Shown: positions 1 through 64,000, numbered from the stretch's first letter. The stretch: DNA of 64,000 bases from Candidatus Sericytochromatia bacterium (GCA_040400605.1 JBBAPZ010000002.1:33476-97475); one strand, 5' to 3'. The notes: a model not told the origin generated them from the sequence alone. Program-made: numbers and translations.

Positions 1-179
1 ATGATGTAAAGGGAAACGACCACGGTGATCAACGACATTGTCAGATTTGCGATGATCAAAATGTCGAGCAGCCAGGTGGGAACCGGCAAAATGAGAATAC
101 CGAGCACTGCGACCACCACCGCGGCCAGCGCCAGGTCGAAAGACAACTTGCTCGTCTGCGCAGTGCCGGCCATCGCCAC
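1..179 (-). CDS. flhA: Flagellar export gate protein FlhA, N-terminal part only (runs off the window)
   Basis: Not in the ORF track. Manual translation (GTG 179 or ATG 173): MAGTAQTSKLSFDLALAAVVVAVLGILILPVPTWLLDILIIANLTMSLITVVVSLYI, matching the FlhA/SctV TM1-2 pattern ILPxPxxLLDxLxxxN. GAGGT SD upstream. Confidence 0.85.
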   Translation of the reverse strand, partial: MAMAGTAQTSKLSFDLALAAVVVAVLGILILPVPTWLLDILIIANLTMSLITVVVSLYI

Positions 180-265
180 GGGTTCGGTTACCTCACGCCC
201 TTATCTGATTGGTGATCACCCACGCCCATCATAACGATTGAAGCACCGGATGGGCAAGACTTGGC

Positions 266-2110
266 TCAAACCGGCACACCCAAGCGCCGACGCAGTTGTT
301 GGGCAACGGAACGTTGCTGGAAAGCAGGCAACGTCGGCTGACCCTGAATCCTTTGCATCAAGTCATCCTGCATTTCAGGTGGAAGAACCGATAAGACCAT
401 ATCCGCGTAACCAGGATTCAAAGTACCGAGCACCGCTGCAGCCGTGGCGGGGCGCTCTTGCATCAACAGCTCCGCGACCGTATTGGGGTCAATCTGTTCC
501 AAAAAGCCGAATGCTGAATCGCCACCGCTGGCCTCTGGCACCTGCTGGGTCATCTCGGCTGGTGCAAAGCCCGCCAACGCATTCGGGTCAAAGGCGGGGG
601 GCATGCCGGGATCACCCAACGAATCCACCAATACGTCGGTCGTATCCTCCCTGCGAGACGCCATGCGAACCAACGCGAGCAAGAGGAATAGCACCACGAA
701 ACCAACCGCCGCACCAATGATCCAGCTGGTAGGTATACCGCCATCTTTTTTCTTGGCATTGCTGGCGGCTGCGGTTTTGCTCTGTTCCTGCTGCTCGAGC
801 AACTGTTTCAGCATGTCGGTTTGTGACGTATCAAAGGCGACGGGCTGTACCACGATTTGATCACCCCGGCCGCCGACATCCGCCCCAGCCGTGGCAGCAA
901 CAATCTGGACCAATGCCGGGACCCGTTCAAGGCTTAAACCTTGAATCAACGCCGTCACCGACATGCGCTTGACGGTCCCGATTTCTTCTTCGGTCAAGGT
1001 ATCGTTCATACTCCAGTTGCTGTGTTGGGTATTCTCATAAGTCTTTTCAAACCCGCCGCTTCCGCTGCCCTGGTTCGGCAGCGATTCGAGCGGGTAACCG
1101 GGCAATCGTGGCAGATTGCCGGTCACACCCGTAATGTTGCCTTGGGTCGCGCCCCCATTATTGGATTTCTCCGTGCTTTTGGTGGAATTTGCCGGATAGA
1201 CGCGACCTGTACCGTCAGCTGGGGGGGCAAACAGCCGGGTTTTAGTTTTCTTTTGGGTAAAGTCAAGGTCGACCGCGACGCGAACGACCGATTTTCCTGG
1301 ACCATACATTTTATCCAGCAAAGACTGCACCTTGACCTCGATGGCGGATTCCCGTTCGTGTGTGAGCATCATCTGGCGATCCAACGCTTTGGCCAACAGG
1401 CGATCCGTCACATCACCCGCATTTTCGGTCATGCCGTCGGACAGCAACTTTCCTTGGTCATTCACCACGGTGACATTGTTGGTCTTAAGTCCGGGAACGG
1501 AACTGGCCACCAGATGTTGAATGCCCTCCACCTGCGCCTTGCCCAGTGACTTGTTTGGACTTTGTCGCACCATGACCGACGCGGTGGTCGGTTTGCGTTC
1601 CTCGGTGAACAACTGGTCCTCGGGCATGTTGATTAAAACGGAGGCACTATCCACCCCGTCAATCTTGCGCACGAGTCGGGCCAATTCACCGTTCAGTGCC
1701 CGGTTAAACGCGACCTTTTTTTCAAAGTCGGTTGAAATGAAACTGTTGGGTTTGTCACCGAACAACTGCGAAAATCCGATATCACCAGCTTTCGGCAATC
1801 CCTTCAACGCCAATTTGATGCGCGCTTCATCCGCCTTGGCACTGGGTACGGAGACCGCTGTTCCATCATTGACGATGTGAACGTCAATTCCTCTTTCCTT
1901 TAATTCTGCTGCCGCCTCTCCAGCCGTTTGAGGCTCCATGTTGCGAAAAATGACCGTGTAGCCCGGCTCAGCTGACCCTTCAACACCAGACTTGATCGTA
2001 TTTTGATTGCCCCGCGGGATAAAATTGGCGCCTACTGCCACCACGAGCAACATCAAGAGCAGTACGACGACAGCTTTGCCCTGTGCGGATAGCTCCTGGA
2101 AGAAATTCAC
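266..2110 (-). CDS. fliF: Flagellar MS-ring protein FliF with a C-terminal FliG middle-domain-like extension
   Basis: N-terminal TM; GLPKAGDIGFSQLF, RALNGELAR, PTTASVMV and LVASSVPGL motifs; second TM; tail FGFLEQIDP...QERPATAAAVL resembles the FliG-M EHPQ region. Confidence 0.9.
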   Translation of the reverse strand: MNFFQELSAQGKAVVVLLLMLLVVAVGANFIPRGNQNTIKSGVEGSAEPGYTVIFRNMEPQTAGEAAAELKERGIDVHIVNDGTAVSVPSAKADEARIKLALKGLPKAGDIGFSQLFGDKPNSFISTDFEKKVAFNRALNGELARLVRKIDGVDSASVLINMPEDQLFTEERKPTTASVMVRQSPNKSLGKAQVEGIQHLVASSVPGLKTNNVTVVNDQGKLLSDGMTENAGDVTDRLLAKALDRQMMLTHERESAIEVKVQSLLDKMYGPGKSVVRVAVDLDFTQKKTKTRLFAPPADGTGRVYPANSTKSTEKSNNGGATQGNITGVTGNLPRLPGYPLESLPNQGSGSGGFEKTYENTQHSNWSMNDTLTEEEIGTVKRMSVTALIQGLSLERVPALVQIVAATAGADVGGRGDQIVVQPVAFDTSQTDMLKQLLEQQEQSKTAAASNAKKKDGGIPTSWIIGAAVGFVVLFLLLALVRMASRREDTTDVLVDSLGDPGMPPAFDPNALAGFAPAEMTQQVPEASGGDSAFGFLEQIDPNTVAELLMQERPATAAAVLGTLNPGYADMVLSVLPPEMQDDLMQRIQGQPTLPAFQQRSVAQQLRRRLGVPV

Positions 2111-2147
2111 CTGCTTACCCCGCCTGCGTGCTCACGTTACCGATGCA

Positions 2148-2489
2148 TCAAATCTGGGTCTGCAACAACTGATTGATTGACGTCGCGGCTTTGGATACAA
2201 CCGTCGATGTCACTTGCACCAGCACATCGGATTTGGCCACGGCGAGCATCATCGTGTGAACATCGACGGGCTTGCCGGCGGCGAAGTCCAGCGTGATTCG
2301 CTCTGCCGTCACTTTGCTCTCATTCACTTCCGTGAGGGCGTGTTGCAACGTTTCACCAAAGGAGCGCTCCCGGATGTCTTGCACGCCATCCAGTTCGGGG
2401 GCCCGCACGGAATGATCAAACTCGACTGAAAAAGCATCGAAAGGATCGATGCCGCCGACTCGTGACAAACCTTGAATTGATCCCACCAT
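2148..2489 (-). CDS. fliE: Flagellar hook-basal body protein FliE
   Basis: SFGETLQHALTEVN...GKPVDVHTMMLAVAKS...QTQI; sits between flgC and fliF; start moved to ATG 2489 after GAGGAG. Confidence 0.85.
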   Translation of the reverse strand: MVGSIQGLSRVGGIDPFDAFSVEFDHSVRAPELDGVQDIRERSFGETLQHALTEVNESKVTAERITLDFAAGKPVDVHTMMLAVAKSDVLVQVTSTVVSKAATSINQLLQTQI

Positions 2490-2525
2490 TGTGAGTCTCC
2501 TCGTCATTCCCCGATGGAAAAATGC

Positions 2526-2936
2526 TTACTTCCCAATTTCCATGGCCTTGTTCATCATGTTCTTGGCTGCGTTAGACACAGTAATATTGGCCTCAAAGGT
2601 GCGCGACGCTGCGATCATGTCAACCATTTCGTTGACAACGTTGACATTCGGCATTCGCAAAAAGCCACGCGCATCTGCATCAGGATGACCTGGATTGTAC
2701 ACCAAAGGAAAGGGACTTGGGTCTTTTTGAATACCAACCGCCTCCACGCCGCGACTGTCGGCGCCGAGTTCATTCGCCAACATCTCCGCAAAGACCGGCA
2801 CTTCCCGTCGATACGGTCCACCTTCCGCCGAACGGGTGCTGTTCGCGTTGGCGAGGTTGTTGGCGATACGCTCCAACCAAAAGCGGTTGGCGGTCATTCC
2901 ACTGGCGGCAATATCCATGACGTCACTGAGTGCCAC
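2526..2936 (-). CDS. flgC: Flagellar basal-body rod protein FlgC
   Basis: ANNLANANSTR, GGPYRR, YNPGHPDAD, MPNVNVVNEMVDMI. Confidence 0.95.
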   Translation of the reverse strand: MALSDVMDIAASGMTANRFWLERIANNLANANSTRSAEGGPYRREVPVFAEMLANELGADSRGVEAVGIQKDPSPFPLVYNPGHPDADARGFLRMPNVNVVNEMVDMIAASRTFEANITVSNAAKNMMNKAMEIGK

Positions 2937-2953
2937 TCGGTATCCCCTTATGC

Positions 2954-3367
2954 TTACTTCGCCTGCGCGATGGTTCGCAGGAGTTGGAAATCTTTGGAAA
3001 TGACGGCGGCAAGCGCATTGTATTTTCCGGCGTTCATTGCGAGTGCGCTCATTTCCAGTTCAACCGGCACCCGGTTGCCATCAATCCGCTGTGCCCCGTC
3101 ATTGGCACGCCCCAGTACCGGTTGCCACTTGAGCAAGGCATCGGCGTGTGATTTTGACGACATATCCGCATCGACATTGGCATTGGCATCAAACAATGCT
3201 TCTTGCTGGGTCAAGGCTTCGAGCAGGGATGCCTCGAAATTGACTTCTTGCCGCGCATAACCAGGGGTATTGATATTCGCGATGTTATTGGCGATCGCAT
3301 GAAGGCGCAAGCCCAAACCGTCCAGCGAGCGCTCAACGGCATGCATCATCGGCGAACTGATTTCCAT
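2954..3367 (-). CDS. flgB: Flagellar basal-body rod protein FlgB
   Basis: IANNIANINTPGY and RIDGNRVPVELEM; precedes flgC. Confidence 0.92.
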   Translation of the reverse strand: MEISSPMMHAVERSLDGLGLRLHAIANNIANINTPGYARQEVNFEASLLEALTQQEALFDANANVDADMSSKSHADALLKWQPVLGRANDGAQRIDGNRVPVELEMSALAMNAGKYNALAAVISKDFQLLRTIAQAK

Positions 3368-3376
3368 TGCCCCCCC

Positions 3377-4090
3377 CTACCACGAAATAAAGTCGTCAAT
3401 TGACTTTTTCTTGCCAAGTTTATGACGCAATTGCTCCAACGCCCGGCGATGGATCCGACTGACCCAAGACTCCGAAAGCCCCAACTTTTGACCAATCTCC
3501 GCAAATGACATGTGGTGAAAATAATAATAGCGCAAAGTCGTCCGTTCTTGAATCGGTAACTGTTCCACCGCCAGTCGCAAGATTTGTTGCAGTTCTTCCA
3601 GCTCCAGTTCGTGCTGTACCGTGTCAGACTTGCCGAGCTGTTTCAATAAATTGAAGTCTTCCCCGTCATCGCCACTTCCGGCCGGGGCATCCAGTGACAA
3701 AACGTACGAGTAAGTGATTTGTGTCACTTTGCTACTCAATGCGACGGCGTCACTGCTCGCTTCATGTTCCGCGTCGACCTCATCGGGCTGCTTGACCGTT
3801 TTGTTGGTCACGGTCGGCACTTTGGGCAAATTATCCAGAATGGCCCCTTTGATGTAATATGTGGCAAAGGTTTCGAACTTGACCCCCCGAGCGGGATCAA
3901 ATCGTTCTGCGGCGGCCATCAAGCCCATCACGCCATCTGACACCAAATCCTCAAGGTCATAGTGTCGCGGCAATCGCGTCGACAATCGTCGCGCGATTGA
4001 TCGGACCATTGGCATATACTTTTCGACCATGTCGGTTGACCGTGTCGATGTAACGGAATCCCCCGCCTCTGCAGCCTTTCTGGTCGTCAC
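3377..4090 (-). CDS. FliA/WhiG-family RNA polymerase sigma factor, atypical (region 3 apparently deleted)
   Basis: Region 2 DLEDLVSDGVMGLMAAAERFDPARGVKFETFA; LSLDAP; region 4 SFAEIGQKLGLSESWVSRIH. Confidence 0.85.
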   Translation of the reverse strand: MTTRKAAEAGDSVTSTRSTDMVEKYMPMVRSIARRLSTRLPRHYDLEDLVSDGVMGLMAAAERFDPARGVKFETFATYYIKGAILDNLPKVPTVTNKTVKQPDEVDAEHEASSDAVALSSKVTQITYSYVLSLDAPAGSGDDGEDFNLLKQLGKSDTVQHELELEELQQILRLAVEQLPIQERTTLRYYYFHHMSFAEIGQKLGLSESWVSRIHRRALEQLRHKLGKKKSIDDFISW

Positions 4091-4437
4091 TGGGCGCCTC
4101 CTTCCGGCGCCGTCACGCCAAGCCGAGCATCGAGCTGCGCATAGAGCGCATCTGATAGCGCATTGTTGCCACCCGAAGCCATCGCGCGCCCGGCTGACTG
4201 ATCGAACAGGTACATAAATGATTCGAGATCCGCGCCCCCGAACAGCCCGCCCTCCTCATCCGTCAACGTGGTCTGTCGCATCGACTCGAATAACTGCGAG
4301 TAGAGCAACGAAGAAAACTCGTCGCACTGTTGCCTCAACGCCTGCGCTTGTTCTTTACGGTCAGGCTTTTGGGGTCCCTCGGCGCGCAAGGGCATCCAGT
4401 TTGTCATTGAGGGAATGGAATACATCGAATCCGCCAT
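4087..4437 (-). CDS. flgJ: FlgJ-like rod-binding protein (no muramidase domain)
   Basis: LRQQCDEFSSLLYSQLFESMRQT...GLFGG...LSDALYAQL; follows flgI. Confidence 0.75.
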   Translation of the reverse strand: MADSMYSIPSMTNWMPLRAEGPQKPDRKEQAQALRQQCDEFSSLLYSQLFESMRQTTLTDEEGGLFGGADLESFMYLFDQSAGRAMASGGNNALSDALYAQLDARLGVTAPEGGAQ

Positions 4438-4451
4438 AGGTCACTTATACC

Positions 4452-5606
4452 CTAGATCAGCTCAAGTTGCGCATTCAACGCACCTGCAGCTTTAATGTTC
4501 TGGATGATGGAAATCATTTCGCGCGGTTTGACGCCCAGGGTGTTCAGCGCCTTGACCAGTTGTCCGAGGGTGGCACCGGATTGCAGCACCAGCGTTTTGG
4601 CGGGTTCTTCCATAACCGAAATGTTTGAGTTTCGAACGACGGTTGTCGTGCCCGTCGAGAAAGGCGCCGGCTGCGAGACGCTCGTTTTGGTCTCCACTTT
4701 GATGACCAGCGCACCGTGCGAGATCGCGACCGGATCGATGCGCGTGTTGGCGCCCATCACCACCGTGCCGCTGCGTTCCTCGATCACGACCTTGGCCACG
4801 TGATCCGGACGCACGGTTAACTGTTCGATGCGGGCGATGAGTTCGGGGACGCGATCGCGATAGGAGGACGTCACGTAACACTTTATCGTCCCTGCATCGA
4901 GCGGCGACGCCAATGCCAGACCACTCGCATTGATGGCTGCCGCACTGCGCGCACTGGTTGCAAAATCTGGATTCAACAGATTCAAGAAAAGATGTCCAGT
5001 CGCATCAACCACCGTGACGGGTACCTCACGCTCAACAATGCCACCATTGGGCACGCGTCCGACCAACACATTGTTTTTGGTCGTCGCGGACCCCGATGCC
5101 GTCGACTGAAATCCGCCTGTACTCACAGCACCCTGTGCCACCACGTAGGTGTGCCCATCAGCCGCACGCAGGGGTGACTGCAACAAGACACCATTGGTGA
5201 TGGCCCGCGCATCGCCGATGCTGGCCAAGGTGACATCCACTTGCTGGCCGGGCTTGACGAAAGGCGGCAGATTGCATGTGACCATCACCAAGGCTGTGTT
5301 GCGCGACAGAATCTGCCCTTGAAGTTCGGAAGGGGGGATGTTGTTGAGGCGTTGGATCACGTTTTCCAACGCACGATTAGTGACACGCATCTGCTGACTG
5401 TCACCCGTACCCGGCAAACCAACAACGAGCCCAAGACCCGTCACCTGGTTGGAGCGCGCCCCCTGAACCGTGGCCACATCCTTCAATCGGACCAATTCAT
5501 TGGTCGATGCCAACTGTGCCTGCGCGTGATTTGACTGCACAGCAAGCCAGCCAATCACAGCCAACCCAACCTTGAATTGCCAACTCTTCATTTCAAGGCC
5601 TTTCAC
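4452..5606 (-). CDS. flgI: Flagellar P-ring protein FlgI
   Basis: RLKDVATVQGARSNQVTGLGLVVGLPGTGD, AKVVIEERSGTVVMG, KAAGALNAQLELI; start may be ATG 5591. Confidence 0.95.
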   Translation of the reverse strand: MKGLEMKSWQFKVGLAVIGWLAVQSNHAQAQLASTNELVRLKDVATVQGARSNQVTGLGLVVGLPGTGDSQQMRVTNRALENVIQRLNNIPPSELQGQILSRNTALVMVTCNLPPFVKPGQQVDVTLASIGDARAITNGVLLQSPLRAADGHTYVVAQGAVSTGGFQSTASGSATTKNNVLVGRVPNGGIVEREVPVTVVDATGHLFLNLLNPDFATSARSAAAINASGLALASPLDAGTIKCYVTSSYRDRVPELIARIEQLTVRPDHVAKVVIEERSGTVVMGANTRIDPVAISHGALVIKVETKTSVSQPAPFSTGTTTVVRNSNISVMEEPAKTLVLQSGATLGQLVKALNTLGVKPREMISIIQNIKAAGALNAQLELI

Positions 5607-5609
5607 GTG

Positions 5610-6197
5610 CTACCACAGCCAGTTGAACAGCCGCGTCAACAAACCCGGCGTCGCTTTGGCCGTCGCTGGGCCCGAGCCTTTAACGTCCACGGTCATATCG
5701 GCCACCCGGCTACTCTCAATGCGGTTGTCTGGTGAGATATCCAGGGGTCGCACGATGCCGCGGATGGTGATGTCGGTGTCCTCGTCATTGACCCGGATGT
5801 GCTTCGTGCCGACAACCCGCAACGTGCCATTGGGCAGCAATTCTTCAATGCGTGCGGTGACATCCATCTGAATGCGGCCATTGCGACTGGTCGTCCCTCG
5901 GCCCTGAAAGTCGTCCCGTCCACGCACCTCGATTTGATTTCGGACCACCTGTGGAATCAAGGCGCCAAAATCCCAATCGCTGCGTATGCGTGCGTCTTTG
6001 CTGCGATCCGTCGACGCACCGGATTCTGCGAGGTTACGCTCTGTAACAACAATCGTGATGAGATTGCCAACGCCGAGGTAAGGGCGTGTGAAGCTGGTCA
6101 GGTTTTCATTTGGACCACCTTCCACATATAACGAATCTGCACTGGCCGCCCCAGACAAGTTCACGATGATTGCAATTACAAACGCCATCCATTTCAT
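5610..6197 (-). CDS. flgH: Flagellar L-ring protein FlgH
   Basis: VGNLITIVVTE, LPNGTLRVVGTK, GIVRPLDISPDNRIESSRVAD. Confidence 0.92.
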   Translation of the reverse strand: MKWMAFVIAIIVNLSGAASADSLYVEGGPNENLTSFTRPYLGVGNLITIVVTERNLAESGASTDRSKDARIRSDWDFGALIPQVVRNQIEVRGRDDFQGRGTTSRNGRIQMDVTARIEELLPNGTLRVVGTKHIRVNDEDTDITIRGIVRPLDISPDNRIESSRVADMTVDVKGSGPATAKATPGLLTRLFNWLW

Positions 6198-6943
6198 TGG
6201 CTACCCTCCAAATCCAGACTCACGCGATTCGGTGCTACCACGCGCGCCATGAATTCCACCTTTGACTCGGGATTCGACACTTTGATCAACTGCCCCATAA
6301 CCCCGTCCGTGCGCGCGATACCTTGCGCGATTACGGTCAAGTCTCCCGATGTGACCAAGACCGTGAGCGCATCGCCCGCTTTCACCATCCGCGCCAGGCG
6401 AAAAATCTTCGTTGTGAGTCGGGTGCCCATCGGGACCGCTTTTTGGAGTTCCAGCCCAACCAGTTGCTCAAGTTTGTAATTCCCCATGTCTGCCGTCTGC
6501 TTGATGACGTCTCGAACACTTCGGACATCCGCCTCAGTGAGCAAATGTCCGGCTTCCAGTCGCCGCGCGGCGATCAGCGCACTATGATACAGCGTCACGG
6601 ACAACTTGGGGAAAATCGTTCGATAGCGCTGTCCATCGACGAACACCTGAATCGCAACATGCCCCCGCCCGGCAAGGTTCACCCCTTTGGCCACTTCAAG
6701 CGTGACACGCCCTTCCGGTAACGTCGGCAACAAATTTGCAGCGCTAATATCCGCCCACTCGACTTCGACGTCCTGCCGCGGAAGCTGTAAACGCATCATT
6801 GCCGCGTCGCGAACGAGATCGATAATTTGACGTTCCGATACAGGAGCCGCGTTTGCGCACAACGCGCTCCCCCAAGCCAACCCGAATGCGACCAACGCCC
6901 AGATGCGGCTCACAAACACTCCCTCAATCGCTCCGCTCGTCAT
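6194..6943 (-). CDS. flgA: Flagellar P-ring chaperone FlgA
   Basis: Signal peptide, SAF domain, C-terminal GIARTDGVMGQLIKVSNPESK; true start may be GTG 6913 or 6919. Confidence 0.85.
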   Translation of the reverse strand: MTSGAIEGVFVSRIWALVAFGLAWGSALCANAAPVSERQIIDLVRDAAMMRLQLPRQDVEVEWADISAANLLPTLPEGRVTLEVAKGVNLAGRGHVAIQVFVDGQRYRTIFPKLSVTLYHSALIAARRLEAGHLLTEADVRSVRDVIKQTADMGNYKLEQLVGLELQKAVPMGTRLTTKIFRLARMVKAGDALTVLVTSGDLTVIAQGIARTDGVMGQLIKVSNPESKVEFMARVVAPNRVSLDLEGSQ

Positions 6944-6996
6944 GATACACGTTAAGGTGCCAAACGCGCGATCATTAACCCGTCAAATCACCGTTT

Positions 6997-7020
6997 ATTC
7001 CCGATTAGCCCTTGATTAAC
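6997..7020 (-). promoter_or_regulatory. Candidate SigB/SigF-type promoter for flgA (GTTAAT-N12-GGGAAT)
   Basis: Motif read on the minus strand across the flgG stop; same pattern occurs at several other gene starts. Confidence 0.45.
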
Positions 7021-7799
7021 TGGTTCGCCGACTCCATCATTTTATCAGACGACGAAATCGCTTTGGAGGCGGCATCGTAAGACTTTTGTGTTGTGATCAT
7101 CGTGACCATTTCCGTCACGATATCCACATTGGATGTCTCCAGCATGCCCTGCTTGATAAGCCCGCGTCCTTCCAACGCTGGTCGCCCGATGACAGGTTCA
7201 CCCGACGCGGGTGTCTGCTTGAGCAGGTTGTTGCCTGAGGCGGCCAGACCGGCTGGATTGGGGAAACGCGCGATGTTGATGACACCGACCTCTTCCTGTT
7301 CTGCCGACAACGGTCGACGCACCAGCACCAAACCATCCTCACGGATGTGGATATCCGTCGCATCGACCGGAATCTGAATCTGGGGAGACAGCAACAAACC
7401 CGTCGACGTCACGATGTTGCGCTGCGCATCCAATTTGAACGACCCATCCCGGGAGTAAGCCTGCGTCCCATCCCGTTCTTGCACAATGAAAAAATCATTG
7501 ACCAAACCGATGGCATTTTGAGAGTTGTCGATCGCCAAATGCAACGGGTTATTGGTTACCTGCAAGGAGCCATGCGAGTACATCCTGGTCGTCGCCACCG
7601 GGCGCACGCCCCGGCCGACTTGAGACCCCGCGTTCTCAAGACCGGGTTGATTCAACGTCTGGTAAACCAGGTCCTGAAAATCAACCATGCTCTTTTTGAA
7701 TCCCGTGGTGTTCACGTTGGCCAAATTGTTGGCGATGGTATCGATGCGCATTTGTTGCGCCTGCATGCCCGTCGCTGCCGTCCAAATTCCGTGAATCAT
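7005..7799 (-). CDS. flgG: Flagellar distal rod protein FlgG
   Basis: MIHGIWTAATGMQAQQ, ANNLANVNTTGFKK, FQDLVYQ, LETSNVDIVTEMV; start set at ATG 7799. Confidence 0.93.
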   Translation of the reverse strand: MIHGIWTAATGMQAQQMRIDTIANNLANVNTTGFKKSMVDFQDLVYQTLNQPGLENAGSQVGRGVRPVATTRMYSHGSLQVTNNPLHLAIDNSQNAIGLVNDFFIVQERDGTQAYSRDGSFKLDAQRNIVTSTGLLLSPQIQIPVDATDIHIREDGLVLVRRPLSAEQEEVGVINIARFPNPAGLAASGNNLLKQTPASGEPVIGRPALEGRGLIKQGMLETSNVDIVTEMVTMITTQKSYDAASKAISSSDKMMESANQLIKG

Positions 7800-7865
7800 T
7801 CTTTTGCTCCTCAAGCGCCCACGCGACCTGATTATGTCCCAGTCACACGCCCAAGACTGTGACAC

Positions 7866-8600
7866 TTATTGCACGCGACCCAATTCGTTGGCCACTTTGT
7901 TGAGTAAATTGTCCTGGGTGGTGATGGCTTTTTGACCAAACGAGAACGCCCGATTACCCGTCATCAGCGCAACCATCTCGGTCACCACGTTCACGTTGGA
8001 GCCTTCGAGATAACCTTGCTTCACCTGAAATGCATCCGTTGTGACAGGCGCGAAACGCGCGCTCACCGGAAAATTGCCCGCACCCGGATTTGGTGCATCA
8101 ACCACTTTCAATCGCCCCACTTGAGCGTTCCCCGAAAAAATTGTCCCGTCTTCCCGGATGCGAAACTCACCACCGGTCAGCGTGTTGATACGCAAAGGGT
8201 TGCTGTCCACCCCAAGTATCCGTTCACCTGTTTGTGTCGCCAAAAATCCGGCCGCGTCCAAAATGAAGTCGCCATTGCGTGTGGCCTGCACCCGACCATC
8301 CGCAGCCAGTGTCTGAAAATAACCGTTTCCGGAAATGGCCACGTTCAAGGGGTTTTGCGTGCGTATCAATGCCCCTTGGCTCTCGTGTCGGGCCGTGCCG
8401 ACAACCCGCGTGCCCAGCCCCACCCGGTCACCGGCTTGGAGATGCTCGAAACGGGTTACATAGTCGCCAAAACTTTCACCAACCAACATCGTGCGCTTGT
8501 AGCCAGGCGTACTGATGTTGGCCAAGTTTGCAGCCCCTTCCACGACAGCGGTGGCCTGGAAATTCATGCCTGATGCCGCGATGTACATTCCCTTTAACAT
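7866..8600 (-). CDS. flgF: Flagellar rod protein FlgF (FlgF/FlgG family)
   Basis: ANLANISTPGYK, TRNGDF, QGYLEGSNVNVVTEMV; directly upstream of flgG. Confidence 0.85.
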   Translation of the reverse strand: MLKGMYIAASGMNFQATAVVEGAANLANISTPGYKRTMLVGESFGDYVTRFEHLQAGDRVGLGTRVVGTARHESQGALIRTQNPLNVAISGNGYFQTLAADGRVQATRNGDFILDAAGFLATQTGERILGVDSNPLRINTLTGGEFRIREDGTIFSGNAQVGRLKVVDAPNPGAGNFPVSARFAPVTTDAFQVKQGYLEGSNVNVVTEMVALMTGNRAFSFGQKAITTQDNLLNKVANELGRVQ

Positions 8601-8606
8601 GCCGGT

Positions 8607-8918
8607 TCAACTCCCCTTGTTTTTCTTCATCAAACGCCCCAGTCCCGTCGGCAACGGCTCATCCAGTCCGAGTATGAAATCCAGCACCTGCTCGCAGGCA
8701 GGAACAAGGACGGGGGGCACACTGCCTTCCGTATTTGGCGCGGACACATCCAGTTTTTTGCCACCCGCCGATGGCGATCGCTTGGGAATCAGAAAACTGA
8801 TTTCCCCGGGCGGCGCATTCGGATCCAGGCGCACGGCAAACGGGTCATCCTCACGCGCCGTCCCTGCATCACCTTGCCGTCGCTTGCCACTCGAACCGGT
8901 CCGGTCTTGTTCGCTCAC
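8607..8918 (-). CDS. Small protein resembling a degenerate stand-alone FlhB C-terminal domain (YlqH/FlhX-like)
   Basis: GTG 8918 with GAGG SD. FAVRLDP resembles AVALRYD and VPPVLVPACEQVLDFILGLD resembles IPxELYxAVAEVLAFVYxLD. Follows the fliK-like gene. Confidence 0.55.
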   Translation of the reverse strand: MSEQDRTGSSGKRRQGDAGTAREDDPFAVRLDPNAPPGEISFLIPKRSPSAGGKKLDVSAPNTEGSVPPVLVPACEQVLDFILGLDEPLPTGLGRLMKKNKGS

Positions 8919-8928
8919 ATCACGTTCC

Positions 8929-10038
8929 TCACAAAATGCCCTCCGCACGACTGAGGCGACGCACGTCCCGCCGCCTCGGCAGCAAGGCACTGATGGTTCG
9001 CGCCGGCCCCACCGTTCGTACGCTGATGCTATCCACCTCATACGGTACAGCTGCCAAACTCTGACGCAACAGCGCCAATCGGGCTTCTACGCGCTTTTTG
9101 ACGGTATCCTCCGGGACCTCGATCAACACAGTCAAACGCCCACGGATAAACGTCAATTCCACGGTGATTCGTCCCAGATGCCGCGTATCGATCGCCAGTG
9201 TCACCCGTACGAACGCAGTGGCGACGCCGCGTTGTCCCCCACCTTCCTGCTGCACGAGGACTTCCCCGGGAAGCGGTTGCGCATCGCGCCAGATGAAAAA
9301 CGGAAAGATTTGCACCGGGTTGCCCGCATTGGCCAACAGTTTCTGCCCCTCGAACAACTGCTTCAAACGCTGCAACTCCAGTGCGGTCTCAGAACCCAAC
9401 CCGCGCGCCTCCAAACGGGACAATTCCTCGGCCATGCCAGAAAGCAAACCCTGAAACTGCGGCAATTGTTGAACCGGTCTTTGCTCCAATTTGCCCAATT
9501 GCCAAAATGCCGTGAGTTTTCGGCCCAACCCGAGCATTTTTGTATTCGGTTCAGCCTTTAACGCCATGGTCAAACGCGCAAGCAAATGGGTGAAAGGACC
9601 ACCTGACAGCAACTGCAGCAATGCGTCAATTGCCCCCGGATTCATCCTGATTCCCTGGCTGTAGGCCAATACGATCGCTTCCAGATAATTGGGATCGGGG
9701 AAACCCAATTCGCTCCATTGTTTCGCGATTTGAGCAATGGCATCACCATCAATCCCTTGCCCGTAACGCAGCAATTCCTTGGCGATGCGCAAGTGCTCCA
9801 AAGTCGGCGAAACACCCATTGCACCCAGTCGCGCCAACAAGCTGGCATCGTTATGAAATCCGAAATAACGCTTCGCCGGTACATTGGCCGCAGCATTTTG
9901 CGCACTGCCCCCCGGGACGCCCGCTGCAGCCCCTGCCTCCCGACTGCCCTCGGTATTGAGCCCACCACGACCCGCCACGCTGCGGCGTTGTTGTGGCAAC
10001 TGCCCCGGAACCTGTGGTGTACCAGGAATCTCAGGCAT
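8929..10038 (-). CDS. FliK-like hook-length/substrate-switch protein (C-terminal T3S4-like domain)
   Basis: Low-complexity N-terminus; C-terminal RVTLAIDTRHLGRITVELTFIRGRLTVLIEV...LALLRQSL fits FliK-C. Confidence 0.65.
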   Translation of the reverse strand: MPEIPGTPQVPGQLPQQRRSVAGRGGLNTEGSREAGAAAGVPGGSAQNAAANVPAKRYFGFHNDASLLARLGAMGVSPTLEHLRIAKELLRYGQGIDGDAIAQIAKQWSELGFPDPNYLEAIVLAYSQGIRMNPGAIDALLQLLSGGPFTHLLARLTMALKAEPNTKMLGLGRKLTAFWQLGKLEQRPVQQLPQFQGLLSGMAEELSRLEARGLGSETALELQRLKQLFEGQKLLANAGNPVQIFPFFIWRDAQPLPGEVLVQQEGGGQRGVATAFVRVTLAIDTRHLGRITVELTFIRGRLTVLIEVPEDTVKKRVEARLALLRQSLAAVPYEVDSISVRTVGPARTISALLPRRRDVRRLSRAEGIL

Positions 10039-10082
10039 ATCCCACCTTCGCCGACGCCAAAAACATCCCTACGTCAAACACT

Positions 10083-10108
10083 CTACCCGGCTCCATGAGA
10101 CCGTAAAC
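10083..10108 (-). promoter_or_regulatory. Candidate SigB/SigF-type promoter of the flagellar operon (GTTTAC-N14-GGGTAG)
   Basis: About 45 nt upstream of the first gene; close to the B. subtilis SigB consensus GTTTAA-N12-14-GGGWAW. Confidence 0.55.
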
Positions 10109-10265
10109 CGTTCAGGCAAGGGTCTTTGCGGCTTTTTTCAGCGTGTGTGATGCCTGCGTGATCCAAAACACAAGCAGCGAGGCTGATCATGCCACGCCTC
10201 TGTCAACGGGACTATGATCCCGCTCACGTTTACACGCTTACGTTTGCCAAGGGTAACGAATGGAT

Positions 10266-11840
10266 TCAGCGCCTTGAAGCGGGCTGACCACCCGGAATGA
10301 CCTGGCCCCCGGGACCATACGTCACCGGGTTGTTGCTGGTGGCTGTGCCGCCACCGACACCACCACCAAAATCCTGCGCGGCGGTATTGACCCCACGCCA
10401 ATCGAACGTGCGCTCTAAAATCATGCCGTTCGCGCCGACGACAAAACCTTCGCCCTGCGGCAGCAGGTCAATGGAATAAAAAGCGCCGGACAGTGAGCCT
10501 GAATAATAATTGGTGTCCAGCTTCAAGACGCCGCCGACGTTGGCCAGCAAGTTGCCAAAAATCGATTTCGGATTGCGTTCAAATCGAAAATCTGGACGGC
10601 GGATCTGCCCCAACGCCCAACCTTCGGTTCCCGAAATCATCTCAATGTCATGAAGCGGTACCTGATCCAGGTTCTCCACCGCTGTATCCCAACGACCAGG
10701 GATCCAACCATCCCGGCGGGGATCGTACTGCAAAAACAACCCCCGTGGGTTAATCAACAGATTGTCGCGCGTACCCACCGCATACCCTTGGGTATCGCTA
10801 ACCATCTTGATGGCCTTCAATTCCTGTTGATCACTCAGCGAAAACGTGTCCCGATTGCCCCAAAAACCATTCACGCGCCACCGGCCTTGATCGAATTTCA
10901 GGATCAACGGCGTACCACCAGGAATGCCATCGCCACCCACGGCCCAACCGCGTTGCGGCGAAAGCATCTGCACATCGTTCAAACGGCCACGTACCGGCGA
11001 CTCGAACGCCTTCCAACTTGCCCCATCGTAATGCATAATCAGCGCCTGACCATTCGTTTCTTGCCCAACCGCCCACACATCCCGCTCAGACAGAACCGAT
11101 ACCGCATTCAGCGCGCCAGATAAAACCGGCAACTTGTCCATCTGCCACGTGCGCCCGTTCCAACGCGCAACAAAAGGCGTCTGCGATCCCTTGCGCTCGC
11201 CAACAACCCAGCCCAATGCACTGTTGGCAAATCCAATGCCCTTCACCCGCGCATCCGAGTAAGCGAAAGAAGCGTCCCGACGCCAAGCACCATTCAACCA
11301 GTGCAGCAAAATCCCGCCATCACCACCAGCCCAAGCCTCCACCCGGGAAACCATCTCCACGGCATACAAGTCTTGATTGACAGGGCTTGCAACCTGCTGC
11401 CACGCATACAGCGGCTGTTCGATCTGCAAGGTCGCAGTCGCTTCAATGCCCTGGATCAGGGCCGTTACTTTCAACGTCCCCGGTACATCCGGTCGCATTA
11501 CCCCATTGCGATCAATCACCCCCATCTGCGGGTTCGACAAATCCCACTGCACCAAACGCGGGTCCGTATAAGACTTGCCATCCGAACCCAGCACAGTCAC
11601 CGTCAAACGCGATGCAATCCCCACCCGTCCAATCGAGTTGGCAGGCTCCACTATCACCTGACGGGCCTCCACACCAGGCGGCAAAGTCGGCACCAACTCG
11701 GGCTGCACCATCCGGGACGAACCAAAATTATCCGAACCCACCGGCCCCATCGGCATCGGCATGTATCCACAACCAACCGTCCACGTCGCCGCAAGCACCG
11801 CCGCCACCCATTGTATTGCGCTCAGGTTTCTTGCAAACAT
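10266..11840 (-). CDS. Lipoprotein with an Ig-like (Big_2-like) domain and a repeated beta-propeller (YCF48-like)
   Basis: Lipobox TVGC; repeated LxxVxMxSxxxGWAVG...ILxxDGxxW blades. Confidence 0.75.
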   Translation of the reverse strand: MFARNLSAIQWVAAVLAATWTVGCGYMPMPMGPVGSDNFGSSRMVQPELVPTLPPGVEARQVIVEPANSIGRVGIASRLTVTVLGSDGKSYTDPRLVQWDLSNPQMGVIDRNGVMRPDVPGTLKVTALIQGIEATATLQIEQPLYAWQQVASPVNQDLYAVEMVSRVEAWAGGDGGILLHWLNGAWRRDASFAYSDARVKGIGFANSALGWVVGERKGSQTPFVARWNGRTWQMDKLPVLSGALNAVSVLSERDVWAVGQETNGQALIMHYDGASWKAFESPVRGRLNDVQMLSPQRGWAVGGDGIPGGTPLILKFDQGRWRVNGFWGNRDTFSLSDQQELKAIKMVSDTQGYAVGTRDNLLINPRGLFLQYDPRRDGWIPGRWDTAVENLDQVPLHDIEMISGTEGWALGQIRRPDFRFERNPKSIFGNLLANVGGVLKLDTNYYSGSLSGAFYSIDLLPQGEGFVVGANGMILERTFDWRGVNTAAQDFGGGVGGGTATSNNPVTYGPGGQVIPGGQPASRR

Positions 11841-12212
11841 CGCTTCACTTCCCCAATAGACACCATCAACCCTGAAGAAACTTCATAATTCAGTATCACG
11901 CACCGGAAGCTGACACTTGTGTTAAGTTTCACGGAAGGAAAGGTTATCACTGTTCGTTAACAATGGGGCAGTCAGCATAAACGCGCGTCGTTTCATTCAA
12001 AAAGACCGGATGTCATTTGATCGTGCGGAGACGTCACGGGAACAGCGTCACGCCGGGTGGACTCTCATCGCTCACGCCGATCCAAGTCGTGCCGCCATCA
12101 AGTAAATACCCCTGTTCGAGCAGCGTAGAAGCAACGACGGTGCGGTTGCCCGCATCCTCTGACCGTGTTGGGTCAGCTTTTTGTTACGCGCTGCCGTTCG
12201 CGGCCTGACCCT

Positions 12213-12848
12213 TTAAAAGGACTCCCGTCGGATCAGCCCCACGAATTTGCCCTGAATCACGACCTGGCGCACATACAGAGGCGCCATGGCCGTGTTTGAT
12301 GGCTGCAGGCGAATGACACCATCCGCTTCTCGATAGATGCGCTTCAAGGTGACATCACCATCCTCGAGCAAGGCCACCACGATGTCACCGTCGCGCGCCA
12401 CATTTTGTCGTTTGATGACCGCCCAATCGCCATCATCAATATGATCCCCAATCATCGATTGGCCTTTGATTTTCAGTACAAACAAGTCAGGATCCGCGAA
12501 CAATTGCGGTAAATTCAACACCTCATCCGATAAAGCGATCGCATCAATGGGCGCCCCCGCAGCGATGGACCCCAGCACAGGCAAACAACCAGGCCCCAGT
12601 AATGCGCCTGCCTCGGCAGCGTCATCTGGCACATCGTCGTGACGCGCCAACACCCGGATCGCCCGGTTTTTACCCCCCTCCCACTGAATCAGCCCGCGTG
12701 CAGCCAATCCCGTCAGGTGATAATGCACGGTCGATGTCGAACGTAACCCCAACGCCTCACCAATCTCACGAATCGACGGCACAAAACCGTGCGCTTTCAG
12801 ATAAGCGATCAAATACTCGTAAACCTTGTCCTGACGCCCCTGTACCAC
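12213..12848 (-). CDS. lexA: SOS repressor LexA
   Basis: PSIREIGEALGLRSTSTVHYHL HTH, cleavage site IAAG, catalytic GQSM and VTLK. Confidence 0.96.
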   Translation of the reverse strand: MVQGRQDKVYEYLIAYLKAHGFVPSIREIGEALGLRSTSTVHYHLTGLAARGLIQWEGGKNRAIRVLARHDDVPDDAAEAGALLGPGCLPVLGSIAAGAPIDAIALSDEVLNLPQLFADPDLFVLKIKGQSMIGDHIDDGDWAVIKRQNVARDGDIVVALLEDGDVTLKRIYREADGVIRLQPSNTAMAPLYVRQVVIQGKFVGLIRRESF

Positions 12849-12910
12849 CGACTACCTCGCTTGATGACTCACTTCGTCCCATTCATCAACATATACAGCC
12901 AAGTTCCATC

Positions 12911-12928
12911 TTGGAACACATGTTCCAA
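12911..12928. promoter_or_regulatory. LexA operator TTGGAAC-ACAT-GTTCCAA (GAAC-N4-GTTC type) within the lexA promoter
   Basis: Perfect 7-bp arms, about 65 nt upstream of lexA, between a minus-strand TTGTCA (-35) and CAAGAT (-10). Confidence 0.85.
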
Positions 12929-13376
12929 TTTGACAAGGCCTTTGCGCACCAGTCAATTGCAAAGTGGGCGCGAAAACAGCCGATCACTGAATCCCGGTGT
13001 CCTCGATGGCCGTCCGCCAGATTCCCCGTTCATTCATCGCAGGCCGGTATCAATGAATGGTTGACGCTCGCCGCGTGATGATTGCGTCCATCGGGCATTC
13101 AACTGTCACTGTCCGAAATCCTGGAAAATACGCAGTCGTTGCGTCATCGAAACCTACGCGATCCACAAAACGGTTTGCTGCGATGTACAGGCGAAGCAAG
13201 TCCAAACAGACCCCAACGGCGTTGCAAGCACGTCTCGGTTTTTATGATGGGTCGAATGAGCGATGATCAGTTATCAAGGAGGTTTGATCAGCCAATTGGC
13301 GCGCGCTCGGTGGTGGGTGCTTACAGATCGCTTCGTTGCGGGTATAAGGCGATCGTGTGGATTTGGGGGAGAGACG

Positions 13377-13973
13377 GTGATACACGGGATGCGGGTATTT
13401 TTTGGTGCGGCTGTGGCCAGTGTATTGGCTGCCTCTGTGGGGGCCTGTGGGTTTTACACGAATGTTCCGGCGCAGATCAGCGTTGTGAATGTCAAACCAG
13501 GTCAGATCACCTACAACCGTGACTCAGGCAAACTGGCGATCGAATATGAACAACCGGAGATGAATCTCCGCGTGGAACACGGCAGCATCGGTGCGACGTT
13601 CAATAAGATGAACGTGGCGTATTTTTACAGCAACGGCGCCAAGGCCGACACAGAAGTTCCCCCGCTCAACCTTGGGATGACCGTGCGGGTGGATACGGGT
13701 GTTTATCCCACCAATATTCGCGCGGATGCGCCGGAGGCGGTTGACCCCGCGCAGGTGGGCAACAAGGTGCTCGCACCGATTACCAAGGTCAGTGTGCCTA
13801 TCCTCACGCGCCACGTGACACAGTTCGGCCTCAAAAGCGAGCTGCCAACCGGCAACGCGGCTGCCATTTACGCTGTCGTCAACCTGACCGGATATGATGA
13901 CGCCAACTTCGAGACCCGACTCGAGGCCTTCGTCCCCATTACGTTCATCGGTCAACCTGGAGCCATCAATTGA
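13377..13973 (+). CDS. Hypothetical lipoprotein
   Basis: Lipobox VGAC after a hydrophobic stretch; start set at GTG 13377 after a G-rich SD. Confidence 0.7.
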   Translation: MIHGMRVFFGAAVASVLAASVGACGFYTNVPAQISVVNVKPGQITYNRDSGKLAIEYEQPEMNLRVEHGSIGATFNKMNVAYFYSNGAKADTEVPPLNLGMTVRVDTGVYPTNIRADAPEAVDPAQVGNKVLAPITKVSVPILTRHVTQFGLKSELPTGNAAAIYAVVNLTGYDDANFETRLEAFVPITFIGQPGAIN

Positions 13974-14134
13974 AACGACTCGCCTGTGAAGGGGGGGTGA
14001 CCACCGTTGAGTATGCCTTGATCGCCTCTGCGATCTGCTTCGGCCTGCTCGGCGCCTCTTACACTATTCAGGCATTGCAACGCGTTCAGTTTCAACAACA
14101 TCAAAAAGCCACCAAGACCTGGCGATCGCCCTGA
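13970..14134 (+). CDS. Divergent Flp-type (type IVc) prepilin, 54 aa
   Basis: Not in the ORF track: MKRLACEGG/VTTVEYALIASAICFGLLGASYTIQALQRVQFQQHQKATKTWRSP. GxxxxEY motif, TTG start overlapping the upstream TGA, GGAG SD. Confidence 0.7.
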   Translation: MKRLACEGGVTTVEYALIASAICFGLLGASYTIQALQRVQFQQHQKATKTWRSP

Positions 14135-14443
14135 TCCACCCCGCGCGTCAACCGGCGATTTTGCAGCAACCAGCCTTCGTTGCTGCTTGCTGTGCATCCT
14201 TGCCTGATCATGCAAGCGAAGGACCCCAGGCGCCCTGCACACTGACCCAACAGGACTCAAACACGAATACTCACGCCACTTGCTGGTCATGAACCCGCAG
14301 GTTTACCCAGTGCCCCATCCCTGTCCGGACTAAGAAAGCAAACGACATCAAGCGCTTCATGCCACGTGTCAACGGCAAACAGCACGGGCTGGGGCTGAAT
14401 ATTGGGTGTTTTGACACGCTTGCTTCGCTTCGATTAACCAATA

Positions 14444-14458
14444 TTAAGCATTATTTAA
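14444..14458. promoter_or_regulatory. TTAA-N7-TTAA direct repeat upstream of the flp pilins
   Basis: TTAAGCATTATTTAA, with another TTAA 10 nt upstream, in an AT-rich patch. Confidence 0.35.
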
Positions 14459-14572
14459 ACTTGACTTTACCTTGGAGACGCAAGGCACAAGATGATGACG
14501 GCGATAAGGATGGTGCAGGCTGCGAGATTGTGAGTCTGAAGCGTTAAAGTCATTTGGGGAAGGAGCCGAAAG

Positions 14573-14764
14573 ATGAATCTGGTTTACAAGTTGATTCAGG
14601 AAGAAGACGGTCAGGCGCTGGTGGAGTACGGCTTGATTCTGGGTTTGGTCTCGGTTGGCTTGACCATTACGTTGACGGCGATGAAGGGTGAGATCGGCAA
14701 GACTTTTGAATACGTCGTGAAGCAGTTGAAGAGCGCGCAATCAGCCACCGCGGCCAAGAAGTAA
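14573..14764 (+). CDS. flp: Flp pilin
   Basis: EEDGQALVEYGLILGLVSV; AAGGAG SD. Confidence 0.92.
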   Translation: MNLVYKLIQEEDGQALVEYGLILGLVSVGLTITLTAMKGEIGKTFEYVVKQLKSAQSATAAKK

Positions 14765-14778
14765 GCGTACGGTGCGCG

Positions 14779-14955
14779 ATGTTGCATGACTTGCTCACCA
14801 ATGAAGACGGGCAGGCTCTGGTCGAGTATGGCCTGATCCTGGGCTTGGTCTCGGTGGCGCTGGTGACGTCACTGACAGGCATCAAGGCTGGTTTGCTGAA
14901 TGTGTTCAATGATGTCGTGGGCAAGTTGGGCAAGGCGACCACAGCCAAGACTTGA
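14779..14955 (+). CDS. flp: Flp pilin, second tandem copy, 58 aa
   Basis: Not in the ORF track: MLHDLLTNEDGQALVEYGLILGLVSVALVTSLTGIKAGLLNVFNDVVGKLGKATTAKT. Confidence 0.9.
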   Translation: MLHDLLTNEDGQALVEYGLILGLVSVALVTSLTGIKAGLLNVFNDVVGKLGKATTAKT

Positions 14956-15013
14956 GCGTGTTGGCTGACCGGGGATACGGCGCCTGACCGCGCCATAGTT
15001 TTGGTTTCCTTCC

Positions 15014-15059
15014 GTATCCGAAGATGGTGCAACCAAGCGGTTGACTCATCTTCGGATAC
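15014..15059 (+). other. Long stem-loop downstream of the pilin pair
   Basis: GTATCCGAAGATG-gtg-CAACC-aagc-GGTTG-act-CATCTTCGGATAC (13 + 5 bp perfect stems). Confidence 0.7.
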
Positions 15060-15412
15060 TTCATGCTGATCCGGTGACAGTCAGCTTGATTTAATGAATA
15101 CTGTTGGGACGATAGACTGTTTTGTACAGATTCTGACTGACAAAGAGCCGTCCGATCACTTCCAATGTGAACCTGCGCCGGTCGCTGGTCACGTCACAAG
15201 CTTCCAGTTGATCCCTGATTAATAGGAATCTGTCTAGCACTTCCATGGGCTCAGGGATTGCGACGTGGGCTGTCATGGCAAGCATTCCGGCTCACGCGGT
15301 TTCTGGCGCTTGATCGTTCGTGCTGCAATCACGCGGTGTAAAACGTAGGCGCCCGGGGTTCCTTGGGTACAATGGTCAACATCACGCGCCCCTTGTGCTT
15401 TTGGTTGAAGGG

Positions 15413-15970
15413 ATGTCACGGATGGTAGCCATCTGGCAAATGGGTCTGACAGGCATTGTGTTGGTTGCGATGGCGACGGACTTGAAGCGTCGCAAGATTT
15501 ATAACTGGCTGACCTTTCCGGCCATGCTTGTGGGGCTGATCCTGCAAGGCGTGTTTGGTGGCACATCGGGTGTGCAGTCGGGCTTGGTGGGGCTTTTGGT
15601 TGGCAGCGTGATTTTTCTGATCGGATTTGTGGTCGGGGCGATGGGCGCTGGTGACGTGAAGCTGATGGCTGCGGTGGGTGCGTGGCTCGGCTGGCCCCAT
15701 GCGGTGGCGGCTGTGTTGTATGTGAGTTGTTTTGGTGGGCTCATTGCGATTGTGGCTGCGGTGATGCATGGCAGCCTGTGGCGCATGTTGGCGAATGTGT
15801 ATTGGTTTATGGTGGGGTTGGTGTTGCCGGGTGGCAAGGCGCAAGCGGCATTTGCCCAGAGTGCGGCGCCGCCTGTGCCTTATGGGGTGTCGATCGCCCT
15901 GGGCACGATACTGGCCTTGTTTTATCCTGAGCCCATTCATTTGCTCGCGGCACTTGGAGTCGGGTCGTGA
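15413..15970 (+). CDS. cpaA: Flp prepilin peptidase CpaA/TadV (A24 family)
   Basis: TDLKRRKIYNWLT, MGAGDVKLMAAVG, PVPYGVSI; start set at ATG 15413 (15422 also possible). Confidence 0.92.
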   Translation: MSRMVAIWQMGLTGIVLVAMATDLKRRKIYNWLTFPAMLVGLILQGVFGGTSGVQSGLVGLLVGSVIFLIGFVVGAMGAGDVKLMAAVGAWLGWPHAVAAVLYVSCFGGLIAIVAAVMHGSLWRMLANVYWFMVGLVLPGGKAQAAFAQSAAPPVPYGVSIALGTILALFYPEPIHLLAALGVGS

Positions 15971-17064
15971 TGCCTCAGGTGATTGAATCGGCGGCTCAGG
16001 AGTCTGGTCAGGCCTTGGTTGAGTTTGCGCTCATTTTGCCTATGTTGGCGCTTTTGACCTTCGGCACGCTCGAAGTGTCATTGTATTTGCAGCACGCGTC
16101 GGCTTTGAATGGCGCGGCTTTTTTGGCGGCGCGTTCCGCCAGTGTGGTGGGTAACCAGAATCGGATCAGCACCCAAAATGTGAAGACTTATGCGGATGCA
16201 ACCGGCATGGCGTGGCTTGGCGAAAGTTGCCAGAACATGAAATCAGCTCACGGTGCCGATTACACGCGCTTTCGGCTTGAAGCGAAAATGGGGCTGTTGG
16301 CCAGTCTGTTGCAGGCGAGTGGGGGCGGTTCGGCGCGGGTTGATACGATAGGCGCCGTTGCTACGCTGCCGCTGGAATATGACCCAAAGCGTCAGCCCAA
16401 GCACACGGCCAATCCAACCTACAAACCGAAAACGCATTGCATGGTGAGTTACGATGCGCCGCGTGTCGCTGCGCCCAAAGGGGTGGGCGACGGTCTAAAG
16501 AAGCTTGCTGAGGTCAAGAAGGTGGTGGTTGACATCAAGGCCAAATGGCCCAAAGCGCCTGCGCCGCCGCCACCGGCTGCGATGACGCTCATCGCGAATC
16601 TGCCAACAGGCCCTGATACCGAGCCTTTCGGTGCGCGGCTGTCCGTTGCCCCGCGGCCTGTAAATGAAAGCAATGGCGAGCGTTATTTGCGTCCTGATTA
16701 CGAAAAGGCGACGGGTGGCGGTGTGGCGTGGCGGGTTGGCGATCTCAAACAGGCGCTTGAAGCTTATGCCACGGACCTCAGCAAGGCCAGTGGCATCAAA
16801 GACGCCTTCACTGAACTGGGGCGTTTTCCACAAGGCAGTTTGCCACAACCAGCACCGCCGACCGGGGGCACTGGAACACCCAAAGCGCCCGGTGGTCCCG
16901 GTAAGGTGGTGCCCCCTGTGCCACCAACAATTCCGACTGCGGCGTTGGCTGCGTTGCTCAAACCGGTGAAGCAGCTTTCCGCGCCGGCAGCGGAAGCACT
17001 GCAGCGCGGCAGCAACACGCAGTATGCGCGCTTGGTGACCCAGGAGCGGAGGCTCTTTCGATGA
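15967..17064 (+). CDS. TadE-like minor pilin with a long Pro/Gly-rich extension
   Basis: ESGQALVEFALILP...AAFLAAR. Confidence 0.8.
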   Translation: MMPQVIESAAQESGQALVEFALILPMLALLTFGTLEVSLYLQHASALNGAAFLAARSASVVGNQNRISTQNVKTYADATGMAWLGESCQNMKSAHGADYTRFRLEAKMGLLASLLQASGGGSARVDTIGAVATLPLEYDPKRQPKHTANPTYKPKTHCMVSYDAPRVAAPKGVGDGLKKLAEVKKVVVDIKAKWPKAPAPPPPAAMTLIANLPTGPDTEPFGARLSVAPRPVNESNGERYLRPDYEKATGGGVAWRVGDLKQALEAYATDLSKASGIKDAFTELGRFPQGSLPQPAPPTGGTGTPKAPGGPGKVVPPVPPTIPTAALAALLKPVKQLSAPAAEALQRGSNTQYARLVTQERRLFR

Positions 17065-17894
17065 GGGCCGTGATGCGTTGCGCTCAGGCTTTGCGGCGGG
17101 AGGAGGACGGACAGGCCCTTTTGTGGGGGGCTGGCGTGGTGGTGCTGGTGGTGGTGCTGTTTTATGGTGCCGTCGATATCGGGTTGTTGGTGCTTGGCAA
17201 GATTCAGGCGCAGGCTGCCGCGGATGGGGCGGCTTTGTCTGCCGCGGCGTTGAAGGCGAGTGTTCATAATACGCGATCGCTGGCGTATCGGGCGCAGTCG
17301 GGGCAAGTGATGTTGGCACGGCAGGCGTTGATCGAAGCGACGGGCCTGGCCGTGCGGGAGTTGAGTCAACCCGGTCACAAGCCGGCCCAGTTCAGGGAGT
17401 GTCTCGGTCGTGCGCGGGGGCATATCAAGAAGGTGACGCTGTTGCGGGAGGGTGTGCTCGAATTCAACCAGTGGGTCACGGACGCCAAGGTGGGGCCCGA
17501 CGCGGTGGAAAGGGCTGCATCAATTGGTTTGAAGGGCAATTTGGGTTTTTTGGCGGTGAGCGATCGTGGCAATCAGCGGTTGCTCACCCAAGGCGGGGCG
17601 CTTGTTGAAAATGCGCGAATCTCGTCTGCCGTTGGCGGGGTTGTTTATGGTGCCGAGGGATTGAATCGGAACGGGCATGCAGGCAAATCGCTGGTTCGCA
17701 TCAGCCCCCGGTTGAATGTCCTGGGTGCTGGTGTTTTCGGGATCGGCAGCAGTCAGGAACTGGAAGCGGAATCCGCTGCGGGGCCTTTGGAAGCACATAC
17801 GTTGTGGGGTGCTCTGCCAGCATTGGATGCGTACGGAATCAACTGGTATACGGTGCGTCTGTTGCCGATTGGTACAACGGGGCGGACGCTATGA
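17061..17894 (+). CDS. TadG-like pilus assembly protein
   Basis: EDGQAL + TM, AVDIG, AQAAADGAALSAA. Confidence 0.78.
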   Translation: MRAVMRCAQALRREEDGQALLWGAGVVVLVVVLFYGAVDIGLLVLGKIQAQAAADGAALSAAALKASVHNTRSLAYRAQSGQVMLARQALIEATGLAVRELSQPGHKPAQFRECLGRARGHIKKVTLLREGVLEFNQWVTDAKVGPDAVERAASIGLKGNLGFLAVSDRGNQRLLTQGGALVENARISSAVGGVVYGAEGLNRNGHAGKSLVRISPRLNVLGAGVFGIGSSQELEAESAAGPLEAHTLWGALPALDAYGINWYTVRLLPIGTTGRTL

Positions 17895-18499
17895 TGAATG
17901 GTTGTAACGACTGTTACGACGCGGAAAGTGGCCAGGCGATGGTCGAGTTTGCGTTGATGGTGCCTTTGCTGGTGGTTTTGTTGGTGGGCGTGGTGGGTGT
18001 GGGTGTGGCGCTCATCCAGGCGCAGCAGTTAAGCGTGGCGGCGCGTCACGTGGCACGCCAGACGGCGCTTGGGATGGTGGAGCAGTCCTTAAAAAAGGGC
18101 GGGGCCGCCTCCAGTGTGCAGGTGCTTGCCAGTCGCAGTTTGGCGCAAAGCGGGGCGCGGGAGTCAGGAGCCCGTATGGTGGGTGTGCGTTGGCAGTCGT
18201 TGGGAGGCGGTGGTGGTTTTCGTGCGATCGACGGCCATCGCGCGGCGCTTGTCATCAGCAAGCCTGGTGGCATCAGCGTTGGGCGCGGTGGGCGGCGCGG
18301 TGCGGGGATCGGGGTCTTGTACGTGGGTGTGGGTTTGGAAAGGGAGCAAGCGGGGGGCACGCGTCTGCTCAATATCGGTGCCAGCGCGGTGATGCCACTT
18401 GAATTGCCTTTGACGGGCACGCGGGAGATGCCGGGGGTGATGGATGCCAACCCGTGGATTCGCGCCATCGTCAACGATAAACTTGATACCCGTTTATGA
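17891..18499 (+). CDS. TadE-like minor pilin
   Basis: ESGQAMVEFALMVP...AARHVAR; ATG 17891 overlaps the upstream stop. Confidence 0.8.
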   Translation: MMNGCNDCYDAESGQAMVEFALMVPLLVVLLVGVVGVGVALIQAQQLSVAARHVARQTALGMVEQSLKKGGAASSVQVLASRSLAQSGARESGARMVGVRWQSLGGGGGFRAIDGHRAALVISKPGGISVGRGGRRGAGIGVLYVGVGLEREQAGGTRLLNIGASAVMPLELPLTGTREMPGVMDANPWIRAIVNDKLDTRL

Positions 18500-18894
18500 T
18501 GTCAGGCCGAACGGTGATGCTAATGGGGCTGATTTGGGGGCAGTGGATCGCAACGGTTGAGGCGCGTGAAATCTTGACCCATTTTCCAGCCTATCCCGGG
18601 TCTGAGCGCCCGCTGCCTGGTTGGGAGGATTCTCGGTTGGCGATCGCCCGCACTTTAGACAAGCCGGAGGCTGTGATCACCTATTATAGAAACAGGTTAA
18701 CCCAACAGGGTTGGCGTGTGGATCGATTCGAATGGCAGGAATCCTTGCAGGCCGCGCGCTCCCACCAACCGGCATGGCTGGTTTTTGAGCGTCCGGGTGA
18801 GGGACGTCTGGATTTGCAAGTGGTGCCTTATCGAGATGAAAAAACCCGTCAATATTCCTGTTGGATTTATTATCAATCCCGACGTTTGCTGTGA
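18496..18894 (+). CDS. Hypothetical exported protein in the tad locus
   Basis: Signal-like N-terminus, FPAYPGS and VITYYRNRLTQQGW; coupled to the upstream gene. Confidence 0.6.
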   Translation: MMSGRTVMLMGLIWGQWIATVEAREILTHFPAYPGSERPLPGWEDSRLAIARTLDKPEAVITYYRNRLTQQGWRVDRFEWQESLQAARSHQPAWLVFERPGEGRLDLQVVPYRDEKTRQYSCWIYYQSRRLL

Positions 18895-18924
18895 ATGCGA
18901 CCAAACAGTTTAAGGAGTCTATCG

Positions 18925-19998
18925 GTGAATTTGCGAGACCGTTTACGCGAACGTTCAGAAGACAACGCAGACAATGAGACGGACAAGCCAGAACCCGTGC
19001 GGGAAGCCAGGCGTGATTCCGCCAGACGTCCGGGATTGGATGTTAATCGTCGATTCCTGGTTTTGGCGGGCGTGACGGCGTTTATCACGGCCCTGATGGC
19101 TGCGTGGTACCTGCAGAAGCAGGGAGCAGGCCTCCAGGAGGGGGGCACAAAAATTGAGGTGATTGTACTGGCTGAAGAAGTGAAGGCGGGGCAGGCGTTG
19201 AACACCGATCGCCTGGGTACTGCGCTGATTCCCAAGGCCTATTTACCGGAAGGCTATCTCACCGAGATGGCCAAGGTGGAAGGGAAGGTTGCGATCGCTC
19301 CGATGGTGAGGGGCGAACCTGTGATCGAAAAACGGATCAGCGCCCCCAATCCCGCACTTGGCATCGCTTATCTGCTCAAATCGGGTGAACGCGCCAAAAC
19401 CATCACGGTGGACGCTGCCTCCGGTGTTGCTGGTTTGCTACGACCCGGAAACGATGTCGATCTGCTTGCAACGATTCCTGACCCCAATCAGGATGGACGC
19501 CGCATCAGTACGCCCGTTGCTCAAAAAGCGCGGGTCATCGCGGTTGGCAAACACCTCTATGGCGAAGTGCCCCGTCTCGACGAGAACGGTGAACCCATCA
19601 GTGATGACACCAGTGGGGGCATCTCGTCAGACAGCACGGTGACCCTGGCATTGCCGGCCAGCAAGATTGGCCTGATTTCACTGCTGGAAGACCTTGGCAA
19701 TCTCAAAATCGTTTTGCGTGGCGATGGGGAGACTGTTGTCAGTACCACACCATTTTCGGATGATGTCATCATGTCACTGGTCAGCGGTCAGATCCCCACG
19801 CGAGTGACCAAGGTAAGAGCCCCGGAAAAACCCGTTAACATCCGGCAAGCCCCCGTGCGCCAGACAGTTACCGCTCGGCCCAGTCGACGCACCGTGGCCG
19901 CACCGGCCAGACAGGCACCGGTTGTTGTGAAACAGGCACCCAAACGACCGGTCAGTCAGCCGGAAGTGATTCGTTTTGGCGGTGCAACGGATCAGTAA
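18925..19998 (+). CDS. cpaB: Flp pilus assembly protein CpaB/RcpC
   Basis: TM, SAF domain, SGVAGLLRPGNDVDL, RVIAVG; GTG 18925 after AAGGAG. Confidence 0.9.
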   Translation: MNLRDRLRERSEDNADNETDKPEPVREARRDSARRPGLDVNRRFLVLAGVTAFITALMAAWYLQKQGAGLQEGGTKIEVIVLAEEVKAGQALNTDRLGTALIPKAYLPEGYLTEMAKVEGKVAIAPMVRGEPVIEKRISAPNPALGIAYLLKSGERAKTITVDAASGVAGLLRPGNDVDLLATIPDPNQDGRRISTPVAQKARVIAVGKHLYGEVPRLDENGEPISDDTSGGISSDSTVTLALPASKIGLISLLEDLGNLKIVLRGDGETVVSTTPFSDDVIMSLVSGQIPTRVTKVRAPEKPVNIRQAPVRQTVTARPSRRTVAAPARQAPVVVKQAPKRPVSQPEVIRFGGATDQ

Positions 19999-20312
19999 CA
20001 TCAGGCATTCACGGGCTGTCATTCAAAAACAGCCCAAACCTGATCACCAGTCACCAGGCATTCGACAGTTTGCGGCGAGAAATCCTGGAAACCAAGTCAT
20101 CGTCTTACCCGTTAGACATATGCGATCGATCAAACGATCTGGTTCAGCTTGCAGGCGAGGCGTCCTGAATCAGGTATCCGAAGGGTGTTTCAAGCACTTT
20201 GTGCTTTTATGGGATGGCGAATGCGCGATTCCTCTTTTCTGGGTGATGCGTGTGAGTTTTTGGGATGTCGCCCGCCTGGCAGCGTTGGTGCTGCCATGAT
20301 TGGATACTGCCC

Positions 20313-20337
20313 GTAACAAGGGCCTCGTTTCGGGTAT
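20313..20337 (+). promoter_or_regulatory. Candidate internal SigB/SigF-type promoter for cpaC (GTAACA-N13-GGGTAT)
   Basis: About 40 nt upstream of the cpaC start; matches the recurring motif. Confidence 0.45.
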
Positions 20338-20377
20338 AAGCCAATCACGTTATGCATGAATTGAAACGAGGCGCATC

Positions 20378-21418
20378 GTGTTGACCCGGTCTGGAATGCT
20401 TCACCTGCTGGTTGCCGCCAGTGCGTGTCAGCTGTTTATCAGTGAGCCGGCTGCGGCCCAAAGTCCTGATATCGTGGTTCCTTTGGGCACGACGTTGTTG
20501 CTGACCATCCCGGATGGTGTTGAGCGGATTGTTGTCGGAGATTCCAGTATCGCAGACGTCGTGGTGGTCAGTGGTTCCGGTAACCGCGAAATTCTGGTTA
20601 ACGGCAAAAAAAATGGCTTCACCAATTTCTATGTTTGGCCCAATCGGGGGCCTGCCAGGCCTTATCGGCTGGAGGTGGCATCGAACCCACGCAACGAGTC
20701 GGTTGCCGTGCGGGTACAGGTGATAGAAGCGACTGAGCGTCGGAATGGTGCTGCCGGCATTCGTTGGAATGATGTGGTGGGTTTTAGTGAAGCATCGCCC
20801 AATGCGCCGTTTCGCTTTGGTTTGCCGATTCGCAACGATGTGTTGAAGGCGACTTTGCAGACTTTGGCGGTGGATCGCGACATCAATGTGCTGGCGGCGC
20901 CCACTTTGGTAATCCAAAACGGCAAAAAAGGGTCGTTTTTGGCAGGGGGCGAGGTGCCAGTGCCCTTGATGCAAACCACAGGTGGGGGTGTTGCTTATAC
21001 GGTTGAGTGGAAACAGTTTGGCGTGAAACTGGATGTGGAACCGCGGTTGGAGGGCGCAAACGATATCGTGCTGCGGCTGAAGCCGGAGGTATCCAGTGTG
21101 GATGCGGAAAATGCGATACAGTTGCGTGATTTGTCCGTGCCCGGTTTTTCGACGCGTTCAGCCGAAACGACAGTAACCTTGCGTGAGGGGGAGTCTTTGG
21201 TTTTGGCGGGTTTGTTGCGCAAGGATCGCATCAAGACGATTAGCAAGTTGCCTGTATTGGGTGACATTCCATTGTTGGGCAATCTGTTTGGTAGCACCCA
21301 GTATGACGAACGCGCCAGTGAACTGGTTTTTATCGTTACCCCGTCGGTGGTGACGCGAAACCCGGTGTTGCCTGAATCCGAGTATGGCAAGGGTCGCCCG
21401 GGGCAGCGCAGCAAATGA
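20378..21418 (+). CDS. cpaC: Tad secretin CpaC/RcpA
   Basis: N-terminal [12 protein letters not shown]; secretin motifs [39 protein letters not shown]. Confidence 0.92.
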
Positions 21419-23601
21419 CACGGATTCTCACCCGGTTGGTGACGATTTTTGGTGCCAAAGGGGGCTTGGGGCGGTCAACCTTGGCTGCCAATCTGGGCTT
21501 GGCGCTTGCCAATCAAGGGGCGCAGCGGGTCGCGTTGGTGGATCTGGATTGGCTGGCCGGTGGCACATTGGCGTCACAATTGGACCTCGAACCGTGTCCG
21601 CATCACTGGGGGGACTGGGTCAACGATCACGCGACGCTTGAGCAGGTTTTGATCAAGCATGGGAGTGGGGTGCGGCTGTTGCCGGCGCCGCCCGCTGGCG
21701 AAGCGGTCATTCCTGCCGCTTACATCGTGGCCTTGTTGAATCAACTCGCTGCGGAACATTCAACCATCGTGGTGGACACATGTTGGCCGCATATCAGCCC
21801 GTTAATGTTGCCTTTGTTTGATCTCGCCAGTGTGATTCTGGTTGTGACCACACCCGAGATTCACAGCTTGCAGGCCACGAAGGATTTGCTCGATCGTGCG
21901 CGGGATTTGCATTTTCCGACCGATCGGCTGCAAATCATCTTGAATCGTGACGGCGTCACAGCCGATATCGGTGCCAAAGATGTCGAAAATACGCTCAAAC
22001 GCCCGCTTTGGGCGCGCATTCCCTATGACAAGGCCGTCGTGACGGCTTTAAACCGGGGGATCCCGCTTTATCAAGGCGTGCCCCAGCATGTCGTTTCGAA
22101 GGCGGTCAAGGCGGTTGCTGAACGGGTGATGGGCTTGGCACCAATCGACCTGTCAAGCCGTGGCCAGACGTATCTGACGCAAGCCGCGCAAGAAGCGGCC
22201 CGTCCCTTTCCGACCGCCTTGCGTGAGACTGATTTGCCTGAGGTGCCGCTCGATACGTCGCCAAGCCCGTTCACGGAGCCGCAGGCGTTGCAGGTTGTTG
22301 CAACCGATACGGAGCAATTGCGATTGTACAGGTTGCAGATTCTCGACAAACTCGTTGAACAGATGAAGCTGGAAGATATCCCGTTCGAGCGTTTGGCGGA
22401 TGATCCAAATTTCAAGGATTTGTTGCGTGAGCAGGTTGCAGAGCGTGCCAACCGCTTGTTAGACGAGCTGAATTTGAATTTGGCGACACGGGCGGAGCGT
22501 TTGCGTCTGGTGCTGGATGTGGCCAATGAGGCGATTGGCTATGGCCCACTGGAAGGTTTTTTGGCAGATGACAGTGTCAGTGAAATTATGGTCAATGGTC
22601 CCAATCAGATTTTTGTTGAGCAAAAGGGTCGCTTGACATTGACGGATCGCAGCTTCACGGACGAGAAGCAGTTGCGGGTGGTGATTGATCGTATCGTCGC
22701 TCCCATCGGCCGACGGGTGGATGAATCATCGCCCATGTGTGATGCACGCTTGCCGGATGGTTCCCGCGTCAACGTCGTCATTGCGCCGTTGGCCCTTAAC
22801 GGTTCGACCCTCACCATCCGCAAATTCTCCCGCAAGCGCTTGGCCATCGCGGATTTGGTCGGTTTTCAGTCCATGACTGCCGAAATGGCCGAGTTTTTGG
22901 AAGCCTGCGTGTTGGCCAAGTTAAACATTTTTATCTCCGGTGGCACGGGTTCAGGTAAAACGACGCTGCTTAATGTCTTGAGTGGGTTCATTCCCAGTGA
23001 CGAGCGCATTGTTACGATTGAAGATGCGGCGGAACTGCGTTTGCATCAAAATCATGTCATCAGCCTTGAAGCGCGCCCACCCAACATCGAAGGAACTGGG
23101 GCCGTATCGATCCGTGAATTGGTCCGCAACAGTTTGCGCATGCGGCCGGATCGCATCATCGTGGGCGAAGTGCGGGGTGGGGAGGCCCTGGATATGCTCC
23201 AAGCGATGAACACGGGGCACGATGGCTCGTTGGCCACAGGACACGCCAATACGCCGCGTGATGCCTTGGCGAGACTTGAAACCATGGTGCTGATGGCAGG
23301 CATGGATTTGCCTGTGCGGGCCATCCGAGAGCAGATTGCCTCCGCAATTCACGTGATTGTGCAACAGTCCCGCTTGTCGGATGGCAGTCGCAAGGTGGTT
23401 GGCATCACGGAGGTAACAGGCATGGAGGGTGACATTATCACCTTGCAGGACCTGTTTGAGTATAAGCAGACGGGTCGTAATCTGGCGCGGGTTGAGGGCA
23501 AATTCCACTCGCTTGGCATGCGGCCGCATTACCTGGACCAAATGATGAGCATGGGGCTTTCATTGCCGCCGACCTTGTTTGTCCGTGGGGACCTCACGTG
23601 A
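21415..23601 (+). CDS. Fusion of a CpaE/TadZ (MinD-like) domain and the CpaF/TadA pilus ATPase
   Basis: N-terminal [10 protein letters not shown] and VALVDLD; C-terminal [32 protein letters not shown]. Confidence 0.92.
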
Positions 23602-24482
23602 ATTTTTTGGCCTATTTCGTGATGCTCTTTGTCGGCATCCTCGCATTGATGTATGCCGGTTTTTGGTTGGTCACGCGACGGCCGGTTGACTTGGATACCG
23701 ACATCGTGGAACCGCAAATCGATGCTGCACAGGTGGAACTGGAAAAACGCCTTCGCCAGGCAGGGCTTGCATTCACGCCGTCTGAATTTGATAAACGGGC
23801 TCGGCTGGTGGCTTTGGGTGTGGGTTGTCTTGGTTTTGCGATGGGTGGTTTTGGTTTTGGGGGTATTGTTTTTGGCTGTGCTTTGGCGGTGACGCTGTGG
23901 TACTTGCGGGGACGCTACCTCGATTTGAGCATCAAGCGCCGCGCCGCGCTCTTTGATGATCAATTGTGTGATGCCCTTGGAATGATGGCCAATGGTGTTA
24001 AAAGTGGTCAAAGTTTGCTTCAGACGTTTGAGCTGATTGCAACGGATTTCCAGCATCCGTTGCGGGGTGAAATGAATGAGGTGTTGCAGGAAGTTCGGAT
24101 GGGCGTTCCGCTTGATACTGCCCTCGGTAACTGGGTTCGACGTATCCCGAGTGAGGATCTTGAGATTGCCACGACGGCGATGATCATTCAGCGCCAGACG
24201 GGTGGTAACATTGCCGAGGTCCTTGATACCGTGGCTACCACCATTCGGGCGCGCAACAAGCTTTTTAAGCAGATCCGCGCATTGACCGCCCAAGGTCGCG
24301 CCAGCGGTTGGGTGATGGCTTTTTTACCGGTCGGGTTGTTTTTGGTCCTCTATGTCATCGCACCGGCACGCACGGGTTTGTTGATTTCACACCCGCTGGG
24401 CCTGCTTGGCAGCACCTTGGGTGCCCTGAGCATCGGTTTTGGCGCTTACACCATTTCACGAATCGTCACGATTGATGTGTGA
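23598..24482 (+). CDS. tadB: TadB platform protein
   Basis: [25 protein letters not shown]; follows tadA. Confidence 0.9.
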
Positions 24483-24491
24483 GGCCTTGTT

Positions 24492-25433
24492 ATGGTGTAT
24501 CTGATCGCGATTTTGTGTTTCGTTAGCGTGGCTTTGTTGCTTTTGGCGATCGCCAAGCCGCAACAGGTCGAAGATGTGCAGGATCGCCTGAAACGCCTGA
24601 ATCAAAGCCCAAGTGAAACAGCAACCCTCAACCCAACCCTTTCCAGGTCCGAAAACCAGGAACCAGCCGATGCCGGCTTGCAGCGCCTGAAACAACAGGT
24701 GGGCGACGCATTGGAACCCTTTGCCCGGCGCTCGTTAACGCCTGAGCAAGTCGATGCCTATCAGGAACGACTTGCCAAAGCGGGTTTATACGGGGAAGTG
24801 CCGATTGCCTGGCGTGTCAAGCAATTTCTTGGTGCCTGTCTCGGAGCGACCATCGCGACGATTCTGAGTATCGGACTGGCGGATGCACGCTTTGGGATTT
24901 GGCTGCCGGCGGTTGTCATCGCAGGCGGCATCGGGTATCTGTATCCCGTTTGGCAGTTACGTACCTTGGCCGCCAGTCGCCAAAAAGCGATTTTGCGACA
25001 GTTGCCATCCACGCTGGATTTGCTCACCATCAGCGTCGAAGCCGGGCTGTCACTACAGGCCGCCATGGTCAAGGTCGTCGACAAAGGCCGACCATCACCA
25101 CTCAAAGATGAGTTCGAACAGGCCTTGCGCGAGATTCAGTTGGGACGGCCGCGCGCGGAGGCCTTGCGTACGCTTGGTCGTCGCATCGACATCAAGGAGG
25201 TCCATTCCGTCGTCCTGGCCATGATTCAGGCTGAATCGATGGGCACGTCGATCGGCAAGGCCTTGCGCACTCAGGCAGAGATTGCACGCGAAAATCGGTG
25301 GTCCAGGGCGCAGGAATTGGCCTTTCAGGCACCGGTCAAGCTAACCTTTCCATTGGTTTTATTCATCTTTCCACCGGTCTTTTGGGTTATCTTGGGACCT
25401 GTTATCCTTGAACTGCTCAGCAACATGAAATAG
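24492..25433 (+). CDS. tadC: TadC platform protein
   Basis: LPSTLDLLTISVEAGLS, APVKLTFPLVLFIFP. Confidence 0.9.
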   Translation: MVYLIAILCFVSVALLLLAIAKPQQVEDVQDRLKRLNQSPSETATLNPTLSRSENQEPADAGLQRLKQQVGDALEPFARRSLTPEQVDAYQERLAKAGLYGEVPIAWRVKQFLGACLGATIATILSIGLADARFGIWLPAVVIAGGIGYLYPVWQLRTLAASRQKAILRQLPSTLDLLTISVEAGLSLQAAMVKVVDKGRPSPLKDEFEQALREIQLGRPRAEALRTLGRRIDIKEVHSVVLAMIQAESMGTSIGKALRTQAEIARENRWSRAQELAFQAPVKLTFPLVLFIFPPVFWVILGPVILELLSNMK

Positions 25434-25456
25434 TCGCCCAGGCTATCATCAGGAGA

Positions 25457-26476
25457 ATGCCGATGCCTTTGCAAGCACCCCCCGCGATCGTGCAAACCCA
25501 GCCACAGCGTCCACCGTTTCGTCTGGAACTGCCACCGACACGCGCGCAGCGGGCGATCGCACGCGTGCGGGAATCCATCGCAACCGAAACGCACAACGGC
25601 ATCCAAAGAGGCGCGCAAACCCGCATTCACGTTCATCCAGAGGGCACCGCCAAAGGTACTGTCGTGATGTACCACGGCTTTACGGCCGGTACCTGGCAAT
25701 TCGACCTGCTCGCACCGCTGGTGCATCAAGCCGGTTACCATGTGTATGTACCGCGCCTCCCGGGACATGGACAAACCGATACCCACGGCATCGAAAGTCC
25801 CCAAGGCCTGCCAGATGGCACCAATTGGGAACGCTACACCCAGTTTGCGGATCAAAGCTTCCAAGACGCCGCAGACCTCGGCGGGCCGGTCTCCGTTCTC
25901 GGTCTTTCCGTGGGCGGAAACGTTGCAGCTTGGGTCGCCGAACGACACCCCACCGTGCAAAAAACCATTATCTACGCCCCCTTTCTCCAACACGAACATA
26001 CGACGGCCCAAGGCATTTTCAATGTCGTCCACCAGATGGACACGCTCACCAATCGCCATTTCGGAATGCTGTTAGGTAACCTGACACACAGCTGGGGCGA
26101 AGAATGCCGCCAAATGGCCGCAAATGGCACCCGACCGGGTCACTCCTGGTTCTATCTGGTCCAAGCCTATGGCGCCACCGAGTTGGGGCGTCGCGTCATC
26201 GCCAATGGCACACGTGCCCAAGCCGCCTTACAGGTTTTTACGACCGATATCGATGACACTGCGGGCTTTGCAGCCATCCGCGACCTGTACAACGCCTGGG
26301 GCAGCCCGCGAAAGTCCTGGTACCGCTACCCCGCCGCTGAAGGCATTCCACATCCGATGATTCACCCCCTGGAGGATCGCGGTCGCAACCACACCCCGTT
26401 GTTATACGCAATGACCCTCGATGCACTCCGAGGGACGCCCATCGAACGCGTAAACACAACATTGGTGCGTCCTTGA
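25457..26476 (+). CDS. Alpha/beta hydrolase (esterase/lipase-like)
   Basis: HGF oxyanion motif, RLPGHG, nucleophile GLSVGG, candidate Asp/His. Confidence 0.8.
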   Translation: MPMPLQAPPAIVQTQPQRPPFRLELPPTRAQRAIARVRESIATETHNGIQRGAQTRIHVHPEGTAKGTVVMYHGFTAGTWQFDLLAPLVHQAGYHVYVPRLPGHGQTDTHGIESPQGLPDGTNWERYTQFADQSFQDAADLGGPVSVLGLSVGGNVAAWVAERHPTVQKTIIYAPFLQHEHTTAQGIFNVVHQMDTLTNRHFGMLLGNLTHSWGEECRQMAANGTRPGHSWFYLVQAYGATELGRRVIANGTRAQAALQVFTTDIDDTAGFAAIRDLYNAWGSPRKSWYRYPAAEGIPHPMIHPLEDRGRNHTPLLYAMTLDALRGTPIERVNTTLVRP

Positions 26477-26555
26477 CGGGCTTGCACCACCATCCACAAA
26501 TCAACAAAACTTATGCATCGTCGCTGACAGTTTGTGACGCACGGTAGACGACACG

Positions 26556-28007
26556 TCAACCCATCACGATTTCGCCATTTAGCTCTGACAAACGCTGAAT
26601 CGGGTTGAAGACGTCAATGTGTTGGAACGCGTGCTCAAAATAGACGTGCAAACCCGGAAACAGCCCATCTCGTGAGTACACAAATGGCGATCGCCCAATA
26701 TGGGTGGGGTTTTCCAGACGTTCGGTCAGTTCGTTTTTTAAGTCGGTCAGACGCAGTTCGAGGAAATCCAACAATTCACGCGTTTTTTCCACCCGCTCTT
26801 TGGGCGCGTTCGGATCACGCTGCAACGCTTGGTAATTTTCTGACACACTGTTGCGCTGCTTGGTATGATTGTCAATCGCACGCTCAAGCTGCTGTATGAC
26901 CTTGCTCTGCGACTGATGTCGCAAGTCGACATGGGTCATCGTGCCTGAAGGCGTTCCGATTTGCTCGGCGGTGACGCTTTCGCCGGCTTGGGCATAGCCG
27001 CCGATCAGCTTTTTACCAACCTTGATCGCCAAACCCGCCGTCAGATTGGCATGCATGGCCGACTCCGCCACAATCAAATTCGACCATGTCGTGATCGTTG
27101 ATGAAGAATCGACGAATCGTACGGTGATCTCGCCACGCGCACTCAACGATGCATTGCGCCTGACCCCCCCCCGGCACGTGATCTTGCCCCCCGCCTCTAA
27201 AGTCGCGCCTTCCACCGTACCGAACACCTCAATATCTTGAGTGGCTTTCACAACAAATCCCGCCAATACATCAGCGCCGATTTTGACCGAGCCTTGAAAA
27301 TCAATGTTTCCCTGAGAGTAATCGACGTTTTTGGGCACCGTAATGAGTGGGAGCATTGACACCCGCCCAGAATCGATGAGCGGCTGCCCATCGATTCCAG
27401 CCACGATGTGCAACCCATCGTCTGTTAAAATCGTATTGAGTCCGTTGCGCAAGTTTACATCTTTGCCCGGTTTGGGGGGGATTACGACACCCCGAACCGT
27501 GCGACCTGGACTCCCTTGGGTAGGCGGGATTTTTGTAACAAGGATTTTACCCTTTTCGATATTTTCAATGATTCCTAATTCTCGGTGATTAACGCGGCCG
27601 TCTTCCAGTTCCAATGGTTGCCCTTGTTTCCGTGCATCTGCTCGAAAAAAATAACGAACACTTGCGTCACTGCCGTGCTCAACTGGAATCCCAACCGCTA
27701 CCATCACCGGTTCCTCACCTGGTTTAGCAGCCACTTCCAAAATGGCCGCCTCATTGATCCCAAAAACAATACCCTCCGCAGACAACGCCTTACGCACCAA
27801 GTCAGGCAAAACCGGTACGGGCGGCATCACCAAGGCGCTCGCGTAAAAATCGTCTTCATCGAGAATAACCTTAACGACAACTGTAAGCTTTGCTAACGCC
27901 GCAGCCTCTGCCGCAGCCTCAGCTGCGAGACGTACTGCATCTGCACTACGCTGTGCTTCATCATCGTTGGATGTCAAAATCGTGTCGTCCGGCAAGCGAT
28001 CGTCCAT
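26556..28007 (-). CDS. DUF342/FapA family protein
   Basis: GIVFGI, VAVGIP..GSDA, DGRVNHRELG, NVDYSQGNIDFQGSV, beta-helix repeats, coiled coil. Confidence 0.85.
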   Translation of the reverse strand: MDDRLPDDTILTSNDDEAQRSADAVRLAAEAAAEAAALAKLTVVVKVILDEDDFYASALVMPPVPVLPDLVRKALSAEGIVFGINEAAILEVAAKPGEEPVMVAVGIPVEHGSDASVRYFFRADARKQGQPLELEDGRVNHRELGIIENIEKGKILVTKIPPTQGSPGRTVRGVVIPPKPGKDVNLRNGLNTILTDDGLHIVAGIDGQPLIDSGRVSMLPLITVPKNVDYSQGNIDFQGSVKIGADVLAGFVVKATQDIEVFGTVEGATLEAGGKITCRGGVRRNASLSARGEITVRFVDSSSTITTWSNLIVAESAMHANLTAGLAIKVGKKLIGGYAQAGESVTAEQIGTPSGTMTHVDLRHQSQSKVIQQLERAIDNHTKQRNSVSENYQALQRDPNAPKERVEKTRELLDFLELRLTDLKNELTERLENPTHIGRSPFVYSRDGLFPGLHVYFEHAFQHIDVFNPIQRLSELNGEIVMG

Positions 28008-28245
28008 GACCCCTTCCCTTTCCAATCAGGCCCCACAAGCACGACGTCAGCCATCGATTTCTCTTCGGCAAATGTATCGCGCAGCAGTAAATTCGAACGT
28101 CACAAGGGTAACCCAAAAGACTTCTGAAGATCAAGGGAGCCAGCCATTCAGTGATCGGATTTTGAGCGATAGAGCTCTGAATCAGAACCACGGTCCAGAC
28201 GGCCATTTCAATCTTCGTTCGCGTCACCACGCGTTCAAAAGCTGC

Positions 28246-29946
28246 TCACGCCTGCGCTGAGGCACCTTCTTCCGTTAACGACGCCATGCGCAAAGGCGCC
28301 GTCACCCCCAACAAATCAACCAACACATGCCGCAAAATTTCACGGGTGGCCGCAATCAACCCCAACCGGGCCTGCGTGACCACGCGATCGTCCGTCAAGA
28401 CACGACAATGCGCATAAAACTGATGAAACAGACTGGCTAATTCTTGCGCATAACGGGCCAGGCGATAAGGTTCAAGCGCCTTGGCCGCTGCAACCACCTC
28501 ATCCGAATATGACGCCAGTTTCAACAGCAATTGACGCTCGCTAGGATGGATGAAAACTGTTTCGGATGTTTCACCCACTTCCGGCGACAGCCCCTGCTCA
28601 TCCGCCACACGGATGATCGAACAGATGCGCGCGTGTGCGTATTGAACATAAAACACCGGGTTGTCAGCACTCTCGCGTTTTGCCAATGCCAGATCGAAGT
28701 CCAGCGTCGAATCAGTCGAACGCATCACCAGGAAATAGCGCGCCGCATCCGTACCGACTTCATCCACCACTTCCTGCGCGGTGACCATATCACCGGTACG
28801 CTTGGACATCCGCACCGGCTCGCCATCCCGAAACAGATTAACCATTTGACCGATGACAACCGCCAATGTGTCGTCTTGGCCTCCGAGTGCCTGTACCGCC
28901 GCGCGAATGCGTGCGACGTAACCGTGGTGATCGGCACCCAGTATATCAATCAGTCGATCATAACCCCGCCGCAACTTGTCCCAATGATACGCGATGTCCG
29001 CCGCCAGATACGTGGGTTGACCGTTTTCACGCACAACTACACGATCCTTGTCATCGCCATACGCCGTCGAACGCAACCACCAGGCACCCTCATGCTCATA
29101 CAGGTGCCCCGTCTGCTTCAAGCGTGCAATGGCCTCACTCACCCGATCTTGTTCGTGCAACGTCGTCTCGCTGTAAAACACATCAAAATGCGTGTTCAGT
29201 GCCAGCAACGTGCGCTTTTGCAGTTCAAGCAAATAGTCGCGCGCAAACCCGGTCAAGGTCGCAACGCGCGCTTCAACTGGTAAACCCACGAACGAGGCGT
29301 CAAGGTGTTCGCGCGCCGCCTGCGCAACCTCACGGATGTACGCCCCCTGATAGCCATCCTCAGGCATCTTTGAGGCCCGTCCGGCTAACTCCTGCATCCG
29401 TGCATCCACAGAGGCGCCCAGCAAGCGCATCTGATTACCGGCATCATTGATATAAAACTCCTGATGGGTTTCAAAACCCACCGCTTGCAACAGGCTTGCC
29501 AAGGTGGAGCCGATCACCGCCCAACGTGCGTGGCCCACGTGGAGGGGACCAGTCGGATTGGCTGATACATATTCGAGCAGCACACGCTGTCCCTGGCCAA
29601 AAGGCTGAATCCCCGCTGCGCCGCCTTGTTGAAGTATCGTCCGCGCGCACTCGGCCAAGCGGTTCGTTGCCACCCGTACATTGATGAATCCCGGCGCCGC
29701 GATGCTAACTGAGCCGATCGTGTCATCCTTGGCAAGATGCCGCACGATGGTCTCGGCGATTTTGAGGGGCGGCATCCGCAAAGGCTTGGCCAACACCATG
29801 GCGAGGTTGGTGGCATAGTCACCGTGGTCAGGGTCACGTGGCGTCTCAACGCCCACTTCCGGAACGGTTTCCAAGGTTAACTCGCCTGCGGCGCTGGCAC
29901 GGGTCAGGGCATCCTTGAGTGCATCGGCGATGGCTTGCTTGAGCAT
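28246..29946 (-). CDS. argS: Arginine--tRNA ligase
   Basis: HGDYATN, SANPTGPLHVGH, GADHHGY, RMSKRTG, YVQYAHAR. Confidence 0.97.
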   Translation of the reverse strand: MLKQAIADALKDALTRASAAGELTLETVPEVGVETPRDPDHGDYATNLAMVLAKPLRMPPLKIAETIVRHLAKDDTIGSVSIAAPGFINVRVATNRLAECARTILQQGGAAGIQPFGQGQRVLLEYVSANPTGPLHVGHARWAVIGSTLASLLQAVGFETHQEFYINDAGNQMRLLGASVDARMQELAGRASKMPEDGYQGAYIREVAQAAREHLDASFVGLPVEARVATLTGFARDYLLELQKRTLLALNTHFDVFYSETTLHEQDRVSEAIARLKQTGHLYEHEGAWWLRSTAYGDDKDRVVVRENGQPTYLAADIAYHWDKLRRGYDRLIDILGADHHGYVARIRAAVQALGGQDDTLAVVIGQMVNLFRDGEPVRMSKRTGDMVTAQEVVDEVGTDAARYFLVMRSTDSTLDFDLALAKRESADNPVFYVQYAHARICSIIRVADEQGLSPEVGETSETVFIHPSERQLLLKLASYSDEVVAAAKALEPYRLARYAQELASLFHQFYAHCRVLTDDRVVTQARLGLIAATREILRHVLVDLLGVTAPLRMASLTEEGASAQA

Positions 29947-29960
29947 GGGTGATGGTTCCT

Positions 29961-30425
29961 TTACAGTTCGAGCGCTTCACACGCGCCATGCGACACAGGT
30001 CGCCAAGACAAAGTCAACGTGAATTGGCCGAGGCTTTCGTCCGGAGCGATCGGGTTTGTTGTCTCCGTTGGGGTTGTCCATAGTTCATAGCACAATTTGA
30101 TGACGCCGTCCGTCAGGTGTCGGTCGATGCGCAAGTCGCTCGTGTGGACACGCAACACCAGGTCGTTGCCACCCAGGCCCAAAAGGCCACCAGTCCATTG
30201 GCCACCCACGAAGTCCTGCCAGCCGTTGACGAGGCCGCGACGATGGACTCGCACGGCGTGATCATCAATGCGCACCGTGGTGGTGGTTTGTTCTTCCTCG
30301 TAGCGCAGATACCAGGCGCCGTCGCGATCATACAATTCGCCACGACGCGTGTGGCGGGCATCGACGCGCTCATTTCCGTCAGTTTGGGTGCTGACGATCG
30401 TCAGCAAAACAGTCTGCTTGTTCAC
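29961..30425 (-). CDS. DUF1934 (YwiB-like) family protein
   Basis: GELY..DG.WYLRYEE...TTVRI..VRVHRRG; directly upstream of argS as in Bacillus. Confidence 0.65.
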   Translation of the reverse strand: MNKQTVLLTIVSTQTDGNERVDARHTRRGELYDRDGAWYLRYEEEQTTTTVRIDDHAVRVHRRGLVNGWQDFVGGQWTGGLLGLGGNDLVLRVHTSDLRIDRHLTDGVIKLCYELWTTPTETTNPIAPDESLGQFTLTLSWRPVSHGACEALEL

Positions 30426-30889
30426 TTGTGATACGGCTCGTTTCGTCGGATCCGTTCGCAGCGATACAACTGCTCCAGCAAAAACAGGCGCGCGAACTGA
30501 TGGGGCAAAGTCAGGCGCGACAGGCCCAGCGTCCAGTTGGCCCGTTGCAAGACGACCGGGTCGAGTCCCTCGGCCCCGCCGATGACAAAGGCAATCTCTT
30601 TGTGACTGGCATGTTCCAGACGTTGCAGACGCTCAGCGAGTACAACCGAGGTCAGTTGTTCGCCTTGCTCCCACAAAGCGATAACGTAGGCATCTGGATG
30701 CAAAGTGGTCAAAATACGTTCGGCTTCTTTGCGCCGCGCCGCGCCCTCTTGCCCGGCGATCAGCCGTTCGTCGGGCAATTCGATGAGTTCGACCGGTCGA
30801 TAAGGCGCCAAGCGCTTGAGGAACTCCCGCACACTCGGTGCGAGTCCCTGGTCTTTCATTTTTCCAAGCGCCACGATGACCCAACGCAC
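30422..30889 (-). CDS. rlmH: 23S rRNA m3-pseudouridine1915 methyltransferase
   Basis: FVIGGAEG, LSRLTLPHQFARLFLLEQLYR, EPYHK. Confidence 0.95.
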   Translation of the reverse strand: MRWVIVALGKMKDQGLAPSVREFLKRLAPYRPVELIELPDERLIAGQEGAARRKEAERILTTLHPDAYVIALWEQGEQLTSVVLAERLQRLEHASHKEIAFVIGGAEGLDPVVLQRANWTLGLSRLTLPHQFARLFLLEQLYRCERIRRNEPYHK

Positions 30890-30971
30890 GATTTCAGTTC
30901 CAAATCCTCACGACCCCGTTCTAACATCCTATCACGGCCGGCGGGTACCGGGGAGGCAAGGACTGACCCTG

Positions 30972-31526
30972 TTACGCCTCAGTCGGGTGATAAAAGCTCA
31001 GGGCGCTGATGCCATAGCGTGTGGTGCGACGGTGTTGCAAGCCCACGATGTCAATGGGAGGCTGAGCGGCGCTGCGATGTTCCAAGACCACCCAGGCGCC
31101 GGGGCGCAGCAGGTCGGGGTTAGCGGCGATCGCCTGCAAGACGGGCGTGGGGTCCATCTCGTAGGGCGGATCCAAAAAAATGACATCAAAGCGTTGATGA
31201 TGCTGGGTAAACCACGCCAACGCCGATGTGACATCGCGCGCAAACAATTCGACTTGTTGCAGACCCAAAGCAGCCTGATTGTGCGCGATGATCGTGATCG
31301 CAGGCGCTGCGGATTCAACCAGCACAACCCGCTTGGCACCACGACTCGCGGCTTCGAAACCGATGGCGCCTGACCCCGCGAAAAGATCCAGCCAGTCATG
31401 ATTGGCCGTTTGCGCGCGCACGATGTTAAAGAGCGCTTCTTTGACCTGACCCGTGGTGGGACGAGTCGCCGGCCCCGTGAGTGTCTGTAGGCGGCGACCC
31501 CGATGGGTGCCGGCGATGATTCTCAT
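30972..31526 (-). CDS. rsmD: 16S rRNA m2G966 methyltransferase
   Basis: MRIIAG, RPT, LDLFAGSGAIGFEAASRGA, FLDPPY; start ATG 31526. Confidence 0.93.
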   Translation of the reverse strand: MRIIAGTHRGRRLQTLTGPATRPTTGQVKEALFNIVRAQTANHDWLDLFAGSGAIGFEAASRGAKRVVLVESAAPAITIIAHNQAALGLQQVELFARDVTSALAWFTQHHQRFDVIFLDPPYEMDPTPVLQAIAANPDLLRPGAWVVLEHRSAAQPPIDIVGLQHRRTTRYGISALSFYHPTEA

Positions 31527-31731
31527 TTCGGGACACCCCAACTCGCACAGCGCGCCGGGATGAGTGTAACACGAAGATGGGCCGTGTTCGCATCCAATCA
31601 AGGCTTCATCGAGTGAAAGACGGCTAACACCGCACATCAACGACAAGCAGCACGGTCGGTGATTTGACACCCAGGCTGTACGCGCTGCGCCGCACCGATG
31701 CGTCCTGGACTCTGAAACTTGCATTAAGTAT

Positions 31732-31746
31732 TTAACCTAAACTTAA
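31732..31746. promoter_or_regulatory. TTAA-N7-TTAA direct repeat
   Basis: TTAACCTAAACTTAA in the AT-rich divergent promoter region. Confidence 0.35.
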
Positions 31747-31800
31747 AGCAAGTAGACGTTGTCAGTCGACAATAAGTTAAATGTAAGGAGATTCCAGATT

Positions 31801-32247
31801 ATGAACGAGTTGAAAGTCGCTGACAAAACGTGGAAGCCGCTGGCGGTGACGGCGGTATCACAAGAGAAAGCGGCCGAGACGATTCAGGCCTTGCGCAAGA
31901 ATGGTGCAGATGATGTGCTGGTGAAGGTGGGCGATGATCTGGTTCTGGCGTCGGGCCGGGGGATGGCGGTAGACCGCGTGAAAGTTGGCACCTCGGCGAC
32001 GGTGAATGGCAAATTGGGGCAGGTAGTGGCTGTCAATGCTGAACGAAACACTTACGTGGAGGGGATAAAGCACTGGTTGGGACCTGTGGTGGCAGTCTTA
32101 CCGCTGGTGTTCGGATTGTTCAATAACGCACGAGCGTTTAGGGTACTGTGGGTCTTCGTGACTGTGCCCGTCGGAGCTGCCATCAATTATGCGAGTGGCG
32201 TGCACGCTGAAAGGCGAAAGATCGATCTCATCCCAACCGGGCAGTAG
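31801..32247 (+). CDS. Hypothetical membrane protein
   Basis: AAGGAG SD before ATG 31801; two C-terminal hydrophobic segments. Confidence 0.7.
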   Translation: MNELKVADKTWKPLAVTAVSQEKAAETIQALRKNGADDVLVKVGDDLVLASGRGMAVDRVKVGTSATVNGKLGQVVAVNAERNTYVEGIKHWLGPVVAVLPLVFGLFNNARAFRVLWVFVTVPVGAAINYASGVHAERRKIDLIPTGQ

Positions 32248-32309
32248 TCAATTGGCTGGGTTGATACACGCGACAATTTTTGTTGTCTACAGAAAGAAAG
32301 AGGTTTTCA

Positions 32310-32963
32310 ATGCACAGGTTTCTCGCCGCCGCTTTGTCTTTCAGTATCCTCACGGGTTGCGGGGTGATGCCCACTGCGGGTACAGCGGTGCAGGGAATCA
32401 GGCAAAATACGGCTGAGGCCAGCGCCGCCAATAAAAGAGCGAGCAGTTTGGAATCGGCGGTGAAAGCTCGCTTTGTTGCGGTTGATAAAGACAAGGACGG
32501 TTCGCTGACGTTTGCCGAATTCACGAAGAGTAGCGAAAAAGACAACAATATCGGTGGCATCGGAAGCATGCTGGGCGCGTACAGCTGGCTTGCCCTGGGT
32601 TCACTCAGTTCTCAACGCGAATTCAAGGTGCAACGTGACGAATTTGATGCGGTGATTCAGGCAGCCAAGGCGCAGCGCGTCACGTGGGCCAGTCTGTCGG
32701 CGGCGCTCTCTTCCCCGTTTTTTCAGGAGCGCGCATCGAAAATGGCCAGTGAATTCATTCAAAAAAATGACACGAACGGCGACAGGCGCCTTGAAGTGAG
32801 TGAAATGGGCGACGACGCGAAGCGCATCGACATGAACAAAGACGGCGTGTTGAGCATGACTGAAGTCAGTGACAGCTTGCTGAAAGAAGCGCTTTCAAGG
32901 GGCGGTCCGGCTTCGTCGCTCGGCATGCTTGGCATGGTGCTCAGTATTAGTATGACATCCTAA
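32310..32963 (+). CDS. EF-hand lipoprotein
   Basis: Lipobox LTGC; DKDKDGSLTFAE, DTNGDRRLEVSE, DMNKDGVLSMTE. Confidence 0.82.
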   Translation: MHRFLAAALSFSILTGCGVMPTAGTAVQGIRQNTAEASAANKRASSLESAVKARFVAVDKDKDGSLTFAEFTKSSEKDNNIGGIGSMLGAYSWLALGSLSSQREFKVQRDEFDAVIQAAKAQRVTWASLSAALSSPFFQERASKMASEFIQKNDTNGDRRLEVSEMGDDAKRIDMNKDGVLSMTEVSDSLLKEALSRGGPASSLGMLGMVLSISMTS

Positions 32964-33460
32964 CGATACTGATCCGAGCGCTTACCTGTTGCAGCGTCTG
33001 TCCGCCCGTTTGTGACAGACGCGCCATTGTATTGATTGGCAGGGTTGTGCCGCATTAGCCAGAATGATGATCCCCGCTCCCGTGCCGCAACTGGAAAAAT
33101 AGGAGCGGCGCGGAGTGTTTTGTGCGTGAACTGCAAAAACATTTCACCGTGCGGTCCTTGAGGGTGGTGGACGCGTCTGTTGAAACTTTTGCGCCTCGGG
33201 GCAGGCAAGTGTTGAGCAGCAAGTGTAAACTGCGGGTCGCACGCGGCGATATCTCACCAGGGTCCGTGCTGTTTGCCATTCGGAATGTGGTACGTGGTGC
33301 TTTGTTCGACATCAGTTAACGGGTCAACGTTGGGGTATCGTGACGCCTCACGGCTTTGGAGAACGCATGGTGAATGGGGGTATGAATACGCGCCTGACCG
33401 TGCTGATACTGCACACATGCACTTGTCGTGATCAACAGCGTGTTGAGGGGCTGCAATCCA

Positions 33461-34387
33461 TCAATGCGGGTTCGCAACGTCTTGCCACGTTCGCCGCAAG
33501 CCATCCTCCAAAGGGATCTGGGCCTCAAAGCCGAAGCGGTCGCGAATCGCACGCACGGCAGCGCTTGAATACTTGATGTCACCGCCGCGTGCAGGCCCAT
33601 AACTCACCTGCATCTCTCGGCCGCCTACCGCTTCCAGCATCGCAAGCGTCTCATTCAAGGTTACCGAGCGACCAGTGGCCACATTAAACTGCCCACCACC
33701 GCCTGCCGGCGCAAATAAGGCCATCTCAATCGCCCGCGCCACATCATCCACGTGTACGAAGTCCCGGCTTTGTTCCCCATCGCCATAAATCGTGAACGGC
33801 AATCCGTGCTTCGCGGCGATAAGCGCCTTCGCAATCGCCCCTGAATAAGGGGCGTCCGCCGACTGTCCCGGCCCATACACGTTGAAAAACCGCAAGCAAA
33901 TCGCTTCGCCGGCCCCATCCCGCACAAACTGCGCCGCATCTTTTTCGTTTTGCCACTTGCCGGTAGCGTACGGGGTGCGGGGAGCCGGCACGATGCCCTC
34001 ATCCCAAGGCAACGGTGCATCAGGCCCGTAAAGGGCAGCTGTACTCGCCAGCACTACGCGCCGAATGCCTTGCGCCCGCGACGCAGCCAAAACGTGACGG
34101 GTGCCAGTTACATTCACCGCATCGAAGCGATCCGGATCCTCCAGACTGAGAGGCACCGACACCAGTGCCGCGAGGTGAATAATCGCATCGACTCCGCGAC
34201 AGGCAGCAAGTACAGCCTCGCTGTCGCGGACATCTGCTTGAATAAATCCGACATCGGCTGGTATACGTGCAGCGCAAGCATTTTCCAGGTTGTCGAACAC
34301 CACCACCGTGTGTCCCGCATGCTTGAGGCGAGCGACCGTCGCAGAACCGATGAAGCCAGCTCCCCCCGTTACCAGTATCTTTGCCAT
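33461..34387 (-). CDS. NAD-dependent nucleotide-sugar epimerase (probable UDP-GlcNAc 4-epimerase, PelX-like by context)
   Basis: TGGAGFIG, YATGK, LRFFNVYGP, YGDGEQSRDFVHV. Confidence 0.88.
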   Translation of the reverse strand: MAKILVTGGAGFIGSATVARLKHAGHTVVVFDNLENACAARIPADVGFIQADVRDSEAVLAACRGVDAIIHLAALVSVPLSLEDPDRFDAVNVTGTRHVLAASRAQGIRRVVLASTAALYGPDAPLPWDEGIVPAPRTPYATGKWQNEKDAAQFVRDGAGEAICLRFFNVYGPGQSADAPYSGAIAKALIAAKHGLPFTIYGDGEQSRDFVHVDDVARAIEMALFAPAGGGGQFNVATGRSVTLNETLAMLEAVGGREMQVSYGPARGGDIKYSSAAVRAIRDRFGFEAQIPLEDGLRRTWQDVANPH

Positions 34388-34804
34388 CAATTCAGAGCGC
34401 CCCTCTTCGGTCGCGCATCATACACTGTATCAACACACCATCGCAACAACTGGGCCTGCACGACTCGGGCTAACGTGTTCCCGTTTTTTTGAATACGACG
34501 GCCACTGTTCGCAGCAAAATGTCTAAATCCAAAGATAACGGGCGATGCTTGATTGTACGCGCTCAGGGGATAACAAGAATGAACGAACGTGACCGATCAT
34601 CGACATAGCAGACTGCTGGTCCGTCAGTCCCGAAAGTCTCATTTTAGCGCGTGATGCAGCGATCGCGGAACACAACGCGGTAAATGCCGAATGGGATGCA
34701 GCATTGGACCTTATGGTGACGTTTGAGCAACAGGCCGAAGCCATCACGTCACACATCGGCATCCAGCGCGTCGAAGCCCATGGTGATGACGCCATAACTA
34801 GCGT

Positions 34805-35695
34805 TCAGGGCGCAGAGCCGGGCAGCTGATCCAGATCGATACCGGATACAAAAGGAACGAAGCCCGCCGCGCGCATCGCGGTTGTCGCGCGCACGCGCCC
34901 CACGCGATCGCCTGCTGGTCGGTATTCCAGCACCAGCACCGGCAGACCGTACTGATGTTGCAAAGCTTGAAACTCGGCCACACGACTCCGTGCCTCCGAT
35001 GCTTGACGCCAGCGATAGGCCTTGCGTTCGAAGTCATAATCCGTGACGATTGATTCAACCGCAAACGCACTCAGGCAGGGCACGATCGCAGGTACAAGCG
35101 CGAGACCGCCATTGGCGACAATGCGCGCTTGCGGATAGCGCGCATGAATCAGAGCCACCAGGTCGATCATCGCTTGACGGGCGCCTGGCAACGCTTTTGA
35201 GCGTTCCAGTTCTTCTGCTGCATCGAGGGTGTCCAGAAACAGCCCATCGTAACCCATCGCCAAAAAAGACCCGACGAGTCGCTCAACCAGCATGTCGCGC
35301 CACACCGTGTGCTCGGGGTTAACCCGCCATGCTCCGGGCCAGTGCGGATTTCGTCCCAGCAAGGCGCCGCGGTTGGCCGCCAGCGCCTGAAAGTAGTCCC
35401 GACTCTCATGCACCTCGCCAAGCGACAGATAGGCCAACACCCGTTGACCGGGACGCTTGAACGTTGCCAGGCGCCAGCCGTGATCGGGCTCGAGGACCAG
35501 CCAGTCCGGTTGAGCGAGCGCCGCGGTCGCGGCGTGCTTGCCATAAACGGCGGCCCACGATCGGGGATGGTCTGCATGGCTGCTGACTGCTTGCTGTGCC
35601 ACCAGCCAGCAACAAATGGCCGCCGACAAGCTGCGCACCCAATCGCTGTGACTTCGTTTGGATACATACAAGCGCCACGCGTGTCTGATCATCAC
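34805..35695 (-). CDS. GH114/PelA-hydrolase-like endo-alpha-1,4-polygalactosaminidase
   Basis: LAYLSLGE, NPHW, GYDGLFLDTLD, VES. Confidence 0.85.
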   Translation of the reverse strand: MMIRHAWRLYVSKRSHSDWVRSLSAAICCWLVAQQAVSSHADHPRSWAAVYGKHAATAALAQPDWLVLEPDHGWRLATFKRPGQRVLAYLSLGEVHESRDYFQALAANRGALLGRNPHWPGAWRVNPEHTVWRDMLVERLVGSFLAMGYDGLFLDTLDAAEELERSKALPGARQAMIDLVALIHARYPQARIVANGGLALVPAIVPCLSAFAVESIVTDYDFERKAYRWRQASEARSRVAEFQALQHQYGLPVLVLEYRPAGDRVGRVRATTAMRAAGFVPFVSGIDLDQLPGSAP

Positions 35696-35699
35696 TCCC

Positions 35700-36737
35700 T
35701 CATTCCGGCTTCACCAGGACCCGCATACGGTGGCCATGCTGGTGATCGATTGCGTGCCCTTCTGGCGCGATGAGCAGACGGGTGAACGCATCCGGCGTGC
35801 CCACAGGGAGCGACGTTGCGGGAGCGATGACCCGAACACGTGCGGCGAGGATCTGCCAGGGAGTCGGTTCACCCAGAAGCGTAACGGATTGCCCGACTGT
35901 CACCTGCGCGGCCTGCGCCTCTGGCATGTTCACCTCAACCCAGGCTGCAGTGGGTGGCTCAAGCCGAACGAGTGCCTGCGCCACACCCGCATACTCACCT
36001 ACCCGAATGAGGCCTTCCCGCACACGTCCCGCGACCGGTGCACGAAGGGTGCGGGCGCGGATGCGTCTATCGAGGGCGCGACTTTCAACTGTGGCTTGTG
36101 CAAGTGCCGCTTCGGCCTGCCGCATCGCCTTGACAGACGCTTCCGCGGTTCCGTCTTCCATTCGCTCACGCAAGCTGCGTTTGGCTGCTTGGAGATCGAT
36201 CGTCGCCGATTCAACCGCCAACGTCGCGATGCGCGCGTGGGTCCAGGCCTTTTCATATTCATCCCGCGCCACAGCCCCCTTATCCATCGCTTGCTTGAGT
36301 TCACGCGCATTGTCCTGTGCCTGCTTGGCTTTCAGGCCTGCCGCCCGATGGACAACGCTCAGGCGGTCCAGTTGCGTCTGCGCATCTGCGCACTTGCCTC
36401 GAAACTGCCGACGAACCTCGGCCAGTTGCGTTTGTGCGTGTTCGTATTCACGCAGGCGCAAGGCTTCTCGGGCGCGCTGGATGCTCCGTTCAGACTGCAA
36501 GTCAGCGGTGTCCAGTTGCAACAATGAAGCACCCGGCTCCACCCAGTCTCCTTCCTTCACCAGCAACGCTTCAACCCGTCCCGCCGTTTCAGCCGAAATC
36601 ATTACCGATTCGCGCACCACGCGACCCTCGAGCACTTGTGTGCCCGAAACGGACCCCACCACGATGGCGATCAGCACCCCCGACGCTCCCATCGCGAACA
36701 ACGCTTGCTTCCAGCGTACCGCCGTGGCCTGCGACAT
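35700..36737 (-). CDS. HlyD-family membrane fusion/adaptor protein
   Basis: N-terminal TM, GRVEALLVKEGDWVEPG, coiled coil, LRAPVAG; start ATG 36737 (the ORF-track extension is a shadow of the upstream gene). Confidence 0.82.
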   Translation of the reverse strand: MSQATAVRWKQALFAMGASGVLIAIVVGSVSGTQVLEGRVVRESVMISAETAGRVEALLVKEGDWVEPGASLLQLDTADLQSERSIQRAREALRLREYEHAQTQLAEVRRQFRGKCADAQTQLDRLSVVHRAAGLKAKQAQDNARELKQAMDKGAVARDEYEKAWTHARIATLAVESATIDLQAAKRSLRERMEDGTAEASVKAMRQAEAALAQATVESRALDRRIRARTLRAPVAGRVREGLIRVGEYAGVAQALVRLEPPTAAWVEVNMPEAQAAQVTVGQSVTLLGEPTPWQILAARVRVIAPATSLPVGTPDAFTRLLIAPEGHAIDHQHGHRMRVLVKPE

Positions 36738-36739
36738 CT

Positions 36740-37234
36740 TCAATCCTCGCGCCGTTCCAGCGCGCCACCCGTATCGGGGGGCAAGGCATTGCCCGGCCCT
36801 TGCGGGGCGGGCACGACGAAACACCAACTCAACACATGGGCCAGCAAGGCCAGGCCGAGGGTCGCGACGCATGCCTCGAGGTACATGCCAACGCCACTCG
36901 CCATCCCCACCACCACCGCACCCAGCAGGGTTGCCGCCTCTGTGGCGCTCTGCATTTTGACCCGAAAACGCATGACACTTAAGATTCCCACCGCCCCAAA
37001 TGCCCGACTCAGGTGGTCTCCCACCACCACCATGACAATGGCCATCAGCACCGCCAGTACGATTTGGGCCTGGGCCACGTCTCTGTTGTACTGTCCAGCC
37101 GACGTCCGGCGATAACTCAAAGCCAGCGCACCACCCAGCAGGGTCGCGAGCACGACGGTGACCACCATGCCAGCTGGCCCAAAGGCCAGATTGGTACTGA
37201 CCGGACCCGCACCCAAAGGCCAGTTTTGCGACAC
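36740..37234 (-). CDS. DUF4956-like membrane protein
   Basis: GDHLSRAFGAVGILSVMRFR, VGMASGVG. Confidence 0.78.
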   Translation of the reverse strand: MSQNWPLGAGPVSTNLAFGPAGMVVTVVLATLLGGALALSYRRTSAGQYNRDVAQAQIVLAVLMAIVMVVVGDHLSRAFGAVGILSVMRFRVKMQSATEAATLLGAVVVGMASGVGMYLEACVATLGLALLAHVLSWCFVVPAPQGPGNALPPDTGGALERRED

Positions 37235-37245
37235 GGTTCACCTCA

Positions 37246-38910
37246 TCACGGAACGTCGAAGAAGGCCGCTCCGCTAAGCGGTTCCTGACCATCGCCAAGT
37301 TTAAGCACATCAAACGCACTCTGCCAGTGCTGATCAGGATTTGCGCTATCACGGCTCATAACCTGCCAGTAATAGCGCCCCGGCGTCAGGCGACCCACGT
37401 GCTGATAGCCAGTCGTCGCAAGCCCCCTGCGCGACGCCACGACCTGCTGGAGTGACCCATCACGGGCGAGCGTGAAATCGTAAGTGACGGCATCGCCTTG
37501 CCAGTCTTCCGAGACGTCCCACGTGAATGATGCCCCGTCAGCCGTGACGACCGGCTGCCCCAGAAAAAATGGCATCGGACGCTGCAAGCTTTCGATGAAG
37601 CGCGATTGATGGGTGCGCGGCACTTCCGCCAATCGCGCGACCTCAGCCGCCCAGGCTACATCCGGATTGGTTGTCGCACCAGGCAAGCCGGAACGATCTG
37701 GTTCCTCGGCGATTGCCTTCTTCAACACGGGCGTGTAGGCGTCCAGCAAGGGTCGCACACGGTTGGCACTGAAAAACGTTTCACCTAGTTGCGCCATGCG
37801 CTCAAGCAACTGCTGACGGTTGCGCGTATCGCTCATGAATCGGCGATGCAGGCGTACCCCCCACCAGTTGGCGGGACCCTCCTGCCAGCGAGCCAGCCGA
37901 TTGGCCGGATTCGCCACGAAATCGGGCTGATCGTACAGCCCCCATGCCGCATCAAAATCCCACGGGATGAATTGCCAGGCCCCCCCTGATTGTGGCGCAT
38001 AGAGATAAAAGTTCTGGCTGTTGGTGTCCTTGTTGCCAGTCAAGATGTTAAAAGCCAGCCACGTGAGATAGTTCGCACGATCGAAGTGGCGGGCCATCAC
38101 CGTGTTGATGGGAGCACCCTCATCATTCACATCCCGCAGCATCGCCTGCAGGCGGCCGTGATCCTCACGACCATCGATTTGAAGCACCTTCTCAAAAGCC
38201 GCCTTATTATACCCGGCCTGCCCAACTGTCTTCATTACCGATTCATCAAGGCCAAACTCGAATTGCTCTGCCTTGTACAGGTAACCCTTTGCATCCAGCC
38301 CCCGACTCGCGAGCCACGCCTTGTCGATGCGCTCGACCTGCGTGAAAAACCCGCGTGCCTGACCATCGATACGCAACGTGGCAAACCGCGTCTTGGGCGC
38401 CCGCAGCTCCGGCAGCGTCTGCAAAAGGTCAAATGTCAGGCGGTTGCGCACCCTTGTCAGATCGTACGGGTGCTTGTTCAGCAGCACCTCGCGCGTCCCG
38501 CGCCAAGGCGTTGCCTCCTTGTCAATGGTGATGCGATACGACTTCTGCGGTGACAGTCGCGTCGAGTGGCCACGCAAATGCACCTTGACCGGAAAAAGCT
38601 CGGCAGAACCCCGCTCGCGCAAGGTGCCCGAAAGCACGACCGGATTCACATTGGCCGGACCGGAGTCATTTTCCAGATCGTTGAGCGTGGGGCCGCCAGG
38701 CTGTTGCTTCAGACTCAGTTCCCATTCCGTGACCGAGGTATCTGGGATGTCAAGCGACTTAAGCGGTTGATAGGCCACGCCGGGCACATTCCCTGCGCCC
38801 CGGGCGCCGCCCGTGCGATCGCCCAAGGGAAGCTCACCCAGTGGCTGGCAAGCGCATGAAAAGAGCAGGAACAGACACCTGCAGGCGGCGTGACGCAACG
38901 AACACCTCAT
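37246..38910 (-). CDS. CotH-family kinase, probable lipoprotein
   Basis: RGHSTRLSPQKSYRI, VERID, GNKDTNSQNFYLY, IPWDFD; lipobox-like SCAC; start ATG 38910. Confidence 0.85.
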   Translation of the reverse strand: MRCSLRHAACRCLFLLFSCACQPLGELPLGDRTGGARGAGNVPGVAYQPLKSLDIPDTSVTEWELSLKQQPGGPTLNDLENDSGPANVNPVVLSGTLRERGSAELFPVKVHLRGHSTRLSPQKSYRITIDKEATPWRGTREVLLNKHPYDLTRVRNRLTFDLLQTLPELRAPKTRFATLRIDGQARGFFTQVERIDKAWLASRGLDAKGYLYKAEQFEFGLDESVMKTVGQAGYNKAAFEKVLQIDGREDHGRLQAMLRDVNDEGAPINTVMARHFDRANYLTWLAFNILTGNKDTNSQNFYLYAPQSGGAWQFIPWDFDAAWGLYDQPDFVANPANRLARWQEGPANWWGVRLHRRFMSDTRNRQQLLERMAQLGETFFSANRVRPLLDAYTPVLKKAIAEEPDRSGLPGATTNPDVAWAAEVARLAEVPRTHQSRFIESLQRPMPFFLGQPVVTADGASFTWDVSEDWQGDAVTYDFTLARDGSLQQVVASRRGLATTGYQHVGRLTPGRYYWQVMSRDSANPDQHWQSAFDVLKLGDGQEPLSGAAFFDVP

Positions 38911-39427
38911 TCCATCATGGACATCCCGTCCCAGTCTACCCGGAAGCCACCCCACTTGAACACGCCACCGCAGAAATTAGACACCCACGCGATCATTCAA
39001 GACCCTCCACGAATATTTTTATTGTCACAACGTTTGCGACTGATAAAATGACTGCCACGCGCCCCCGCATCGGCGACCATTCGGCCGTTTCGACCGAAGC
39101 AACGATAACACCCTCTGGTGTTGCCATTTCAAGTCTTCTCCCGTCTGCTGACCGCATCCAGTGTCACCACACTTGCACTCAGTCAGGAAGTCCGATCGAA
39201 ACCTCTGAAACAGGCAAAGCGAGACGAGCAGGCATAGCAAAGTCGAATGACTGAAACGCACATATTCCATCGCGATCACGAGGCCGCACCTGTCTGGCGG
39301 GTTTCTCGGGCTCAACACCACTGGCCGGCGGTTTTATACGATCACGATCACAGCCAGATGGGGAACGATATGAGACGCTGGCGGGCGTCATTTAAGGTTC
39401 AGAGTATTCAAGGGATCGATCCTGGCT

Positions 39428-40759
39428 GTGCAAACCTCACAAGCAAACCAACAGGAGCCTTTGTCGGACACGCGACAAGAGCGATCGCTCGGGTCCTGGC
39501 GGGTCTGGGTAGAAATGCTCCTCGGGCTGACACTGACACTCGGGGCATCGTGGTGCTGGCAACCGACGGCTGTTCAGTGGCACCCTGGCTTCTGGGTGAT
39601 TCTGATTTTGGCTGCCCGTTATGGTTACGGGGTGGGTGTGGTGTGTGGTGTGCTGACGGCAGGCACGATTCTGTATCAGCACGGCGGATTGCATGAAGTG
39701 CTCTCCGTGGCGGTGGAACGTCAGGGCTTGTTTGAGGTCCTGGTCTATCCGTTGACGGGAACCGTGGTGGGGTTTGTTGCGGAGGTGCCCAGAGAAGAGG
39801 CCCGGCGGGCCCGAGAGCAGGCTGGGGTTTCGCACCGGCGGGCGGAGGATCTGGCGGTGCGGCATGCGGTGTTGTTGCAGGCCAAAGAGAGCCTGGACCG
39901 ACAGATCACCGGCCAGACACAGACCGTTGTCAGTGTTTATGACGCTGCGCGCGAGCTTGAGACCCTGAATCCAGAGTTGATACCCAAGGCGCTCGTTGGC
40001 TTGATGGCGCACTTTTTGGGTGTCGAGGCGGGCGCGGTATATCTCGGCGAGGGTGTCAACGTCTCACTGGTGGCCAGCACAGGAGAATGGGCGCCACGGC
40101 AGCAGTCGATTGCGATCGCCACGTTACTGGAGGCCGATGCTTCAGCAGGCCTGCCGGCGGCGGATTCACCGTGGCTGCTAACTGCAGCCTTGCGGCATCC
40201 GGATGGGCGAGTGCAGGGGGCGCTTGTGATCGAGCACCTGCCCTTTTTGCGCCTGAACGTGGGTTGCCACCAGTTGCTGCACTTGCTGGCGGAATGGGGA
40301 GGAGCTGCCCTGATGCGGGCCGAGGCACACCAAGCTGCGATGGAAGCACGCCGGGACCATCCCATCAGTGGACTTTTGCGTGAGGCTTTCACGCTCGAAC
40401 GGGCCGAAACCGAGTACTCACTGGCGCGACGCTACGATCTTGCCTTATCACTGGTGCTGGTGCATGAACCCAGTCTTCGCGATCAAGATGACGATGACTG
40501 GCGTGCGAGCATCCAGCGGATGGGGGAGTTGTTACGGGGTGCGCTTCGCACCATAGACATCGCGGGACACATGCCATCCCGTGAGCAATTCTTGCTGATT
40601 CTGCCCGTCACCCCACATGAAGGTGCCGAGACTCTGGCGGGCCGCTTGCAAGCGGCGCTGCCAACAGCCCGCATCGCGGTGGGCGCATTTATGAAGGGCG
40701 AGCCGACTTTGTCCGTGATGCTCGCCCGGCTAGAAGCGAAGGTGGCAGCCCGTGGGTGA
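39428..40759 (+). CDS. pelD: PelD-like c-di-GMP receptor (TMs, coiled coil, GAF, degenerate GGDEF)
   Basis: AARYG TM region, GAF-like middle, I-site RTID, no GGDEF; first gene of a pelF/pelG operon. Confidence 0.75.
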   Translation: MQTSQANQQEPLSDTRQERSLGSWRVWVEMLLGLTLTLGASWCWQPTAVQWHPGFWVILILAARYGYGVGVVCGVLTAGTILYQHGGLHEVLSVAVERQGLFEVLVYPLTGTVVGFVAEVPREEARRAREQAGVSHRRAEDLAVRHAVLLQAKESLDRQITGQTQTVVSVYDAARELETLNPELIPKALVGLMAHFLGVEAGAVYLGEGVNVSLVASTGEWAPRQQSIAIATLLEADASAGLPAADSPWLLTAALRHPDGRVQGALVIEHLPFLRLNVGCHQLLHLLAEWGGAALMRAEAHQAAMEARRDHPISGLLREAFTLERAETEYSLARRYDLALSLVLVHEPSLRDQDDDDWRASIQRMGELLRGALRTIDIAGHMPSREQFLLILPVTPHEGAETLAGRLQAALPTARIAVGAFMKGEPTLSVMLARLEAKVAARG

Positions 40760-41774
40760 CGTGCGGCGCTTCGATGATTGGGTGTTGCGCCAGGGCCGTC
40801 TGATTGCGCCGGCTACCGGGGGCCTGGTGGCGATAGTGTTTTGGCTGGGTTATCCCACGGTATCGGTTGTGATTCATGGGCTCGGCGCCTGGATTACCTG
40901 GCGCTTCTGGCGGCTGAGTGAGGCCAGTGAGTCGCTGGTGCCCATGAATGCAGCGACCTTGTCACTGGCCTTTCCGGTGATTGGCCCAGCCCTTGCATGG
41001 GCGGTGCTTACCCGTCAGCAAAACGCGCAAGGTGCGGTGACAGACCTTTACCGGAACTATATCGCGCTGCGTTACGAGCAGCCGCTGTGGGCCCGTCCGA
41101 TCCGGGACCAGGCTCAAATGGCGCAGCGCGAGGCTGCGGTACGACCGATGGTGGATCAACTCCGTTTCGGTGACCTGGCCGCCAAACTGCGAGCGGCAGA
41201 GGCGCTGGCCAGCCTCCCTGAATTCAGTGGGCTTTCCATTTTGCGTGGCGCCTTGGCGCACCCCTCGGAGGATACGCGTCTGATGGCCTCTTTGACCCTG
41301 ATCAGGGTAGAGCAACGCCTGACCGAACGGCTCGAACACGCTCAACGGGCTGCCGCACGGGCACCACAGGACCCCGACGCGACCGAGCGACTGGCGCAAG
41401 GTTTGCATGATCTGATTCAAAGTGGCACCGCGTCCGAACAGGTGAGCGAACCGCTATGGCGACAAATTGAACAGTTGCTGCGAAACCTGCATGCGCAAGC
41501 GGGGGCTCTGAGTGCCGACGGTTGGCTGTTGGCAGCCCGCGCGCGTGCCAGACTGAATGGCCTGCCAGACGCGCTCACCGTGCTTGAAACGGCGTGTGAG
41601 TGCTATCCAGAAGAACCCTCGCTCTGGGCGCAGCGCTGCGCCTGGTTGTATGATGCGCGCGCATTTGCGCGACTGCGAGATTTGGCACCACGCTGGGAGG
41701 CGTTGGTTACCCCAGGCAGTCCAGAAGCAGAGGTGGCACACTTCTGGGTGGGTCACAAGGGCAGGGGTAACTGA
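40752..41774 (+). CDS. pelE: PelE-like membrane protein with HEAT/TPR repeats
   Basis: FPVIGP TM, LRGALAHPSEDTRLMA, TPR-like C-terminus; position in the operon. Confidence 0.68.
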   Translation: MGDVRRFDDWVLRQGRLIAPATGGLVAIVFWLGYPTVSVVIHGLGAWITWRFWRLSEASESLVPMNAATLSLAFPVIGPALAWAVLTRQQNAQGAVTDLYRNYIALRYEQPLWARPIRDQAQMAQREAAVRPMVDQLRFGDLAAKLRAAEALASLPEFSGLSILRGALAHPSEDTRLMASLTLIRVEQRLTERLEHAQRAAARAPQDPDATERLAQGLHDLIQSGTASEQVSEPLWRQIEQLLRNLHAQAGALSADGWLLAARARARLNGLPDALTVLETACECYPEEPSLWAQRCAWLYDARAFARLRDLAPRWEALVTPGSPEAEVAHFWVGHKGRGN

Positions 41775-43258
41775 TGCAGCGTGTCGATGTGTGTCTGCTT
41801 GTGGAAGGCGCCTATCCCTATGTAACGGGTGGTGTATCCTCGTGGGTGCATCGGCTGATCCAGGGCCTGCCCGAGGTGCGTTTCGGCTTGCTGGAATTGT
41901 TGCCGGATCGCGCGTATGCCCAGCAGAGCCGTTACGATATCCCAGCCAACGTGGTGTTGCGGCAGCAGATCTACCTCTTTGAAACCGACGCGCGCGATGG
42001 GGTGTTTCGAGAGCCTGACTCCTCATTCATGGCCCAGTTGTCCCGGTTGCACGCCGACGATGCCACGCTTGGCTGTCCGTTTGTAAAAACGATCGACCGG
42101 CTGGCCCAGACCGCGCGACTTGGCGCATTCCAGCTCGAAACCGCGCGTGCCACGTGGCAGTTTCTGACCAACATGTACCGGCAGCGCGGCCATGATATCT
42201 CCTTTATCGATTATGTCTGGAACTGGCGTGCCACCCACGGGCCCGTGCTGCGTCTACGCGAAGTGCCCTTGCCTGCGGCGGGCATCTACCACGCGATGTC
42301 AACAGGCTATGCCGGGTTTCTGGCAGCCTTGGCACGCGTGCGCGGAGGCACTCGTTTCATCCTAACCGAACATGGTCTTTACACACGCGAACGGGACATC
42401 GAGATTGTGCAGGCCGATTGGATTTATGACGAGTGGGCTGGCCGGTCAACCCGAACGGATGAACCTTTTTTTAAGCGGTGGTGGCGCAGGCAGTATCGAT
42501 TTCTGGGGAAGATGGCCTATGAGTCAGCGGACCGCATCGTCGCACTCAATGGCGTCAATCACGGATTGCAACTGGCAGCAGGCGCTGACCCGACGCGTTG
42601 TGCGATCATCCCCAACGGGGTTGCTCTCGCACGATTCCGTGACCTGCGCGGCACCCGCGACTGGCGCGATCGCCCGTTTCGGGTTGGTTTTATCGGTCGG
42701 GTGGTGCCGATCAAGGACGTCAAGACCTTCATCCGGGCCGTTCAACTGGCCAGCGTGGCGCGTCCCATCGCGGCGTTTGTGATTGGCCCCCTGAATGAGG
42801 ACCCGGGCTATGCGCAAGAGTGCGTCACCTTATCCGAGATGCTGAACCTGAGCGATATCTTGCAGTTTGTGGGAGCGGCGGATGTGCGCGACTGGCTGTC
42901 GCAACTGGATCTGGTGGTGCTCACCAGTGTCTCCGAGGCGCAACCCCTCGTGTTGATTGAGGCCATGGCCAGCGGAATTCCAGTGATTGGGACCCGTGTC
43001 GGTGGTTGTCCCGAATTGATCGTTGGGCGTGAGGGCATCGACCAGTCGTTCGGACCTTCGGGCATCGTGACCCCCGTTGCATCGCCGCAGGCGACTGCCG
43101 CCGCTATCTGCGAACTGGCGAACAGCCCGTTGCGCTACCAGGCGATGAGCCAAGCCGCAGTGCGTCGGGTGGAACACGGCTATGATGAGCAGCAACTGTT
43201 CGATCGGTATCGCAGCATGTATCGAGAACTAGGCGTCTCGCCACGGAAGCCGAATTGA
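41774..43258 (+). CDS. pelF: GT4 glycosyltransferase PelF
   Basis: EGAYPYVTGGVSSW, STGYAG, LTEHGLYTRER, GRVVPIKDVKTF, LTSVSEAQPL. Confidence 0.93.
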   Translation: MQRVDVCLLVEGAYPYVTGGVSSWVHRLIQGLPEVRFGLLELLPDRAYAQQSRYDIPANVVLRQQIYLFETDARDGVFREPDSSFMAQLSRLHADDATLGCPFVKTIDRLAQTARLGAFQLETARATWQFLTNMYRQRGHDISFIDYVWNWRATHGPVLRLREVPLPAAGIYHAMSTGYAGFLAALARVRGGTRFILTEHGLYTRERDIEIVQADWIYDEWAGRSTRTDEPFFKRWWRRQYRFLGKMAYESADRIVALNGVNHGLQLAAGADPTRCAIIPNGVALARFRDLRGTRDWRDRPFRVGFIGRVVPIKDVKTFIRAVQLASVARPIAAFVIGPLNEDPGYAQECVTLSEMLNLSDILQFVGAADVRDWLSQLDLVVLTSVSEAQPLVLIEAMASGIPVIGTRVGGCPELIVGREGIDQSFGPSGIVTPVASPQATAAAICELANSPLRYQAMSQAAVRRVEHGYDEQQLFDRYRSMYRELGVSPRKPN

Positions 43259-44631
43259 TGGCAGGCATTGGATTCACGCTCCGGCGCATGTTGAATGAAG
43301 GGGGGATACTGGGGCCCCTCAAAGCCTTTCACTATGCGGTGATCATCACATCGGGGCCATGGCTGATCAGCAGCCTGTCTCTGGCTGTCCTGTCCATTTA
43401 TGGCGCACTGGGTGCCGAGAGTCACGAGTTCGAGATTTTTCTCGCGCTGGTCGGCTATGCACTGGCCGCGTCGCTAATTAACGTCGGAACGATTCACCAG
43501 GTTGCCTCACGCTACCTGGCGGATCGCCTCTACGAAAACCAGCCCGAATTTTTTGCACCGGCTTTCAGCATGCTGCTCGCAGGCCTTCTCCTCGTTCAAA
43601 CCGTTCTGGCCGTGCTGTTCTTCACACAGGTTCCCCTTCCATTGGCCGTCTTGGTCGCATCGCTCATCATGTTGCTGGCCATCAGTGGAACCTGGCTTGC
43701 CATGACCTTTCTCTCGGCAGCCAAGGATTATCGGGCCATTGCCTGGGCTTTCGTTGGCGGCGGACTTGTGGCAATCGTTGCAAGCATCAACGGGGGACAA
43801 CACTTTGGTCTCACCGGCCAGATTCTGGGCTTCACCTGCGGTTACCTGTTCTGTTTTGCGACGCTCGTCGTTCGCATCACGATCGAGTTTGGCCTTCCCC
43901 TCGTTCGCCCACGCCACCTGCAAACGGCCCTCGTGCGCTTCTGGCCGCTGATTGTTATCGGCTTTGCCTATAACCTCGGGGTCTGGATCGATAAAATTTT
44001 GTGCTGGTACCACCCAAACACCCGCAAGGTGGTCGTGGGAGCCTTGCATGTCGCGCCGATCTACGACAACGCCATGTATCTGGCTTATTTATCGATCATT
44101 CCCGCCCTAGCCTTGTTTCTGGTCCGTGTTGAAACCGACTTCTATGACACCTATCGCACCTACTTCTCCATCTTGCTTGGACGTGGCACGCTCAACGAAA
44201 TCGAGGCCGCTCGCATCCGCATGCGCGACACACTCTGGCGCAACACGGCCCTGATTCTCAAAGTTCAAATCCCACTAAGCGCGTTACTGATTCTGGGTGC
44301 GCCCGCGATCTTCCACGCACTCAACCTCAACTGGGCCTCCATCTTTGTCTTTCGCTTCGGTTGCCTGGGCGCGCTCTTTCACGCCCTCCATTTGATGATC
44401 CTGATCGTGCTGCTGTACCTCGAATATCGCATTGAGGCCCTTTCGCTTGCCCTGGTCTTCGTCACAACCAATGCCGCCTTTACCTGGCTCGCCTTCGATT
44501 GGGGCAATGCCTATCTGGGCATCGGCTACACGATCGCGTGTGGCATCACCCTCGTCGTGGGTGCGGTGATGTTATCAAGCGCCCTGGATGAGTTGGACTT
44601 TCATGTGTTCGTCCGTCAACCTTTGTTGTAG
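43258..44631 (+). CDS. pelG: Pel exopolysaccharide transporter PelG
   Basis: MAGIGFTLR, SGPW, RYLADRLY, GVWIDK, VETDFY. Confidence 0.93.
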   Translation: MAGIGFTLRRMLNEGGILGPLKAFHYAVIITSGPWLISSLSLAVLSIYGALGAESHEFEIFLALVGYALAASLINVGTIHQVASRYLADRLYENQPEFFAPAFSMLLAGLLLVQTVLAVLFFTQVPLPLAVLVASLIMLLAISGTWLAMTFLSAAKDYRAIAWAFVGGGLVAIVASINGGQHFGLTGQILGFTCGYLFCFATLVVRITIEFGLPLVRPRHLQTALVRFWPLIVIGFAYNLGVWIDKILCWYHPNTRKVVVGALHVAPIYDNAMYLAYLSIIPALALFLVRVETDFYDTYRTYFSILLGRGTLNEIEAARIRMRDTLWRNTALILKVQIPLSALLILGAPAIFHALNLNWASIFVFRFGCLGALFHALHLMILIVLLYLEYRIEALSLALVFVTTNAAFTWLAFDWGNAYLGIGYTIACGITLVVGAVMLSSALDELDFHVFVRQPLL

Positions 44632-44638
44632 GTGCCCC

Positions 44639-46690
44639 GTGATTCGTCAAACTCTCTTACTCGCTGTTCTGGGAAGTCTGAATGCGGGTAATCCCCTTTC
44701 AGGCGATGCTGCCGCGCCCTTCGTGCCTGTAGTGCGCGAGATCGTGCTCCTCACCGATGAAGCTACCCAAACCTCTGAACGGGGCGAAACAAGTACGCGC
44801 ATTATCGAAGCGTGCCTGCACCGCCTCGGCTTTTTGGCCCGACACTGGTCCGTGCGTGAGGGCGTTCCTCCAGACGCGCTCATCGACAACAGCGCCGGCA
44901 TCGTAAGCCTCATTCAGCAAAACGTGACGCCCGACCCATCTGCCCTGATTGAAGCATTGAAGCAGTGGTGTGGCCCCGCGCGGCCGCTCATCTTGCTTGG
45001 CGGCTTGGACCCTTTGCTGGGTGACCCGACTGGTCGCACCGTGTCCGACGCGGATGCGAACCGCTTGCTCACGACCCTGGGACTGGAACGTGAGCCAGTG
45101 ACCACCCGTTCCCCGCAGATATCCTGGCACCACGCGCACTGGCCCTGGTTCGAGATCGAGCAAGCCCCCCCGGATCGAAACTGGCGCGGGGTGCACCCCA
45201 TCCAGCCAACTGGTGAGATTGTGGCAGCCATCGCGGAAACCGGCCAGGCCCCATCGGCTGTGGCAGTGGTCACGCCCAACGGGGCATACCTGTCAGAGTT
45301 GGGGGTGCTGCTCAAGCAGAATCCGGTCAGCTTCCGATACCGCTGGCGCTTCGATCCTTACCTGTTCTTCAGCAAAGCCCTGCACTGCGCTGATCAGCCG
45401 ATACCGGACGTCAGTACGGTGAACGGTCGTCGGGTCTTTTTCGCGCACGTGGACGGTGATGGCTTTGCCAACGTCGCCATTGAACCGCGGAGGCGGGTGG
45501 CTGCGCAGGTCTTACATGAAGAATTGCTGATGCATACAACGGTTCCCACCACGGTGTCGGTGATTGCCCGTGACCTCGTCGACAAACCGGTGCTGCAGAC
45601 TCTGGCCCGCCGCATATTTGCGCTGCCACACATCGAAGCGGCTTCCCATTCCTTTACCCACCCCCACGACTGGCAACGCGGCATCGGCACACCAAGTGGT
45701 GCGGTGGCCGACTGGCAAGACGCTTTACTCAATGGGCGGTCGACGACCCTGCTGCCTACCAGAGAAGTTGACCAGTCGCTGGCGTTCGTGCAGGGCCTGC
45801 TCCCCGCCAGCAAGCGTCCTGCCATTTTCTTGTGGTCTGGCATGACGAATCCGTCGGAAGCCTTTCTGGCACGCACGGTGGACTGCGGCGTCGCCAATAT
45901 GAATGGCGGTGACGCGGTGATTGACCCTGATGCGCCCTCCGTGACGTGTCTGGCACCCCTGGCCGAACGCGTGGGGCAGCACTGGCAAGTGTTCACGGCA
46001 GCCGGCAACGAAAACCTGTTCACCAACCAGTGGTCAGGCCCCTACGATGGCCAGCTTGCCTTGCTTGAGCAATTCCGTCTGACGGAAAGCCCCCGCCGTC
46101 TCAGTGCAGCAAACCTGTATTACCACTTCTACGCTGCAGAACGCGCGGCGGGATTACGCGCGTTGAAAGTGATCGACACCTGGGCCAGGCAAACACCCCT
46201 GGCCTACCTCAGCGCGTCGGACTACGCGCGCAGCGTCATGGGTTTCATCAGTGCGCGCTGGCAACGACTTGATGCGGGTGTCTGGCGCTTGCGCGGCTGG
46301 GGCGATTGCCGTACGGTGCGTGTCGATGGTGCTCATTCGGGTGTTGACCTGTCCCGTTCCGAGGGGGTAGCCGGCTACCGGCGCGCGCCGGGGTGTCTGT
46401 ATGTGCATCTGTCGAAGCCGGATGCCACGTTGGTCTTGGCATCTGAGCCGCCGCGGCTACCCCATCTCGAGCAAGCCAGCGCGCCTTTGTCGGACTGGGG
46501 GGTCAGCAACACGCGGGTTCGCGGGGTCTGGCAAGCTCGAGGGCCACTCGAGGTGGTACTGGCGGGTTTTGGAAAAAATCAAGAATTGACGGTCACCGGG
46601 CCGGGGAACCGGCGCGTGCGGGCTGACTCGGAGGGGCGCCTGACGCTGAAAGCGGGTCCCGGCCGGGTGAGCTGGGAGGTGACGTGGTGA
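44639..46690 (+). CDS. PelA-like polysaccharide deacetylase lacking the N-terminal hydrolase domain
   Basis: PDVSTVNGRRVFFAHVDGDGF, EAASHSFTHP, NENLFTNQW, YYHFY; GTG 44639. Confidence 0.82.
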   Translation: MIRQTLLLAVLGSLNAGNPLSGDAAAPFVPVVREIVLLTDEATQTSERGETSTRIIEACLHRLGFLARHWSVREGVPPDALIDNSAGIVSLIQQNVTPDPSALIEALKQWCGPARPLILLGGLDPLLGDPTGRTVSDADANRLLTTLGLEREPVTTRSPQISWHHAHWPWFEIEQAPPDRNWRGVHPIQPTGEIVAAIAETGQAPSAVAVVTPNGAYLSELGVLLKQNPVSFRYRWRFDPYLFFSKALHCADQPIPDVSTVNGRRVFFAHVDGDGFANVAIEPRRRVAAQVLHEELLMHTTVPTTVSVIARDLVDKPVLQTLARRIFALPHIEAASHSFTHPHDWQRGIGTPSGAVADWQDALLNGRSTTLLPTREVDQSLAFVQGLLPASKRPAIFLWSGMTNPSEAFLARTVDCGVANMNGGDAVIDPDAPSVTCLAPLAERVGQHWQVFTAAGNENLFTNQWSGPYDGQLALLEQFRLTESPRRLSAANLYYHFYAAERAAGLRALKVIDTWARQTPLAYLSASDYARSVMGFISARWQRLDAGVWRLRGWGDCRTVRVDGAHSGVDLSRSEGVAGYRRAPGCLYVHLSKPDATLVLASEPPRLPHLEQASAPLSDWGVSNTRVRGVWQARGPLEVVLAGFGKNQELTVTGPGNRRVRADSEGRLTLKAGPGRVSWEVTW

Positions 46691-49600
46691 GGGGGCCCTG
46701 GGGCATTGGTTTACTCGGGGGTTTGCTTGTCGGGGTTGCGACGATCGCGCTGATACCGTCGCGGGTGAATCTGGCCGAAGCCGAGTCCCATGCACGGAAT
46801 CCGCGTGTCGTGCTGGCGGCCCTGGAGACCTTGCATATGCAACGCCCCTCGATGGCGAGTGCAAAGCGTCTCGCAGTGGCTTACGGGAAAAATGGTGAGC
46901 AAGCGCGCGCAATCCGCGTATTGCAGGAGGCTGGAGGGGATTTGCCTTTGCCGGCGTCTGAGCGTCGGCTGGTGCGCCGGTTGGCGCTGGCTGCACGCAA
47001 TCCGGGGCTGGCGTTGCCGAGCTTTGCGCGGGCTGCCCGGGCGGGTGATCCGCAGGCCCACAAGGAGTTTACCGAACTGGCACTCTGGGCCAGGCGGCCT
47101 GAGCTTGCGCTGGCGGGCGAGCGGGCGTGGCTGGCGCGTCAGCCGATGGATCGGCAAACGCTGGTCCGGGTACGCGACCTCGCCCTTGCCACTGGCCACC
47201 GCGCGGAAGCGATCGCCTGTCAGCGACAGATCGTGCAACTTGATGACGGACCAGACGCTTTACAGCGTCTGGTTAGCTTGCATCTCGCGGGAAATGACCC
47301 GTGGGGTGCCTTGTGCGACATGGTGCGTATTCATCCACCGAACACGGTCGCCTTGCACGATCAGGCGGCGAGACTGGCAAACTGGGCAGGTAAACATGCT
47401 GAGGCACGCGAATACGCGTGGGCGGCTTACCTGCTGGCGCCGGATGCTACCCGTGCGCAGGCGATCCTCGCGGGTCTTGGAACGGACCGTTCCCCAAAGA
47501 TGGTCGCACGGGTTCTGCGCTTGGCGGCAGACGCGCCCGGCGATCGCACGTTCCGAAAATCACTGCGCGAATGGTTGCGCGCACGCAAGCAGGCCCAAGT
47601 CGCCGGGCAGCTACTCGATGAGGATGTCGCTCGTTATCCTGATGATTACCGCTTGCATCAAGAAAAGCTCACCACGTTGCTGGCACACCGGGCGCTGGAT
47701 GGCGCGATTGTGGAACTGACGCGCTATCTGGGTGTACGACCGGGTAATCGTGCTGTCCAGCTCAAGCTGGCGCAGGTGCTGGCATTTCGCGGCCAGACGG
47801 CTGCTGCGTGGCAGCGCTACGCCGCAGTGCTTGGCACAGACACCCGGGCAACGCTCGCTGAGCGCCAGGCATGGCTTGCCGTCAGCGGCCCTGCTGATGA
47901 CTGGCATCCCGCAGGACTCGGCAACCTTGAGGCGTTGGTGCGTTTGAGTCCACAAAGTGCCGATTATCGGCGGCGACTGGCCCGTGCACACGCCGACGCC
48001 GGCAACCACAGCGCAGCGATTGCACACCAACGGCAGCTCTTGCGCTCGGCTCAAGCGACTGCACAGGACCGGATTACCCTGGTGCGTTGGCTCATGTGGG
48101 AAAACAAACTCGCCGAAGCCACGCAACGGGTCATCGCCATCCGCACGCCGGTGCCTGAAGATATTTTGAAGACGCTCGCGCAACGCGCCGCCTCCCGCGA
48201 AAACTGGGATGATTGCAGCACGCTGCTTACAGCTTTGATCCGACAAAGACCGCAAGACAGTTTGGCGCACGAATTGCTGGCACTCGCACTCGAGGCGCGA
48301 GGTGAGCTTGCGCAAGCCGCCAGCGTCTGGCAACGCCGCTTGCAACTGGGCAAGGCTGATTCAGATCGCTGGCTGCTGGCGGCTGGCCTGTTCAGTCGCA
48401 GCGATCGCCCTGAACAAGCGCTGGCGCTGCTGCGCGCGATGCCTGAGGTCCCGACACCCGCAGTTTGGCGCACGCGGGGTTTCCTCGCATTCAAGCTGGC
48501 GCATTTCGAGGAGGCGGTTGAAGCGTTTGAGCACGTCCGGAAGCAAACGCCTGGTGATGCCGATCTGTTGTTGACACTGGCTTTGGCGAACGACAAGTGC
48601 GACCGTTTGGTTGCGGCCCAGCAGTTGAGGGAAGATGCGCTGGCATTGCGTCCGAATGACCTCGATTTGCTGACGACTGTTGCGGCATTTTACGTCTATG
48701 GTGCTCACCCCGAGCAGGGCGCAGCCTATGTGACGCGGCTGGTTGAGGCGAACCCGCGGGAGGTGCAGGCTATCCGCGTGGTGGCAGACTTCTATCAGGC
48801 ACGGGATAGCGCTGCAGCCCGGAGGTGGCTGGATGAGTTGCACCACGCGAGTTCCGGGGATGCGCAAACGTGGTTTCGCCGGGCAGGACTGGAAGATGGC
48901 CCGGAGGGTGCGTTTGCAGTGCAGGCTTACGCCAAAGCGGTCACGCTGGCTGAGCAGAGCCAGTCCAGGTTGGATCGCGAGGCCGGCGCCTGGTCGCTTG
49001 AGCGGCTCGATCGCATGGCTGACGCTGAAAAAACCTGGCGCCAGATTGCGCTTGACTTTCCACAAGACGCGACGGCCTTCGCGCGTCTGGCTCGTTTTCA
49101 TCTTGCCAGGGGGGAACTGGAGGGTGCCGATGTCCCGTTGGCTGTTCTGGAACGGCTCGAACCCACGTCGCCAGACACCTTGATACTCATGGCGGATCGC
49201 CTGAAACAGGGTAAACGCGCCGCTGAAGCAGCGGATTTGCTGGCGCAGGTGCCAGACGATGATTCGCAGATTGCGTATGTGAAAGCGGCCGAGGCGATGG
49301 CGCGACATGCCGCCGGCCAGTTCGCAGCCGCACGCGGTGTGGCAAAACGCAACCTCACCGAGCGTCCCGGGTCAAATGATGCCGGCGAGGCCTATCGCTT
49401 GGTGCGGGAAGACGCCGGCTGGGCGCTCAAGTTTGACGGGCAAATCGAACAATATGCCGGATTGGATCGTCAGCAGATGGCCGTGCAAGCGTGGAACCAC
49501 CTGAATGACACCATCAGGGTCGAGACGCGGTTGCAGCACGCGCAATGGGCGTCCGGAACCGTTCGGACGGAACAGGGTGAAGTGGCCCTACAGGTGCATC

Positions 49601-50265
49601 GCGGAGCTTGGCGCCTCGAAGCGCGCTCGGCGCTTGCGCGACTGGCGCGTGACCAGGCCGGGACGAGTCTGTCACCGGCTGTCAGTGTGCTGGCCGGGTG
49701 GCAGGCCGAGGGCTTGCAGGTGTCACTTGATGCACAGGATCAGCGCTGGGAGGAACTCAACGGGACAATGCAGCTTGGCGGACGGGAACGATCCGTTGCT
49801 GCGAGCGCACGTTGGCAGGCCAGAGATACTGTTACTGTGGGGGCGCGGGGCGCAATCGGTCAGCTGAGCGTCCCCAATGGTGTCAACGGCGATAGCACCG
49901 CGCTGGTTACGGATCTGCGCGTGCGGATTTCACCGACCTCACCGCTCACCATCTACCATGAGTTCAGACATCGGGGGTGGGGGGACGCTGGTGGTGCCTT
50001 GAACTTGCCCAAGCAGCTCAATGTTCAGACCTTGAGCGTGTCGCTGACGGAGCGCTTGGGAATGGCACAGGTCGAAATTCAGCCTGGTATGGCCTATGAT
50101 CATAGCGCGCAGACTTTTGGCGCGACGGCAGCTGGGAGTGTGAGCTGGGACCTGACGCCAGATACGTCGCTCGCCGTCTACGTCAACTGGGGTTCACGAG
50201 CACTGAATATCGGCGCGGCCGGTGATTACCTGCAATCCCAAGTGACGCTCGCTTGCAGGCTCTGA
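46684..50265 (+). CDS. PelB-like TPR scaffold with a C-terminal outer-membrane beta-barrel
   Basis: About 900 aa of TPR-like helices followed by amphipathic beta-strands; last gene of the pel operon. Confidence 0.72.
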   Translation: MVRGPWGIGLLGGLLVGVATIALIPSRVNLAEAESHARNPRVVLAALETLHMQRPSMASAKRLAVAYGKNGEQARAIRVLQEAGGDLPLPASERRLVRRLALAARNPGLALPSFARAARAGDPQAHKEFTELALWARRPELALAGERAWLARQPMDRQTLVRVRDLALATGHRAEAIACQRQIVQLDDGPDALQRLVSLHLAGNDPWGALCDMVRIHPPNTVALHDQAARLANWAGKHAEAREYAWAAYLLAPDATRAQAILAGLGTDRSPKMVARVLRLAADAPGDRTFRKSLREWLRARKQAQVAGQLLDEDVARYPDDYRLHQEKLTTLLAHRALDGAIVELTRYLGVRPGNRAVQLKLAQVLAFRGQTAAAWQRYAAVLGTDTRATLAERQAWLAVSGPADDWHPAGLGNLEALVRLSPQSADYRRRLARAHADAGNHSAAIAHQRQLLRSAQATAQDRITLVRWLMWENKLAEATQRVIAIRTPVPEDILKTLAQRAASRENWDDCSTLLTALIRQRPQDSLAHELLALALEARGELAQAASVWQRRLQLGKADSDRWLLAAGLFSRSDRPEQALALLRAMPEVPTPAVWRTRGFLAFKLAHFEEAVEAFEHVRKQTPGDADLLLTLALANDKCDRLVAAQQLREDALALRPNDLDLLTTVAAFYVYGAHPEQGAAYVTRLVEANPREVQAIRVVADFYQARDSAAARRWLDELHHASSGDAQTWFRRAGLEDGPEGAFAVQAYAKAVTLAEQSQSRLDREAGAWSLERLDRMADAEKTWRQIALDFPQDATAFARLARFHLARGELEGADVPLAVLERLEPTSPDTLILMADRLKQGKRAAEAADLLAQVPDDDSQIAYVKAAEAMARHAAGQFAAARGVAKRNLTERPGSNDAGEAYRLVREDAGWALKFDGQIEQYAGLDRQQMAVQAWNHLNDTIRVETRLQHAQWASGTVRTEQGEVALQVHRGAWRLEARSALARLARDQAGTSLSPAVSVLAGWQAEGLQVSLDAQDQRWEELNGTMQLGGRERSVAASARWQARDTVTVGARGAIGQLSVPNGVNGDSTALVTDLRVRISPTSPLTIYHEFRHRGWGDAGGALNLPKQLNVQTLSVSLTERLGMAQVEIQPGMAYDHSAQTFGATAAGSVSWDLTPDTSLAVYVNWGSRALNIGAAGDYLQSQVTLACRL

Positions 50266-50518
50266 CTTACGCAGGCTCACCGAACGCGTACTTTTGCGGA
50301 ACAACCGCCTGGGTTTGAACACCAATCAATATCGGCCTGAATGAAGGCTGGCTTCGCAAGAAGCGAAGGGCCGTTCCGAACAGATGGTTCCCATCAGCTT
50401 GTGCAACGCAGGAGCATTGAATCTGCGAATCGCGTCCGGTGGCGGTGACCGTGCTGAATTAAGGGGAAGGGTTATCCGGTGGCTGTTTTTGACTGCCTCG
50501 GGGCAAGTGATGCCATTC

Positions 50519-50548
50519 GTGACAAACGCACCGTCTGACGGCTATAAT
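50519..50548 (+). promoter_or_regulatory. Sigma70-type promoter for tatA-uvrB
   Basis: GTGACA-N18-TATAAT, about 35 nt upstream of tatA. Confidence 0.6.
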
Positions 50549-50582
50549 GGTTGCCCTGAAGTCTCAGAAGGAGAGCCGCGCC

Positions 50583-50792
50583 GTGCCGATTGGGATACCC
50601 GAACTGGTCGTGATTCTGCTGATTGCCCTCGTGGTGTTCGGGCCGAAGAAGATTCCTGAAATCGCCCATTCGCTGGGGCGCAGCTTGAATGAGTTCAAGC
50701 GCGGGACGCGGGAGATTGAAGCGAACGTGGCGCGTGAGTTGAAGGCGGGCGAAGCGGAAGAGGCGAATCCGTCGCGTGAAGCCAGTCGCTGA
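50583..50792 (+). CDS. tatA: Twin-arginine translocase TatA
   Basis: IGIPELVVILLIALVVFGPKKIPEIAHSLGRSLNEFK; GTG after AAGGAG. Confidence 0.93.
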   Translation: MPIGIPELVVILLIALVVFGPKKIPEIAHSLGRSLNEFKRGTREIEANVARELKAGEAEEANPSREASR

Positions 50793-50819
50793 TGGCGTGT
50801 TTGGCGCACCCGACGGGGC

Positions 50820-52805
50820 TTGGCTAGCGTGGGTCATTTTGAGGTGGTGGCGCCGTACGCGCCGTCTGGGGATCAGCCGCAGGCCATTGAGTCGTTGTGT
50901 GCGGGCATTCATGCTGGGGAGAGCCCTCTGACGTTGTTGGGTGTCACGGGCAGTGGCAAGACCTTCACGGTCGCCAAGGCGATCGAGCGGCTGAACCGGC
51001 CCACGTTGGTGCTGGCGCACAACAAGACCCTGGCGGCGCAGTTGTGCAACGAGTTGCGGGAGTTTTTTCCGCACAACGCGGTGGAGTACTTTATCAGTTA
51101 TTACGATTATTATCAGCCCGAGGCGTATGTGCCGCGGACAGATACGTATATCGAGAAGTCAGCGTCGATCAACGACGAGATTGACCGCTTGCGACACGCT
51201 GCGACGCGATCGCTCCTCGAACGCCGCGATGTGGTGGTCGTTGCCTCGGTGAGTTGCATTTACGGCCTTGGCATGCCCCAAACCTACCTCGAAGCCCGCA
51301 CGGAATTGCGGCTGGGTGAATCGGTGCGCCAGGATGACTTGTTGCGGCAGTTGATTCATTCGCAATACGAACGCAATGATGTTGAACTGATGCGCGGGCG
51401 CTTTCGGGTGCGCGGGGATGTTTTGGAAGTGGTTCCCGCGTATGAGGACAATGTGTTTCGGGTGGAGTTTTTCGGCGATGAGGTGGAACGCATTGTTGAG
51501 ATCGAGGCAGTGACGGGTCAGGTGTTGTCGAGCCGGGAGGCGTTGTTCATTTACCCGGCCAAACACTTTGTGACGCCGCCGGATGAGATTGAGCGGGCGT
51601 GTCTGGAGATTGAAGCCGAGTTGCGGGAACGTGTGGCGTATTATGAGGGGTTGAATCGCGCGCTTGAAGCGCAGCGGATTGCCCAGCGGACACGTTATGA
51701 CCTGGAGATGTTGCGCGAGGTGGGCTATTGCAACGGGGTTGAGAATTACTCGCGCATTTTGGCGAATCGGGAACCGGGGAGTGCGCCTTCGACACTGCTG
51801 GATTATTTTCCAGATGATTTTTTGCTGGTGATTGATGAGAGTCATGTGTCCTTGCCGCAGTTGCAAGGGATGTATCACGGCGATCGCTCGCGCAAAGAGG
51901 TGTTGGTTGAGCACGGGTTTCGCTTGCCCTCGGCGTTTGATAACCGGCCTTTGCGGGTGGAGGAGTTTTGGGAGCGGGTGGGGCAGACGATTTTTGTGTC
52001 GGCAACGCCTGGTGATGCGGAGGTCCAGCGGTCGAGCCGGATTGTTGAGCAGATCATTCGCCCAACCGGACTGGTAGATCCCATGATTGATGTGCGACCG
52101 ATCGCGGGGCAGGTGGATGACTTGCTGGATGAGATCAAGACGCGGGTGAAACGGCAGCAACGGGTGCTGGTGACGACCTTGACCAAGCGGATGGCTGAGG
52201 ATTTGACCGAGTATTTTTCGGAGTTGGGGATCCGGATCAAGTATTTGCACTCGGATATACAGTCGCTTGAGCGCGTGGAGATTTTACAGGCGTTGCGGGC
52301 GGGGGCCTTTGATGTTTTGGTGGGGGTGAATCTGTTGCGAGAAGGGCTGGATTTGCCCGAGGTGTCTTTGGTTGCCATTATGGATGCGGATAAAGAGGGG
52401 TTTTTGCGTGCGACGCGATCACTTATCCAGATGATCGGGCGTGCGGCCAGGCACCCTGAGGGTCGGGTGATTATGTACGCGGATCGTCTAACTGATTCGA
52501 TGATCAGGGCTTTGGATGAAACGGATCGGCGACGAAGCAGACAATTGGCGTATAATGAAGCGCACGGCATCACCCCGCAGGCGATCGTCAAGTCGGGGCG
52601 GAACCGTTTGCTTGAAAGCCTGGGTGTCAAGTCTCACGAGACGGTTGTGGAGGCGGCAGTCGCGAACGTCGCGCCTGAAGCGCGTGAAGATGTGCTGAGG
52701 GAATGGGAGGCTCACATGCGAAAGGCGGCTGCTGAACTGGATTTTGAGACAGCGGCATTGTGGCGTGATCGCATCAAGACGCTCAAGGAGGGTGTGCGCA
52801 CGTGA
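50820..52805 (+). CDS. uvrB: Excinuclease ABC subunit B
   Basis: [37 protein letters not shown]-terminus. Confidence 0.97.
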
Positions 52806-52812
52806 TGGTTGA

Positions 52813-55659
52813 TTGCCCCACTCCACAGATTTTGATAAAGAAACGCTGATGGCTGAACTGCGCACACACCGAGAATTGGTTGAAAAGAGCGAGACGTCTT
52901 TGGTCAGTGCTTTGATTGGCCTGCCATCGCATTATACGGTTTTGCCGCATTTGATTTTGCCGCGGCAGGAGTGGCGGCAAGAGCCGGATGACATCGATGC
53001 GGTGGTGATAGGCCCAAGTGGGGTGTTTTTGATCGATTACAAGGATTGGCATGGTGCCATCACGATTCAGGAACGTGGGCCTTGGCGTCATAATTTTGTT
53101 GCCGGCGGCTTTGATGAACGCGCCAATCCATTGCCGCACTTACATGAAAAAGCGCGCTGTCTCGCGCAATTTTTGGCGAGTTGTGGCCACGGTGATCTCT
53201 TGATTCGGGTGGCTTTGGTGTTTCCGGAGCGATCAACCTTTGCTGGGTTGGCGGGGGCTGATGTTTCCGGGGTTCCGTTGATGCATTTGAACGAAGTCAA
53301 TCAGCATATCGCGCGAATGGGAGCAGTCGCCTGGATGAACCCGGATATTCAATTGTCCATCGCGGAGCATTTGCGTCCCAATTCGCCACGTCGTTTGGTC
53401 AATCAGTATCAATTGACAAGCCTGCTGTCTCGTAGCGAAGGCAAATCGACCTATTTGGCGTATGATACGGTGCTTGCGCGTCCGGTTTTGTTGCAGGAGT
53501 TGAGTTATGACCCATATCAGGCGCCGGCGCAATTGGAGCGGGTGCGCAACGAGTTGCTGCGTGAGGCGAAACTGACCATGCAGTTGCGGCATCGCCACAT
53601 TGTCAATGTGGAGCATGTCTTGCCGCGGGATGATTGTTATTACGTGGTGACGGAGTGGATCGATCAGTGTCAGACACTGGCAGAGCGTGTGCGAGCCCAA
53701 GTGGGGCAGGCGATGCCTATTTCTGAGGTGGTGTCGGTTGTGGAAGCGATCGCGGAAGCCTTGGAATACGCGCACAGTCACGGCATTGTGCACCGGGACA
53801 TCCGTCCGGAAAACATTTTGGTGGCGCCCAGTGGCGTGGTCAAGGTCGCCAATTTCGGTTTGGCCAAAAAAGCGGATCTCGCGACACTGTCAACCTTTGA
53901 CCTTCGACAGATGGCCCAAGAAAATCCTTTTGTGGCGCCTGAGTTTCGTATCGGCGCGGCAGGACACCATCGGGTGGATCAACGTGCAGACATCTACAGC
54001 CTCGGAGCAATTCTATACCAATTGCTGACCGGGCACATTCCCCATCACCTTGACGAACAGTATTTTGAACCACCCAGTCGTCTCAACCCGGCAGTCACCC
54101 CGGAACTTGACGAGGTTGTGGAAAAAGCCTTGCGATTTGATCCGGCACAACGTTTTTCAACCGTTCATGCGTTTAAGGAACGCTTGGTTCATTACCGAGA
54201 TCCCCGCAGTTCGGAGGCCTTGCGTTACATTCAGCGCAAGCTGGTCAAACGGACGCGCAATTCGCTTGTCTACCAGGCGTTTGATACCAAGTTACAACGG
54301 CAGGTCGGCCTCAAAAAGTTGCTGCTCAATCCGCATTTGAGTGAAGCGGAGCGCCAGGTGCAGCTCAGCCAGTTGTTGCGTGAGGCACAGCTCGCGAGTT
54401 CCCTGGTTCATCCACACATCGTGTCGGTTTTTGACCACTTCCTGGAAGACGGAGACGGCTATATCGTTATGGAGTGGCTAGAAGGACTCAATTTACGTGA
54501 AGCCCTCGACAGCAAGGTTCGTTTGACGCTGCCCCAGATCAAACAACTGGCGAGCCAAGTCAGTGAGGCCTTGCAGTACGCGCACAGTCAAGGGGTCGTC
54601 CATCGTGACATCAAGCCCGAGAACATTATTTTTCACGAGGGCCAGGCGACTGTGCTCGATTTCGGTATCGCGCATACCCTGGACCGTACACAGCCAGCCG
54701 ACATACAAAAGACGGCAGGGACGGCGCGGTATATGGCCCCTGAAGTCCTGGCAGGCGCAACGGTGGATGTGCGAGCGGATATCTTCAGCCTGGGGGTGGT
54801 TCTGTACGAATTGCTGACCGGTCAATATCCCTACGAAGCGAGTGTGATTATGGCCCGCTATACAGCGGTGCTGCTCGCGCCGCCACCTGCACCGTCCGCT
54901 TTGAACATTGATTGTCCCACTGAGCTGGATGACGTCTTGGCGCGTGCGCTGCAGGTGGATCCGGAGCGCCGTTATCCCACTTTGGCGGATTTCAGGCGGG
55001 AGTTTTTGGCTTTGGAGCATCGGGTTCCCCATCGCCATCGCAGGGGCAATTGGGGTTACGGCACCCTTGTCTGGATTGCAGGCACGGTGTTTATCGTCTT
55101 TACGGGGCTTGGTGTCTGGATGACTCAGACCATCAAGTCACAGTTCAGCATGCCAACACAGCAATTGCCCGTGCTGCCGGTCGCGTCTGCGTCTGACATC
55201 GCCCCCATGGCCCTGGCCAGCGCGACGCCGACACAGGAACCCACCCCGTCACCCAGTGTGACCCCGAATGTTCCGGCTCGCTGGGAAAGTGCGCCGATCA
55301 CCGTCGACGGTGTTACCGTGGCAGTGGACAGCGTGGCGTGGCAGGATCGAAGCTGCCGTGTCACGCTGCGCGTCGACAACCAGAGCGCGGACACGATTCA
55401 ATTCCTGAATCGGAGCGATCGCCCGGAACTGTTCCGCTTGGTGGACAGCTTGGGGAATGACTACTCCAGCGCTTTGGAGCTCACAAGCGTTGATATCGGT
55501 CTTTTGATGATCGAAGCCCGGACACGGGTACGCGGCAGCTTTACCCTGAAGAGCCTGCCGGACGCCCGTGCGCAAAGCCTAACCCTCACGCTCAAGGAGT
55601 ACGAAGGCAAAGGGCGAAAATTTGATCTCAACGCACTGCCTGTCGCGGCACCCCGCTGA
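52813..55659 (+). CDS. NERD domain + tandem Ser/Thr kinase domains + TM + extracytoplasmic beta domain
   Basis: DIDAVVIGPSGVFLIDYK; kinase 1 HRDIRPEN/ANFG; kinase 2 HRDIKPEN/DFG/GTARYMAPE; TM and P/T-rich linker. Confidence 0.85.
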   Translation: MPHSTDFDKETLMAELRTHRELVEKSETSLVSALIGLPSHYTVLPHLILPRQEWRQEPDDIDAVVIGPSGVFLIDYKDWHGAITIQERGPWRHNFVAGGFDERANPLPHLHEKARCLAQFLASCGHGDLLIRVALVFPERSTFAGLAGADVSGVPLMHLNEVNQHIARMGAVAWMNPDIQLSIAEHLRPNSPRRLVNQYQLTSLLSRSEGKSTYLAYDTVLARPVLLQELSYDPYQAPAQLERVRNELLREAKLTMQLRHRHIVNVEHVLPRDDCYYVVTEWIDQCQTLAERVRAQVGQAMPISEVVSVVEAIAEALEYAHSHGIVHRDIRPENILVAPSGVVKVANFGLAKKADLATLSTFDLRQMAQENPFVAPEFRIGAAGHHRVDQRADIYSLGAILYQLLTGHIPHHLDEQYFEPPSRLNPAVTPELDEVVEKALRFDPAQRFSTVHAFKERLVHYRDPRSSEALRYIQRKLVKRTRNSLVYQAFDTKLQRQVGLKKLLLNPHLSEAERQVQLSQLLREAQLASSLVHPHIVSVFDHFLEDGDGYIVMEWLEGLNLREALDSKVRLTLPQIKQLASQVSEALQYAHSQGVVHRDIKPENIIFHEGQATVLDFGIAHTLDRTQPADIQKTAGTARYMAPEVLAGATVDVRADIFSLGVVLYELLTGQYPYEASVIMARYTAVLLAPPPAPSALNIDCPTELDDVLARALQVDPERRYPTLADFRREFLALEHRVPHRHRRGNWGYGTLVWIAGTVFIVFTGLGVWMTQTIKSQFSMPTQQLPVLPVASASDIAPMALASATPTQEPTPSPSVTPNVPARWESAPITVDGVTVAVDSVAWQDRSCRVTLRVDNQSADTIQFLNRSDRPELFRLVDSLGNDYSSALELTSVDIGLLMIEARTRVRGSFTLKSLPDARAQSLTLTLKEYEGKGRKFDLNALPVAAPR

Positions 55660-55664
55660 ACGCA

Positions 55665-56591
55665 TCAATGACCCAAACGCTCATTGGCAAGCCAAACATA
55701 ACCGGCCGTATTGATGTTCGTCACGATTTGCTCTCGCGTGAACAGGCGCTGTACCCGCGTGTTACTTGCCGTACTAAAAAAACGCATACACAGATGTCCG
55801 CGTTCCAACAACGCACGCTGGGCCGCCTGAACCAACACGCGTGATAACCCACGCCCTTGCCAAGTCCGTGCGACCGCCAACTCGCAAAGCGTCGCTGTTC
55901 CGTCTTGCAGCCCCAACAAAACGGCCGCCACGATATCAGCCCCGGCTTGCAGCACAAAGGACGCATCGGGCATCAGCGCATGGGGGTCTCCTCGGAGTAA
56001 ACGTTGCCAGGCCTGTTCACAGTGCTTGCGTGTTGGCGGCGCCGGTGCTGTCCAGAATAACCCATCCAGCGTGCCAATGTTAACGTCTGCGATCAAATGA
56101 CCCACCGCGGGCGCATCGTCTGGATCCCACGCGCGCAATCGCAGGTTCTCCGGCAAACATGGCGCCGTGAACGGAGCAAGCCGTGTCAGATCCTGTAAGA
56201 ACGTTTGGCGCATATATGGGATGAAGCCGAGATTGGCACCAGTGGGTGCGGCCAGCGGCACGGCCTCAGTGTCCCAACTGACGGCGAGCGAGCGTGCTTG
56301 CAGCGCTTTAAGGATCGCCTCAGCGCTTGCATGGTCCAACACGCCCACCATCAGACAAATGATTCGATGACCCTCATGCACCTCCACGAGCAGACCGCCT
56401 GCGCGGGCTGGATCCTGCCCCACTGCTTCAAACTCGAGGCTGCCATTTTCCACGGCACCTCGCACGTAGTCAAACCAACTGCACCCCGACACGGAATGCC
56501 CGGCGCGGATAACCGCACGTTCAACCAAGACGCGCCAATCGTCTGAAAATTCGGCGAGGCTGAGCGTGCGGGTGCATCGATCGGCACTCAA
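55665..56591 (-). CDS. GNAT-family acetyltransferase
   Basis: LAVARTWQGRGLSR motif A, SNTRVQRLF. Confidence 0.75.
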   Translation of the reverse strand: MSADRCTRTLSLAEFSDDWRVLVERAVIRAGHSVSGCSWFDYVRGAVENGSLEFEAVGQDPARAGGLLVEVHEGHRIICLMVGVLDHASAEAILKALQARSLAVSWDTEAVPLAAPTGANLGFIPYMRQTFLQDLTRLAPFTAPCLPENLRLRAWDPDDAPAVGHLIADVNIGTLDGLFWTAPAPPTRKHCEQAWQRLLRGDPHALMPDASFVLQAGADIVAAVLLGLQDGTATLCELAVARTWQGRGLSRVLVQAAQRALLERGHLCMRFFSTASNTRVQRLFTREQIVTNINTAGYVWLANERLGH

Positions 56592-57454
56592 GTTTCCGTT
56601 CCGAATGGCGGCTCGCTTGGGATTCCTGAACCCTCGATGGGAAAATGTTGGGCGAGAGCCGGCATGTCGGCGACGCGCTGCGCCAGGTTCATCAAGACAC
56701 TGAGCTTGCCATTCAGCAAGGCCCAGTCACGATCGGCCAGACGTACGCTTTTGACTTCCGGTGGCAAGACATCGAAATCGTGCACGCTTGAGACGGCCCA
56801 ATCCATCAAGGCTTGGGCTTCTTGCACATCGCTGGCCAATTTGCCGACCAGTACCATCAAATCCTTGTTTTGGGCCATCTGCCGCTGCAGTTCTCGCGCT
56901 TTGTTCGCTTGAAGCGCGTCCAATTCGCCCGCCGCCTCCAATGCCCGCTCGTTGAAATGCACCCGCAACAACAAATCAAGGGCCAGGCGCTGCCGAAACC
57001 AGTGGTACCGTAACATTGCGACATCCAGTCTGGCGCGCGCCTCGATGTAGCGCAAGTCTTCATGGGCCGCTTGATACGCTCCCGACACGTTGATGGCTTG
57101 ATCCTGCGTCAGTTCCGGAATGGCATTAAAAAATTCAAGATTCTGTTGATGAACATCCGCCAGTATCTGGTTGGCTTTTTCCATCTCGGCATAGACATCA
57201 ATCAATAACCCCAGACGTGTATGCATCTCTTGCACCTCGCCCGTTTGTTCCGCCAAGCCCAAACGTGAGTGCAAATCAGCAGTGGTGCTACGCTCGCCTT
57301 GTGCAAACTGGATTCGCCCTTTGGCTGCCGCAAGCTGCCGTTCGACCGTTTGGATTGCCTCCGCCCGTGCCGCGGTCAACTCCTGACGCACCGCGTCGAA
57401 TTTTTCTGGCGTCAAAACTCCCTCTGGCGATTGTGACCCTTCAGACGGCCCCAT
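56588..57454 (-). CDS. Hypothetical coiled-coil protein
   Basis: Helical heptad-rich ORF with GGAGG SD; overlaps the GNAT start. Confidence 0.7.
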   Translation of the reverse strand: MGPSEGSQSPEGVLTPEKFDAVRQELTAARAEAIQTVERQLAAAKGRIQFAQGERSTTADLHSRLGLAEQTGEVQEMHTRLGLLIDVYAEMEKANQILADVHQQNLEFFNAIPELTQDQAINVSGAYQAAHEDLRYIEARARLDVAMLRYHWFRQRLALDLLLRVHFNERALEAAGELDALQANKARELQRQMAQNKDLMVLVGKLASDVQEAQALMDWAVSSVHDFDVLPPEVKSVRLADRDWALLNGKLSVLMNLAQRVADMPALAQHFPIEGSGIPSEPPFGTET

Positions 57455-57508
57455 GATCCGTACCTCCCCACCTTAACAATCCACCTTGTACCACACGCTC
57501 CCCCTGTT

Positions 57509-57533
57509 ATTCCCAAATGTTTCAGCATCAAAC
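57509..57533 (-). promoter_or_regulatory. Candidate SigB/SigF-type promoter (GTTTGA-N13-GGGAAT)
   Basis: About 55 nt upstream of the ORF starting at 57454. Confidence 0.5.
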
Positions 57534-57563
57534 AAATAAGACTCCCGTCAGTGCGGGAGTCTT
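57529..57563 (-). terminator. Intrinsic terminator after ORF 57637-58086
   Basis: AAGACTCCCG-cactga-CGGGAGTCTT then ATTTGTTTG on the minus strand. Confidence 0.75.
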
Positions 57564-57636
57564 GACCAGGACCTGGAGTTGTTCGACTCGTGGCTCAACC
57601 CCTCAGACCACATGCCAATTGCGCGCAGTGACGCGT

Positions 57637-58086
57637 TCAGCAAACGAGCCCGGGCACAGTCCCTGACGCGGGCACCGTCGTCAACGGGTCTGAGGCGATC
57701 GTTGACGGCTGATTGGCCAAGCCGGTAGGGAGGTCACCGGTACCTTTTCTGGACAAGCCAGGAGGGAGGTCACCCGTGCCTTTTTTGCCCCGACCACGGG
57801 ACAGTTTGCCTGTGCCTTTTTTGGAATTGTGGTGGGATGGTAGTAGTGCCTGAGCGGTTTGTTGGTCCGCCGCCGCAACCGTTTGCGTGACCAGGATCTT
57901 GACATCCTGTCGCTGATCTTCCGCAATACCCTGGGTCATGTTCGCGACCGTAGTGGTCACGGTTTGGGTCACTTTAACCCCGTTGTTCACGGCCGTACCC
58001 AAGCCTCCCGCGGCCGCATCCACGACGGGCGCCACTTGTTGCAGAATTTGCCCGAGACCGGCAAACATGTTGCCCAAACCAAACAT
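57637..58086 (-). CDS. Hypothetical protein with three KGTG(K/D)L repeats
   Basis: GAGGAGG SD and its own terminator; KGTGKL...KGTGDLPPGL...KGTGDLPTGL. Confidence 0.7.
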   Translation of the reverse strand: MFGLGNMFAGLGQILQQVAPVVDAAAGGLGTAVNNGVKVTQTVTTTVANMTQGIAEDQRQDVKILVTQTVAAADQQTAQALLPSHHNSKKGTGKLSRGRGKKGTGDLPPGLSRKGTGDLPTGLANQPSTIASDPLTTVPASGTVPGLVC

Positions 58087-58439
58087 CGGTCAATCCCTCC
58101 TCGGCGCAAGCCTGAACATTGATACAACGGATTCACGACCTGACTCATCGCTTCAGATGCGCGTGTCCTCTCCAATTGTTGGGCAAGCGCACTGAAAAGT
58201 GACCAGACTAAATAAAAACTTGAAATTGATTTAACAGACACAAAACGGATTGGCACGCCGTAGCGATCGGTGATGATGTCACGCGCCATCCATTAACCGC
58301 CAAGGGGGCTGCCACAGCTTGGCCGTGCTCTTGCGGCACCGTAGTCTTAAACAGAGACTCCGGCAGGTTCCTGTCGTGCTTGGGATGTGTTAATATCACA
58401 AAGTCAACCCCGGCGGTGGTGAGCGGAGGAGCCTTGGTC

Positions 58440-58787
58440 ATGCAACAGGGACACGGGTGGCGTTTGCGGTGTCTGAGGAGTGCGGTGGCCTATTCGGCTC
58501 AGGTGCACGTCCCGGCGCGTGGCATCGTTTTCGCGCGAGTGTTGAATTTGAGTACCAGTGGGTGTTTGTTGCATTTGTCAACGCCCGTCAGAGCTGATGA
58601 AACGATCCAGTTGACGCTACATCTCGCCCGTCACGGGCAGGTTCGGCTGGTTGCACGCGTCGTACGCGTCGTACAGTTGTGGGGTGGGCAGTACGGTGTG
58701 GGTTTGTGTTTTCAGAGTGTGAATGAAGCTGTCGCGGAGCGAATGATGACTCCTGTGTTGGCCGGTGCGGTATCGTATCGGGCTTGA
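58440..58787 (+). CDS. PilZ-domain protein
   Basis: NLSTSG motif, ARVVR, YGVGLCF; RxxxR motif degenerate. Confidence 0.72.
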   Translation: MQQGHGWRLRCLRSAVAYSAQVHVPARGIVFARVLNLSTSGCLLHLSTPVRADETIQLTLHLARHGQVRLVARVVRVVQLWGGQYGVGLCFQSVNEAVAERMMTPVLAGAVSYRA

Positions 58788-59061
58788 TGTGGGTGTTGTG
58801 CGCGTGGGGCGTCGCATGACGGGAGACGGAGACGCATTGGTGGTTGGTCAGGTTTCTGTTACGGCCAAACGTGTTGTTCTGAAGTTGAATCGATGGGAAC
58901 GCGTCATTTTTTTCGGCGGGTCCTACGGATCTTGCACGGCATTGGGTATTGCACGCGAATGGTCGGGTTGGCACACTTCGTGTGGCGGCCGAGCGGGGTT
59001 ACTACACTGGAAGCGACGTCGTGTGTGAACGGTGCTGCCGTGCGCGTGCCGGGAGGCTCAC

Positions 59062-59556
59062 GTGTTGAATATCGTTTTGGTTGAGCCCGAGATTCCGCCA
59101 AACACCGGCAACGTTTCGCGCTTGTGTGCGGGGTTGGGTGCGATTTTGCATTTGGTAGGTCCTTTGGGCTTTTCGCTGGATGATCGTTATTTGCGGCGGG
59201 CTGGATTGGATTACTGGGAGCATGTCAGGTTGGAGCGGCATGACAGCTTAGAAGCGATGCTTGCTCGACACGGGGATGCGCGGCTGGTGCTGACGAGTTC
59301 TACGGCATCGGTTCTGCATACGGAGTGGGCGTATCAGCCCGGGGACTTTTTGGTTTTTGGTAAAGAAAGTGCGGGTTTGCCGCGTGAGTGGTTGAGCCGG
59401 TACGCCGGTCAATGCGTGCGGATTCCGCATTGGGGGCCTGTGCGCAGCCTCAATTTGTCCAATGCGGTGGCGGTGGTGGCTTATGAAGCGGCCAGGCAAC
59501 TGCTCGAGCGTGGGCAGTGTTCACCGCCGATTCCGCGTGCGGCGGATAAGGTCTGA
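59062..59556 (+). CDS. trmL: tRNA (cytidine/uridine-34 2'-O)-methyltransferase
   Basis: PEIPPNTGN, RRAGLDYW, FGKESAGL, RSLNLSNA. Confidence 0.94.
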   Translation: MLNIVLVEPEIPPNTGNVSRLCAGLGAILHLVGPLGFSLDDRYLRRAGLDYWEHVRLERHDSLEAMLARHGDARLVLTSSTASVLHTEWAYQPGDFLVFGKESAGLPREWLSRYAGQCVRIPHWGPVRSLNLSNAVAVVAYEAARQLLERGQCSPPIPRAADKV

Positions 59557-60219
59557 GTGATGAAGCGTGATGACGTGCCGTGGGATTTGGTGAAAGGCAG
59601 AGCGCGGAACTTGAGTAGGTTGCAGCGCGCCTTGCTGTCGGCCGGGGTTGTCGTGATGTTGGTGTCACCGCCGGCTTGGGCTTGCCAATATTGTGATCAG
59701 GCCCAGGCACCGCATCTTGCGCCGCGTCATTTGTTGGAGCGGGGTGAGGTTGTCGTGAATTTGATCAACCGGCACCCGGTGTACCATGTCGATGTCTACG
59801 GTCTCATCGACGGGTCGGTTGACGATGTTTGGGTTGCGATTACCACGTATGATCGCTATGAAGATTTTTTACCGTTGGTCACCGAAAGCAGCCTGAGGCA
59901 GCGTGTGGGCAATTTGGTGCATCAGTATGTCAAGATCCGCCCACCTTGGCCCTTGCAGGAGCATTGGATGCTCAATGCGAACCTTGAAAAGCGCAAAGAG
60001 GGTTTGCTGCGTTTTAACATGACCGATGGCAATCTGCGCTCCGAGCACGGTTTTTGGCATTTGACACCGTGGTCGGAACATCAGACGCGTTTGCACTATC
60101 ACGTGAGTCTGGATCCTTGGCTTGATTTCGTGCCCGGTTGGGTCATCGAATTTGGCACCAAGGTGGTGATGCCAGATATCGTCAAAGGCGTGCGGCGTCG
60201 GGTGAAGAACCGCCAGTGA
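59557..60219 (+). CDS. SRPBCC/START-fold (cyclase/dehydrase-like) exported protein
   Basis: VWVAITTYDRYEDFLP, GFWHL, VPGW; signal-like N-terminus with CxxC. Confidence 0.7.
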   Translation: MMKRDDVPWDLVKGRARNLSRLQRALLSAGVVVMLVSPPAWACQYCDQAQAPHLAPRHLLERGEVVVNLINRHPVYHVDVYGLIDGSVDDVWVAITTYDRYEDFLPLVTESSLRQRVGNLVHQYVKIRPPWPLQEHWMLNANLEKRKEGLLRFNMTDGNLRSEHGFWHLTPWSEHQTRLHYHVSLDPWLDFVPGWVIEFGTKVVMPDIVKGVRRRVKNRQ

Positions 60220-60844
60220 CAGGTGTCTGAGGGGGGGGCGCCGGTCGAGGGAGGTCGAAGCGATCGCTCACGCGTGCATACGTCGCCCCTGCAAGACGCC
60301 CCAAGGGTTGCCACCGTTCCGTCACAATGCGCCTTTCCGCGAGCAGATCATCGCGAATGTGCATTCTCACGACCCGCCCCAAAACCAACGTTCCGCCGCC
60401 AGGTTGATCCGACACCTCCACCAGTTGATGCACCCGACACTCCATATTAATGGGTGATTCCAACACCCGAGGTGGCGCCACCACCGTACTGGCAATCGGT
60501 GTCAAACCAGTCTGCTCAAACTCACTCACCCCATGTTCGAAATCAGCCGAGGCCGCATTCATCTGCTGCACAAACGCCTCATCCACCACATTCACAACAA
60601 ACTCACCATTGGTTTCGATGTTTAGCAACGTATCCTTTTTGCTACCAGCCTGACCGCGACGCATCGCCGAAAAACAAATCGTCAAGGGCGACGCACAAAC
60701 CACCGTGAAAAAACTGTAGGGCGCCAGATTGGCGACGCCCGTCGGCCCCAACGTCGAAACGAATGCGATGGGGCGCGGAAGAACCGCACCCACAATCAGC
60801 CGATACGCATCCTCATGGGCCATGGTTTCGGTATCAAAAATCAT
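60182..60844 (-). CDS. Flavin reductase-like (DIM6/NTAB) protein
   Basis: PRPIAFVST, NLAPYSFF, KDTLLNI, LGRLAG; ATG 60844. Confidence 0.88.
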   Translation of the reverse strand: MIFDTETMAHEDAYRLIVGAVLPRPIAFVSTLGPTGVANLAPYSFFTVVCASPLTICFSAMRRGQAGSKKDTLLNIETNGEFVVNVVDEAFVQQMNAASADFEHGVSEFEQTGLTPIASTVVAPPRVLESPINMECRVHQLVEVSDQPGGGTLVLGRVVRMHIRDDLLAERRIVTERWQPLGRLAGATYARVSDRFDLPRPAPPPQTPVTGGSSPDAARL

Positions 60845-61983
60845 GGCTGAACCTGCGGGTTGGTGCCGTGGCTTGCTGCCCCCCAACTGGCCCAATAAGC
60901 CTGCCATTCCACCGTCGCCGCTTCAGGCGTCAAGAGCAGTGGGTAACGGGTATCGACCATTACGGCATACTCTTGGGTCTCAATCTTGCTTGTGCTCGAC
61001 TGAAACGCTTTCGGGTGCGGGCCATGGTGAATGCCTTGCGGATGGAAGGTCACCATCCCGGGGCCGATGCCATCACGACTGAAAAAATCACCTTCGTGGT
61101 AAAACAGCACTTCGTCAAAATCGATGTTTCGATGATAAAACGGAACGCGCAGCGCTTCGGGATCCGTTTCCAATGGACGCGGCGCGAAGGTACAAATGAC
61201 GAAATTGCGCCCGAGCATGGTCGTATGAACACTCGGCGGCATGTGATAGCGATGGCTCATCACCGGCCTGAAATCACGGACATTCAACTTCCAAGGCGTC
61301 AAATCCCCCTTCCAGCCCACGACATCAATTGGATCGAATGGGTAAAACACGGAGGTATATTCACCCAACCGCTTGATGCGAAGCTCCCACTCGCCCCCTT
61401 GAGCCAAGGAAGGTGCAGGCGTGGGCGTGACGATGACGCCAGGATCAAACAACGCATTGCGCCCCAACATCCCCTTGTCGGGCAAACGCAGTTCACTGGC
61501 TGACTCGATCAACAAATAGAACTGTGCCCCACTCACAGGCCGCACACGGTAGGTCGTGCCCCGCGGAATGACCACATAATCACCCCGCTCAAAGTCCAGC
61601 GGGCCATAATCCGTTTCGATGCGCCCTGCCCCTTCATGGATGAAATACACTTCATCCGCATCCGCATTCCGGTACGAAAAAGGCATGGCACCCTGCGGCC
61701 GACAAATGCGTAACTGCACATCCTGGTTATACAGAAAGGTGATGGGCTCAGGCCAAGGCGTTGCCCCATTCGCTGCATCAAGATCCGTCAGGCGAAGCGC
61801 GCGTGGCTTGAGTGGGCCCTCAATGCGCGTCCAGTTGGTCGGTGGATGCGTATGGTACAAGTGCGACACACGCCCGAAAAATCCGTCTCGGCCATGCTCT
61901 TCCTCGTAAGTGCCCTCCGGAATCCCGACATGCGCCTGAGGCGCGAAACGGCCTTTTTCTAGCATGAACAGATTTTCCATCAC
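60841..61983 (-). CDS. hmgA: Homogentisate 1,2-dioxygenase
   Basis: RNADADE, IPRG, PPSVH, PFYHRNIDFDE, HGPHP, AVMVDT. Confidence 0.92.
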   Translation of the reverse strand: MMENLFMLEKGRFAPQAHVGIPEGTYEEEHGRDGFFGRVSHLYHTHPPTNWTRIEGPLKPRALRLTDLDAANGATPWPEPITFLYNQDVQLRICRPQGAMPFSYRNADADEVYFIHEGAGRIETDYGPLDFERGDYVVIPRGTTYRVRPVSGAQFYLLIESASELRLPDKGMLGRNALFDPGVIVTPTPAPSLAQGGEWELRIKRLGEYTSVFYPFDPIDVVGWKGDLTPWKLNVRDFRPVMSHRYHMPPSVHTTMLGRNFVICTFAPRPLETDPEALRVPFYHRNIDFDEVLFYHEGDFFSRDGIGPGMVTFHPQGIHHGPHPKAFQSSTSKIETQEYAVMVDTRYPLLLTPEAATVEWQAYWASWGAASHGTNPQVQP

Positions 61984-62014
61984 CGCTCCTTTGCTTGTAT
62001 TTATCTGCTTGGGT

Positions 62015-63055
62015 TCAACCGCGCGATCCGTGCTTCAGCGTTGCAGCATCGCCAAGTATCGGCATCGACCCGGCAACAGGCATTCCCACGCGATTGCTTA
62101 AAACACCCAGACCGTCTACCTCCAATGTCACCCAGTCCCCGGGCTGAATCCAGCGATCGAGTTCCAGACCGCAACCGCGCCCCACCGTACCAGACCCGAA
62201 GACATCACCGGGATACAATGTCTCATCCATCGACACATGCGCGATCATCTGCGCAAAACTCCAGTAAGCAGCCCCTGCAACCCCTGAGGACCACTCCTCC
62301 CCATTGACACGCACCCGCATCCCCAAGCGCGCCACATCCCCCACCTCATCAGGGGTCACCAGACACGGCCCCAGTATCGTCGCAAAATCCTTTCCTTTGG
62401 CAGGCCCTAACCGAACTGACATCTCTTTGCGCTGGACGTCGCGCGCCGACACATCATTCATAATCGTATAACCCGCAATGTAATGCTGCGCTTCCGCAAG
62501 CGGAATGTTACGTCCCTGTTTGCCGATCACACAAGCCAATTCGAGCTCGAAATCAAGCTGTTGCGTGTAACGCGGCCAGAGGATTTCATCCGACGGACCA
62601 TAAATGCTGCGGTGATTGCCCTTGTAATAAACCGGCAACTCATACCACGCAGCCGGAATGGTCTCGTTGCGCTTGGCAAAGCCGGTTTTGACGTGCTCCT
62701 CGAAGGCATAAAAATCACGCAGACTTTGCGGCTCCGGTACAGGCGCCAGCAAGCGCAATTCCGCCAAATCATGCCCCAGTTGCGCGCCAGCGAGGCCCTC
62801 GGGCCAGACCACCTCACCGGTGAAGCGTCCCAGCAGGGCACGTGCAAGTGCCATGGCTGCGTCACCCGCTTCAAGGAACCCGCGCATGGTCGCTGGCATG
62901 GCAAAGTCAGCATGCACCTGAGGCCGTGGATCACCTTGCTTGGCAAACCACCAGGCAGCCGCCAGATTGAGATCCAACACGCGTTCGCCTACCAAACCAC
63001 CAAGGCGCTGAACCCGACCCAACGGTGTGGGCAATTCAAAACTCAAAAGCCGCAT
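62015..63055 (-). CDS. Fumarylacetoacetate hydrolase family protein
   Basis: RDFYAFEEH, LDFELE, NDVSARD, KGKDF, GSGT; upstream of hmgA. Confidence 0.9.
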   Translation of the reverse strand: MRLLSFELPTPLGRVQRLGGLVGERVLDLNLAAAWWFAKQGDPRPQVHADFAMPATMRGFLEAGDAAMALARALLGRFTGEVVWPEGLAGAQLGHDLAELRLLAPVPEPQSLRDFYAFEEHVKTGFAKRNETIPAAWYELPVYYKGNHRSIYGPSDEILWPRYTQQLDFELELACVIGKQGRNIPLAEAQHYIAGYTIMNDVSARDVQRKEMSVRLGPAKGKDFATILGPCLVTPDEVGDVARLGMRVRVNGEEWSSGVAGAAYWSFAQMIAHVSMDETLYPGDVFGSGTVGRGCGLELDRWIQPGDWVTLEVDGLGVLSNRVGMPVAGSMPILGDAATLKHGSRG

Positions 63056-63193
63056 CGTAATCCCCCTGACCCACTCTGGCCGGTTGCGTGCTGTCACAGC
63101 AACGTGTCAGCACACTCTTTATCATACCGCACCCGCACGATTGCGGCATTGTGAACGGCGCGCCAGGATCGCGCAGTTGGCACGGTCGTGAGT

Positions 63194-63217
63194 GTTAAAG
63201 GGAGGCAGACAGGGTAC
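63194..63217 (+). promoter_or_regulatory. Candidate SigB/SigF-type promoter (GTTAAA-N12-GGGTAC)
   Basis: About 90 nt upstream of ORF 63306. Confidence 0.5.
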
Positions 63218-63305
63218 AAAAAAGATGACCTGCCAGTCACGGAGTCCACCTCAATGACGCTTGTGTCAGTCGGCACGCCTGATGGCTCGATGAGGGCTGA
63301 TTGAA

Positions 63306-64000
63306 ATGAGTAACACGGTCAACAGCGTCACGCCTGCTTCACCGCCTCCCAAACCGAGGCCGAAGCGATTGCCTGCTCCCGGCGCACCTGCTCAGAAGCA
63401 GACGGAACCTCTGATTCACAAAGACGAGACACGTCTGAAGCAGGGCAGGGGACGACGGTCGAGCGGCAGTCTCTTGGCAGACTATCCGGTGGCGTCCGAA
63501 TTGACAACTGGTCGGCCTGCCGGCGCGCTCGGCAAAGAAGTCGATCAGCTCAGGGCGAAACAGGCAGCCTTGAACGTCGCCGAAGGCAAGGCGAAAGATG
63601 GCAATGCCGTGGCGCGGGGATTTAACCAACTTTTAGGGGCTTTGGGTGATCACGACGAAAAGTTGGGTGTGGCACGGGCAGCGGCTCAGACGGCGATGAC
63701 CAAAGAGCTCAACACGGCCCTTGAAACCTACCACAGACAGGTGAAGGCAAACGACCCCGGTGCGGAAGCACGGTTGCAAACGGCGCTCGACAAGGCAGGC
63801 CAGCGGGTGAGGGCGTATGATCGGGCCTTGGCGACTTACAAGGAACACAACAAGTTTTGGTCTGGCATTGCGGCCGACGTGACGGCGGGGGCCGTGGTGG
63901 TGGGGGGCGTGGCGTTGACGGCGACTGGGTTGGGCGCATCCATTGGGGTGCCCTTGCTCGCTGGCGGGGCATTTGTTGGTGGTGGCGCGACTGCGGTGGT
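63306..64000 (+). CDS. Partial hypothetical protein: disordered N-terminus, coiled coil and Gly-rich hydrophobic hairpin (translocator/pore-former-like)
   Basis: Not in the ORF track (no stop in the window). Open from MSNTVNSVTPASPPPKP to FWSGIAADVTAGAVVVGGVALTATGLGASIGVPLLAGGAFVGGGATAV. Confidence 0.7.
   Translation, partial: MSNTVNSVTPASPPPKPRPKRLPAPGAPAQKQTEPLIHKDETRLKQGRGRRSSGSLLADYPVASELTTGRPAGALGKEVDQLRAKQAALNVAEGKAKDGNAVARGFNQLLGALGDHDEKLGVARAAAQTAMTKELNTALETYHRQVKANDPGAEARLQTALDKAGQRVRAYDRALATYKEHNKFWSGIAADVTAGAVVVGGVALTATGLGASIGVPLLAGGAFVGGGATAV

Follow-up and report, generated by a model that had tools for sequence, protein, structure and literature searches.

Candidatus Sericytochromatia bacterium GCA_040400605.1 (hereafter G000) encodes, alongside an ordinary flagellum (system A), a second set of flagellar paralogues (system B) which, on evidence that is genomic throughout, is probably a non-rotating type III export machine of flagellar origin and would form a third class, next to flagellum and injectisome. 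System B includes an operon at the beginning of the stretch of DNA analysed here (the window; 64,000 nucleotides, JBBAPZ010000002.1:33476-97475), which runs on the minus strand from position 10038 to 1 in the order fliK-like, FlhB-C remnant, flgF, flgG, flgA, flgH, flgI, flgJ, sigma, flgB, flgC, fliE, fliF, flhA. The whole of this order had been described in an earlier, sequence-only reading of the window. The features of the operon are the following:

1..179, minus strand: 5' end of flhA2, export gate of system B, continuing to G000:C2:31534 (706 aa); 746 bits with TIGR01398 vs 579 bits with the SctV model TIGR01399
266..2110, minus strand: fliF2, MS-ring protein, 614 aa, 2 TM, C-terminus fused to a FliG middle domain
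266..520, minus strand: FliG-middle domain of fliF2 (about aa 531-614), with ERPAT in place of FliG EHPQT
2148..2507, minus strand: fliE2
2526..2936, minus strand: flgC2, proximal rod
2954..3367, minus strand: flgB2, proximal rod
3377..4090, minus strand: FliA/WhiG-like sigma factor of system B, conserved throughout the class, having regions 2 and 4 but no region 3
4087..4437, minus strand: flgJ2, rod cap, only the rod-binding domain
4452..5606, minus strand: flgI, P ring, sole genome copy
5610..6197, minus strand: flgH, L ring, sole genome copy
6194..6943, minus strand: flgA, P-ring chaperone, sole genome copy
7005..7865, minus strand: flgG2, distal rod, probable start 7799
7866..8600, minus strand: flgF2, rod
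8607..9041, minus strand: remnant of a stand-alone FlhB C-terminal (FlhX-like) gene, probable start 8918, no Pfam match
8929..10038, minus strand: gene for a fliK-like length-control protein, Flg_hook domain at aa 278-344

With the end of fliF at 266 and the start of flhA at 179, the fliG-fliH-fliI block, whose absence had been noticed from the sequence alone, cannot fit between them. The claim that FliF carries only the FliG middle domain was likewise borne out, with a Pfam FliG_M match at aa 542-592 (E 1e-9), matches to FliG structures in the PDB (E 2e-5), and no Pfam match to FliG_N or FliG_C in FliF2. Two genes had been called degenerate. For FlhB-C, this holds in family f1, to which G000 belongs and in which the last helix alone is left, but not in the other order, where the gene is intact; the sigma factor is not degenerate, having Pfam regions 2 and 4 (region 3 is absent) and being 60-65% identical across the class. 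Flagellin had been noted as missing within the window; a flagellin-like gene directly follows flhA just beyond it (C2:30491-31453), an arrangement that was found in 5/5 f1 loci with enough flank and in this family only, and that counts against a non-rotating export machine.

Composition of systems A and B

System B is scattered over four contigs, with dedicated paralogues on C9 and C15 that include fliH, fliI, hook, and hook cap, all of which had been thought missing. The full inventory comprises an export gate (FliP2/Q2/R2, FlhA2, and FlhB2 with NPTH), an ATPase complex (FliH2/I2/J2), the MS-ring fusion of FliF2 to the FliG middle domain, a C-ring (FliM2, FliN2, and a membrane-SpoA protein), a rod (FliE2, FlgB2/C2/F2/G2) with its cap FlgJ2, L and P rings, the hook cap FlgD2, a short hook FlgE2, two FliK-like rulers, and the system's own sigma factor. 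System B paralogues exist for every one of the injectisome core homologues SctRSTUV, SctN, SctJ, and SctQ, and the rod proteins FliE/FlgB/FlgC, the hook, and the hook cap are all present, as in a motile flagellum. These last parts, together with the bushing rings, would also fit a rotating shaft, an observation that runs counter to the non-rotating reading.

No paralogue of FliG-C, FlgK, FlgL, or FliD was found in system B; FlgK, FlgL, FliD, FliS, and FliL occur in G000 as one native copy each. System A, encoded elsewhere in the genome, has full FliG, MotAB, hook, junction, cap, and flagellins, and the genes that the sequence-only reading had named as counting against an export role (full-length fliG, motAB, hook, flagellin) are thus literally all present, in system A. 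Chemotaxis genes had been reported absent, and CheW was indeed not found anywhere in the genome. Of two secretin-like genes in G000, one lies within the Tad locus and neither at any B locus. Nine Flagellin_N matches were found in G000, five of them (C62, C104, C117) possibly contaminant; the tetranucleotide profile of C62 is clearly off and those of C104 and C117 are borderline, and none of these five was used.

G000 has just one copy each of the ring-associated genes flgA, flgH, and flgI, and no genome with FlgI (39/41) has more than one copy of it; therefore, flagellum A either shares these genes or lacks the rings. The hook-like family (FlgE2 and orphan FlgX paralogues) is expanded and variable (240-800 aa); it splits from FlgE1/F/G with SH-aLRT 100 and has six genes in the flagellin-less genome G030.

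Conservation across Sericytochromatia

Synteny in relatives, proposed earlier as a check, showed system B to be present across the class. The FliF2 fusion was found in 39/40 relatives, the 40th being interrupted by a contig end, and FlhA2, full or partial, also in 39/40, with the operon order kept across 30 loci, some of them split or shortened by contig ends. Between the two orders, identity in B vs A is 56% vs 57% for FlhA and 69% vs 57% for FliI; conservation of B is thus as high as that of A, which argues that system B is not decaying.

FliG_C and flagellin are present in 37/40 relatives. In family f7 (genomes 74-98% complete), Flagellin_N, a profile that also matches FlgL, was found in 0/6 genomes and FliG_C in 0/3, and FliF, FlhA, and FliI occur in three genomes as B copies only. 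The f7 genome G030, assembled in 3 contigs, keeps the B rod, rings, C-ring, gate, FlhB, FlgD, and FlgE2, and L/P rings are present in 2/3 f7 genomes, which have no flagellum A. The persistence of system B without flagellin or FliG-C supports the core of the earlier proposal, a flagellum-derived and probably non-rotating export machine in a cyanobacteria-related lineage, whereas the supposed absence of hook and ATPase did not hold.

Phylogeny of FlhA and the ATPase

All maximum-likelihood trees were quick searches. In the FlhA phylogeny, another check proposed earlier, FlhA2 forms a clade (SH-aLRT 100) separate from system A and also from injectisomes, lying outside SctV (100) and outside canonical flagellar FlhA (99); its grouping with the phylum's own flagellar FlhA was rejected (AU p 8.7e-5 and p 0.001). 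The split that sets canonical flagellar FlhA apart (SH-aLRT 99) leaves FlhA2 on the same side as SctV, and system B may therefore preserve a rod-and-hook intermediate of the flagellum-to-injectisome transition. In the ATPase tree (26 rows, long outgroup branches), FliI2 falls among Terrabacteria flagellar FliI, apart from that of system A and as sister to a cluster containing a Ca. Xenobia protein. SctV is monophyletic at 100 to the exclusion of FlhA2, and a SctN clade at 100 excludes FliI2. The FlhA trees favour a stem-injectisome origin, but the ATPase tree does not, and this origin was not adopted.

C-ring and stator components

The single FliG_C copy in G000 belongs to system A. Extra FliG-C proteins occur in families f3, f4, and f6 with no link to B loci; they count against a torque-less reading. 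FliM2 lacks, in 4/4 cases, the N-terminal LSQSEIDALL of FliM1, to which we ascribe a presumed CheY-binding role. A new C-ring subunit, the membrane-SpoA protein, is a roughly six-helix membrane protein with a FliN/SpoA domain at its end, for which an atlas search returned no match. Derivation of this protein from MotA was considered and is unsupported (hmmsearch E 0.2; hhalign probability 1%; 1/30 shuffles higher), with no MotA among 50 fold matches and a best membrane-domain Z of 4.4.

A MotB additional to the flagellar one was found in 20/20 Sericytochromatia tested, and f7 genomes have exactly one (6/6). The extra MotAB pair splits into the same two clades as system B. MotB2 retains its Asp; in MotA2, the Glu of the MotA1 motif RREGLLALE is missing in 20/20 rows, and G000 also lacks the Arg, both residues presumably having a role in torque. 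In the 20 extra-MotB loci, motA2B2 adjoins no B gene, the one exception being a pair at most about 5 kb away from an orphan flgX; it adjoins flp pilin genes in two f7 genomes, and a flbD-like gene lies upstream of motA2 in family f6.

Candidate cargo, regulation, and expression

The genes at 63306, 57637, and 56588, suggested earlier as cargo, have no Pfam match, and no evidence links them to system B. Neither the genome nor the loci examined contain a homologue of those at 57637 and 56588; the gene at 63306, which extends into an assembly gap, has a single paralogue, on C5. Small helical and Q-rich genes following flgX in a cluster on C17 were also considered and rejected, synteny ending at the next gene and homologues being absent from the loci examined. 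An N-terminal export-signal motif search returned lipoboxes and one flagellar-rod-like motif alone, and a list of low-complexity N-termini is no more than suggestive. No cargo, chaperone, or translocon could be assigned to system B, which runs counter to the export reading.

A promoter scan with what we take to be the sigma-28-type consensus gave 19 matches, including flaG and fliD, and none at a B gene. One metatranscriptome, in which DNA carry-over is possible, matched 6% of words; its contigs had depth 3-6 over parts of fliF-fliE, flgB, sigma, flgA, and flgG vs 31 on the flp pilin and, given the possible carry-over, were not used as evidence.

A parallel gene set in gut Melainabacteria

Among gut Melainabacteria genomes with one FliP, 21/21 lack MotB and 20/21 lack flagellin; rod/hook-family genes were present in all four such genomes tested and FlhB in the one tested. 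Two FliP copies, that is, a second set beside a complete flagellum, occur in 16/37 genomes. The loci read contain no L/P rings and have a separate unknown gene at the fliG position, with no significant Pfam match, an hhalign probability of 0.2% to FliF2, and atlas FliG_C/FliG_M leads <0.8. Best scores of 11 proteins of the set are divided about evenly between A and B, and the AU test gave p 0.029 against one clade of the set with system B, under LG+G4. A third ancient type III secretion class, comprising a torque-less basal body, an L/P-ring exit, and a needle of diversified hook proteins, and common to non-photosynthetic Cyanobacteriota including the abundant gut Melainabacteria, perhaps also Eremiobacterota and Margulisbacteria, is offered only as a tentative and rather doubtful extension.

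Proposed mechanism and rival explanations

In the export machine that we favour, the FliG-middle domain of FliF2 would serve as a docking site for FliM2/FliN2 and the ATPase beneath the MS ring, yielding an injectisome-like sorting platform with no torque ring, which the membrane-SpoA protein would anchor to the membrane. Through the gate the rod would be assembled, and the outer membrane would be crossed via the L/P rings in place of a secretin. FlgE2 and orphan FlgX may then polymerise into a short tube or needle, and FliK2/FlhB2 would switch export to late cargo.

The main caveat to non-rotation is that system B may have an ion motor, given the co-occurring extra MotAB pair. MotA2B2 would in that case drive or power B mechanically through a non-canonical contact, for example with the membrane-SpoA protein, and move an FlgE2/FlgX filament. 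The ubiquity of the extra MotB and its retention in flagellin-less f7, the shared two-clade split of MotA2, the conserved Asp of MotB2, the flbD-like gene before motA2 in f6, and the retention of rod, hook, and L/P rings all point this way, but FliG-C is lacking in f7 and for system B in G000, MotA2 has uniformly lost the Glu (in G000 the Arg too), motA2B2 is not beside B genes bar the one pair near flgX, and the Melainabacteria set does without MotB in 21/21 genomes. We regard such a rewired motor as unlikely. Still less probable is a structure that mainly spans the envelope or periplasm, or a regulatory checkpoint whose export product controls the system's sigma, in either case without external cargo and with L/P-ring genes that also serve A: the single-copy flgA, flgH, and flgI and the dedicated, conserved sigma inside the operon would suit it, yet the variable hook-like family and the hook cap suggest an external, diversifying appendage, and the rings are retained in f7 genomes lacking flagellum A.

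A second ordinary flagellum of the lateral or Flag-2 type, borrowing FliG, stators, junction, cap, and flagellin from A, would accord with the FliG_C and flagellin of 37/40 relatives, the flagellin-like genes after flhA2 in f1, and the higher score of B FlhA on the FlhA than on the SctV model. However, f7 retains B without FliG-C or flagellin, and the C-terminus of FliF2, the FliG-binding place, is already occupied by a FliG-middle domain, making this reading very improbable. The eroded FlhB-C gene of f1, together with the interpretation of partial Melainabacteria sets as loss in the accessible parts of PMC3787301 and PMC4040986, could instead point to a lost flagellum of which system B is what remains, in decay. 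Stops, however, are absent from the listed matches for B FliF, FlhA, and FlgI, and system B is conserved as well as or better than A, co-exists with complete flagella, and is separate in trees; decay is largely refuted already by the intact, class-wide conservation and is extremely improbable.

Significance

In the accepted account, injectisomes arose from flagella once, losing the rod, hook, and L ring and gaining a secretin. If the export reading is true, system B represents an independent flagellum-to-secretion transition at an intermediate stage, in which the torque domain was lost and flagellin became dispensable but rod, hook, and rings were kept, so that the order of losses becomes testable. 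Genomes would also be read differently: what most gut Melainabacteria carry as partial flagella would then appear to be a distinct machine, found in all genomes tested, and one may ask what these bacteria of human and animal guts export. Flagellar marker trees for the phylum may mix two paralogues.

Comparison with known systems

With system A, a flagellum of the Bacillota/Terrabacteria type, system B shares the gate, ATPase complex, MS ring, FliM/N C-ring, FliE/FlgBCFG rod, FlgJ, L/P rings, FlgD/FlgE, and FliK/FlhB switch. Unlike an ordinary flagellum, it has no FliG N or C domain, no FliM CheY site, and no FlgK/FlgL/FliD of its own, can dispense with flagellin (f7), and possesses the membrane-SpoA subunit, an expanded FlgX family, and a separate FlhA lineage. 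Hook-basal bodies of Buchnera are reduced flagella reused for export and, like B, have flagellar export parts without filament or swimming. The same combination is described, in the accessible text, for the FT3SS-like system of Lysobacter enzymogenes (PMC7688988). Both are lineage-specific reductions of a sole flagellum, whereas B is a class-wide inherited paralogue with new subunits beside a working flagellum.

The partial sets of Gastranaerophilales resemble system B in having export gate, ATPase, and rod without filament (PMC3787301, PMC4040986, bioRxiv 10.64898/2026.04.24.720558). In the portions of this literature available to us, such Melainabacteria sets are interpreted as loss (PMC3787301, PMC4040986) or, in the 2026 preprint, postulated to have a secretion role (bioRxiv 10.64898/2026.04.24.720558), and are treated as parts kept from one flagellum, whereas here they form a second paralogous set beside a complete one. 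The injectisome and the secretin-less Myxococcales system, as the latter is presented in the accessible text, share with B a flagellum-derived type III export core, the lack of a filament, and probably the lack of torque. The Myxococcales systems, according to the same portion, lack FlgBCDEK, FliEG, FlgH, and MotAB (Abby and Rocha 2012, PMC3459982), whereas B, to which no secretin is linked, retains FliE, FlgB/C/D/E, and FlgH. In contrast to the injectisome, system B has FliE, FlgB, FlgC, FlgH, and FlgI, with FlhA2 outside SctV and FliI2 outside SctN.

A second flagellum-derived type III system

The window (G000:C2:33476-97475) comes from a 3.7-Mb assembly, G000, with 94.6% completeness and 4.9% contamination. 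In it lies the operon for the basal body of system B, a second type III system of flagellar descent, in a genome that also encodes an ordinary flagellum, system A (suffixes 2 and 1 denote the respective copies; C numbers denote contigs). The closest named relatives of the window FliF are mostly Candidatus Sericytochromatia and allied names. The gene order read from the sequence alone, fliK-like, FlhB-C remnant, flgF, flgG, flgA, flgH, flgI, flgJ, sigma, flgB, flgC, fliE, fliF and flhA, was borne out, as was the FliG-middle domain of FliF: the C terminus of the 614-aa FliF2 matches FliG-middle (Pfam E 1e-9; PDB FliG chains) and is confidently helical in the predicted model, which outside this domain matches the FliF rings. 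The FliG-middle part carries ERPAT where FliG has EHPQT, its FliM-binding motif. The supposedly degenerate sigma proved to be 60-65% identical class-wide, with region 3 missing, and the FlhB-C gene, also claimed to be degenerate, is eroded in the family of this genome but intact in the other order. The genome has single copies of flgA, flgH and flgI, all in the window. Further parts of system B lie elsewhere:

C2:30491-33654, flhA2 and a flagellin-like gene
C2:21733-23132, fliJ2 and a second FliK-like gene
C15:18088-24947, fliR2, fliQ2, fliP2, fliO-position gene, fliN2, membrane-SpoA (479 aa), FliM-like gene, flgD2 and flgE2 (338 aa)
C9, fliH2-fliI2
C5, flhB2
C17, orphan hook-like flgX

FliG_C occurs once in the genome, in system A, and no native second copies of FlgK, FlgL, FliD, FliS or FliL were found there. 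The LSQSEIDALL N terminus of FliM1 is missing from FliM2 in all four sequences.

Downstream of flgX, at G000:C17:34445-44487, orphan genes follow one another, none with an obvious signal peptide; they encode helical proteins of 75-84 aa and Q/P-rich repeat proteins. Three proteins of the genome (C1:237933-239684, C7:52672-53745 and C1:143595-144905) correspond to FlhA's cytoplasmic domain alone, lacking its membrane part, and may be substrate-sorting adaptors; partial FlhA matches of similar kind occur in many relatives.

The sequence-only reading held that full FliG, motAB, hook genes and flagellin elsewhere in the genome would refute it; literally, all are present, but they belong to a different machine, system A (names on C5, C17 and C23 were assigned from sequence, gene order and paralogue matches, without a family scan):

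C15, fliF-fliG-fliH-fliI, flgBC, fliE, fliJ, fliK, flgD and flgE (507 aa)
Also on C15, motAB, fliL, fliM, fliY, fliOPQR, flhB, flhA and two flagellins
C5, flgF, flgG, flgJ, flgM, flgN, flgK, flgL, fliW, csrA, flhF and flhG
C17, fliD
C23, fliA

The flagellum A gene set includes no L/P-ring genes. No CheW was found in the genome beside this complete flagellum, and CheW is likewise absent from 4 of 7 same-family relatives. The small flagellin-bearing contigs C62, C104 and C117 look foreign in the bin.

Conservation and phylogeny

The FliF2 fusion is present in 39 of 40 relatives, the 40th being interrupted by a contig end, and FlhA2 likewise in 39 of 40, counting partial copies; FlgI, always single-copy, was found in 39 of 41 genomes. 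The operon order is kept in 30 loci, some split or ended by contig edges. Judged by sequence identity between two orders, system B is as conserved as system A (FlhA, 56% for B vs 57% for A; FliI, 69% vs 57%). In the flagellin-less family f7 (families of relatives are numbered f1-f7, f1 being that of G000), Flagellin_N was not found in any of six genomes nor FliG_C in any of three, and FliF, FlhA and FliI are B copies only (three genomes tested); since these are MAGs, 74-98% complete, absence there means not found. The f7 genome G030 (3 contigs, 93% complete) retains FliE2, FlgB2/C2/F2/G2, FlgA/H/I/J, sigma, FlhB-C, FliM2, membrane-SpoA, FliN2, FliPQR2, FliJ2, FlhB2, FlgD2 and FlgE2.

Among 1.84 billion representatives, FlhA2 stands in a 50%-identity cluster of its own, and the nearest full-length match beyond it is 44% identical. 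In FlhA trees (FastTree and quick IQ-TREE runs), it is one clade (100) outside both SctV (100) and canonical flagellar FlhA, a group that includes both the system A protein and the flagellar copy of Melainabacteria; the latter split had support of 94, 87 and 99 in three runs and only 0.51 in a 167-row FastTree run. Forcing B with A was rejected (AU p 8.7e-5, LG+G4; p 0.001, PMSF, with Melainabacteria copies included). In the ATPase tree, FliI2 does not group with SctN; its sisters (93) are two proteins, of which one belongs to a cluster that also has a Ca. Xenobia member. Given these placements and the AU rejection, B is not an injectisome, nor did it arise by recent duplication of A. A stem-injectisome position fits the FlhA tree only; both trees agree with system B having arisen independently from a flagellum of Terrabacteria type.

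Putative export function and the motor question

FlgE2 and its orphan FlgX paralogues (six genes in G030) constitute a hook-like family of about 240-800 aa with terminal helices in common, separated from FlgE1/F/G at SH-aLRT 100; these proteins are the prime candidates for what system B builds outside the cell. Membrane-SpoA, kept in both orders, combines a membrane part of about six helices, which resembles no solved fold clearly, with a FliN/SpoA domain at the C terminus. The parts and losses of system B are documented here; the most likely reading, held with moderate confidence, is a non-rotating system B that exports proteins through a rod and hook-like tube. By analogy with established flagellar assembly, the C-ring would dock on the FliG-middle domain fused to FliF2, FlgE2/FlgX would form the tube, exit would be through the L/P rings, and export would switch to late cargo.

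The chief caveat to the non-rotating reading is that system B is accompanied by an extra MotAB pair. A MotB besides the flagellar one is present in 20 of 20 Sericytochromatia tested, f7 genomes have exactly one, and MotA2 shows the same two-clade split as system B. MotB2 retains the Asp of MotB, but the Glu of RREGLLALE is missing in all 20 MotA2 rows, and the pair does not adjoin B operons. Also counting against a motor-less reading are a flagellin-like gene directly after flhA2 in f1 and extra FliG-C proteins in f3, f4 and f6, which were not found in G000 or f7.

The motA2-motB2 pair without the conserved MotA Glu lies at G000:C3:86254-88014 and, in a relative, L196:10044-12107; it has a long charged C-terminal tail in f5-f7 and in two of the f7 genomes its neighbors are flp pilin genes. 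In f3/f4, a separate module (L182:6827-12237, L185:6992-12462, L187:4896-10144), not found in G000 or f7, encodes a protein with a signal peptide, a weak FliF-C-like region and one TM, and a FliG; a TPR protein, a secreted protein and a motA-motB pair belonging to the module come next. The divergent second FliG of f6 is full-length (N, M and C domains) and orphan, away from flagellar genes:

L183:564-1772, L184:7811-8878 and L186:7353-8423, f6 second FliG

Other loci in the window

14573-25433, Tad/Flp pilus locus (pilin, peptidase, three TadE/G-like genes, RcpC, secretin, ATPase fused to a ParA-like domain, TadB/C); the RNA contig of greatest depth covers the pilin
26556-28025, gene of the FapA family (flagellar assembly protein A), lying in neither flagellar cluster
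34805-50265, Pel-like exopolysaccharide locus (GH114, PelF-like glycosyltransferase, PelG, TPR proteins; also CotH kinase and HlyD protein)
63306-63998 and beyond (G000:C2:96781-100223), ORF whose product has hydrophobic stretches rich in Gly/Ala; it runs into an assembly gap, probably extends to encode a large protein, and has a paralogue at C5:113910

Comparison with Melainabacteria and known systems

In a 401-genome phylum sample, all 170 genomes of a family with small genomes have FlhA; the proteins of this family bear the name Ca. Melainabacteria, and we infer it to be Gastranaerophilales. FliP was found in all 37 of its genomes tested: 16 carry it twice and also have flagellins and MotB, and 21 carry it once, with MotB in none and flagellin missing in 20. 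One-FliP genomes examined retain fliE-fliF-orf-fliH-flhA, flgF-flgG-flgB-flgC, fliJ-fliK-like-short flgE, flhB-sigma and fliN-like-fliPQR. In Melainabacteria, the L/P-ring genes sit with the genes of the flagellum. A 109-aa coiled-coil gene near fliE is conserved in three gut Melainabacteria (L252:6499-9373, L255, L256), with a longer, weakly related neighbor in one; its products are possible axial substrates, and no Sericytochromatia homologue was found among the sequences compared.

Neither a pair of paralogous systems nor a FliF-FliG-middle fusion was found described for Sericytochromatia in the full-text literature searched, which leaves out most subscription papers. The comparison also covered PMC3459982, PMC4040986, PMC4451040 and 10.1101/2024.12.05.626484; Fig. 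S7 of PMC4040986 and Extended Data Fig. 3 and the supplements of 10.64898/2026.04.24.720558 may bear on novelty for the Melainabacteria class. PMC3787301 lists two flhA for one genome and takes a filament-less set as genome reduction, and bioRxiv 10.64898/2026.04.24.720558 reports that about 75% of Gastranaerophilales retain flhB, fliI, flgG and the like, for which a role in secretion is postulated.
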